Both the position numbers and the translations under genes were made by a program. Shown here one piece after another: positions 1-32,000 of a DNA stretch of 32,000 bases. The stretch is from Balneolaceae bacterium (GTDB taxonomy: Bacteria; Bacteroidota; Rhodothermia; Balneolales; Balneolaceae). The stretch covers positions 3,162,795 through 3,194,794 of the forward strand of contig OZ245822.1 in assembly GCA_965228545.1 (NCBI GenBank), given 5' to 3'. Under the pieces are notes generated by a model that saw only the letters and a list, made by a program, of their open reading frames with translations, had not been told where the DNA came from and searched no databases. Position 1 is the stretch's first letter. Every line of letters begins with the position of its first letter.

Positions 1-2
1 CA

Positions 3-1583
3 GAAGGTTCATTAACTAAAGTTGAACTCATTTACACAGTAGCAGGTACAGCCGATACATTAGCTATGACAAATACGGCAGGCACGCAATACTCGGCAGA
101 ACTGCCAGGATTCCCGGATTTAACCACGGTTAACTTCCGCGTTGAAGCTACCGACGATAACGGTTTTGTGGGTAAAGCTCCAAACGCTGGCGAATACACG
201 TTCTTTGTGACCAATACTCAGATCACAACCATCGAATTTGTACAAAAAACCGACGATGGTATGGAAGGTGATAGCCCGTTAGCAGGTGCAGGTACTGTAC
301 CAGCTGATATTACTGCAACCGTAGTAAGCAGTGCTGTTACCGATGGTTTTATTACCATTCAAGACAGAGCAGCTATGTGGTCAGGTATTTTTGTAGCAAC
401 AGGTGGCGATGCTGATGCATTGTTAGAAGGCGATATTATCAATATTACTAGCTTCGAAGTAACAGAAAACTTTGGTATTTCGAACATGAATATTGGCTCA
501 TTTACAAAAGTGGGAACCAATTCTCAAATGGATACACTTGCAGTAACAGGTTTATTAACTCAAGATGTAACATCGAATTACGAACCATACGAAGGTGTAC
601 TTGTAACCTTTAGTGACGTAAAAATTACCACCAACCAAGCTGATGGCCCAGACAGAGATTTTGGCGAGTTTGAGTTTGGATCGCGACAAGGTGGTGAAGC
701 CGCTGTTGATACGTTAATGGCGGGCGAAGGTCTTCGTTATGATGATGCATCCAGAAGACTTAATGGCACAGTTAATGAAACCATTAAAATTGGTGCTACG
801 TTAGAATCAATTTCAGGTGTAGTTAATTTCTCATTTAGTAATGTAAAGCTAATTGGTGGAGATCCTGATTTCTTCAATGGTGATAACTTTACCTATCCAG
901 ATCCACGATTTACCTTAGATAAACCAAGCGACGACGCTACGGTAGAAGTTACCGGTGATATCACTGTGGAATGGACATCAACAACCGATTTTGACGGCAA
1001 TGATTTAACCTATACTTGGGTGCTATATTCTGCCGCTGATACAACCGAAATTGTTGCTGTTCCTTCAAACAACGAAGGGGAAGATGCGCTTGTAACGCTA
1101 AGCTTCGATACCGTTGATGCACTATTAGCCGGTAGCGGATTAGCTGTAGGCGAGAGTGCAGACTTCGTATGGAACGTATTAGTAAGCGATGGTAACGACA
1201 CGCTTGCTGTTGCCAGTGATTACGATCTTGAAACCAATACTTTTGTAACCACTTACAACGAGCTAACGCTTACTCGTGGTCTTTCAACCAGCAACGAAAG
1301 TGAGTTTGGTGTTCCAACAGAATTTGCTTTAAAGCAAAACTATCCGAACCCATTTAACCCAAGCACAACCATTAATTTTGCTCTGCCGCAAACAAGCAGA
1401 GTTACCTTAACTGTGTTTGATATGCTTGGCCGAAAAGTAGCTACTTTGCTAAATGGCGATCAGTTGCCGGCTGCAAATCATGCTGTAAAATTTGACGCAA
1501 GCGCACTTGCCAGCGGTATGTACATTTACCGAATTGAGGCAGGAAGCTTTGTAAGCACCAGAAAAATGATGCTTATTAAATAA
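3..1583 (+). CDS. Secreted/cell-surface protein with T9SS C-terminal sorting domain (5'-truncated by window edge)
   Basis: The frame is open from nt 3, with no stop before the ATG at 66, so the gene begins upstream of the window. The last ~80 aa (KQNYPNPFNPSTTINFALPQ...GMYIYRIEAGSFVSTRKMMLIK) fit the Por/T9SS C-terminal sorting domain pattern. A strong hairpin terminator follows. Confidence 0.8.
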   Translation, partial: EGSLTKVELIYTVAGTADTLAMTNTAGTQYSAELPGFPDLTTVNFRVEATDDNGFVGKAPNAGEYTFFVTNTQITTIEFVQKTDDGMEGDSPLAGAGTVPADITATVVSSAVTDGFITIQDRAAMWSGIFVATGGDADALLEGDIINITSFEVTENFGISNMNIGSFTKVGTNSQMDTLAVTGLLTQDVTSNYEPYEGVLVTFSDVKITTNQADGPDRDFGEFEFGSRQGGEAAVDTLMAGEGLRYDDASRRLNGTVNETIKIGATLESISGVVNFSFSNVKLIGGDPDFFNGDNFTYPDPRFTLDKPSDDATVEVTGDITVEWTSTTDFDGNDLTYTWVLYSAADTTEIVAVPSNNEGEDALVTLSFDTVDALLAGSGLAVGESADFVWNVLVSDGNDTLAVASDYDLETNTFVTTYNELTLTRGLSTSNESEFGVPTEFALKQNYPNPFNPSTTINFALPQTSRVTLTVFDMLGRKVATLLNGDQLPAANHAVKFDASALASGMYIYRIEAGSFVSTRKMMLIK

Positions 1584-1592
1584 ACCAACTCG

Positions 1593-1630
1593 AAAGCAGG
1601 CCGGATGCTTACAATTCGGCCTGCTTTTTT
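1593..1630 (+). terminator. Rho-independent terminator after the T9SS cargo gene
   Basis: The arms AAAGCAGGCCG (1593-1603) and CGGCCTGCTTT (1617-1627) are perfectly complementary. The loop is 13 nt and the hairpin runs into TTTTTT. Confidence 0.8.
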
Positions 1631-1643
1631 AATACATGTTTAA

Positions 1644-3137
1644 GTGAAATCAGCTTACCAATTAATAGTTATTCTTCTTTTTGTTGGCCTATTTGTTAGT
1701 TGCGAAACAGCACCAACGGGAGATTTTGTAGAGAATAAACCACCGAATACCTTTTTGACGGTAGATCAAATCAATAGAGAGGGAGATTTCAGGCTATCAA
1801 GTCAAATCAACATTAGTTGGTGGGGAACCGATAGCGACGGGTATATTGTAGGATATGAATATGCCATTAACGATACGTCAGATAATGCTTGGAGCTTCAC
1901 TACAGCAACCGATAGTACATTTATATTACCGATTACACAAGGCAACGTTGAAGACGATGTGTTGTTTAAAATTCGAGCCATCGATAACGATGGAGCAATC
2001 GACGCTTCCGGAGCTGAATTAGTATTTCCAATTGTTAATTCGAACCCAACAGTTGAACTCAACCTTACCGAACTACCACCAGACACTTTATACTCTATTG
2101 CTAGCTTTGGTTGGACCATAGCCGATCCCGACGGGCTGGGTAATATCCAGAGAACTGAAGTAGCTATAAACGACATTTCTAATGGTTGGACTTCTATTCC
2201 AATTATTGAAGGAGAAGACCGAGTTTTTATTTCTCTAGAAATAGATAATTCAACCGAAGGAGCGAAATCAGCACAAGTTTTTCAAGGCAGAAGTTTTAGC
2301 ACACTACCAAATATTGTTTTAGATGGCGTAGTTGTAGGTGCTACAAATACATTTTATGTGCGAACGGTTGATAATGCCGGCGCTCAAAGTCAAATCGACT
2401 CAACCAGCTGGTACGTTAAAAAACAACAATCCCGCGTATTGTTCTTTAACGATTTCAGAGGCGGAAACACCGACGAAAAACAAGCTGAACATTTAAATTA
2501 CCTAAATCAGATAGGTATTAATCCAGATATCTGGATTATTAATGATGGAGATATAAACCAAGGACAAGTTCCTTTTTCGTCTGCATTTCCTGCTGTTAAA
2601 GATCCAACACTCACAAAAACCTTAAAAAACTGGGATCACATTTACTGGTTGTCTAGCGATTTGAGAAGAAATATTTCATTTGCCCAAGAAATTTTAGGCG
2701 AGTTTTTTGACGAAGGCGGTTCGCTGTTTGCCCATATACCCATTTCCGGAGTAACTCAAGAAAACCCTGTATTCGATCTGATACCCGTAGATTCAATTGC
2801 AAATGGTAATTTTCTGATTTTGGATAATAAACCAGTATTTGCCGATTCAGTAGAATTAGATTCCAACTTGGATATGAAAGTGGATGTTAGCTTTGCCATC
2901 GATTATGCTCAGCCACTAAAAGCAGTTAGTGGTGCGCAAAGCTTATACACAGCCGATTTTGATCGCCGCACTTCACGTGGAGTAAGAGCTTATGATGGCT
3001 ACGAAACCATTGCAATTGAAAACTCCGAAGGAAACCTAATCTATTTTAGCCTCGACATCGAAGATATTCAAGGCAATAACAACGTTATTGATGTGCTTAC
3101 AGAGCTACTCATTAACCGTTTAAATTTTAAGCAATAG
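1644..3137 (+). CDS. Hypothetical lipoprotein with internally repeated beta-sandwich-like modules
   Basis: GTG start. The N-terminus MKSAYQLIVILLFVGLFVSC is a signal peptide with a lipobox Cys. Two similar modules are present (ISWWGTDSDGYIVGYEYAINDTSDNAWSF and FGWTIADPDGLGNIQRTEVAINDISNGWTS). I recognise no family. Confidence 0.6.
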   Translation: MKSAYQLIVILLFVGLFVSCETAPTGDFVENKPPNTFLTVDQINREGDFRLSSQINISWWGTDSDGYIVGYEYAINDTSDNAWSFTTATDSTFILPITQGNVEDDVLFKIRAIDNDGAIDASGAELVFPIVNSNPTVELNLTELPPDTLYSIASFGWTIADPDGLGNIQRTEVAINDISNGWTSIPIIEGEDRVFISLEIDNSTEGAKSAQVFQGRSFSTLPNIVLDGVVVGATNTFYVRTVDNAGAQSQIDSTSWYVKKQQSRVLFFNDFRGGNTDEKQAEHLNYLNQIGINPDIWIINDGDINQGQVPFSSAFPAVKDPTLTKTLKNWDHIYWLSSDLRRNISFAQEILGEFFDEGGSLFAHIPISGVTQENPVFDLIPVDSIANGNFLILDNKPVFADSVELDSNLDMKVDVSFAIDYAQPLKAVSGAQSLYTADFDRRTSRGVRAYDGYETIAIENSEGNLIYFSLDIEDIQGNNNVIDVLTELLINRLNFKQ

Positions 3138-3141
3138 AAGT

Positions 3142-6099
3142 ATGATAAAACGACATCTATCTGCATTTTTACTCACTATCTTTTTGGTTTCGATTCCGGC
3201 ATTAGCCCAATCAACCGGCCGGATTAGTGGCGTGATTACCGAAGCAGGCATAAACGAGCCTTTACCCGCCGTAAACGTTCGAATAGTTGGCTCCAATTTA
3301 GGTGCAGCAACCGATATTGATGGAAACTATACCATTCGTGGAATTCGTCCAGGCGAATATACTATCGAAATATCTTTTCTTGGCTTCAAAAAAGTACAGG
3401 TTACAGGTATTAAAGTTGAGGCCGGCGAAACTACCGTTGTAAATCAAACACTGGAAGAAGAAGTATTTGAAGCGGATGGAGAGGTAGTAGTAATAGGCGA
3501 GGCACCAATTTTTGATGTTGAGAAATCGAATACCTCGGTTAATATCTCTCGGCAAGATTTAGAAGCAGCTCCAATCCAGCGTGTAGAAGATGCGGTTTCA
3601 TTGCAATCTGGAGTTGTTAAAGACCCAACCGGACTATATATCAAAGGTGGCCGTGCCTACGAAACCGGATTTGTGGTTGATGGTGTATCTGCACAGGATC
3701 CATTGGCAGGTACTGGATTCGGGTTAGATTTGGGTTCAAATTCGTTCTCGAATGTTGAAGTAATAACCGGTGGCGTTGGCGCAGAATATGGCGATGTAAC
3801 TTCAGGTGTTGTAGCTGTACAAACACAAAACGGTGGCGAGCGCTACGAGGGAACGTTTACTCACAAGCGAGATAATCTTGGTTCCAATAATATGGCCAAC
3901 CAAGCCAACTTCTTCGAAGATGTATATGAATTTACACTTGGTGGCCCCGGAATTGTCACCGAGCGACTACTGCCCTCTCTGGGATTGAATTTGCCGGGTA
4001 CATTCACCTTCTTCTTAACCGGGCAAGTTGGCTTTACCGATGGGTATACAAAAATTTCAGCAAACCAAATTCGATCATCTATCGTAGATAGCGAGTTTTG
4101 GTCGCCCCGGCAAGGAAATCGCTGGAATGGTATGATGAAATTAACCTACAATGTACGCCCGGGTTTACGAGTTCAGGCAGCGTATCAGCGTTCGTTAACT
4201 ATCAATCAAAATACACGCATGTTGCAGATAACCGGTGCAGATACACAAATACGGCCGGGTTTCCAGTTCGCTTTTTCGAATGGATTTTTAGATAACGCAA
4301 ATACGTATACACACGATAGTAATTTGTCATACTTGAAATGGACACAAACTATTGATCAGTCTTCGTTTTTCGAAGTTCAACTAAGCCGATTGTTCACTCA
4401 GCTACGTGCCGATGCAAATGGCCGTGATTGGAGGCCGGAAAATGTAGACAGTGAATTTGATCCCGAAAGTATAGTAACTCGTCCGGCTGAAGAATTCCAA
4501 GGTACAGACGATTTCACCTATGTGTTAGCTGGTCCAGGATATTTCAATAATGGCGGTATCGCTCAGCTATGGCACGATCACTTTGCTGAAGAAGTCACAT
4601 TAAAGTCATCATTCACGAAATTTTTTGGCGAGCGTATTAATCAAATTGTGGTAGGCTTCGAAGCGAAATTCAACGACTACCAATGGGTAGATATCACTCG
4701 TCCTTGGATTGGGGCCCCCATCAAGATTGATGACGATACTTTCTCCGAGACGTTCAGAGTTGGAGAAACTTTTGATGCATGGCGTGTAAAGCCTAAACGT
4801 GGAGCATTATTCATTACCGATAAAGTGAGATATAATGGACTAATAGCCAATATTGGGGCACGCATCGAGTACTGGGCGCCGGGTAGATATGTTGATAATG
4901 CGGTAGAAGACGCACTAGCCGAAAATTCGGTATCAACCATTCCCCGATTTATTGCCGAACAGTATCAAGAGAGTACTACCGAAGTATTCGGGTTGCGTTA
5001 CAAATTCCGATTCCTGCCTAAGGTAAACGTGTCTTTCCCTGTTAAAGACAATCAGGTTTTATTTTTCAATTACGGGCATTCCGCGCGTGTGCCTCATCCA
5101 ACTTTTATTTATGCGGGATTAGACCCTTTTTATCAAGACCAGTCTGATCTACCGGATTTAGGAAACCCAAATTTGGATCCTGAAATTGATATTTCCTATG
5201 AAATCGGTTTCCGAAATCAAATTACTTCTAACGATGCGCTCAATATTTCGGCCTTCTGGCGAGATAAATATGATTTTGTAACCTCACAGCTAATTCGAGT
5301 ACAAGATGTGGATGGCCGCGATGTTTCAAAAGCGTTCCGTATTAATGGTGATTATGCACGTGCAAGAGGGATTGAAATGTCGTACTTAAAACGATATAAA
5401 GATTTATTGCGCGGACAGCTTTCCTTTACATACTCTCGTGCAGAAGGACTTAGTTCAACTAATGATGATAATCTGAACAGCATAAACGCACGCCAAAATA
5501 TTGGTAGCAACGTAGAAACACCACTTGCATGGGATCGCCCATTCGATATCAAAGGGAATGTTACATTCACTTACGATCGAAGCAACCCCTTACTCGATCT
5601 TGGTATTTTAAATCAGTTTCAGATGTTTTTATCTGCAGTTTGGCGAAGTGGAACCCGATACACACCTAACGAATTTGTTGGCTTCCAGCGAAATCCGGTA
5701 ACCGGAGAGGAAGATTGGCGTCCGATTTATGAGCGTGTTGATGATCCGGCGAAACGATTCAGTGAAGTTGGCCCTGCATGGTTTACCGTCGACTTCAACT
5801 TCCGAAAATGGTTCGAAATAAACGATACACAAATTTCTGCCTTTGTTGAAATCACCAATTTATTAAACAACCGCAGTTCGGTTATTGTAAACCCTGTAAC
5901 AGGCGAAGGCTACAAACAATATCCATCCGATCCGGCTGCTCTCATTGCTTTACGCGACGATCGTAGCTACGATGTTCCAACTAATGTTCGTGATCCTCGC
6001 TATCTGGATCCAACCGATAATAATCTTCCTTCCTACGATAACCCTGCCAATTACATAGAGCAGCGTCATATTTTGGTTGGCTTATCCGTACGATTCTAA
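3142..6099 (+). CDS. TonB-dependent outer-membrane receptor with N-terminal carboxypeptidase-regulatory-like domain
   Basis: It has a signal peptide ending ALAQ. A CarboxypepD_reg-like stretch follows (GRISGVITEAGINEPLPAVNVRIVGSNLGAATDIDGNYTIRGIRPGEYTIEISFLGFKK). A plug-like region is present (LQSGVV...IKGGRAYETGFVVDGV...GVGAEYGDVTSGVVAVQT). The C-terminal beta-signal is LVGLSVRF. Confidence 0.85.
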   Translation: MIKRHLSAFLLTIFLVSIPALAQSTGRISGVITEAGINEPLPAVNVRIVGSNLGAATDIDGNYTIRGIRPGEYTIEISFLGFKKVQVTGIKVEAGETTVVNQTLEEEVFEADGEVVVIGEAPIFDVEKSNTSVNISRQDLEAAPIQRVEDAVSLQSGVVKDPTGLYIKGGRAYETGFVVDGVSAQDPLAGTGFGLDLGSNSFSNVEVITGGVGAEYGDVTSGVVAVQTQNGGERYEGTFTHKRDNLGSNNMANQANFFEDVYEFTLGGPGIVTERLLPSLGLNLPGTFTFFLTGQVGFTDGYTKISANQIRSSIVDSEFWSPRQGNRWNGMMKLTYNVRPGLRVQAAYQRSLTINQNTRMLQITGADTQIRPGFQFAFSNGFLDNANTYTHDSNLSYLKWTQTIDQSSFFEVQLSRLFTQLRADANGRDWRPENVDSEFDPESIVTRPAEEFQGTDDFTYVLAGPGYFNNGGIAQLWHDHFAEEVTLKSSFTKFFGERINQIVVGFEAKFNDYQWVDITRPWIGAPIKIDDDTFSETFRVGETFDAWRVKPKRGALFITDKVRYNGLIANIGARIEYWAPGRYVDNAVEDALAENSVSTIPRFIAEQYQESTTEVFGLRYKFRFLPKVNVSFPVKDNQVLFFNYGHSARVPHPTFIYAGLDPFYQDQSDLPDLGNPNLDPEIDISYEIGFRNQITSNDALNISAFWRDKYDFVTSQLIRVQDVDGRDVSKAFRINGDYARARGIEMSYLKRYKDLLRGQLSFTYSRAEGLSSTNDDNLNSINARQNIGSNVETPLAWDRPFDIKGNVTFTYDRSNPLLDLGILNQFQMFLSAVWRSGTRYTPNEFVGFQRNPVTGEEDWRPIYERVDDPAKRFSEVGPAWFTVDFNFRKWFEINDTQISAFVEITNLLNNRSSVIVNPVTGEGYKQYPSDPAALIALRDDRSYDVPTNVRDPRYLDPTDNNLPSYDNPANYIEQRHILVGLSVRF

Positions 6100-7088
6100 T
6101 GCATATGAAGAAATTTCTACTCCCACTTTGTGTACTGTTCACGTTTGCCACTCCACTGTTTGCGCAGGGTAGTTTTGGCGAAGACCGTGCAGGAACCGAA
6201 GGGTTTCAGTTTACAAAAATAGCAGTTGATCCCAGAAGCGCGGCAATGGGCAATTCAAATATGGCAGATGCTTACGATGCCTCTAGTTTATATTGGAACC
6301 CTGCGCTTTCAGCTCGCCTCGAAGGCAGTAATGTAATGCTCAGCCATACGCGTTATTTCGCAGGCATAAATCTCGATTACTTTTCTGTTGTTCAAAAAGT
6401 GGGCGATTTTGCTTTGGGTGGTTCCGTGCAATATTTGAGTTCAGGAGATATCACTGAAACCACTGAATTTCAACCTTTTGGCACTGGCAGAACCTTTGCT
6501 ACCCATCATTTGTCGGCGGGGGCTTCTGTATCCCATGAAGTAACCGAACTCTTCAGTTATGGTATTACTTTTCGCTATCTGATGGAAAAAATCGAAGAAA
6601 TACAATACCAAAGTGGTGCTATCGACTTTGGGTTTTCTTACCTCGTTGGTGATACCGGTCTGAGATTTGCCGTGGGAATAAATAACTTTGGATTTGATTC
6701 AAGCCCTGAAGGCACTACAACCCGAGAAAGCTTAAATGGAGTGGAAGAAATTGAACCGGAAGAGCAGCAATCGCTACCAACCCGATTTTTAATTGGTGCC
6801 GCTTACGATTTGATCGACAACGAAGAAAACTCGTTGGTACTAACCGCTCAAATCACCAACCCAAGCGACAATGCCGAACAATTTAATCTGGGTGCCGAAT
6901 ATGGTTTTATGAAGCAATTTTTTGTGCGAACCGGTTATGAGTTTGGCATCGAAGAACGCAAAATTCCAAGTTTTGGTGCCGGTGTGGAATTACCATTTGG
7001 AAACAGAATAATACGCGCAGATTATGCGTACTCTTTATACGAACGCCTCGGTGAAATTCATCGAATAGCTATTAATGTAGCATTATGA
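6099..7088 (+). CDS. PorV/PorQ-family outer-membrane beta-barrel protein
   Basis: It has a signal peptide ending LFAQ. The N-terminal motif GTEGFQFTKIAVDPRSAAMGNSNMADAYDASSLYWNPALSA matches the PorV/PorQ family signature as I know it. Its start overlaps the upstream stop (TAATG). Confidence 0.7.
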   Translation: MHMKKFLLPLCVLFTFATPLFAQGSFGEDRAGTEGFQFTKIAVDPRSAAMGNSNMADAYDASSLYWNPALSARLEGSNVMLSHTRYFAGINLDYFSVVQKVGDFALGGSVQYLSSGDITETTEFQPFGTGRTFATHHLSAGASVSHEVTELFSYGITFRYLMEKIEEIQYQSGAIDFGFSYLVGDTGLRFAVGINNFGFDSSPEGTTTRESLNGVEEIEPEEQQSLPTRFLIGAAYDLIDNEENSLVLTAQITNPSDNAEQFNLGAEYGFMKQFFVRTGYEFGIEERKIPSFGAGVELPFGNRIIRADYAYSLYERLGEIHRIAINVAL

Positions 7089-8377
7089 GAGAACAACGTT
7101 TTTACTTACTTATTTTTGTAATACTTAGCAGCTCACTTGCCGGAGCTTGCGACTCTATTTTTAACTCGAAATCGAATGAAGATACCGACGAAATTTTTGC
7201 GGAGGGTAGAATTGATCCTACATTGGAAAGTGAAGAAGGCTACGCACTTGTACAGCCGGTTTGGACCGACTTCGACGCACCTACCGATGTACATGTTGGT
7301 TTCGATGAGTTCGTATATGTAACTGATGCCAATGGCCTTCATATTCTGGATCTTGCTGATTTGTCGCCAAGACTTAGCATCGATTTAAATGGGGCAAACG
7401 CCATCACACAAGATCGATTGCTAAACGTATACGTCTCTGCTCGCATCGACACAGTGATTGAGTCAATTGACCCGAATGTTACCTGGAATTTACCGGCTAT
7501 TTTTAAAATCAAGAACTTGAATGGAGCAGGTCCAATTACCTACGTAGACACTCTCATTTTTCCATTTGATGATGCAAGTTTAAGTACTTCAGCTGCTCAG
7601 AATGCTAGGCTTAACAAAGGCTCATCAATCAACTACGAAAATGTTCAAATTACCGGTCTTGCGGTATTAGCCGATAATACCCTTTACGTAACACGGAGAG
7701 GTCCATCAAACTCCACAACCCAAGTTGCAGCACCTGATAATACCGTTTTAGAGTTTCGTAGAATAACCGTTGATGGTGTAACCACGAACAAAATGCAGAA
7801 TGTGCGGCAAATAAGGGCACTAAACCCTACTATTCCGTCGCTAAGAAGTGGTATTGGAATGAGTGCAATCGCATCCTTTGTAGCCCCTCCGCAGCGCGAT
7901 TCTTTTACCAGCGATCGCAGCTTTCTAGTTGCTCAAGCCGATCAATCAAAAGATATCGCATTTAGAGTACTCTGGATTGAAGCAGTTGAAACAATTGATG
8001 GTTTGGTTTTTCAACAAAACGCCACGCTGTTAGCGCAAGACACTACTCAGGCAGATGGGTTTTTATACGAGCCTAACAAATTCACACAACCCGTAGATAT
8101 TGCATACAGTGGCGATGATAATAGCTTTATCTTTGTAGTTGATGCTGCTCAACATAAACTCTTTCAGTTTCAAACAAACGGGCAAGAAGGTGTGCCACCG
8201 CCAGCTGGAGCTGTTGATCAATCTCGTCAAGTATTGGTGTCATTTGGTAAATTAGGTAATGGCCCCAAAGAGTTTAATCAACCAAGTGGCGTAGCCTATT
8301 TCGATCGTATTTTGTACGTTGCCGACAAGGGTAACAATCGAATTGTTCGCTATAAATTAACTTCCGATTTCGAGTAA
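7085..8377 (+). CDS. NHL-repeat lipoprotein
   Basis: The lipoprotein signal is LIFVILSSSLAGAC. A C-terminal NHL-type repeat is present (FNQPSGVAYFDRILYVADKGNNRIVRYKL). It overlaps the PorV-like gene by an ATGA. Confidence 0.65.
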   Translation: MREQRFYLLIFVILSSSLAGACDSIFNSKSNEDTDEIFAEGRIDPTLESEEGYALVQPVWTDFDAPTDVHVGFDEFVYVTDANGLHILDLADLSPRLSIDLNGANAITQDRLLNVYVSARIDTVIESIDPNVTWNLPAIFKIKNLNGAGPITYVDTLIFPFDDASLSTSAAQNARLNKGSSINYENVQITGLAVLADNTLYVTRRGPSNSTTQVAAPDNTVLEFRRITVDGVTTNKMQNVRQIRALNPTIPSLRSGIGMSAIASFVAPPQRDSFTSDRSFLVAQADQSKDIAFRVLWIEAVETIDGLVFQQNATLLAQDTTQADGFLYEPNKFTQPVDIAYSGDDNSFIFVVDAAQHKLFQFQTNGQEGVPPPAGAVDQSRQVLVSFGKLGNGPKEFNQPSGVAYFDRILYVADKGNNRIVRYKLTSDFE

Positions 8378-8392
8378 TTAATAGCTGTTACC

Positions 8393-9601
8393 ATGCGCAG
8401 AGTATTTGTTCTTCTTTTGTTAATTGGAGTAGGATGCTCTGCAAATAATCCATCGCCAAACAAGGTGCTATTAATTTCTTTTGATGGATTTCGCCACGAC
8501 TATCTGAACAAGACAGATACCCCGAACTTTGATCAAATGATTGAGGATGGGGTGATAAGTGAAGGATTAATTACCATTTATCCATCCAACACGTTTCCAA
8601 ACTACTATGCTATTGCTACCGGGTTATATCCGGAAAACAACGGCTTCATCAACAATTCTATGTACGATAGCACCATTGGAACCTGGTTTTCGATGCGTGA
8701 TCGCGAGCAGGTAGAGAATCCGGCATGGTATGGCGGCGAGCCAATCTGGAATACTGCCGAAAAACAAGGCGTTCGATCCGGAACTATGTTTTGGGTAGGC
8801 TCGGAAGCTCCCATCCAAAATATGCGACCAACCCACTGGAAACGATACGATGGAAGCATGCCTAACCGAGATCGTATTGATTCTGTATTAAGTTGGATGA
8901 CACTAGGCACTGCAAAAGAAATCGATTTCGCTACATTATATTTTGATTTTGTGGATGGCGCAGGACATCGACATGGTCCTGATTCGCCAGAGGTTGTGCA
9001 AGCCATTGAGGAAGCCGATGCATTAATGGGCTATTTAACTTCGCAACTGGATTCGTTAGGATTGACCGAAAACCTGAACAAAATTGTGGTTTCCGATCAT
9101 GGTATGACTCAATTATCTAGAGAGCGTATCATTTATATCGATGACTACATCAACACCGAAAATCTCGATGTGTATTCTTGGGGCACGAGTTTTAATGTGC
9201 GTGGCGATGAGAAAACGATTAATGAAATCTTTACTCGCTTAAAGCAAAACGAACAGAACTTTAGAGTTTTCAAAAAGGAAGAATTACCCGAACGATTTCG
9301 ACTCAAAAACTCGCCCCGTGTCCCCGACCTTATTACAATAGCTGATGTTGGTTACATGATTTCAACACGTTCACATGTGGAATCCCGACCTAATTATGCA
9401 ACCGGTGGAACGCATGGGTACGATAACCTGGAACAAGAAATGCATGGCCTCTTTTTCGTTACGGGTCCGGATTTTAAGAAAGGTGAATCAATTAGCTCTG
9501 TCGAAAATATTCACATCTACGAGCTCATCGCTCATTTACTAAATATTGAGTCAGCTGGAACCGATGGAAATATAAATGAGTTAAAATCGGTACTAAAGTA
9601 G
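8393..9601 (+). CDS. Ectonucleotide pyrophosphatase/phosphodiesterase (NPP, alkaline-phosphatase superfamily), secreted/lipoprotein
   Basis: LISFDGFRHDYL and YPSNTFPNYYAIATGLYPENNGF match the NPP catalytic-Thr motif (compare [22 protein letters not shown] in eukaryotic NPPs). It also has DHGM and GTHGYDN metal-site motifs. The signal is LLLLIGVGCS. Confidence 0.8.
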   Translation: MRRVFVLLLLIGVGCSANNPSPNKVLLISFDGFRHDYLNKTDTPNFDQMIEDGVISEGLITIYPSNTFPNYYAIATGLYPENNGFINNSMYDSTIGTWFSMRDREQVENPAWYGGEPIWNTAEKQGVRSGTMFWVGSEAPIQNMRPTHWKRYDGSMPNRDRIDSVLSWMTLGTAKEIDFATLYFDFVDGAGHRHGPDSPEVVQAIEEADALMGYLTSQLDSLGLTENLNKIVVSDHGMTQLSRERIIYIDDYINTENLDVYSWGTSFNVRGDEKTINEIFTRLKQNEQNFRVFKKEELPERFRLKNSPRVPDLITIADVGYMISTRSHVESRPNYATGGTHGYDNLEQEMHGLFFVTGPDFKKGESISSVENIHIYELIAHLLNIESAGTDGNINELKSVLK

Positions 9602-9680
9602 CTATTTGGATTGAATCTAATCCACATCTCTTTGATATTCGCACTTTCATAAATCATCACAAACTCACTCCAGAAAAACC

Positions 9681-10016
9681 ATGCCTTACGTAGTAACAGA
9701 GCCATGTATTCAATGTAAATATACAAATTGCGCGGCGGTGTGCCCGGTTGACGCGTTTCGGGAAGGACCAAATTTCCTCACTATCGACCCAAATGAGTGC
9801 ATCGATTGTGATGCATGTGTTTCAGAATGCCCGGTAGAAGCAATTTTCCCGGATGATGAAGTGCCAGATAAGTGGGAGCATTACATCGAATTAAACGAGC
9901 GCTTAGCCGAGGCCTGGGAAGATCGAATCATCAACGAAACCAAAGATGCACTTCCTGATGCCGACGAGTGGGCAGAAAAAGAAGATAAGCTCGATCAGCT
10001 TGTTGAAGAGTGGTAA
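9681..10016 (+). CDS. fdxA: 7Fe ([3Fe-4S][4Fe-4S]) ferredoxin
   Basis: [56 protein letters not shown] aligns almost position-for-position with Azotobacter-type ferredoxin I ([35 protein letters not shown]...CP). Confidence 0.85.
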
Positions 10017-10020
10017 TTTT

Positions 10021-10092
10021 AGTGTTAAATGGTAAGATTTAAATGCTAAATTAATCTTCAATTAAGCATTTAACAATTAACACTTATCATTT
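10021..10092 (+). terminator. Long AT-rich nested hairpin plus T-run (candidate terminator or regulatory stem-loop) between fdxA and folP
   Basis: The outer arms are AGTGTTAAATG (10021-10031) and CAATTAACACT (10074-10084), matching 10/11. The inner arms TTAAATGCT (10039-10047) and AGCATTTAA (10065-10073) are perfect. CATTTTT follows. Confidence 0.4.
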
Positions 10093-10920
10093 TTGCCTAA
10101 TACTAATTCGCATTTTAGTAACTCGTCGCCAATAATCATGGGTGTGTTGAATGTTACCCCCGATTCGTTCAGTGATGGGGGTAAGTTCAATACTGTTGAT
10201 GCCGCATTGCATCAAATTGAACAAATGATTGCTGATGGAGCATCAATTATTGATGTGGGCGGAGAATCTACTCGACCTAACGCAGAACCGGTATCATTGG
10301 AAGTGGAATTACAACGCGTGATTCCTGTGCTACAAAAAGCGATACCGAGATTCCCCAATGCCACATTCTCTATTGATACCACAAAAAATGAGGTAGCAAT
10401 TCAGGCTTTAGATTGTGGAGCTCACATTGTAAACGATGTGAGTGGATTAGAAAAAGAGCCGCGATTTGCGAAACTGTGCGCCGAATATGCTGCAACTTAC
10501 CTATTGATGCATGCTCAGGGAAATCCAAAAACCATGCAGGTTAATCCTACCTACGTAGATGTGATTTCGGAATTGGAACAGTTTTTTGATGAAAAGATCC
10601 ATGTACTTAAGCAAGCCGGAGTTAAGGATATTATATTAGATCCCGGAATCGGATTTGGAAAAACATTGGATCATAATCTAAAAATCCTTGCCCACCTTGA
10701 TACTTTCACAAAAAAAGCGTTCCCTGTATTAGTTGGAGCTTCTCGCAAATCAATGATCGGGCAAATTTTGGACGGCCGCCCAACCGAAGATCGACTTACC
10801 GGAACCATTGCCGTGCATTACCATGCATTGATTCAAGGAGCACGAATTTTGCGTGTTCATGATGTGAAGGAAGCAAACGATTCAATTCGTATATTCAACG
10901 CAATAATATCTCACAGTTAA
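10093..10920 (+). CDS. folP: Dihydropteroate synthase
   Basis: It carries MGVLNVTPDSFSDGG, IIDVGGESTRP, DPGIGFGK and RVHDV motifs. The start is uncertain: TTG at 10093 or ATG at 10138. Confidence 0.9.
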   Translation: MPNTNSHFSNSSPIIMGVLNVTPDSFSDGGKFNTVDAALHQIEQMIADGASIIDVGGESTRPNAEPVSLEVELQRVIPVLQKAIPRFPNATFSIDTTKNEVAIQALDCGAHIVNDVSGLEKEPRFAKLCAEYAATYLLMHAQGNPKTMQVNPTYVDVISELEQFFDEKIHVLKQAGVKDIILDPGIGFGKTLDHNLKILAHLDTFTKKAFPVLVGASRKSMIGQILDGRPTEDRLTGTIAVHYHALIQGARILRVHDVKEANDSIRIFNAIISHS

Positions 10921-10932
10921 ACGGTTTCCCTT

Positions 10933-11748
10933 TTGATTCCCATCGGTTTTCTCGATTTCGGACTTATGGATTTTATCGAGACCCTGCTGATTGCAGGTGT
11001 ATTGGTATATCTATATCGGTGGATACGAGGAACATTCGCCATTCAAGCCGGCATTGGAATAATGCTTCTTGTAGCAATCAACCTGGGAATTCGGGTGTTA
11101 GGCTTCGATACCATCGACTTTATATTATCCGGAATTTTAGATGTAGGTATCCTCGCAGTATTCATCATCTTTCAGCCTGAAATACGAAAATTGCTATATC
11201 GATTAGGGCAAAACACCAATCTCGACCGTTTTTTTGCGCGCTCCAATTCTGATGACATGATCGACGAAGTTATAGAAGCCGTAAAAGTAATGTCGAAAGA
11301 AAAAATTGGTGCACTCATCGTTTTTGCTCGAACTACGGGGTTACAAGACATCATCGATGGTGGTGTAAATATAGATGCCAAAATCACTACTGAGATGTTG
11401 CTCACCGTTTTTCAAAAAGAATCTCCGCTTCATGATGGTGCTGTGATTATCCGCAACAATAGAATTATTGCTGCAAGTGCCTATCTACCCATTTCTCAAA
11501 ACCCAAATATTTCGCAATCATTTGGAACCCGACACCGTGCGGCAGTTGGAGTAAGTGAAATCAACAATGTGTTTGTACTAGTCGTATCGGAAGAAACCGG
11601 ACGCATTTCTATTTCCAGAAATGGCTCGCTCACCTCAGGGTTATCTATCCAAAAACTCCGCGCCGAAATGGAAGAAGCCTTCGGTACCGAAAAATTCGAA
11701 GAAGAAATGGGCTTCAGTTCCTCTCAGACAGAGATGAATTTGAAATGA
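10933..11748 (+). CDS. cdaA: Diadenylate cyclase (c-di-AMP synthase), membrane-anchored CdaA type
   Basis: Three N-terminal TM segments are followed by a DAC domain (GALIVF...SPLHDGAVIIRNNRIIAASAYLP...GTRHRAAVGVSEINNVFVLVVSEETGRISISRNG). TTG start; the alternative is ATG at 10966. Confidence 0.85.
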   Translation: MIPIGFLDFGLMDFIETLLIAGVLVYLYRWIRGTFAIQAGIGIMLLVAINLGIRVLGFDTIDFILSGILDVGILAVFIIFQPEIRKLLYRLGQNTNLDRFFARSNSDDMIDEVIEAVKVMSKEKIGALIVFARTTGLQDIIDGGVNIDAKITTEMLLTVFQKESPLHDGAVIIRNNRIIAASAYLPISQNPNISQSFGTRHRAAVGVSEINNVFVLVVSEETGRISISRNGSLTSGLSIQKLRAEMEEAFGTEKFEEEMGFSSSQTEMNLK

Positions 11749-11749
11749 G

Positions 11750-11890
11750 ATTTATTTGATCTAGTCAATTTCTTTAACAAATTCGTAATTCGTAATTCGT
11801 AATTCGTAATTCGTAATTCGTAATTCCTAATTCCTAATTCCTAATTCCTCCTCCCTTCACTTCATTTTCACATTGTTCCATTTATTTGAT
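11750..11890. repeat. Perfect 11-bp direct repeat pair (ATTTATTTGAT) bracketing a 119-bp segment
   Basis: ATTTATTTGAT occurs at 11750-11760 and again at 11880-11890. The bracketed segment contains the heptanucleotide microsatellite. Confidence 0.7.
11781..11850. repeat. Heptanucleotide tandem repeat (ATTCGTA)x6 followed by (ATTCCTA)x3 plus one degenerate unit (ATTCCTC)
   Basis: Read directly from the sequence. There are ten contiguous 7-bp units with a single C/G switch between the two blocks. The array is intergenic, between cdaA and the mutase gene. Confidence 0.95.
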
Positions 11891-11949
11891 TTGGTGAAAA
11901 CCCGTACATTCGGGATAGAAAATCGTTTCCATGAAAGAAAATCAAAGAT

Positions 11950-14097
11950 ATGTCGAACGAGAATAACGAAGCCAAAGCAAAATGGGAAGCCTCCGCAGAA
12001 AAAGCATTGAAAGGAAAATCCGTTGAGACGTTAAATCGAATGAGTCCTGAAGGCGTAAATATTCAGGCGTTATACAATCAAGCAGATTTGGAGCAACGCG
12101 GTGTCGAAGACAGCTTCCCCGGTCAGTTCCCATTTAAGCGCGGTCCTTATCCAACCATGTACACCCAGCGTCCGTGGACGATCCGCCAGTACGCCGGTTT
12201 CTCGACAGCAGAAGAATCAAATCGTTTTTACCGCGCGGCTTTAGAAAAAGGACAGAAAGGCCTGAGTGTAGCTTTCGATTTAGCTACGCACAGGGGCTTT
12301 GATTCCGATCACCCGCGTGTAGTGGGCGACGTTGGTAAAGCCGGTGTCGCTATCGATTCGGTGGAAGACATGAAGATTTTGTTTGATGGTATTCCGCTCG
12401 ATAAAATGTCGGTTTCTATGACCATGAACGGAGCGGTAATCCCAATCCTCGCGGCATATATTGTTGCAGCAGAAGAACAAGGAGTTGGGAAAGAAGCACT
12501 GAGCGGAACCATTCAAAACGATATTCTGAAAGAATTCATGGTTCGCAATACCTACATCTATCCGCCACAAGAGTCGATGCGTTTGGTGTCTGATATTATT
12601 GAATACGCCAGTAATCACATGCCGAGATTTAACACAATTTCTATTTCGGGATATCATATGCAGGAAGCCGGTGCGGATTCGGCGCTTGAGTTAGCGTTTA
12701 CGTTGGCGGATGGATTGGAATACGTAAAAGCCGCCGTGGATCGGGGATTGGATGTAGATGCTTTTGCTCCACGACTTTCTTTCTTTTTTGCAATCGGAAT
12801 GAACTTTTTGATGGAAGTGAGCAAGCTTCGCGCAGCACGAATGCTTTGGGCGGAATTAATGAAAGAACATTTCGATCCAAAAAATGCAAAGTCGATGATG
12901 TTGCGGACGCATTGCCAAACTTCGGGGTGGTCGCTCACTGCTCAAGATCCATTAAATAATGTGATTCGTACCACTATTGAAGCGATGGCGGCTGTTTTGG
13001 GTGGTACACAATCACTACATACAAACAGCTACGATGAGGCGATAAGCTTGCCAACCGAAACATCGTCTCGAATTGCCAGAAATACCCAAACCATTATTCA
13101 GGAAGAAACCGATATCACCCACACGGTTGATCCTTTGGGCGGATCTTATGCTATTGAATCGATGACACACGAATTGAAAGAAAAAGCGCGCGAAATTATC
13201 AACGAGGTATTTGAGATGGGCGGAATGGCAAAAGCCATCGAGCAGGGTTATCCGAAACGCAAAATTGAGGAAGCTGCGGCCATCAAACAGGCCGGGATTG
13301 ATAAAGGTGACATCACCATTGTTGGGGTGAACAAATACATCAATGAAAAAGAAGATCCTGTTGAGATTCTCGATATCGACAATACCGAAGTTCGCAATAA
13401 GCAGATAGCGTTAATCGAAAAGATCAAAAACTCTCGCGATAATGCGGCAGTAAAAGAATCATTAGAACAAATCTTTGAGGCTGCTAAAAATGGAGAAGGT
13501 AATTTGCTTGATTTAGCCGTGGATGCCACTCGCAAAAGAGCCACAGTAGGAGAAATCTCCAGTGCAATGGAGCGTGCTTGGGGCCGCCACAAAGCCAACA
13601 ATCAAACCATAAAAGGAGTGTACGAAAGCGTGTATCAAAACGATGAGTCTTATCAGCAGATAAAGAAGAAAATTGATGCATTTGCTGAAGAAGAAGGACG
13701 GCGCCCCAGAATTTTGGTGGTGAAAATGGGGCAGGATGGTCACGACCGAGGTGCTAAAGTAGTGGCAACCGCATTTGCCGATATGGGGTTTGACGTGGAT
13801 GTTGGCCCGCTATTTTCTACCCCTGATGAAGCTGCCAAACAAGCTATTGAAAATGATGTACATGTGATTGGAGTTTCCACCCTGGCTGCAGGACATAAAA
13901 CTTTGATCCCCGAACTCATCAAGCTCTTAAAAGAAGAAGGTGCAGATGATATTATGATTGTTGCAGGTGGTGTGATTCCTGTTCAGGATTATGAGTTCCT
14001 ATACAATGCCGGAGTGAAAGCTATTTTTGGTCCGGGAACGAATATTCCGAAAGCTGCTTCTGAAGTGATCGACGAAATAAGAGCGATGAAAAAATGA
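11950..14097 (+). CDS. scpA: Methylmalonyl-CoA mutase, single-chain form (catalytic plus B12-binding domains)
   Basis: It has [26 protein letters not shown] and [21 protein letters not shown]. The Tyr and Arg in these motifs distinguish MCM from isobutyryl-CoA mutase. The C-terminal B12 motif is [12 protein letters not shown]. Confidence 0.92.
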
Positions 14098-15059
14098 CGA
14101 TAGCCCAGCTGGCAGAAGGCATATCATCCGGAAAAAGGCGTCCCTTGGCGAAAGCAATCACTCTGATTGAGAGTAATAGGGTAGATGATCAAAAAAAAGC
14201 TGCTGAATTACTTAGCACACTTCCAAAGCGGGACGACTCCCTGCGAGTAGGTATTTCAGGCGTGCCTGGCGTGGGTAAAAGTACTTTCATCGAAGCGCTT
14301 GGAAATTTATTGATTAATCAAGGTCATAGAGTTGCGGTGTTAGCGGTAGATCCAAGTAGTCCAACTACCGGTGGAAGCATCTTGGGTGATAAAACCCGAA
14401 TGGAGGAGCTTTCAGGCAAAGAAGAAGCATTTATCCGGCCTTCGCCAACGGCAGGTACCTTAGGTGGAGTTGCCAAAAAAACAAGAGAGTCTATTCGTTT
14501 ATGCGAAGCCGCAGGATATGATATCATTTTAGTGGAAACGGTTGGAGTAGGGCAAAGTGAGTTTGAAGTAGCCTCGATGGTGGACTGTTTTTTAGTGTTG
14601 ATGTTGCCCGGTGCCGGAGATTCTTTACAAGGCATAAAGCGTGGGATTTTAGAAATCACCGATGTTTTGGTAATAAATAAAGCAGACGGTGATCAGAAGA
14701 AATTAGCAGAAATGGCAAAATCAGAATACAAACATGCATTCCACATGTTGGCACCAAAATATCCGGGAACTGAAGTAGCTATTTTAACAATTAGTGCACT
14801 TCAGAAATCAGGCATTGAAGAAGTTTGGGAAGCCGTGAATACCTTTAAGCAGCATTTAGTGGGTAACGAGTTATTCATCAAAAACCGAAATAAGCAAGAG
14901 TTAAACTGGTTTAAGCGCTTAGTTGAGGATGAACTGCTGCATAAAGTGTGGAATCAAAAAAGCACACAAAAATTTGTGAACGAATTGAAGCAAAGCATGC
15001 TGGCGGGGGAGTTGAGCCCAACAGAAGCTGCCCGGCGGATGATTGGCGAAATCACCTAA
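14094..15059 (+). CDS. meaB: Methylmalonyl-CoA mutase-associated GTPase (MeaB/ArgK)
   Basis: The P-loop is [13 protein letters not shown]. It also has [10 protein letters not shown] and NKADG motifs. It overlaps the mutase gene by 4 nt. Confidence 0.9.
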
Positions 15060-15145
15060 CTTCAATAGGATAATTACTTACGAGCTTTACGGTTAGTTTT
15101 TTTTCAGAAATCGTCTTTTTAATAGTAAAAAAGCGCTTACAATTG

Positions 15146-15153
15146 TATCTTTG
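15146..15153 (+). promoter_or_regulatory. Bacteroidetes-type -7 promoter element (TAnnTTTG)
   Basis: TATCTTTG lies 34 nt upstream of the ATG at 15187. The ORF-track TTG start at 15151 falls inside this box. Confidence 0.4.
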
Positions 15154-15186
15154 CTTCGCAAAAAAAGAGAATGTTTTAAAAAAGTG

Positions 15187-16350
15187 ATGAATCAAATCGA
15201 AAACGCTATTCCTCCTTTAACACAGCTCACAGAAGATGAGCAAATGCTGAGAGACGCAGCCGCAGATTTTGCAAAAAGCTCAATTGGTCCATTGGTACAT
15301 GAGATGGATGAGCAGGCTAAATTAAACCCAGGTCTTGTAAAAGAGTTTTTTGAGATGGGTTTGATGGGGATTGACATCCCCGAAAAATATTCCGGCGGTG
15401 GCGGTACATTTATGATGAGTATTGTTGCGATAGAGCAAATTTCTCGGGTGGATGCTTCTGCAGGTGTGTTTATGGATGTGCAAAATACCTTGGTGAATAA
15501 CGCATTCATCAACTTTGGTTCCGACTTTTTGAAGGATAAGTATTTGCCACAATTGGCTACCGAAAAAGTAGGGGCTTATTGCTTATCGGAAGCAGGTTCG
15601 GGAAGTGATGCTTTTGCACTAAAATGTTCAGCAAAAGAAGAAGACGATCACTTTGTATTAAACGGCGCAAAGCTGTGGATTACCAACGCAAATGAAGCTG
15701 ATATCTTCTTAGTGTTTGCAAACGTGAATCCGGAACTTGGATATAAAGGCATTACCGCGTTTGTAGTAGAGCGTGGATTTGAAGGATTTTCAGTATCTAA
15801 GAAAGAAGATAAGATGGGAATCAGAGCAAGTTCTACCTGCGAAATTCTTTTGGAAGATTGTAAAGTGCCAAAAGACAATATTCTAGGTGAATACGGTAAA
15901 GGTTATAAAGTAGCCATCGAAACATTGAATGAAGGACGTATTGGAATCGGTGCTCAGATGGTAGGTGTTGCACAGGGTGCTTTTGATGCAGCTTTGGAAT
16001 ACATCAAACAAAGAAAACAATTCGGAAAAGCCATTTCTGAATTCCAGGGCATCCAATTTCAATTAGCGCGAATGGCTACTGATATCGAAACAGCTAGATT
16101 ATTAGTGTACAACGCCGCGCGCATGAAAATGGCCGGACAACCTTTTCTAAAAGAAGCTGCCATGGCGAAGTTTTATTCGTCGGAAGTAGCTGAACGTGTC
16201 GCTTCCATGTCGATTGATCTTTTTGGCGGAAACGGATACGTAAAAGAATATCCTGTCGAGAAGTTTTACCGTGATGCAAAGATCGGTAAGATTTACGAGG
16301 GTACAACGAACATGCAGCTAAGCACCATTGCTAAGTTGCTACTTCGATGA
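15187..16350 (+). CDS. Short/branched-chain acyl-CoA dehydrogenase (ACADSB-like)
   Basis: It is collinear with ACADSB as I recall it (EKVGAYCLSEAGSGSDAFALK, GYKGITAFVVER, LNEGRIGIGAQM, YPVEKFYRDAKIGKIYEGTTNMQLSTIAK). I prefer ATG 15187 (MNQIEN...) over TTG 15151. Confidence 0.85.
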   Translation: MNQIENAIPPLTQLTEDEQMLRDAAADFAKSSIGPLVHEMDEQAKLNPGLVKEFFEMGLMGIDIPEKYSGGGGTFMMSIVAIEQISRVDASAGVFMDVQNTLVNNAFINFGSDFLKDKYLPQLATEKVGAYCLSEAGSGSDAFALKCSAKEEDDHFVLNGAKLWITNANEADIFLVFANVNPELGYKGITAFVVERGFEGFSVSKKEDKMGIRASSTCEILLEDCKVPKDNILGEYGKGYKVAIETLNEGRIGIGAQMVGVAQGAFDAALEYIKQRKQFGKAISEFQGIQFQLARMATDIETARLLVYNAARMKMAGQPFLKEAAMAKFYSSEVAERVASMSIDLFGGNGYVKEYPVEKFYRDAKIGKIYEGTTNMQLSTIAKLLLR

Positions 16351-16360
16351 GTGAGTGAGG

Positions 16361-16390
16361 AAGGGGGGCTTCGGTCCCCCTTTTTATTTT
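16361..16390 (+). terminator. Rho-independent terminator with C(UUCG)G tetraloop
   Basis: AAGGGGGGC-TTCG-GTCCCCC is followed by TTTTTATTTT. It lies between convergent genes, and the T-run overlaps the stop of the minus-strand gene. Confidence 0.85.
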
Positions 16391-17129
16391 ATAACGATTT
16401 CGCACACCTAAAACCAATATCGGTAGCAGTCACATCTCTCAAGGTTCCCACCCTCCAGTAAGTTCGGGTTGCCATTTCTTCTTCACCAAAACTACCACCT
16501 CGGATAATTCGAATTCCATCGGCATCATTATCATGTAATTGATCGGGTAAGCTGTAAAATTGATAAAACTCATCAATCCACTCAAACACATTTCCGCTCA
16601 TATCATAGAGTCCTAAATCGTTAGGCTTTTTTGTGCCCACCATAAAACTGAAATTGATTCCTGAGCTTCGAACAATGGCATACTCTTTTAAAAGTGATAA
16701 GCTATCTGACCCTGAGATAACATGTTCTTTACCGCCTGATCGCGCTGCATACTCCCATTCAGCTTCTGAAGGCAATCGATAGCCTAAACTTTTACAGAAG
16801 GCAAGGGCATCGTCCCAGGTAATATTTACAACGGCTCTATTCTCTCTGCCATATCGACCATCATCCGGTAATTTTTTTCCCGTATTGCTTGCGAATTGGT
16901 CGTATTGTGCGTAGGTAACTTCATATTTCCCTATCAAAAAAGGATCTACTTGAACTTCGTGTATTGGTAAGGCATCCGAATTCGAACGCTCATAAAAGTC
17001 GCCAATCAAATAAGTGCCACCCTCTATCTTAACCATTTCTGGCGCATAAGGTTTTAGTGATTTTTTTAGTATTGAGCAGTGTGTTATTAATAATGTTGTT
17101 ACAGCTAATAAAGTGCCCTTTTTAAGCAT
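16389..17129 (-). CDS. FGE-sulfatase (SUMF1/GldJ/GldK-like) domain lipoprotein
   Basis: The signal with Cys is LLAVTTLLITHCS. FGE-domain motifs are present (YEVTYAQYDQF, WDDALAFC, YRLPSEAEWEYAARSG, MSGNVFEWIDE, RIIRGGSF, DIGFRCAK). Confidence 0.8.
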   Translation of the reverse strand: MLKKGTLLAVTTLLITHCSILKKSLKPYAPEMVKIEGGTYLIGDFYERSNSDALPIHEVQVDPFLIGKYEVTYAQYDQFASNTGKKLPDDGRYGRENRAVVNITWDDALAFCKSLGYRLPSEAEWEYAARSGGKEHVISGSDSLSLLKEYAIVRSSGINFSFMVGTKKPNDLGLYDMSGNVFEWIDEFYQFYSLPDQLHDNDADGIRIIRGGSFGEEEMATRTYWRVGTLRDVTATDIGFRCAKSL

Positions 17130-17248
17130 ACAACAGATTTTTTTATGAAAGTTGAGTATTTGTGGGAATGATAACTACTTTGCCCAAGTTTAGATACGAT
17201 AGACTACAGATAATTTAGGTAATTAAGACAAATACTAAGTGGCGAAGA

Positions 17249-18130
17249 ATGAGTAACGAACAACAGAAAATTCTGGAACAACTTAAAGCAAATGCAAAAG
17301 ATGCAGAATCATTTAAGCACCTAGAGCAGCTTTTTGGCGACCTTTACAAGAAATACAATCAAGCACAAGAACATGTAGGTTTGCTTGAGAGTGCTATTCG
17401 TAATGATTACGATTCCATTCTTATAACAGAGCTCAATCTCGAACGTCCGGGGCCGAAAATTGTGTACGTTAACGACGGCTTTACTCGCATGACCGGCTAC
17501 ACCAAAGAAGAAGCAATTGGAAACACGCCAAGAATGCTTCAAGGTGAAAAAACAGATCGAGCTATCTTAGACCGCTTAAAGCGTAGGCTTATCGAAGGAC
17601 AGGCATTTTTTGGCCACACTATTAATTACCGAAAAGATGGTTCAGAATTTATTAATCAGTGGGATATTCATCCTTTGATTAATGCTGAGGGCGAGGTTAC
17701 GCATTGGGTTTCTTACCAACGAGATGTAACCGAAAAGAAAGAGACCGCAAAGGCAATTTTCAACACCGATTTTGATGACTTGCTGAAACGCAGAGAAGAG
17801 TTCACAATCAAATTTGAGAAGATTGCTCCTAAAGGAGAAATTAGCTGCAAGTTTATTTCCGAGGCTTTTGAAGAAATTACCGGGCTAAACAAAAACGAGG
17901 TATTTGATAAAGGGTTAGCATCGGTTATCCACAGCGAAGATTTCAGCCAGGTTCAAGAAGCGCTAGAAAAGGCTTTTAGCGGCGAACAATCTGCGCAGTT
18001 ATGTAGGTTTCGAACTACTGCAGGCGGATATATCGATATGTTACAGTCTTTTAAGCCGGTAAAGGATGAGTCCAATGGCGCCATCAGAAGCGTAAAATCT
18101 GTAGTTAAACTGGAATTGAAAGAAAGTTAA
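17249..18130 (+). CDS. Tandem PAS protein; the first PAS is LOV-like but lacks the adduct-forming Cys; no output domain
   Basis: IVYVNDGFTRMTGYTKEEAIGNTPRMLQGEKTD...INYRKDGSEFINQWDIHPL...VSYQRDVTEKKE is collinear with LOV domains (compare YtvA [33 protein letters not shown]...NYKKDG...IQNDITKQKE). A second, divergent PAS-like half follows. Confidence 0.75.
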   Translation: MSNEQQKILEQLKANAKDAESFKHLEQLFGDLYKKYNQAQEHVGLLESAIRNDYDSILITELNLERPGPKIVYVNDGFTRMTGYTKEEAIGNTPRMLQGEKTDRAILDRLKRRLIEGQAFFGHTINYRKDGSEFINQWDIHPLINAEGEVTHWVSYQRDVTEKKETAKAIFNTDFDDLLKRREEFTIKFEKIAPKGEISCKFISEAFEEITGLNKNEVFDKGLASVIHSEDFSQVQEALEKAFSGEQSAQLCRFRTTAGGYIDMLQSFKPVKDESNGAIRSVKSVVKLELKES

Positions 18131-18152
18131 ACAGCGATTGAAACTACTATTG

Positions 18153-18181
18153 AAAAAGCTCACTAATGTGGGCTTTTTTTA
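18153..18181 (+). terminator. Rho-independent terminator
   Basis: AGCTCAC (18157-18163) pairs with GTGGGCT (18168-18174) with one G-U pair. The loop is TAAT, a T7 run follows, and an A-run flanks it upstream. Confidence 0.75.
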
Positions 18182-18216
18182 TATTATGAAACAAAGTTTC
18201 TACCTAAATTAATGTT

Positions 18217-18642
18217 ATGACTATCAACGACATTCAACAACGTATCATCAAAGAATTCAGCTTATTTCAAGATTGGACGGATAAATATAAGCACATAATT
18301 AAACTGGGAAGTAAGCTAGAACCGTTACCCGAAGAAGATCATAAAGATGAAAATTTGGTAAAGGGATGTCAGAGTCAGGTTTGGTTGACGGCTCAACTTG
18401 ATGGTGACACCATAGTATTTAAAGCAGATAGTGACGCTGCAATAACCAAAGGATTGGTAGCATTGATGATTCGAGTATATTCGGGACAAACACCGGATGA
18501 GATTCTTGCTCATAATCCCGACTTTTTGAAACAAATTGGTCTGGCAGAGCATCTTTCACCTACACGAGCAAACGGATTAGCAAGTATGGTAAAGCAAATG
18601 AAGATTTATGCGATGGCATTTAAATCGAAGCTGGTTAGTTAA
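18217..18642 (+). CDS. sufE: SufE-like cysteine desulfuration (sulfur acceptor) protein
   Basis: The active-site motif is KGCQSQVWL. The length and the DSDAAITKGLVAL region are typical of SufE/CsdE. Confidence 0.8.
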   Translation: MTINDIQQRIIKEFSLFQDWTDKYKHIIKLGSKLEPLPEEDHKDENLVKGCQSQVWLTAQLDGDTIVFKADSDAAITKGLVALMIRVYSGQTPDEILAHNPDFLKQIGLAEHLSPTRANGLASMVKQMKIYAMAFKSKLVS

Positions 18643-18683
18643 GTTTCTGAAATTTTTATAATATCGCATCCTTAAGGGATACA

Positions 18684-20525
18684 ATGGATAAAAAATTTTC
18701 ACTTACTGGGATAAGGTCGGTTAAAAAAGATCGTCAGTTTTTTGTCGACCCTTTAGAAGAAATTGAACAGCCGGGTATAAAAATAATGAACCGGGTTTCA
18801 TTTTTTCTTCTGCTAGTTTGTGTTGTTTTTTTAATTCCATTTCATTTTAATGAGTCGGTTTCTCTAACCTGGTTTTTCTTATCAGAGGCACTTGCATTCG
18901 GATTGATACCCATTCTGGCTCGTCAAGGATATGTGAATACAGCAAAAATGCTGCACATCATCTACATCGATATTGGTATTATTGTGCTAAGTTCCGTTTT
19001 TGGCAGCGACGCGCTTATTCAGGCCTTTTTTATCCCAACAATGGGGCTTTCAATTCTTCTTTTCGATACGAAGAATATCAAACTACGAAACCTATCAATT
19101 TTTATATCCATTTTATCTTACATCGTTTTAGACTATGTGATATTTGATCAGGTTGCTATTTCGGAGGACGGGTATAACATCATCAGATGGAGTGTGTTAA
19201 CAGCTGCTTTTGTCACTACTTGGTTAATTTTTAATACCTTTGCAGAATTTAAAGAGAGTGCAGAAAGTAAAACTACGGAGTTGCTCCAGAAAGAAATCGA
19301 ACTAAATAAACAGCTTGGCATTAATCAACGCAAATTAGAGAAATATATCGCTGAGCTGGAGGAAGCCCGGAAGCAATTAGAGCATAATACGAAGGCGAAA
19401 TCGGAGTTTCTGGCAACGATGAGTCATGAAATTCGCACTCCCATGAATGCGATTATGGGGATGACGCACATGCTGCAAAAAGATAAGCCAAGAGAAGATC
19501 AGCTGGAGCCTTTAAATATTCTCGACTTCTCCGGCAAAACGTTACTCACGTTAATAGATGACGTACTGGATTTCTCTAAAATTGAAGCCGGGAGAATCGA
19601 GTTTGAGCGCACCGAATTTGATCTAGAGCAATTAATAGGCGCCATTATAGAATCTTTTAAAGTGTCTGCATCCAATAAAGGTATCGAGTTAAATAGCGAA
19701 ATAGGCGAGGGCATTCACAATGTATTAATTGGTGATCCGGCACGGTTAACACAGATCATTAATAATCTGGTGAGTAATGCTATCAAATTTACCGAAGAAG
19801 GTAGTGTTCATTTAACCGTGAATAAACACATCGAAACCCACGAGAATATTGTAATAGCATTTGTTATTGCCGATACCGGTATTGGAATTCCGGCTGAGCG
19901 TGTTGATACCATTTTCGACAGTTTTACCCAAGCAAGTGGTAGCACTAAACGATTGTATGGCGGAACCGGACTTGGTCTAACCATCAGTAAAGAATTAACC
20001 GAACTTCAAGGTGGTGAACTGCAGTTAGAAACAGAAGAAGGGAAAGGAACCACATTTACAGTTACACTTACATTTGAAAAAGGTAAAGAGCACTTACTAC
20101 ACAATTCACCGGCAAAAACTGTAGACTCAGATTCGGATATCGCAGCGATTCGAGGCTCCTATGTGTTACTTGCAGAAGACAATATTGTGAACCAAAAAGT
20201 AATGCAACGCTTTCTGGAGCGATGGGAAATTAAGCTCAAGATTGTAGAAACCGGTGAAGAAGCAGTAGAAGCTGTAAAAAAAGAACAATTCGATTTAATT
20301 TTGATGGATTTACAAATGCCTGTTATGGATGGTTACGAGGCCACATCAAAAATTCGCGAATTAGAAGATCCCGCAAAAAAGACAATACCTATAATTGCGC
20401 TTACAGCTGCTGCTTTAAAAGAAGTGAAAGACCAAGTGTACGACTGCGGGATGGATGATTTTGTTACCAAACCCTTTAACCCCGACGACTTGCAAAGAGC
20501 TATGGTCTCTTTAATCAAACGCTAG
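18684..20525 (+). CDS. Hybrid sensor histidine kinase/response regulator with polytopic membrane N-terminus
   Basis: About 5-6 TM segments are followed by a coiled coil. The H-box is SEFLATMSHEIRTPMNAIMG. The HATPase boxes are NLVSNAIKFT, DTGIGIP and GGTGLGLTISK. The C-terminal REC domain reads LLAEDN...DLILMDLQMPVMDG...KP. Confidence 0.9.
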   Translation: MDKKFSLTGIRSVKKDRQFFVDPLEEIEQPGIKIMNRVSFFLLLVCVVFLIPFHFNESVSLTWFFLSEALAFGLIPILARQGYVNTAKMLHIIYIDIGIIVLSSVFGSDALIQAFFIPTMGLSILLFDTKNIKLRNLSIFISILSYIVLDYVIFDQVAISEDGYNIIRWSVLTAAFVTTWLIFNTFAEFKESAESKTTELLQKEIELNKQLGINQRKLEKYIAELEEARKQLEHNTKAKSEFLATMSHEIRTPMNAIMGMTHMLQKDKPREDQLEPLNILDFSGKTLLTLIDDVLDFSKIEAGRIEFERTEFDLEQLIGAIIESFKVSASNKGIELNSEIGEGIHNVLIGDPARLTQIINNLVSNAIKFTEEGSVHLTVNKHIETHENIVIAFVIADTGIGIPAERVDTIFDSFTQASGSTKRLYGGTGLGLTISKELTELQGGELQLETEEGKGTTFTVTLTFEKGKEHLLHNSPAKTVDSDSDIAAIRGSYVLLAEDNIVNQKVMQRFLERWEIKLKIVETGEEAVEAVKKEQFDLILMDLQMPVMDGYEATSKIRELEDPAKKTIPIIALTAAALKEVKDQVYDCGMDDFVTKPFNPDDLQRAMVSLIKR

Positions 20526-20936
20526 TTCTTGTTTTTTGAAAAAATAGGTGGTGTAACCTGGTGGTAAGTCTTTTATTTCACCACAAATCTGATAACCCAT
20601 CTTCTGATAAAAAACCGGAGCCTGAAAACTTGCCGTGCTTACATAATATGAAAACACTTCACGAGCATTAGCTTCCTTTTCAATGGATTGCATCAATTTT
20701 TTCCCTATACCTTCACTGCGATGTTCGGGATGTACCCACAACAAATCTATATACAACCACCGCCAGGCGATTTTTCCATAAATACCACCAATCAGCTCAT
20801 TTTTATCATTCTCGACTTTAATATATAACTGGTGATAATTCGAAAGTGCTGTTATTGATTGATTGTATGCCCGCAATGCAGCTCGTAGTTCATCAATTTC
20901 TTCGGCTTTGGGATGCTCATCGATGCTTATTGTCAT
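20511..20936 (-). CDS. GNAT-family N-acetyltransferase
   Basis: The acetyl-CoA motif is LWVHPEHRSEGIGKKLMQSIEKEA. Its 3' end overlaps the kinase gene convergently by 15 nt. Confidence 0.8.
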   Translation of the reverse strand: MTISIDEHPKAEEIDELRAALRAYNQSITALSNYHQLYIKVENDKNELIGGIYGKIAWRWLYIDLLWVHPEHRSEGIGKKLMQSIEKEANAREVFSYYVSTASFQAPVFYQKMGYQICGEIKDLPPGYTTYFFKKQELAFD

Positions 20937-21019
20937 AGTTTAGTTTTTAAATTGATGTCCCGTTTTCGTTCATTCAATTGTAATTGAGGTATACGTTAAT
21001 ATCAACCAAAGGAGAAAAC

Positions 21020-21361
21020 ATGAATAAGTATATGCTTATTTTATTCGAATCATCTGACAGTTATGCAACAATGACGCCTCAGGAATACCAGAACGAGATA
21101 AACGAGCACGCTACTTGGATTAAAGAATTGGGTGAACGCTACCATTCTGGTGAGCCGCTTGAAAACGAAGCCTATTCGATTCGCGGTAAAGAAAAACTCG
21201 TAACTGATGGCCCTTTTATTGAAGCTAAAGAGTTGGTGAGCGGCTTTTATATTATAAACGCAAACAGCTTGGAAGAAGCAATAGAGCTATCTAAAGGATG
21301 TCCAATTCTTCGATTAGGAGGATCGGTGGAGGTACGTCCGGTAATGCATTTTGAGATGTAA
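21020..21361 (+). CDS. YCII-related (DGPF-domain) protein
   Basis: The DGPF motif is present (VTDGPFIEAKELVSGFYII). The ATG at 21020 is preceded by AAAGGAG (21008-21014). The ORF-track start at 20984 is probably too far upstream. Confidence 0.8.
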   Translation: MNKYMLILFESSDSYATMTPQEYQNEINEHATWIKELGERYHSGEPLENEAYSIRGKEKLVTDGPFIEAKELVSGFYIINANSLEEAIELSKGCPILRLGGSVEVRPVMHFEM

Positions 21362-22626
21362 TGCAGCCGAAAAATCAACTCATAGACCATCTTTTTAGGC
21401 ATCAATCTGGAAAGATGGCTTCCATCTTAATCGGGATGCATGGGTTTCGAAACGCAAGCATAATTGAGGATGCTATTCAGGATACGTTTGTTGCGGCGCT
21501 TAAACTTTGGAGTATGAAAGGGGTGCCGAGTTACCCCGAAGCGTGGCTGATGAAAGTTGCGCGTAATAAGACCATCAACGAATTAAAACGAATAGGGCGG
21601 CATCAAGAACTCAATATAATAGCCATTCAAGAAAAAAATGATGACGAACCTAATACCGTGCTAACCATAGAGGACGAAAAATTTGTGCAATTAAAGGCAT
21701 TGTTTGGTTGTTGCAATCCACTACTCTCGGTTAAGGCACAAATTATGACTACCCTGAAATATGTATGCGGTTTTGGTGATAAAGAAATAGCCCGAGCCTT
21801 GTTTATGGAGCCTTCTGCAGTGAGAAAGGCAATATATAGGACAAAAAATACGCTTAAAGATCATCAAAACTATTTCTTGGAATTGTCGGATTTGGAGTTG
21901 AAACAGCGCCTAACTACCGTTGAGATGGTGTTGTATTTGATGTTTAATGAGGGATATTCGGCGAGTAGTGGCGCCGAAGAACTAAATGTTGATATAAGCT
22001 TTGAAGCGCTACGATTAACGGAATGGATTTTGGACAAGGAAACAATTTCTGAGGCCTCCACGCACGCTCTATTTGCACTAATGCTTTTTCAGTTTGCCCG
22101 TTTCGAAGCCCGCTTGATTGATAAAGACATTCCCACATCAATTGAAGAGCAAGACCGAAGCCTATGGAATCAAACATTAATTAAAAAAGGGCTTCATCAT
22201 CAAAAATTATCACGCCAAACGGAAGTTCTAACACGATTCCACATCGAATGTGGGATAGCAGCTATCCATTGTACCGCAAAATCTTATGATGAGACCCAAT
22301 GGGATCAGATTGTAGCATTATATCGCCAATTACTCCCATTTGATGATTCTATTCCTATTCAAACTAATCTGGCAATTGCACTGTGCGAACAAGGAAACAC
22401 AAAAGAAAGCAATCAATTATTACAGAGCTTGATTTCGTCAGCATCCTATGATTTTCCGGTATTATTTGCGGCTTTGGGGCGAGTGCACGAAAAAAAGGGG
22501 GAGTTTGAACAGGCAAAATCGTACTACACGGTAGCAAAAGAGCATAGCAAAACTCGGTTTGAAAAAAATTTCATGGCCGAAAAGTTGCTTCAATTAACAC
22601 TCAGAACCATACATTGTCAAAATTAG
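21361..22626 (+). CDS. ECF sigma factor with long C-terminal TPR-like extension (ECF42-type)
   Basis: Region 2 is EDAIQDTFVAALKLW...PEAWLMKVARNKTINELKR. Region 4 is LKYVCGFGDKEIARALFMEPSAVRKAIYRTKNTL. LYLMFNEGYSASSG and a ~200-aa helical extension follow. It is coupled to the YCII gene by a TAATG overlap. Confidence 0.8.
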   Translation: MQPKNQLIDHLFRHQSGKMASILIGMHGFRNASIIEDAIQDTFVAALKLWSMKGVPSYPEAWLMKVARNKTINELKRIGRHQELNIIAIQEKNDDEPNTVLTIEDEKFVQLKALFGCCNPLLSVKAQIMTTLKYVCGFGDKEIARALFMEPSAVRKAIYRTKNTLKDHQNYFLELSDLELKQRLTTVEMVLYLMFNEGYSASSGAEELNVDISFEALRLTEWILDKETISEASTHALFALMLFQFARFEARLIDKDIPTSIEEQDRSLWNQTLIKKGLHHQKLSRQTEVLTRFHIECGIAAIHCTAKSYDETQWDQIVALYRQLLPFDDSIPIQTNLAIALCEQGNTKESNQLLQSLISSASYDFPVLFAALGRVHEKKGEFEQAKSYYTVAKEHSKTRFEKNFMAEKLLQLTLRTIHCQN

Positions 22627-22663
22627 AAGCTAAATAAGTTATAGAGAACGTGATGATTTATGT

Positions 22664-22672
22664 TGTGGATAA
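22664..22672 (-). promoter_or_regulatory. Perfect DnaA-box consensus 9-mer (TTATCCACA on the minus strand)
   Basis: TGTGGATAA is read on the plus strand inside the AT-rich intergenic region. This may be a chance match; see findings. Confidence 0.25.
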
Positions 22673-22780
22673 TTATTAGCTAAAAGGTAGTTAAGATACT
22701 AATACGCCTTTTTTAGTAGCTTAGATAGTGATAATAAGTAGAAAATAGTAAGTAGTATTATGTAGTTTTTTTAATAATAA

Positions 22781-22789
22781 TGTGGAAAA
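22781..22789 (-). promoter_or_regulatory. Near-consensus DnaA-box-like 9-mer (TTTTCCACA on the minus strand)
   Basis: TGTGGAAAA is read on the plus strand. It has the same orientation as the box at 22664 and lies 117 bp downstream of it. Confidence 0.2.
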
Positions 22790-22872
22790 CTCTAAAATTT
22801 TCTGCATACTTAGGCTCTTTTCGTAAAAAAATTCAAAAATAAAGGCATCAACTTACTCTACAGGGGTTTGAA

Positions 22873-24717
22873 ATGGTTGGGAAAACACACAAATGGCTTT
22901 TAATATTGGTATTTGCCTTTTTAAGCACCGGTATTATTGCGCAAACCTTACCCGGACAGGCGGTAGCTACCGATGTTCAGGAGGAAGCGGCAAAGTACGA
23001 GCAGTACTATGAAGTAATTTTAAATAATGCACTCTCCGATTATTACCGACGAGGTACATTTATTGTAGACGCTAAAGCCACCCTCGAACGAGTGCTGGTA
23101 CCAAGAGGCTACGAAGTAATTGAAGGGGAAGAACCCGTTCGGATCGAAAATTTGCCGGGTCTTCCTTTTGTGCCACCGAACCTGCAACGTTCTACCAACG
23201 GAACTACCGATAGTTTAAAGGCTTCTGGTTTTGACGCGCAATTTAGATTAACACGCCTCACCATAAAAGTACTGGTAGATACTTCATATAGCGATGAAGA
23301 TGTAGAGTTCGTAGAAGAAGCAACCGCTTTAATTGCTAATGCCGATCCTTTTCGTGGCGATATTGTAACGGTTGAAAAAAAGGTTTTTCCAAGAAGTGCT
23401 CGAGCAATAGAGCAAGATGTTAGAAATCAATCGGGCCAAACACAAAATATGGCTGAAGAACCTCAAGTTGAACTGCTTGAGCCGGTTACCAATCAGCAAG
23501 CAGAAACCCAGGAGAAGAATATGTTTCTAGGGATTGATTGGAATAATCCACAACATTTAATCTATGTGATTGCAATATTGGGAACGCTATTCTTGATAGC
23601 CTTATTGGTAATATTATTGAGGCGCCCTTCAAAACATGAAGAAGAATATCGAGTTCCAACAATGCCGGCATACAAGCCCGGAGAACCAATGCCCGCAGCC
23701 GAAACCAAGGTTGAGCCTAAAGGCCCTGATGCTAAAACACTTGCACAACACGAAGAGGATAAAACCTTTGTAACCAATTCTTGTATCAGCCACCCAGATA
23801 AAGTAGCCGACTTAGTTGAACAATGGATTGCCAGTGATGATGAGCAGGGCATTATTCGTTCGGCACGTTCATTAAATTGCGTTGACGAAAAACTGATAAA
23901 TGTGCTGGAGCCGCATTTGAAAGTAGAGCACTATGAGTCGGTTAAATATGCAATTCAGAATTTGGAGCCAGTTCCGATCGATGAAAAAATTGATGAAGTG
24001 AAGGCTTTAAGAAGAAGTTTACAACAAATAAACTCTAAAAATGGTACGGCTGATTCCGGTTCGAACCTATTTGATTTTGTATATCAACTAACTGATGTAC
24101 AATTGTTGCACCTAATTAAAGAAGAGTCGGATGAATTAGTTGCCATATTACTTGCCCAAATTGCAGGTGAACGAGCCGGAGTAATTCTGCAAAAGATGGA
24201 CGACCAGAAGCGAATTTCAATTCTGCTGAAAATGGGTAAGATTAATAATATCCCTATTTCGGTATATAAAAAGGTGGCTGCTCACTTCTCGAATAAAGCA
24301 TTGTCGGTGTCTGATATGAAGTATGTTGCCGCAGACGGTATCGACTCGATTCTTACCACACTCGAGACCATGCCATTATCCGAGCAAGACGAGTATGTAC
24401 GTTCCATTGCCGAGCAGGATCTTAACCTGGCAAAACGAATTAAGAAATTTTTCATTGGTTTTGATGACCTACCGAAAGTGAAAGACGATTTTGTTCAAAG
24501 TGCACTGGAAGATATCCAAACTGAAACTTTGATTTTGGCACTTAAAACCGCACCAGCGGCAGTTAGAGAAAAGATTCTAAAAGTGCGCCCAAAACGTGAA
24601 CAACAGTTAATACTTTCTGAAGTAGACAACCCGGCAGATGTACCAAAAGCTAGTATCGAAGATGCCCAAAAAACGGTGTTGTATGCAGTTCGTAGAAAAA
24701 TGAAGACTGAGGGCTAA
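22873..24717 (+). CDS. Membrane-tethered FliF-C-like / FliG-like fusion protein (candidate rotor)
   Basis: The N-terminal hydrophobic segment is WLLILVFAFLSTGIIAQ. The periplasmic part ends in a FliF-C-type motif (LTRLTIKVLVD...ADPFRGDIVTVEKKVF, RGD at nt 23353-23361). The TM helix is LIYVIAILGTLFLIALLVILL (about nt 23557-23619). The cytoplasmic region from aa ~306-612 is collinear with FliG N/M/C, for example FFIGFDDLPKVKDDFVQSALEDIQTETLILALKTAPAAVREKILKVRPKREQQLILSEVDNPADVPKASIEDAQKTVLYAVRRK versus T. maritima FliG MFVFEDILKLDDRSIQLVLREVDTRDLALALKGASDELKEKIFKNMSKRAAALLKDELEYMGPVRLKDVEEAQQKIINIIRRL. Confidence 0.7.
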   Translation: MVGKTHKWLLILVFAFLSTGIIAQTLPGQAVATDVQEEAAKYEQYYEVILNNALSDYYRRGTFIVDAKATLERVLVPRGYEVIEGEEPVRIENLPGLPFVPPNLQRSTNGTTDSLKASGFDAQFRLTRLTIKVLVDTSYSDEDVEFVEEATALIANADPFRGDIVTVEKKVFPRSARAIEQDVRNQSGQTQNMAEEPQVELLEPVTNQQAETQEKNMFLGIDWNNPQHLIYVIAILGTLFLIALLVILLRRPSKHEEEYRVPTMPAYKPGEPMPAAETKVEPKGPDAKTLAQHEEDKTFVTNSCISHPDKVADLVEQWIASDDEQGIIRSARSLNCVDEKLINVLEPHLKVEHYESVKYAIQNLEPVPIDEKIDEVKALRRSLQQINSKNGTADSGSNLFDFVYQLTDVQLLHLIKEESDELVAILLAQIAGERAGVILQKMDDQKRISILLKMGKINNIPISVYKKVAAHFSNKALSVSDMKYVAADGIDSILTTLETMPLSEQDEYVRSIAEQDLNLAKRIKKFFIGFDDLPKVKDDFVQSALEDIQTETLILALKTAPAAVREKILKVRPKREQQLILSEVDNPADVPKASIEDAQKTVLYAVRRKMKTEG

Positions 24718-24719
24718 GC

Positions 24720-25805
24720 ATGAAAAGAATAGTACCGCTTGGTTTTCTGATACTACTACTTGGCTCAGTTGAATTAGTTCAGGCACAAACCCACGAAGAA
24801 GGTGTGCCGTATCAAATGGAGTTGATTAGTATCCAAATGGCGGATCAACTAAACGATATTCCTGCAAATATTCGCAGAGTTGCGGTATATAAGATGAACT
24901 ACAACGCTATGCGCTTTACAATGCAGGAAGTAGAGTTTATCCGTAGCGAAATAGAAGCTTCATTAAGTGAATATGCCGGATTAACAGTGCTTTCTCCACC
25001 AGAGCTGGAACCTAATGATAAAATGAAAATTTTCGGCAGCGACAGTACCCTGCAGATTCTAAATATTCAAGGAAGATCTTTGGCTGATGTTTCCCCAGAA
25101 TTTCTTTCCGAAATTAGCTCAAAATATGGAGTAAACGGTCTTATTGAGGTTGGCATGCAACGCCGTAATCCAGATGGATTAATACTTTCGATGAGAATGA
25201 TGAACCCAAATTCCAGAGAAATTGTATGGACAAAAAGCTTCATTGCCAATCCATTCGAGATAGAGGAAGAAGTGGACAAAGGGAATACCCTTGTATTTTC
25301 TTTCGGGGCTGGTGCACTGCAAACAGAATCAAAATTCAGAACGGATACTTCGTTTGCAAACCAAGATACGGCGTTTAGTTCTCTCGTATTTAATTATGCA
25401 GCAAATGTATCGTATCGCCAGCCAATTAATGCGGAAAATAGCGCATTTATAGGTTTTACCGGAGGTATTAATTTGCTGCGTTCGAGCCAAGACAATGATT
25501 TTGATCTAACTCTGATAGAACTAGGAATATCATACTATCAGGCGCTGTCTCCAGAAAAGAATGTGACAATCAATGATTATAAAATGATGCTGTTTTTGAA
25601 ATCCAGTATTCTATTTCCTGTGAGTTCGGTTCAAGGAGAAATACTTTCGGCCCAACCAGGACTAATGCTCAATTTGAGTAAAAACCTTGGGGTATCATTT
25701 TATACCAGCTTGATTTTATCCGGCGAAGAATTAACTCTGGAAAACAACGACAGAATAACATACAACAAGGTTGGATATGGAGTACATGCAGTTGTCAGGT
25801 TCTAA
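24720..25805 (+). CDS. Probable outer-membrane protein: periplasmic alpha/beta N-domain plus C-terminal beta-barrel
   Basis: The signal peptide ends VQAQ. The C-terminal half has alternating hydrophobic residues and ends in the OMP beta-signal YGVHAVVRF. The N-half pattern (IRRVAVYKMNYNA...GVNGLIEVGMQRRNPDGLILSMRMMNPNSREIVWTKSF) weakly recalls CsgG/LpoB/TolB-N/FlgO-type modules. Confidence 0.5.
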   Translation: MKRIVPLGFLILLLGSVELVQAQTHEEGVPYQMELISIQMADQLNDIPANIRRVAVYKMNYNAMRFTMQEVEFIRSEIEASLSEYAGLTVLSPPELEPNDKMKIFGSDSTLQILNIQGRSLADVSPEFLSEISSKYGVNGLIEVGMQRRNPDGLILSMRMMNPNSREIVWTKSFIANPFEIEEEVDKGNTLVFSFGAGALQTESKFRTDTSFANQDTAFSSLVFNYAANVSYRQPINAENSAFIGFTGGINLLRSSQDNDFDLTLIELGISYYQALSPEKNVTINDYKMMLFLKSSILFPVSSVQGEILSAQPGLMLNLSKNLGVSFYTSLILSGEELTLENNDRITYNKVGYGVHAVVRF

Positions 25806-26397
25806 ATCGATTTTACTTTTGATCTTGGTTGCATTTGCAAGCTATGGCTGTAAATCAAGCGAGCCTATTCAAGCGAATTCGCAGCCTACGTTTCAAACCA
25901 TGCCAGAAATAACAACCTCTGATGCGAGGAATGAAACCAATCAGAATGAAGACAAGCCAAACCCGGTAATTGTTACCTACCGCAACGCAAGTTCTGCAAT
26001 TCAAATTACCCTAGATCCCAGTAGGGATGAATTTTATCTTGATTTAAAAGGGATGACACCTACAGAAAAGGATTCTATCGTTGTTGTAGACTCCTCTATT
26101 GTTAACAATCGCGCTCGGGATATTCAAACGCTTTTATCGAGCTACAGGAAAGCGCAAGATCTGTTTTATTTAGGTGAGTACAAAGATGCTTTAGATGAGG
26201 TAGAGAAAACACTAGAGATTCAAGAAACGGCAGATGCTTATGCGCTAAAGGGTACCATATTTTTTATGATGGAGAATATAACAGCAGCCAGAGCAAACTG
26301 GAATAAAGCAGTGCAAATGGATCCTAATATTCCGGTTCCAAGCATACCGGAATTAGAAACTTTAATTAACGAACTACGAGAGGACGGTAGACAATGA
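25786..26397 (+). CDS. TPR-repeat lipoprotein
   Basis: The signal with Cys is SILLLILVAFASYGC. The TPR-like helices are AQDLFYLGEYKDALDEVEKTLEIQETADAYALKGTIFFMMENITAARANWNKAVQMDPN. The start is ambiguous (TTG 25771, ATG 25777 or ATG 25786), and every option overlaps the upstream gene. Confidence 0.6.
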   Translation: MQLSGSKSILLLILVAFASYGCKSSEPIQANSQPTFQTMPEITTSDARNETNQNEDKPNPVIVTYRNASSAIQITLDPSRDEFYLDLKGMTPTEKDSIVVVDSSIVNNRARDIQTLLSSYRKAQDLFYLGEYKDALDEVEKTLEIQETADAYALKGTIFFMMENITAARANWNKAVQMDPNIPVPSIPELETLINELREDGRQ

Positions 26398-27212
26398 GAC
26401 TTTCGTTAACCAACATACTTGGGGTGATTTTCAGTATTGGAATATTAGTTTTCGGAATCACTGAAATAACTAATGTAACGGCTGTACTAAGCTCCATACC
26501 GGCGCTATCGCAGTACACGTTTTTAAATCTTCCAAGTTTATTTATTGTGATGGGTGGAATTTTAAATGCCGTTTTCATTACCTATCAACCAAAATATGTA
26601 GGGCAAGCTTTTGCAGGCATTTTCTACATTTTCAGCCAGGCAAAAACATCATCAAAAACCCTAGAAAATGATCTCGGCGAAATGCTGGTGTGGAACGATC
26701 AGATAAAAAATAACAGGGTTAACGCCTTATCGAAACTAGAAGACGAACACAATGGTGAAGTTTCGGGCTATTTATTCTCGCTAATGAGTACAAACTACTC
26801 TAATGAGGATATTAAATCGTTTGGTTCTAACCACATCGAAGAGCAATATTTCCGCCAGCTTGTAGTGGTAGATGTGCTACGTGCAATGGGGGCAGCAGCG
26901 CCTTCTTTTGGGATGTTTGGAACTCTGTTCGGATTGGTTGTAATGCTCGGCCAGCTTGAAAATCCATCCGGTATGGGGCCCGGGCTTGCCGCGGCATTAA
27001 TTACAACCTTGTACGGCATCTCTCTTGCTCGATTTATCTTTTATCCGGTGGCTGAAAAAATTAAAAATGTGGCACAGCTCAATCGTTTTCGAGAATACTT
27101 TATTCTTGAAGGTGTTTTGCTGATTAATGAGAAGAAATCATCGTTTTACATTCAGGATAAATTAAGCACATACTTAAGAAGAGACTTCAAGAATAAGCAG
27201 GTAGCAGATTAA
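26394..27212 (+). CDS. MotA/PomA-family stator proton-channel subunit
   Basis: It has a 4-TM topology with a large TM2-TM3 cytoplasmic loop. The TM3/TM4 signature is AAAPSFGMFGTLFGLVVMLGQL...LAAALITTLYGISLARFIFYPVAEKI, with both conserved prolines present. It overlaps the upstream gene by an ATGA. Confidence 0.8.
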   Translation: MRLSLTNILGVIFSIGILVFGITEITNVTAVLSSIPALSQYTFLNLPSLFIVMGGILNAVFITYQPKYVGQAFAGIFYIFSQAKTSSKTLENDLGEMLVWNDQIKNNRVNALSKLEDEHNGEVSGYLFSLMSTNYSNEDIKSFGSNHIEEQYFRQLVVVDVLRAMGAAAPSFGMFGTLFGLVVMLGQLENPSGMGPGLAAALITTLYGISLARFIFYPVAEKIKNVAQLNRFREYFILEGVLLINEKKSSFYIQDKLSTYLRRDFKNKQVAD

Positions 27213-27226
27213 AATGGAGGCTTTCG

Positions 27227-27919
27227 GTGATTAAACGCGAATATGGCGGTAATTCTGATTTACAGGAAGAACATGTTGAGGACCAAGAATGGTTGCTCAC
27301 TTACAGTGATATGATCACTTTGTTGCTTGCTTTTTTTGCCATGCTTATTGCCGTTTCGTATGTAGATCTAAACCTTTGGGAGCAAATGAAGCAAGGCCTG
27401 CGATCGGAAATATCGAAAGAAGAAAACGTTCGTACTCCGCTTGCTGAGGTTAAAGCTGATTTGGACTCTTTATTGGCAGAAGAAAAATCACAAGGTTTGG
27501 TAGACATAATATTAGACCGTGATGGGATCAAACTTTTCTTTTCCAGTAGTTCATTTTATCAATCAGGAGAAGCTCAATTATTACCAACAGGCCAGAGAAT
27601 CATCGACAAAGTTACACAGGCAATGAATGCCCTTGATTTCTACAAGTTTAATGTGGATGTAGAAGGACATACCGACAACGTACCTATAAATACGCCCGTT
27701 TATCCATCCAATTGGGAATTGTCGGTAGCGCGAGCCTCTGGGGTAGTTAAATATTTTATCGAAGAAGGAATTGAAGCCGAGCGGCTTAAAGCCTCTGGGT
27801 ATGCAGATACAAAACCGGTAGTACCCCATGTAGATGAACAAGGCAGGAATATTGTTGAAAACAGAGCCCTGAATAGGAGAATTGTGGTACGTATTTATTA
27901 TCAATTGGCATCGAACTAA
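27227..27919 (+). CDS. MotB/OmpA-family stator subunit with peptidoglycan-binding domain
   Basis: A GTG start follows GGAGG. The TM is EWLLTYSDMITLLLAFFAML with the conserved Asp (Asp28, nt 27308-27310). The OmpA-like domain is VEGHTDNVP...SNWELSVARASGVVKYF...GYADTKPV...NRALNRRIVV. Confidence 0.85.
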   Translation: MIKREYGGNSDLQEEHVEDQEWLLTYSDMITLLLAFFAMLIAVSYVDLNLWEQMKQGLRSEISKEENVRTPLAEVKADLDSLLAEEKSQGLVDIILDRDGIKLFFSSSSFYQSGEAQLLPTGQRIIDKVTQAMNALDFYKFNVDVEGHTDNVPINTPVYPSNWELSVARASGVVKYFIEEGIEAERLKASGYADTKPVVPHVDEQGRNIVENRALNRRIVVRIYYQLASN

Positions 27920-27964
27920 TTTTTTAGGCACTAATCCGTCAGTGCTTCAGTTATTGAAGCTAAA

Positions 27965-30889
27965 ATGCCTATGAAAAAACTTTTACTATCTCTTTCGCTA
28001 CTCTTTTTCGGGAATTATCAAGTACATGCTCAGGCTATTTCCGATTCCATGGCAGTGCTACCCTCTAAAGCAATTCATCAAACAGATATATTAAGAGCTT
28101 TATCCGGTCTTTCACCCGGGCTTAAAATTACATCTACCGGCGGAGTTTCAGGTACAGGTACAAATGCAGTACTTCGAGGTTATTCCAGCTTAAATGCGCC
28201 TAGCGATCCCTTAATTATAGTAGACGGTATTCGTTTTAATGGAGCAAACAATCATAACAGCACCGCATTTAACGGCGGCGGAGCTCTGGTGACACCAAGC
28301 CGATCTTTCGATCTACATCCCTCCGAAATACTTTCTGTAAACGTTTTAAGCTCACTTCAGGGAACGTTGATTTACGGTGAAGAGGCTACAAATGGAGTTA
28401 TTGAAATTACTACTCGAAGAAACCCCATCGATTTAGCCGACGAAGGGTATGAAATAACGATCGATCAAAGTGTATACTCTTCAAGTATCTCGAGCCGGCC
28501 GGAATACCAAAATGAATATGGTATGGGTTTTAACGGGCAATATGGGCCTTTTTTTAGCTCTTGGGGGGCATCCTTCGGCAGTCAGAACCCGGCAGAGTTT
28601 CCATCAAATTTTAATGGCTTAGATGATGATGGCACAGTACTGGTAGATCATCCTTATGGGTTTTATAATTTTGCAACCGATGGGGCTCCCGATTATGCGA
28701 CAGAAGTTTATCGCTTTGAAGCTAGAGAATCAGCTACCGATGCCTACTTTAGAAATGGGGTAGGTTCACGCTCATTTATAGATCTTAACTATCGAAAAGG
28801 CAGAACCAATTGGAGTTTTAATTATGCCGGAAATCGAGAAGATGGGTTTACACCAAACAACTCGATATTGAAAAATAGCTTTGGCGCTTCAGCAAGCTAT
28901 CGGCTTATCGACAAAGTGCAAGGTAGCACCAGTGTTCAATTTTTATTTTCTGATGTGAAAATGCCTCCACAATCTGCTGGGAGTGGAAGTGGTGTAGTTG
29001 AAGGCGGGGCAACTTCTGGAGCTTTTACTTATGTGCTGTTCACGCCAAGATCAATCGATCTGTCGCTTCCAAGTGTTAATCCTGATAACGATGGATTTAC
29101 TTATTATCGACCGGATATAATACATCCCAAATGGTTTGCAAATAATGCATCAACCACCAACGAAACCAATCGAATTTTAGGTAAAACCTCCCTTACTTTT
29201 AATCCTTCCGATCAATTTGAGTTTACATACAGATATAGTTTCGATAGTTACGATGAAAATCAGGAGTACAAACTCAATCCAACGGGTACATTTAATTTCC
29301 CTTATGTGTTAGGATTGTTTCAAACCATAGAGTTAAATCGAACGTTGCTCGACAATTTTGCACTAGCAACTTATCGCCCGAATATAAGTGATCGATTAAC
29401 TGCTAACATCGATTTGGGCAGCCATTATATCAGCGAAAACATCAATGAAAAAGGTTTGGAAAGCACAGACATTAGAACGGTTGGTGTTTTCGAACACGAA
29501 AATTTTCGAGTACAAAGCAATACCAATTCTTTTACCGATGAATTGATGGAGCGAGAATTCGAGCGAAGGTCCTTTGGTGCTTTTGGTGCCTTAAATCTAC
29601 TCTTCGATGAGTGGATATACACAAAGGCGGGATTTAGAAAGCAATGGAATCAATCCTTGCATCAGCAAAATTTAAAGGCCACCTATCCATCTTTTACGGT
29701 AGGAATAATTCCAACAAATCTGCTCGAAAACAACCAGTTGTTAAGTTCTTTCGATCTCTCATTTTCGTATTTAACCTCCGGCAGATCCAGATTAACGGAA
29801 TTAGAAATACTGGTTCAGGATCGGCCTAGTGTTGGGGTAAATGAAGAGTTGAAGCCCGAACGATCAATCGAAAAACAGCTGGCTGCCACAATAGGCTTTT
29901 TCAATAATAGAATTTCATTATCAAGTAAATACTATCATCGCATTCATACCGATTTGATTTCCAGAATCGCAGTTAACCCAACTCAAGGCTTTGGCTCAAT
30001 ACTAGATAATTTACTAGAAATGGAGGTTAAAGGAGTAGACGCACAAGCGCGTATTGTTCCATTGCAAGGAAAAGTAAACTGGGCGATAATTTCTAATTTT
30101 AGCACATCTAAAGCCGAAGTGAAAGAATACACCGGAACCTTTAATGCCATTCAATTGGGAAATAGTCAATCGTTTAGAGGGAATCTTGCACAAGTAAACG
30201 AACCCTTTTTAAGCATGTATGGTAGTACAATTCTGCGTGTAACAAGCGATATACAAAGAGCTGATCCAAACATGAGAAATGTACCGATAGGAACCCCGAT
30301 TATCGATAACAATGGAAATTATATCACTGATCAAAATTCGATAATAGGAAATCCAATTCCAGATTGGAACCTCTCCACACTCCAACAGATCGATTACAAG
30401 AATATCACCTTATCTATTCAAATTGACTACCAAAAAGGTGGCGATATGTACAGTAGTTGGATTAGTTCGCTGATAGGCCGAGGGTTAGTAACTTCAACAT
30501 TGAATAGGGAAGAGACGTTTATTATTGAGGGTGTGCAGTTTGATGGAACGCCTAACGATATCGAGATTAGCAAACAACAGTATTATTTCAATAACCTCGG
30601 GTTTGGCCCAGACGAACTAAGAGTTTACGACATGACGCACCTGCGTATTTCACATATTGGTTTTGCTTATCAAGTTCCACAACAATGGATTATGAAAACC
30701 GGATTGAAAGAGGTAATTATTTCCTTCTCGGTAGAAAATGCCTTTCTGAAAATGTACAATATTCCAGAAGGTACTGGATTTGATCCGAATGTAAATTCGA
30801 ATGGGGCAGGACTTAACAATTTGGGTTTTGAATACTTAACCGGTCCGGGGGTTCGCAGATTTGGGGGTTCGATTCGGGTGAGCATATAA
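27965..30889 (+). CDS. SusC/RagA-like TonB-linked outer-membrane transporter with no SusD partner
   Basis: The signal ends VHAQ. The plug motifs are ILRALSGLSPGLKITSTGGVSGTGTNAVLRGYSSL, DPLIIVDGIRF and EEATNGVIEITTRR. It is ~970 aa with a C-terminal beta-strand GGSIRVSI. No SusD-like gene follows. Confidence 0.8.
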   Translation: MPMKKLLLSLSLLFFGNYQVHAQAISDSMAVLPSKAIHQTDILRALSGLSPGLKITSTGGVSGTGTNAVLRGYSSLNAPSDPLIIVDGIRFNGANNHNSTAFNGGGALVTPSRSFDLHPSEILSVNVLSSLQGTLIYGEEATNGVIEITTRRNPIDLADEGYEITIDQSVYSSSISSRPEYQNEYGMGFNGQYGPFFSSWGASFGSQNPAEFPSNFNGLDDDGTVLVDHPYGFYNFATDGAPDYATEVYRFEARESATDAYFRNGVGSRSFIDLNYRKGRTNWSFNYAGNREDGFTPNNSILKNSFGASASYRLIDKVQGSTSVQFLFSDVKMPPQSAGSGSGVVEGGATSGAFTYVLFTPRSIDLSLPSVNPDNDGFTYYRPDIIHPKWFANNASTTNETNRILGKTSLTFNPSDQFEFTYRYSFDSYDENQEYKLNPTGTFNFPYVLGLFQTIELNRTLLDNFALATYRPNISDRLTANIDLGSHYISENINEKGLESTDIRTVGVFEHENFRVQSNTNSFTDELMEREFERRSFGAFGALNLLFDEWIYTKAGFRKQWNQSLHQQNLKATYPSFTVGIIPTNLLENNQLLSSFDLSFSYLTSGRSRLTELEILVQDRPSVGVNEELKPERSIEKQLAATIGFFNNRISLSSKYYHRIHTDLISRIAVNPTQGFGSILDNLLEMEVKGVDAQARIVPLQGKVNWAIISNFSTSKAEVKEYTGTFNAIQLGNSQSFRGNLAQVNEPFLSMYGSTILRVTSDIQRADPNMRNVPIGTPIIDNNGNYITDQNSIIGNPIPDWNLSTLQQIDYKNITLSIQIDYQKGGDMYSSWISSLIGRGLVTSTLNREETFIIEGVQFDGTPNDIEISKQQYYFNNLGFGPDELRVYDMTHLRISHIGFAYQVPQQWIMKTGLKEVIISFSVENAFLKMYNIPEGTGFDPNVNSNGAGLNNLGFEYLTGPGVRRFGGSIRVSI

Positions 30890-30975
30890 TTGGCACGTAT
30901 CTTGTACTTAAGATCTCAGAATTCGACCGATAAATTAGAGGTACGGTAGAAGAACCAAATTTATGAGAGGGCCAG

Positions 30976-31134
30976 ATGATGGAAAGAGATATTCGAAATA
31001 TTATGATGCAGTTGGAAATGCTGTTGGAGGAGTATCCTGAAGCAAAATTCTACATTTATAATGGAATTAGAAGCATGGTTTCAGATTTACTTAACTCGGT
31101 GGATTGCATCGACGACCTTCGCGAAGAGTCGTAA
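30976..31134 (+). CDS. Possible small protein (52 aa), hypothetical
   Basis: This ORF is below the track cutoff and was translated by hand: MMERDIRNIMMQLEMLLEEYPEAKFYIYNGIRSMVSDLLNSVDCIDDLREES. A purine-rich GAGAGGG lies upstream. A hairpin (31168-31195) and a strong terminator follow. Confidence 0.3.
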   Translation: MMERDIRNIMMQLEMLLEEYPEAKFYIYNGIRSMVSDLLNSVDCIDDLREES

Positions 31135-31212
31135 CAAAGTTATTATTAGGAACCCCTGATACCCCCTCGGCTCGCTTTTTTGATTGTGCGAGCCGTATTG
31201 ATAGATGACCCC

Positions 31213-31248
31213 AAAAGCCTCACTGGAAAGTGAGGCTTTTTCTTTTTT
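31213..31248 (+). terminator. Rho-independent terminator
   Basis: AGCCTCAC (31216-31223) and GTGAGGCT (31230-31237) form a perfect 8-bp stem with a 6-nt loop. TTTTCTTTTTT follows, and an upstream A-run could extend the stem. Confidence 0.85.
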
Positions 31249-31326
31249 ATTCATGCCATGCTTTTTATGTAATTGGGATTGAATATGCAATTTGATTTGG
31301 TGATCATATTCCAATCAATCCAAGTC

Positions 31327-31839
31327 ATGTCAGATATTCCAAACATAGAAATACTACTCTCAAAGTATGTTAAGCCCGAAGCCGATCGTGTGCTAAAAAA
31401 GTATCCGGCTTTAATCGAACAAATTGTCCCCCTTTGCTTAACCGACAAAGCACCTATGTGCTGGCGTGCAGCTTGGGTGGTACGCTCGGCGATGGACGAA
31501 GACGATAAAAGAGTTAAGCCGTACATCGATGAAATACTTGGCGTTCTACCCGATAAAAGTGATGGCCACCAACGCGAGTTGATGAAATTACTGCAACGCA
31601 TGAAGCTTACCGATGATCAGGAAGGGATGTTATACGACATTAGCGTATCTATCTGGGAATCGGTGCGAAAGAAACCATCGGTTCGATATATCGCATTCGA
31701 ACATATTATTACTATGGTTCGCAAATACCCTGAATTGAAACAAGAGTTGGAAGCCATCACTCAACCACAGCACGTAAATACGCTAAGTGCCGGAATAAAA
31801 GCCGCAGTAATAAAACAATTATCTACGTTTAAGGGCTAA
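31327..31839 (+). CDS. Hypothetical alpha-helical (HEAT/ARM-like) protein
   Basis: The ORF is open from 31273 (TTG). ATG options are 31285 and 31327. I prefer 31327 (MSDIPNIE...) because the preceding residues are hydrophobic junk just after a terminator. I recognise no family confidently. Confidence 0.5.
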   Translation: MSDIPNIEILLSKYVKPEADRVLKKYPALIEQIVPLCLTDKAPMCWRAAWVVRSAMDEDDKRVKPYIDEILGVLPDKSDGHQRELMKLLQRMKLTDDQEGMLYDISVSIWESVRKKPSVRYIAFEHIITMVRKYPELKQELEAITQPQHVNTLSAGIKAAVIKQLSTFKG

Positions 31840-31911
31840 ACCTTTGCCGAATTAGAGGCTCTAGCATCAATTGCGATCTGGGCGTCTTTTTCAAAAAACG
31901 GGGCTTTCCTT

Positions 31912-32000
31912 TTAAATCTCTTCCTGCCATATTCCAACGCGCTTAATTAATCGGGTTTTTATGATATTATCTTCCATCGATTGGGGGATCATCCTTCTAT
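31912..32000 (-). CDS. Possible 3' end of a minus-strand gene continuing beyond the window
   Basis: The reverse-strand frame is open from the window edge to TAA (complement of 31912-31914), giving ...RRMIPQSMEDNIIKTRLIKRVGIWQEEI*. It is too short to identify. Confidence 0.25.
   Translation of the reverse strand, partial: RRMIPQSMEDNIIKTRLIKRVGIWQEEI

What the first reader, a model, noticed from the sequence alone, without database searches (positions are those of the whole stretch)
22873..27919. Candidate non-flagellar rotor-stator envelope machine: FliF/FliG fusion, OM barrel, TPR lipoprotein and MotA/MotB operon
Five same-strand genes are packed very tightly behind a 246-bp AT-rich intergenic region. 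The junctions are a 2-nt gap, a ~20-35-nt overlap, a 4-nt ATGA overlap and a 14-nt gap.

(i) 22873..24717 has an N-terminal hydrophobic segment and a ~200-aa periplasmic part ending in a FliF C-terminal ring-motif-like stretch with the RGD signature. A TM helix follows, then ~310 cytoplasmic residues collinear with full-length FliG.

(ii) 24720..25805 has a signal peptide and an OMP beta-signal (YGVHAVVRF).

(iii) The third gene encodes a TPR lipoprotein.

(iv, v) The last two genes form a complete MotA/MotB-type stator. The MotB-like TM keeps the proton-carrying Asp (LTYSDMITLLLAFF). An OmpA-type peptidoglycan-binding domain is present. MotA TM3/TM4 carry both conserved prolines.

No fliM/fliN, flhA/B, fliI, rod, hook or filament gene lies in the 32-kb window. 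The neighbours are an ECF sigma pair and a SusC-like transporter. The rest of the window carries FCB-group hallmarks.

FliG is established as the flagellar rotor partner of MotA. The envelope motors known in this group are GldLM and ExbBD/TolQR. A membrane-tethered FliG with its own stator and periplasmic/OM partners, but without an export apparatus or switch proteins, looks like a minimal PMF-driven rotary machine. I do not know of a described system with this composition.
Basis: partly seen in the sequence, partly recalled or inferred. Interest (0 to 1): 0.92.

Follow-up and report, generated by a model that had tools for sequence, protein, structure and literature searches.

The report
Flagellar-type rotor and stator without flagellum
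Five tightly packed genes encode the rotor ring and ion-driven stator of a flagellar motor, plus two outer-membrane partners and no other flagellar part; the block is conserved in two bacterial phyla, including a non-motile cultured species, so it looks like an undescribed rotary envelope machine.

Summary

- **P1 (22873..24717)** is a natural fusion. It has a FliF-like periplasmic ring domain (RBM3 plus beta-collar only), a TM helix, and a full-length FliG (N, M and C domains).
- **P2** is an 8-strand OmpA-like outer-membrane barrel with a TolB-N/LpoB-like periplasmic domain.
- **P3** is a TPR lipoprotein.
- **P4/P5** are flagellar-clade MotA/MotB (PomA/MotS-like), with the plug, Asp28 and an OmpA-type peptidoglycan-binding domain.

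The five genes are co-conserved in about 57 loci from Balneolaceae and Fibrobacterota, down to 27% P1 identity. One locus keeps all five in a permuted order. Flanking genes vary. All five genes are under strong purifying selection.

A rotor-stator charge pair (FliG D289 / MotA R90 equivalents) covaries between lineages. The FliM-binding EHPQR motif and FliF RBM1/RBM2 are missing.

The cassette is present in non-motile Gracilimonas tropica, whose genome is reported to lack flagellar assembly genes. A second cassette type keeps P1, TPR and MotAB but swaps P2 for other secreted proteins.

No description of this system turned up in the searched literature. Rotation and the machine's output are inferred, not shown. 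The flagellar gene inventory of the source genome could not be made.

The parts
22627..22872 (+). 246-bp AT-rich intergenic region upstream of the cassette; presumed promoter region
   Evidence: Read directly. No Rfam family matched. The sigma-70 consensus scan finds no more sites than in shuffled sequence, and FCB-type promoters are not covered by that tool.
22873..24717 (+). P1: FliF(RBM3/collar)-TM-FliG fusion, the presumed rotor subunit
   Evidence: The family has more than 100 clusters at 50% identity with the same ~600-aa architecture.
22960..23397 (+). P1 periplasmic alpha-beta-beta-alpha-beta domain (aa ~30-175), with two 20-residue strands, an invariant LPGLP loop and an RGD motif. 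It is FliF RBM3 + beta-collar-like.
   Evidence: The AF2 model has pLDDT above 90 in the core. Foldseek: 8z5v_A at 1.4e-4 (TM 0.59) and 6sd1 RBM3/collar at 8.6e-4. Pfam YscJ_FliF_C hits 25 of 47 members.
23548..23619 (+). P1 transmembrane helix (aa 226-249)
   Evidence: AF2 helix 226-249, hydrophobic sequence IYVIAILGTLFLIALLVILL.
23731..24711 (+). P1 cytoplasmic FliG-like N, M and C domains (aa ~287-613). The torque helix carries R575 and E583.
   Evidence: 3hjl aligns aa 308-613 to 21-320, and 8umd_B scores 2.6e-16. Foldseek: 3hjl at 2.5e-9.
24720..25805 (+). P2: signal peptide, TolB-N/LpoB-like periplasmic domain (aa 29-175), and an 8-strand OmpA-like barrel (aa 191-361) ending in VRF
   Evidence: No Pfam or NCBIfam family matched. 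AF2 pLDDT is 81. Foldseek: TolB 1.5e-6, LpoB 4q6l (TM 0.62), OmpA/Ail/NspA at about 1e-4. The terminal Phe is nearly invariant.
25777..26397 (+). P3: TPR lipoprotein
   Evidence: TPR_1 3e-8 and TPR_2 1e-7. A Cys after the hydrophobic segment is conserved in orthologues.
26394..27212 (+). P4: MotA/PomA-type stator A subunit with a large cytoplasmic domain
   Evidence: MotA_ExbB 1e-18. NCBIfam: MotP 2e-33 and PomA 3e-28 against TolQ 2e-3. PDB: PomA 4e-22. K/R105, R108, E116 and E118 are conserved.
27227..27919 (+). P5: MotB-type stator B subunit, with a TM helix carrying Asp28, a plug, and an OmpA-like peptidoglycan-binding domain
   Evidence: MotB_plug 1e-13 and OmpA 3e-16. PDB: MotB 6ysf 2e-26, plus MotS and PomB. 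D28 is invariant.

Best explanation
The five genes encode a self-contained envelope machine built around the torque-generating core of the flagellar motor, without a flagellum.

**Proposed mechanism (all steps inferred)**
- P1 assembles into a ring in the inner membrane through its FliF-RBM3/beta-collar-like periplasmic domain. Because FliG is fused in cis, the ring carries an equal-number ring of FliG domains in the cytoplasm.
- P4 and P5 form MotA5B2-type stator units. The OmpA-like domain of P5 fixes them to peptidoglycan, the plug gates them, and ion flow through Asp28 (H+ or Na+) drives them.
- The cytoplasmic domain of P4 pushes on the FliG-C torque helix of P1 through the charge pairs K/R105-E583 and E116/E118-R575. 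This turns the P1 ring.
- The outer-membrane-anchored partners are P3 (TPR lipoprotein) and P2 (barrel plus TolB-N-like domain). They either receive the mechanical output at the invariant LPGLP tip of the collar, or scaffold the stators as TPR/OM proteins do in Vibrio and Campylobacter motors.

**Shown:** homologies, domain architecture, residue conservation and covariation, synteny and purifying selection.

**Inferred:** ring formation, rotation, the coupling to P2/P3, and the cellular function.
For: **Homology**
- P1 matches FliG N/M/C and FliF RBM3/collar.
- P4 and P5 are closest to flagellar PomA/MotA and MotB/MotS/PomB, not to ExbB/TolQ. They have the plug, OmpA-type domain and large cytoplasmic domain that PMC12505986 describes as hallmarks of flagellar stators.

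**Interface residues**
- Torque-helix charges are kept. P1 R575 (E. coli FliG R281) is invariant in all lineages.
- P1 E583 (FliG D289) is Glu in 40/40 Balneolaceae and 10/10 type-2 proteins, but Gly in 12/15 Fibrobacteria.
- The stator partner P4 K/R105 (MotA R90 / PomA R88) follows the same pattern: K/R in 41/41 and 10/10, but Gln in 9/9 Fibrobacteria.

**Synteny**
- P1-P2-P3-P4-P5 is strict in about 57 loci of Balneolaceae and Fibrobacterota.
- One locus has the permuted order P2-P3-P4-P5-P1.
- Flanking genes vary.

**Selection**
- dN/dS is 0.009-0.06 with saturated dS.

**Non-flagellar context**
- No flagellar gene lies in the window.
- P1 has no RBM1/RBM2, and the HPQ of EHPQR is lost.
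- The cassette is in non-motile G. tropica, which is reported without flagellar assembly genes.
- Balneola genomes carry two cassettes each.
Against: - No experiment or multimer model shows ring formation, rotation or any P1-P2-P3 contact.
- The flagellar gene content of the source genome (GCA_021651095.1) could not be checked.
- The window protein alone scores below threshold for the FliF family (E 0.059). It also scores far below the FliG equivalog cut-off (87.6 against 226.7 bits).
- There is no obvious shaft or periplasm-spanning part that could carry torque to the outer membrane.
- In Fibrobacteria the canonical charge pair is replaced, so the interface may differ there.
Confidence: 0.6

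Rival explanations
1. A non-rotary envelope tether or energiser analogous to Tol-Pal/Ton. The MotAB-type unit would supply force or ion-dependent gating. P1 would be a static inner-membrane scaffold. P2 (TolB-N-like domain), P3 (CpoB-like TPR lipoprotein) and the OmpA-like domain of P5 would link the outer membrane, peptidoglycan and inner membrane for envelope integrity, division or transport.
For: - The P2 periplasmic domain resembles the TolB N-domain and LpoB.
- A TPR lipoprotein and an OmpA-like peptidoglycan-binding domain are present.
- Bacteroidota are reported to lack canonical tol-pal loci (PMC12204202).
- In this genome a TonB-dependent-receptor-like gene follows with no terminator in between.
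Against: - P4/P5 are flagellar-clade, not TolQR/ExbBD-like.
- No TolA/TonB-like protein and no TolB propeller are present.
- The partner that is conserved and covaries with the stator is the cytoplasmic FliG torque helix, which in the only known case is a rotor.
- The SusC-like neighbour is conserved only in close relatives.
Confidence: 0.2
2. P1 is the MS/C-ring protein of a real but divergent flagellum whose remaining genes lie elsewhere in the genome, and P4/P5 are its ordinary stators.
For: - Some Balneolaceae (Aliifodinibius/Fodinibius) carry flagellar assembly genes, and Balneola vulgaris was described as flagellated.
- Artificial FliF-FliG fusions work in Salmonella and Vibrio (papers listed).
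- The source genome could not be inventoried.
Against: - P1 lacks RBM1/RBM2, which FliF has alongside RBM3. From my own knowledge, RBM2 seats the export gate.
- P1 also lacks the FliM-binding HPQ.
- The cassette is always linked to P2/P3 and never to flagellar genes in 70+ loci.
- It is present in G. tropica, which is non-motile and reported without flagellar assembly genes.
- Two paralogous cassettes occur per Balneola genome.
Confidence: 0.06
3. The genes are decaying remnants of an ancestral flagellum with no present function.
For: The Balneolaceae ancestor was proposed to have been flagellated, with gradual gene loss (PMC9909488).
Against: - All five reading frames are intact.
- dN/dS is 0.009-0.06.
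- P4/P5 are 96-97% identical between genomes whose flanking sigma factor is only 64% identical.
- Synteny is strict across two phyla, and key residues are invariant.
Confidence: 0.02

Closest known systems
Bacterial flagellar motor core (FliF MS-ring, FliG, MotA/MotB or PomA/PomB)
   Same: - An RBM3 + beta-collar-like periplasmic domain.
- Three-domain FliG with torque-helix charges.
- A 1:1 FliF:FliG arrangement, here enforced by fusion.
- A stator with Asp in the B-subunit TM helix, a plug, an OmpA-like peptidoglycan-binding domain and a large A-subunit cytoplasmic domain.
   Different: - No RBM1/RBM2 and no export apparatus.
- No FliM/FliN, and the EHPQR motif is degenerate.
- No rod, hook or filament genes in any of 70+ loci.
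- Instead the cassette is obligately linked to an OM barrel with a TolB-N-like domain and to a TPR lipoprotein.
Chlamydial natural FliF-FliG fusion (Bergeron 2016, PMC4768692)
   Same: A natural fusion of a shortened FliF with FliG sequence, in an organism without flagella.
   Different: - The chlamydial protein is about 330 aa. It keeps RBM2 plus one further RBM-like stretch, and only the FliG middle domain.
- It has no dedicated MotAB and is thought to work with the injectisome.
- P1 keeps RBM3/collar and all three FliG domains, including the torque helix, and comes with its own stator.
Non-flagellar 5:2 ion-driven motors (ExbBD-TonB, TolQR-TolA, GldLM, AglRQS, ZorAB)
   Same: An inner-membrane ion-driven motor serving a process in the envelope. 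It is encoded with periplasmic and outer-membrane partners, and the composition (TPR protein, TolB-N-like fold, PG-binding domain) recalls Tol-Pal.
   Different: - Those motors act through a periplasmic transducer or extension. From my own knowledge, none uses a FliG rotor.
- Their A subunits have small cytoplasmic domains, and their B subunits lack the plug and OmpA-type domain (PMC12505986).
- P4/P5 belong to the flagellar clade.
Stator and outer-membrane scaffolds of elaborate flagellar motors (Vibrio MotX/MotY/FlgT/FlgO/FlgP; Campylobacter PflA/PflB/FlgP). From my own knowledge, not tested here.
   Same: TPR or Sel1-repeat periplasmic proteins, together with OM-associated proteins, encoded to position MotAB/PomAB around a rotor.
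   Different: No sequence relationship between these proteins and P2 or P3 was shown. Those scaffolds surround a rod and LP-ring, which are absent here.

Membership tests
FliG (flagellar rotor protein) | Three helical domains (N, M, C) collinear with full-length FliG | tested here: met
   Pfam FliG_C 8e-19 and FliG_M 9e-8. A family profile aligns aa 308-613 with 3hjl residues 21-320. Foldseek: 3hjl at 2.5e-9.
FliG (flagellar rotor protein) | Score above the curated equivalog cut-off (TIGR00207) | tested here: not met
   87.6 bits against a cut-off of 226.7.
FliG (flagellar rotor protein) | EHPQR motif of the middle domain that binds FliM | tested here: not met
   It aligns to E418-S-D-E ... 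K453. Only the Glu and the basic residue are kept, and HPQ is lost in all lineages.
FliG (flagellar rotor protein) | Charged residues of the torque helix (E. coli K264, R281, D288, D289, R297) | tested here: inconclusive
   K/R558, R575 (invariant) and E583 are kept. D288 corresponds to Ser and R297 is not kept. E583 covaries with stator K/R105.
FliG (flagellar rotor protein) | Soluble cytoplasmic protein that docks on the FliF C-terminal peptide and works with FliM/FliN | tested here: not met
   It is fused behind a TM helix. No fliM or fliN lies in the window or in any related locus. The whole genome could not be checked.
FliF (MS-ring protein) | RBM3 with beta-collar in the periplasm | tested here: met
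   AF2 predicts an alpha-beta-beta-alpha-beta fold with two long strands. Foldseek hits S-ring/RBM3-collar structures at 1.4e-4 to 1e-3, TM 0.5-0.6. YscJ_FliF_C hits 25 of 47 members, best 7e-8, but scores 0.059 for the window protein.
FliF (MS-ring protein) | RBM1 and RBM2 (the SctJ-like part that seats the export gate) | tested here: not met
   The periplasmic part is only ~200 aa with a single RBM-like domain. There is no YscJ_FliF N-terminal family hit.
FliF (MS-ring protein) | Assembly into a ring of about 33-34 subunits | not testable with these tools
   No multimer prediction was available.
MotA/PomA flagellar stator A subunit | MotA_ExbB channel domain, both conserved prolines, a large cytoplasmic domain with charged residues, and closer similarity to flagellar than to ExbB/TolQ proteins | tested here: met
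   PF01618 1e-18. MotP 2e-33 and PomA 3e-28 against TolQ 2e-3, although all are below the equivalog cut-offs. PDB: PomA 4e-22, with the prolines aligned. Charged residues are conserved.
MotB/PomB flagellar stator B subunit | Single TM helix with the ion-binding Asp, a plug, and an OmpA-like peptidoglycan-binding domain | tested here: met
   MotB_plug 1e-13 and OmpA 3e-16. D28 is invariant in 61 orthologues. PDB: MotB 2e-26.
Bacterial flagellum (whole system) | Type III export gate and ATPase, rod, hook and filament genes in the genome | not testable with these tools
   None are in the window or in 70+ related loci. G. tropica and Balneola genomes are reported to lack flagellar assembly genes (PMC9909488). 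The source genome was not inventoried.
Tol-Pal / Ton systems | TolQR/ExbBD-type motor, TolA/TonB transducer and TolB beta-propeller | tested here: not met
   TolQ and ExbB models score E 2e-3 to 4e-3, against 2e-33 for MotP. None of the five proteins hits a TonB/TolA family. P2 has only the TolB-N-like fold and no propeller.
Chlamydial FliF-FliG fusion | About 330 aa, RBM2-like periplasmic part, FliG middle domain only, no dedicated stator | tested here: not met
   P1 is 614 aa, has an RBM3-like periplasmic part and all three FliG domains, and is adjacent to MotAB.

The most novel reading that the evidence does not exclude
This may be a previously unrecognised class of ion-driven rotary envelope machines. 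Its core is a FliF-RBM3/FliG fusion rotor, a TPR protein and a flagellar-clade MotAB stator, combined with interchangeable outer-membrane modules. Type 1 uses the P2 barrel. Type 2 uses four small DUF4402-like secreted proteins, a ~280-aa protein, a ~1000-aa protein and a T9SS-sorted giant surface protein.

The machine would drive a surface process such as movement of adhesins or fibres, a new kind of motility or attachment, or energised outer-membrane work.

It would also be a living example of a flagellar rotor and stator working without a secretion system, which bears on how the flagellar motor arose or can be reduced.
Probability: 0.45. Interest if true: 0.95.

Novelty: new variant of a known kind. 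Interest (0 to 1): 0.86.

Why it matters
From my own knowledge, FliG-MotA torque generation is known only inside flagella, and every other 5:2 motor (Ton, Tol, Gld, Agl, Zorya) uses a different output. A conserved rotor-stator pair that stands alone, with its own outer-membrane partners, would matter in three ways.

1. It would add a new type of envelope machine to FCB-group bacteria that are abundant in marine and saline habitats.

2. It would give a natural minimal system for studying torque generation: five proteins, a rotor fused 1:1, no switch and no export gate.

3. It would make an open question experimentally testable. [quoted passage not shown] Two cultured strains carry the cassette: Gracilimonas tropica DSM 19535 and Balneola sp. 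EhC07.

Tried and rejected
**Searches that failed or were unavailable**
- The genome scan with the 47-sequence alignment failed because no stretch was conserved enough. It was repeated with 11 sequences.
It was redone with database homologues.

**Literature**
- Eight searches found no description of the system.
- One of them was wasted because 'flig' matches 'flight'.

**Hypotheses tested and not supported**
- *Chaperone-usher pilus.* I tested whether the type-2 accessory genes are a chaperone-usher pilus system. There were no PDB sequence hits. hhalign against E. coli FimC/YadV/YehC/SfmC, FimD-type ushers and Fim-type pilins gave probabilities of 0.3%, 5.4% and 14%.
- *Canonical FliG in the hit list.* Two 331-aa proteins in the representative search looked like canonical FliGs. 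They are fragments on 1.3-1.4-kb contigs.
- *Role of the neighbours.* The ECF sigma/YCII pair and the SusC-like gene are conserved only among relatives with at least 78% P1 identity.
- *Balneola vulgaris link.* This flagellated type strain was not seen among any hits, so the link is untested.

**Negative results in the region**
- No Rfam RNA lies in the region.
- The promoter scan found no more sites than in shuffled sequence.

Full report
**1. The observation**

- P1, 22873..24717 (614 aa)
- P2, 24720..25805 (361 aa)
- P3, 25771/25777..26397 (208/206 aa)
- P4, 26394..27212 (272 aa)
- P5, 27227..27919 (230 aa)

The junctions are a 2-nt gap, a 29-35-nt overlap, a 4-nt overlap and a 14-nt gap. 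A 246-bp AT-rich spacer lies upstream.

The window belongs to a Balneolaceae metagenome-assembled genome, GCA_021651095.1, on a 3.7-3.8-Mb contig. The rest of the window has no flagellar gene. It does carry type IX secretion marks: a Por_Secre_tail protein at 66..1583 and a PorV-like protein at 6099..7088.

**2. What the proteins are**

*P1.*
- It hits Pfam FliG_C (8e-19) and FliG_M (9e-8). YscJ_FliF_C is only marginal (0.059).
- A profile of 20 close homologues aligns with solved FliG chains (8umd_B at 2.6e-16). It aligns collinearly with full-length Aquifex FliG (aa 308-613 to 21-320).
- An AF2 model built on 47 diverse homologues (mean pLDDT 84) has these parts in order:
  - an N-terminal hydrophobic helix;
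  - a periplasmic alpha-beta-beta-alpha-beta domain with two 20-residue strands;
  - a TM helix (226-249);
  - a flexible linker;
  - an all-helical FliG-like region (287-613).
- Foldseek against the PDB returns full-length FliG first (3hjl at 2.5e-9). It then returns a run of FliF S-ring, RBM3 and beta-collar structures (8z5v_A at 1.4e-4, TM 0.59; 6sd1 at 8.6e-4).
- At family level the FliF signal is also significant by sequence: 25 of 47 members hit YscJ_FliF_C, best 7e-8.
- P1 is therefore a FliF(RBM3/collar only)-TM-FliG(N,M,C) fusion. It has no RBM1/RBM2.

*P2.*
- It has no family in Pfam or NCBIfam.
- Its AF2 model (pLDDT 81) has an alpha/beta periplasmic domain (29-175) and an 8-strand barrel (191-360).
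- Foldseek matches the N-domain to the TolB N-domain (1.5e-6) and to LpoB (TM 0.62). It matches the barrel to OmpA, Ail and NspA.

*P3.*
- It is a TPR protein.
- Its orthologues all carry a Cys after the hydrophobic leader, as lipoproteins do.

*P4.*
- It is closest to PomA (PDB, 4e-22) and to MotP/PomA models (2e-33 and 3e-28). It scores only 2e-3 against TolQ.

*P5.*
- It has MotB_plug and OmpA domains and is closest to MotB, MotS and PomB.
- Asp28 is invariant in 61 orthologues.
- Plug, OmpA-type domain and a large A-subunit cytoplasmic domain are the features that PMC12505986 gives as hallmarks of flagellar, as opposed to generic, stators.

**3. Is the block a unit?**

*Size of the family.* P1 has 111 representatives below E 1e-30 in a library clustered at 50% identity. 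More than 100 of the listed ones are ~600 aa and align end to end, down to about 20% identity.

*Type-1 synteny.*
- A scan of one genome per species returned 69 loci.
- In about 57 of them the order P1-P2-P3-P4-P5 is kept. These span Balneolaceae (including cultured Gracilimonas tropica DSM 19535 and Balneola sp. EhC07) and Fibrobacterota genomes whose P1 is only 27-31% identical.
- Flanking genes differ between lineages: rpoBC, alpha-2-macroglobulin/PBP1c, T9SS cargo, metabolic genes.
- The ECF sigma/YCII pair and the SusC-like gene of this window are kept only in close relatives.
- One metagenomic locus has the same five genes in the order P2-P3-P4-P5-P1.

*Selection.*
- Against the nearest relative, synonymous sites are saturated while dN/dS is 0.009-0.06.
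- P4 and P5 are 96-97% identical where the neighbouring sigma factor is 64% identical.

*Type-2 cassette.*
- It occurs as an extra copy in Balneola genomes, and also in a Chitinophagales genome and in unassigned metagenomic contigs.
- It keeps P1, a small TPR protein, MotA and MotB (in Balneola with an added SPOR domain) but has no P2.
- Instead it is preceded by:
  - a T9SS-sorted giant protein;
  - three or four paralogous small secreted proteins, two of which hit DUF4402;
  - a ~280-aa protein;
  - a ~1000-aa protein whose C-terminus is a P3-like TPR.
- The conserved core is therefore P1 + TPR + MotA + MotB, with alternative outer-membrane modules.

**4. Rotor-stator interface**

Alignment to Salmonella FliG and to PomA maps the known torque-generating charges.
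- P1 K/R558 corresponds to K264.
- P1 R575 corresponds to R281 and is invariant in all lineages.
- P1 E583 corresponds to D289.
- P4 K/R105 corresponds to MotA R90 / PomA R88.
- A P4 acidic cluster (E116-E118) lies near MotA E98.

The E583 / K-R105 pair covaries. Both residues are charged in Balneolaceae (40/40 and 41/41) and in type-2 cassettes (10/10 and 10/10). Both are uncharged in Fibrobacteria (Gly in 12/15, Gln in 9/9), where neighbouring charges (P1 E585; P4 K102/K103) are conserved instead. This is what a conserved physical contact homologous to the FliG-MotA interface would look like.

The FliM-binding EHPQR motif, by contrast, is reduced to E...K. That fits the absence of FliM and FliN.

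**5. Flagellar or not?**

The indirect evidence is consistent.
- No flagellar gene lies next to any of more than 70 loci.
- P1 lacks RBM1/RBM2, which canonical FliF has in addition to RBM3 (PMC4768692). From my own knowledge, RBM2 seats the export gate.
- Balneola genomes have two cassettes each.
- G. tropica DSM 19535 carries the cassette (L028). It is described as non-motile (PMC5167729), and its genome is reported to lack flagellar assembly genes (PMC9909488).

**6. Mechanism proposed**

P1 forms an inner-membrane ring through its RBM3/collar domain, and this ring carries a fused cytoplasmic FliG ring. Peptidoglycan-anchored MotA5B2-type units (P4/P5) use ion flow through Asp28 to turn it. 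The invariant LPGLP loop at the tip of the collar and the OM-anchored P2/P3 are the likely output or scaffold.

The homologies, conservation, covariation and synteny are shown. Ring formation, rotation, coupling to P2/P3 and the cellular role are inferred.

I put 0.6 on the rotary reading. I put 0.2 on a non-rotary Tol-Pal-like tether or energiser. That rival is suggested by the TolB-N-like fold, the TPR lipoprotein and the PG-binding domain. It is opposed by the flagellar-clade stator and by the conserved cytoplasmic interface. I put about 0.06 on a divergent true flagellum and about 0.02 on a relic.

**7. Comparison with what is known**

- *Chlamydial FliF-FliG fusion.* This is the closest described natural fusion (PMC4768692). 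It keeps RBM2 plus one further RBM-like stretch, and only the FliG middle domain. It has no stator.
- *Engineered fusions.* FliF-FliG fusions made in Salmonella and Vibrio assemble rings (papers listed). A fused rotor is therefore mechanically plausible.
- *Literature.* None of eight searches found this cassette described.
- *Public annotations.* They read 'FliG C-terminal domain-containing protein', 'FliG-like protein', 'motility protein A', 'OmpA/MotB family protein' or 'hypothetical protein'.

The library covers open-access papers only, so an earlier description elsewhere cannot be excluded.

**8. Verdict**

The parts are homologous to the flagellar motor, so I rate the system a new variant of a known kind. 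As a system (a rotor and stator with their own outer-membrane partners and no flagellum) it matches nothing described in the literature I could search. It may prove to be a new kind of envelope machine.

Interest is high because the result would surprise specialists. It is also directly testable in two cultured strains.

Noticed in passing
L060-L070, L072 (genome loci); L073, L075, L076 (metagenomic loci): A second cassette type keeps the P1 homologue, a small TPR protein, MotA and MotB (in Balneola with an extra SPOR domain) but has no P2. It is preceded by a T9SS-sorted giant protein (Invasin_D3 or Gly_rich_2 plus Por_Secre_tail), three or four paralogous small secreted proteins (two hit DUF4402), a ~280-aa protein, and a ~1000-aa protein ending in a P3-like TPR. 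It is a second copy in Balneola genomes that also have type 1. A chaperone-usher reading was tested by hhalign and not supported.
   Followed up: partly
L077 6564-11854: A metagenomic contig carries the same five components in the permuted order P2-P3-P4-P5-P1. This argues for functional linkage rather than inherited gene order.
   Followed up: yes
window 27965-30889 and 31213-31240: A 974-aa TonB-dependent-receptor-like gene (Plug domain only, 1.4e-7) follows P5 after 45 nt, with no terminator-like site between them. The first strong terminator-like hairpin on the + strand (12-bp stem plus T-run) lies after it, at 31213-31240. This gene may be co-transcribed here, but it is conserved only in relatives with at least 78% P1 identity.
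   Followed up: partly
window 20984-22626: A YCII-domain gene and an ECF-type sigma factor with DUF6596 share a 1-nt overlap just upstream of the cassette. The pair is conserved next to the cassette only in close relatives and lies further away in others, so it is probably not a dedicated regulator.
   Followed up: partly
window 66-8377: A same-strand cluster contains a T9SS-sorted protein (Por_Secre_tail), an unassigned 497-aa ORF, a CarboxypepD_reg TonB-dependent receptor, a PorV-like protein and an NHL-repeat protein. It shows that the organism has type IX secretion.
   Followed up: no
literature: PMC5167729 against PMC9909488: Balneola vulgaris DSM 17893 is described as motile with flagella, yet a KEGG comparison lists the genus Balneola among those lacking flagellar assembly genes. 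Whether B. vulgaris carries either cassette is unknown. It did not appear among the hits.
   Followed up: partly
P1 aa 94-98 and 161-163 (window 23152-23166 and 23353-23361): LPGLP and RGD are invariant in all 65 P1 homologues compared, across Balneolaceae, Fibrobacteria and type-2 proteins. LPGLP sits in the lower-confidence loop between the two long strands, at the tip of the predicted collar, and is a candidate docking site.
   Followed up: partly
window 23562-23852 (-) and 27581-27931 (-): Two antisense ORFs of 96 and 116 aa lie inside P1 and P5. The public gene calls do not include them, and they are most likely chance frames.
   Followed up: no

What the first reader, a model, noticed from the sequence alone, without database searches (positions are those of the whole stretch)
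22873..24717. FliG-like domain is covalently fused to a FliF-like ring module and has lost the FliM-binding motif
In flagella, FliF (MS ring) and FliG are separate proteins joined non-covalently. Here one 614-aa ORF carries both kinds of module. The FliF-C-like stretch is at about nt 23242-23388, the TM helix at about 23557-23619, and the FliG N/M/C-like region at about 23788-24714.

The position where canonical FliG middle domains carry EHPQ(R), the FliM-contact motif, reads KEESDELVAILLAQ (EESDE = nt 24121-24135).

The torque-helix segment (about nt 24589-24672) reads VRPKREQQLILSEVDNPADVPKASIEDAQK. The family pattern, as I recall it, is NMSxRAAxxLxDDLxxxGPVRLxxVExAQ. The Arg, one acidic residue and the E/D-AQ are kept, and the other charged positions differ.

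This suggests a rotor element that can still face a MotA-type stator but does not recruit a FliM/FliN switch, so it would have no reversal or chemotaxis control.

The periplasmic part is far shorter than FliF. It appears to carry one ring-building-like module rather than RBM1-3.
Basis: partly seen in the sequence, partly recalled or inferred. Interest (0 to 1): 0.8.

Follow-up and report, generated by a model that had tools for sequence, protein, structure and literature searches.

The report
Flagellar rotor fusion without a flagellum
One gene encodes a short version of the flagellar membrane-ring protein FliF fused to a full copy of the rotor protein FliG, and it sits in a widely conserved five-gene operon with its own MotA/MotB stator and two predicted outer-membrane proteins but no other flagellar genes, which suggests the flagellar rotor-stator pair is used here for something other than a flagellum.

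Summary
ORF 22873-24717 (614 aa) has four parts:
- an N-terminal signal or anchor helix;
- a periplasmic domain homologous to FliF RBM3 plus collar (Foldseek to MS-ring structures; hhalign to E. coli FliF, E=3.8e-7);
- one TM helix;
- a full FliG N/M/C module (hhalign to E. coli FliG, E=7.9e-19).

The FliM-binding EHPQ motif reads ESDE. It is absent across the whole family. The stator-contact Arg (R281 equivalent) is R or K in 101 of 103 relatives.

The protein belongs to a large family with no curated family model that I found. At least 125 clusters at 50% identity share the architecture. In 50 of 57 informative loci (34-65% GC) the gene order is fusion, a novel predicted outer-membrane protein, a TPR lipoprotein, MotA, MotB. 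No other flagellar gene appears in any locus. One host, Gracilimonas tropica, is a non-motile isolate.

Best reading: a switchless, non-flagellar ring rotor driven by MotAB that couples to the outer membrane. Its output is unknown.

The closest natural precedent is the much more reduced FliF-FliG fusion of Chlamydia, for which no stator is reported. I found no description of this cassette. Ring formation, rotation and function are inferred, not shown.

The parts
22873..24717 (+). FliF(RBM3)-TM-FliG(N/M/C) fusion protein, 614 aa
   Evidence: ORF. Pfam FliG_M and FliG_C. AF2 model with mean pLDDT 84.2. Foldseek matches to full-length FliG and to the FliF S-ring. hhalign to E. coli FliF and FliG.
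22888..22944 (+). N-terminal hydrophobic helix (residues 6-24): a Sec signal peptide or a first TM anchor, as in FliF
   Evidence: Helix 6-24 in the model. Many relatives have an N-terminal hydrophobic segment. Cleavage was not tested.
22960..23388 (+). Periplasmic RBM3-like ring-building module (residues 30-172) with a long beta-hairpin (strands 63-82 and 115-135) resembling the FliF beta-collar
   Evidence: Secondary structure is alpha, beta, insert, beta, alpha, beta with pLDDT mostly above 90. Foldseek matches FliF RBM3/S-ring/collar. hhalign to E. coli FliF 374-435 gives E=3.8e-7. YscJ_FliF_C hits 37 of 72 relatives.
23119..23214 (+). Loop at the tip of the hairpin (residues 83-114) carrying the family-wide LPGLP motif (P95, G96, P98)
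   Evidence: These residues are nearly invariant in 103 sequences whose mean column identity is 20%. Position in the model. A role as a partner-binding site is inferred.
23548..23622 (+). Transmembrane helix (residues 226-250), followed by a disordered linker of about 35 aa
23731..24042 (+). FliG_N-like helical domain (residues 287-390)
   Evidence: pLDDT 89-98. Foldseek alignments cover 304-324 columns of FliG chains of 310-331 aa. The Pfam FliG_N model matches the equivalent place in relative P0172.
24064..24372 (+). FliG_M-like domain (residues 398-500). The EHPQ equivalent is E418-S419-D420-E421 (nt 24124-24135) and the R160 equivalent is K453.
24376..24711 (+). FliG_C-like domain (residues 502-613). 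The torque helix spans residues 574-584 (nt 24592-24624): R575 = R281, S582 = D288, E583 = D289.
24720..25805 (+). p361: secreted protein of a novel family, with an N-terminal periplasmic domain and a beta-rich C-terminal half that ends in an aromatic residue. Predicted outer-membrane beta-barrel.
   Evidence: It is the next gene in every locus that has p361 sequence available. Alignment A4. No significant Pfam or PDB sequence match; weak OMP_b-brl hits in 2 of 20 members. The fold was not modelled.
25771..26397 (+). TPR lipoprotein, about 206 aa
   Evidence: TPR_1 and TPR_2 hits. A Cys after the signal h-region is conserved in all members. Part of the cassette in 50 of 57 loci.
26394..27212 (+). 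MotA/PomA-type stator A subunit, 272 aa
   Evidence: MotA_ExbB E=1e-18. Best NCBIfam hits are MotP and PomA. PomA 8bri E=4e-22. Start codon overlaps the stop of the TPR gene.
27227..27919 (+). MotB-type stator B subunit, 230 aa, with a plug, the channel Asp (D28) and an OmpA-like peptidoglycan-binding domain
   Evidence: MotB_plug E=1e-13 and OmpA E=3e-16. Alignment to MotB of 6ysf shows the conserved SD motif.

Best explanation
The gene encodes a natural, minimal rotor subunit. A FliF-type RBM3/collar module sits in the periplasm, a single TM helix crosses the inner membrane, and a complete FliG lies in the cytoplasm.

By analogy with the flagellar MS-ring and FliG ring, many copies would form a ring in the inner membrane with a 1:1 FliG ring beneath it. 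The co-encoded MotA5B2-type stators are anchored to peptidoglycan and driven by ion flow. They would push on the FliG_C torque helix and turn the ring.

The FliM-binding surface is absent and no fliM, fliN or cheY accompanies the gene, so the device would have no C-ring switch. No type III export apparatus, rod, hook or filament genes accompany it either. The output would instead pass through the conserved LPGLP tip of the periplasmic hairpin to the two other cassette products, a predicted outer-membrane protein (p361) and a TPR lipoprotein.

Shown here: the domain homologies, the membrane architecture, the motif status and the conservation of the five-gene cassette.
Inferred: ring formation, rotation, lack of switching, coupling to the outer membrane. 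The biological output is unknown (surface movement, or an envelope or outer-membrane process).
For: Domain identity.
- Pfam FliG_M and FliG_C.
- PDB profile hits to FliG at E=1e-16.
- AF2 model with pLDDT 84.
- Foldseek to full-length FliG (E=2e-10) and to FliF RBM3/S-ring/collar (E=2.5e-4, prob 1.0).
- hhalign to E. coli FliF (E=3.8e-7) and E. coli FliG (E=7.9e-19).
- YscJ_FliF_C hits 37 of 72 relatives, FliG_C 72 of 72, FliG_N 62 of 72.

Stator-facing site kept, switch site not.
- The R281 equivalent is R in 90 and K in 11 of 103 sequences.
- The D289 equivalent is acidic in 49 of 103.
- The H126, P127, Q128 and R160 equivalents are not conserved.

The stator looks functional and is of the flagellar type.
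- MotA is closest to PomA and MotP.
- MotB has a plug, the channel Asp and an OmpA domain.
- These are the features that PMC12505986 uses to define flagellar-type stators.

Conserved operon.
- 50 of 57 informative loci carry fusion, p361, TPR, MotA, MotB in that order, in contigs of 34-65% GC with unrelated flanks.
- The genes abut or overlap.

Family size. At least 125 clusters at 50% identity share the architecture.

Non-flagellar setting.
- No flagellar gene lies in the window, and none is among the Pfam-annotated genes of the six relatives' loci read in full.
- Gracilimonas tropica carries a member, is non-motile and is reported to lack flagellar assembly genes (PMC9909488).

Two-sided change. 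Between clades, the FliG torque helix and the MotA cytoplasmic loop change their charges together. The E583/K105 pair is present in one group and both residues are absent in the other.
Against: - Nothing here shows oligomerisation, rotation or a FliG-MotA contact. No multimer prediction was possible.
- The D288 and R297 equivalents are not charged. By the PomA alignment, the MotA position equivalent to E96/E98 is Ser in this clade.
- Mapping of the MotA charges depends on the alignment. hhalign to E. coli MotA places them differently.
- The covariation rests on few independent lineages.
- One clade (L059-L065) has no MotAB next to the fusion.
- The fold and outer-membrane location of p361 are inferred from sequence pattern only.
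- I could not scan this genome for canonical flagellar genes. Some Balneolaceae (Aliifodinibius) have many, and Balneola vulgaris was described as flagellated.
Confidence: 0.55

Rival explanations
1. The same assembly is not a continuously rotating machine. The FliG-like ring or oligomer serves as a docking platform that recruits MotAB. The proton motive force is then used for local force transduction or signalling across the envelope, for example outer-membrane tethering or remodelling, in the way Tol-Pal works.
For: The cassette contains a TPR lipoprotein and an OmpA-domain B subunit, as Tol-Pal has CpoB and Pal. Bacteroidota are reported to lack classical tol-pal loci (PMC12204202). The torque-helix charges are only partly conserved.
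Against: MotA is the four-TM flagellar type with a large cytoplasmic domain, not the TolQ/ExbB type (TolQ and ExbB E-values of only about 1e-3). The partner is a full FliG with a conserved R281 equivalent, on an RBM3 module that in all known cases builds large rings. No TolA/TonB-like or TolB-like gene is in the cassette.
Confidence: 0.25
2. It is the genuine MS-ring/rotor protein of an unusual, reduced flagellum whose other genes lie elsewhere in the genome.
For: Sources annotate relatives as 'flagellar motor switch protein FliG'. Some Balneolaceae have many flagellar genes. Balneola vulgaris was described as flagellated. Engineered FliF-FliG fusions work in flagella (PMC10941966 and PMC11481574, listed; PDB 8z4d).
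Against: RBM1 and RBM2, which in FliF surround the export gate, are missing. The FliM-binding motif is absent family-wide. The score is 87.6 against the TIGR00207 cutoff of 226.7. The cassette always brings its own stator and two non-flagellar envelope proteins and never a flagellar gene. It occurs in non-motile G. tropica. Some genomes carry two divergent paralogous cassettes.
Confidence: 0.07
3. A decaying relic of a lost flagellum with no present function.
For: PMC9909488 proposes gradual loss of flagellar genes in Balneolaceae.
Against: The reading frames are intact in all loci. Conservation is strong in both the periplasmic and FliG parts (many invariant columns across 55-100% identical sequences). 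The architecture is kept down to about 20% identity in at least 125 clusters. The order of the five genes is conserved across 34-65% GC lineages.
Confidence: 0.03
4. A Ton-like energiser dedicated to the SusC/RagA-like outer-membrane transporter encoded just downstream (27965-30889).
For: The transporter gene is adjacent and on the same strand in the window and its close relatives. A TonB-dependent receptor also lies a few genes downstream in L059.
Against: The transporter is present only in the closest relatives (L001-L006, L018, L057) and absent from the other cassettes. TonB-dependent receptors are very common in this phylum; the window has another at 3142-6099. There is no TonB-like protein in the cassette.
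Confidence: 0.05

Closest known systems
Flagellar MS-ring protein FliF plus rotor protein FliG (e.g. Salmonella, PDB 8wiw, 8umx, 6sd1, 8zdt)
   Same: It has an RBM3/beta-collar-type periplasmic module with the RGD motif, a TM helix and a three-domain FliG. The R281 and D289 equivalents are present on the torque helix. MotA/MotB-type stator genes are present.
   Different: It is one polypeptide. It lacks RBM1 and RBM2, the EHPQR FliM-binding motif, and charges at D288 and R297. No export apparatus, rod, hook, filament or fliM/fliN genes lie nearby. Instead there are two predicted outer-membrane partners. It scores far below the FliG equivalog cutoff.
Chlamydiaceae FliF-FliG fusion (Bergeron 2016, PMC4768692)
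   Same: It is a natural covalent FliF-FliG fusion, with a shortened periplasmic region, in bacteria regarded as non-flagellated.
   Different: The chlamydial protein is about 330 aa. It keeps an RBM2-like module plus one RBM of unknown affinity, lacks the SpoIIIAG-like RBM3, and has only a FliG_M-like cytosolic part. No stator is reported, and it is thought to work with the injectisome. The protein here has RBM3 plus collar, full FliG N/M/C with a torque helix, and a dedicated MotAB.
Engineered FliF-FliG fusions of Salmonella and Vibrio (PMC10941966, PMC11481574; PDB 8z4d, 8z4g)
   Same: They show that covalent 1:1 linkage of FliF to FliG is compatible with ring assembly. Per the older literature on Salmonella fusion mutants, as I recall it, it is also compatible with rotation.
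   Different: Those fusions use full-length FliF and work within a complete flagellum with FliM and FliN.
PomAB/MotPS-type flagellar stators ('FIT, TGI4' class of PMC12505986)
   Same: MotA has four TM helices and a large cytoplasmic domain between TM2 and TM3. MotB has a plug, the channel Asp and an OmpA-like peptidoglycan-binding domain.
   Different: Scores are below all NCBIfam equivalog cutoffs (115 against 394 for MotP). The charged rotor-contact residues are only partly conserved or have moved. The setting is apparently non-flagellar.
Non-flagellar 5:2 motor systems: GldLM/PorLM (T9SS and gliding), ExbBD-TonB, TolQRA-Pal, AglRQS-Glt, ZorAB
   Same: The concept is shared: an ion-driven MotAB-family motor in the inner membrane powers a process at the outer membrane in bacteria without flagella.
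   Different: None of those systems uses a FliG rotor or a FliF-type ring. Their A subunits are of the ExbB/TolQ/GldL/ZorA types. PADLOC finds only generic MotB-ZorB similarity and no ZorA, ZorC or ZorD.

Membership tests
Flagellar FliG (TIGR00207 / PRK05686 equivalog) | Three-domain N/M/C armadillo-like architecture | tested here: met
   Foldseek aligns 304-324 columns to full-length FliG chains (3hjl, 8wiw_3, 8umx_B; E=2e-10 to 1e-8). Pfam FliG_M and FliG_C hit. hhalign to E. coli FliG gives E=7.9e-19.
Flagellar FliG (TIGR00207 / PRK05686 equivalog) | Score above the curated equivalog cutoff | tested here: not met
   TIGR00207 scores 87.6 bits against a cutoff of 226.7. NF004260 scores 16 against 550.
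Flagellar FliG (TIGR00207 / PRK05686 equivalog) | EHPQR motif of the middle domain (FliM contact) | tested here: not met
   The motif reads E418-S419-D420-E421 with K453. Family-wide, only the Glu is conserved (81 of 103).
Flagellar FliG (TIGR00207 / PRK05686 equivalog) | Charged torque-helix residues K264, R281, D288, D289, R297 (E. coli numbering) | tested here: inconclusive
   K558, R575 and E583 are kept. S582 and P591 are not charged. Family-wide, R281 is R or K in 101 of 103 and D289 is acidic in 49 of 103.
Flagellar FliG (TIGR00207 / PRK05686 equivalog) | Separate soluble protein encoded among fliF, fliH, fliM, fliN and export genes | tested here: not met
   It is fused behind a TM helix. 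No flagellar gene is in the window or among the annotated genes of the six relatives' loci read in full; across all 57 informative loci only the cassette order was scored.
FliF (MS-ring protein) | RBM3 with beta-collar insertion | tested here: met
   The model shows alpha, beta, insert, beta, alpha, beta with a long hairpin. Foldseek matches FliF RBM3/collar/S-ring entries. hhalign to FliF 374-435 gives E=3.8e-7. YscJ_FliF_C hits 37 of 72 relatives.
FliF (MS-ring protein) | SctJ-like RBM1 and RBM2 | tested here: not met
   The periplasmic part is only about 200 aa and holds a single RBM. There is no YscJ_FliF (PF01514) hit.
FliF (MS-ring protein) | Two hydrophobic segments flanking the periplasmic region | tested here: met
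   Helices at 6-24 and 226-250. Whether the first is cleaved was not determined.
FliF (MS-ring protein) | Assembly into a ring of about 33-34 subunits | not testable with these tools
   No multimer prediction or experiment was available.
Flagellar-type MotAB/PomAB stator (FIT of PMC12505986) | Four-TM A subunit with a large cytoplasmic domain. B subunit with a plug, the channel Asp and an OmpA-like peptidoglycan-binding domain. | tested here: met
   MotA_ExbB, MotB_plug and OmpA hits. Full-length alignment to PomA and MotA structures. The SD motif (D28) aligns with MotB of 6ysf. Criteria.
Flagellar-type MotAB/PomAB stator (FIT of PMC12505986) | Conserved rotor-contact charges (MotA R90/E98; PomA R88/E96) | tested here: inconclusive
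   The PomA alignment gives K105 for R88 and S113 for E96. Position 113 is acidic in 10 of 18 cassette representatives. hhalign to E. coli MotA gives a different register.
Flagellar-type MotAB/PomAB stator (FIT of PMC12505986) | Score above NCBIfam equivalog cutoffs | tested here: not met
   The best A-subunit hit is MotP, 115.4 against 394. The best B-subunit hit is MotD, 160.4 against 283.
Zorya anti-phage system | ZorA (MotA-like with a long tail), ZorB, and ZorC/ZorD or ZorE | tested here: not met
   PADLOC finds only generic ZorB/MotB similarity for the B subunit. There is no ZorA hit for the A subunit and no hit for the other three proteins.
Chlamydia-type FliF-FliG fusion (PMC4768692) | About 330 aa; RBM2-like plus one RBM; cytosolic part homologous to FliG_M only | tested here: not met
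   This protein is 614 aa, has RBM3/collar and a full FliG N/M/C. Direct sequence comparison with the chlamydial protein was not done.

The most novel reading that the evidence does not exclude
The five-gene cassette builds a self-contained, switchless rotary machine. A ring of FliF-RBM3/FliG fusion subunits is turned by its own MotAB and coupled to an outer-membrane protein and a TPR lipoprotein. There is no export apparatus, rod, hook or filament.

This would be the first use of the flagellar rotor-stator pair outside a flagellum. A paralogous 'type B' cassette lies next to genes for T9SS-secreted giant surface proteins, which hints that the family drives cell-surface structures. The family could also be a surviving relative of the motor module that was joined to a secretion system to make the flagellum, since RBM3 is the part of FliF that the SctJ-like proteins lack.
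Probability: 0.4. Interest if true: 0.95.

Novelty: new variant of a known kind. Interest (0 to 1): 0.8.

Why it matters
FliG and the MS-ring are regarded as flagellum-specific.

[quoted passage not shown] A 2025 classification treats MotAB with a plug, an OmpA domain and a torque interface as 'flagellar' stators (PMC12505986).

This cassette offers a concrete, widespread and genetically compact candidate answer. It pairs a rotor with a stator, adds two envelope partners, and occurs in bacteria that include a cultured non-motile isolate, Gracilimonas tropica DSM 19535. That makes the question testable by knockouts, cryo-ET and multimer modelling.

It would also give a minimal natural system for studying torque generation without the C-ring. 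It bears on the order in which the motor and the secretion parts of the flagellum were assembled.

Practically, genome annotation pipelines label these genes 'FliG', 'MotA' and 'MotB'. That can produce false 'incomplete flagellar pathway' calls.

Tried and rejected
- **Shallow AF2 model.** AF2 with 23 close homologues gave a poor model (pLDDT 58.7). It was replaced by a 103-sequence alignment (pLDDT 84.2).
- **Metagenome scan.** A scan with the full-family alignment failed because no stretch was conserved enough. It was repeated with one sub-clade.
- **p361.** There was no significant Pfam or PDB sequence match. My guess that its N-domain is CsgG/LpoB/FlgO-like was not supported by hhalign against such a protein from L074 (Prob 0.08).
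- **Zorya or other defence system.** Rejected.
- **SusC-like gene as part of the system.** Rejected because it is not conserved.
- **Promoter and terminator scan.** Counts were at chance level and uninformative.
- **MotA charge mapping.** hhalign to E. coli MotA gave a register that conflicts with the PomA alignment. The point is left open.
- **Literature.** Ten full-text searches found no description of this fusion-plus-MotAB cassette. The nearest precedent is the chlamydial fusion.
- **Taxonomy of distant members.** Only partly recovered: Bacteroidota MAGs and one MAG labelled Elusimicrobia.
Full report
**What is there.** The ORF at 22873-24717 (+) encodes 614 aa. Four more genes follow on the same strand with gaps of 2-15 nt or overlaps:
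- 24720-25805, 361 aa, 'p361';
- 25771-26397, a TPR protein;
- 26394-27212, MotA-like;
- 27227-27919, MotB-like.

A SusC/RagA-like gene follows at 27965-30889. A 246-bp AT-rich spacer precedes the first gene. Consensus promoter and terminator scans were at chance level.

**Domain identity of the 614-aa protein.** Pfam finds FliG_C (511-611, E=8e-19) and FliG_M (410-481, E=9e-8). It also finds a sub-threshold YscJ_FliF_C hit (121-169, E=0.059). NCBIfam's FliG equivalog scores 87.6 bits against a cutoff of 226.7.

An AF2 model from 23 close homologues was poor (pLDDT 58.7). A model from a 103-sequence alignment reaching 20% identity was good (mean pLDDT 84.2). Its elements are:
- helix 6-24;
- helix 30-55, strand 63-82, loop 83-114, strand 115-135, helix 141-154, strand 164-169;
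- TM helix 226-250;
- a disordered linker;
- an all-helical region 287-613.

Foldseek against the PDB returns two sets of matches.
- Full-length FliG: 3hjl at E=2e-10, and Salmonella C-ring FliG chains with 304-324 aligned columns.
- More than 15 FliF MS-ring entries covering RBM3, the S-ring and the collar: 8z5v_A at E=2.5e-4 with TM-score 0.59 normalised to the target; also 8zdt_A and 6sd1_A; prob 1.00.

Profile-profile comparison with E. coli proteins agrees.
- FliF 374-435 matches residues 126-178, including the shared RGD motif (Prob 92.9, E=3.8e-7).
- FliG 108-320 matches residues 401-614 (Prob 99.1, E=7.9e-19).

Among 72 diverse relatives, 72 hit FliG_C, 70 FliG_M, 62 FliG_N and 37 YscJ_FliF_C (best E=7e-8).

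The protein is therefore a true homologue of the RBM3/collar part of FliF joined through one TM helix to a complete FliG. RBM1 and RBM2 are absent.

**Motifs.** HMMER and hhalign give the same register.

| Window residue | E. coli FliG residue |
|---|---|
| E418-S419-D420-E421 | E125-H126-P127-Q128 |
| K453 | R160 |
| K558 | K264 |
| R575 | R281 |
| S582 | D288 |
| E583 | D289 |
| P591 | R297 |

Across 103 family members:
- the R281 equivalent is R in 90 and K in 11;
- the D289 equivalent is E in 45 and D in 4;
- E125 is kept in 81;
- the H126, P127, Q128 and R160 equivalents are not conserved.

**The stator.** MotA aligns over its full length with PomA (8bri, E=4e-22) and with other flagellar MotA structures. 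Its best NCBIfam models are MotP and PomA. TolQ and ExbB reach only about E=1e-3. MotB has a MotB_plug (E=1e-13), the channel Asp (D28, aligned to the SD motif of 6ysf MotB) and an OmpA-type peptidoglycan-binding domain. These are the features used to define 'flagellar' stators in PMC12505986.

Rotor-contact charges are less clear. By the PomA alignment, R88 corresponds to K105 and E96 to S113, with an acidic cluster at 116-118. Position 113 is acidic in 10 of 18 cassette representatives. hhalign to E. coli MotA gives another register.

Across clades, the FliG torque helix and the MotA loop change together. One group has RPKRE..SE in FliG with IK.NR..ALS.LE in MotA. The other has LPERM..SG with VQAEG..A.D. 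This is suggestive but rests on few independent lineages.

**The family and its context.** A search of 1.84 billion representative proteins gave 2740 hits (111 at E below 1e-30). The top 150 are mostly proteins of about 600 aa aligned end to end. Of the 127 that are 550-760 aa long, nearly all have a hydrophobic segment at about residue 200-300, and many also have an N-terminal one. Near-invariant residues family-wide are P95, G96, P98 (LPGLP, at the tip of the hairpin), F146, G162-D163 (RGD), P173, F400 and F402.

I fetched 74 related loci: 18 from genomes, 48 from metagenomes and 8 by exact protein look-up. I scored them with HMMs built from the window's cassette. Of 57 loci with at least 3.6 kb downstream:
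- 50 have fusion, p361, TPR, MotA, MotB in that order;
- 5 (one clade, L059-L064) have fusion, p361, TPR only, followed by unrelated genes;
- 2 are a different 'type B' layout.

All 16 shorter loci that retain downstream sequence show p361 as the next gene. The loci range from 33.5% to 64.6% GC, and their flanking genes are unrelated housekeeping genes. The five genes therefore travel as a unit. The SusC-like gene is present only in the nearest relatives and is not part of the unit.

p361 has a signal peptide, an N-terminal soluble domain and a beta-rich C-terminal half that ends in an aromatic residue. It has no significant Pfam or PDB sequence match. I read it as a predicted outer-membrane beta-barrel, by inference only. 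The TPR protein has a Cys after its signal sequence in every member, so it is a lipoprotein.

**Hosts.** Close relatives are Balneolaceae and Balneola MAGs. Named members include:
- Gracilimonas tropica;
- Bacteroidota MAGs;
- a MAG labelled Elusimicrobia, where the protein is annotated 'Flagellar motor switch protein FliG'.

G. tropica is non-motile. Together with Balneola, Fodinibius and Rhodohalobacter, it is reported to lack flagellar-assembly genes, whereas Aliifodinibius has many (PMC9909488). Balneola vulgaris was nevertheless described as flagellated. I could not scan the window's own genome for flagellar genes. No flagellar gene is in the window or among the Pfam-annotated genes of the six relatives' loci I read in full; the other loci were scored only for the five cassette families.

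**How it most likely works.** By homology, the RBM3/collar module should build a ring in the inner membrane. The fused FliG should form a 1:1 ring under it. MotAB anchored to peptidoglycan should apply torque through the conserved Arg of the torque helix.

There is no FliM-binding surface and no fliM or fliN, so there should be no C-ring and no CheY-controlled switching. There are no RBM1/RBM2 and no export, rod or hook genes, so there should be no axial filament. The conserved LPGLP tip of the periplasmic hairpin, together with the invariably co-encoded p361 and TPR lipoprotein, suggests that the output goes to the outer membrane.

Ring formation, rotation and the outer-membrane link are inferences. 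The biological output is unknown. I give this reading a confidence of 0.55.

The rivals are:
- a non-rotating force-transducing or tethering platform (0.25);
- a genuine but odd flagellar protein (0.07);
- a Ton-like energiser for the SusC-like neighbour (0.05);
- a decaying relic (0.03).

**Comparison with what is known.** The parts are homologous to FliF, FliG and MotAB. The protein nevertheless fails several defining features of flagellar FliG (equivalog score, EHPQR, separate soluble protein, flagellar gene context) and of FliF (RBM1 and RBM2).

Engineered FliF-FliG fusions assemble rings (PDB 8z4d). A natural fusion is known in Chlamydiaceae. That protein is about 330 aa, lacks RBM3, carries only a FliG_M-like part, and has no stator reported (PMC4768692).

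Known non-flagellar MotAB-family motors (GldLM, ExbBD, TolQR, AglRQS, ZorAB) use no FliG. PADLOC finds no Zorya signature.

Ten full-text searches found no description of this cassette. A 2025 survey explicitly leaves open what rotor proteins do in non-motile species. I therefore rate it a new variant of a known kind. There is a substantial chance (about 0.4) that the system as a whole is a new kind of machine.

**Also seen.** The same Balneolaceae genomes carry a second, about 24% identical paralogue in a 'type B' cluster. That cluster holds a giant T9SS-cargo protein, several small proteins, a TPR-like protein of about 1000 aa, the fusion, MotA and MotB. This hints at a link between the family and cell-surface structures.

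Noticed in passing
L067:1-14878 (CP051242.1 2602157-2623947) and L070:217-13781: A second, paralogous 'type B' cassette. It is about 24% identical to the window protein and occurs in the same genomes as type A: by matching contig lengths, the genomes of L006, L009, L010 and L012. Its gene order is a giant Por_Secre_tail (T9SS cargo) protein, 5-6 small proteins (DUF4900; faint DUF4402), a TPR-like protein of about 1000 aa, the FliF/FliG fusion, MotA, then MotB (in L067 with an extra SPOR domain). There is no p361.
   Followed up: partly
L059-L065 (e.g. L059:7935-11724): One clade has fusion, p361 and TPR but no MotAB next door. Downstream genes are unrelated (MarR, a TonB-dependent receptor, an ISL3 transposase). 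The stator may be encoded elsewhere or missing.
   Followed up: partly
window 23119-23214 (residues 83-114): The LPGLP motif (P95, G96, P98) is nearly invariant in a family whose mean column identity is 20%. It lies in the loop at the tip of the long periplasmic beta-hairpin. It is a likely partner-binding site with no counterpart that I know of in FliF.
   Followed up: partly
window 24586-24630 and 26700-26760; loci L019-L043, L071-L074: The FliG torque helix and the MotA cytoplasmic loop differ between clades in a concerted way. One group has RPKRE..SE in FliG with IK.NR..ALS.LE in MotA. The other has LPERM..SG with VQAEG..A.D. The D289/R90-equivalent charges are present together or absent together.
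   Followed up: partly
window 27965-30889: A SusC/RagA-like TonB-dependent transporter scores below the family cutoff (258 against 368 bits). No SusD-like gene follows it. It is present after the cassette only in the closest relatives.
   Followed up: yes
window 66-1583, 3142-6099, 6099-7088: T9SS-related genes lie upstream in the window: a protein with a Por_Secre_tail sorting domain, a TonB-dependent receptor with a CarboxypepD_reg domain, and a PorV-like outer-membrane protein. The host therefore has a type IX secretion system.
   Followed up: no
window 17249-18642; L014-L016, L034, L037-L040, L046-L056: A double-PAS protein and a SufE gene lie directly upstream of the fusion gene in Balneola-type loci. 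In the window, a hybrid histidine kinase, a GNAT, a YCII protein and an ECF sigma factor (DUF6596 type) lie between them and the cassette. This may be mere synteny or a regulatory link.
   Followed up: no
literature (PMC5167729 against PMC9909488): Balneola vulgaris is described as motile with flagella, yet the genus Balneola is reported to lack flagellar-assembly genes. Either the genome analysis or the phenotype needs to be checked again. Cassettes of this family could confuse pathway calls, because sources label the fusion 'FliG'.
   Followed up: no
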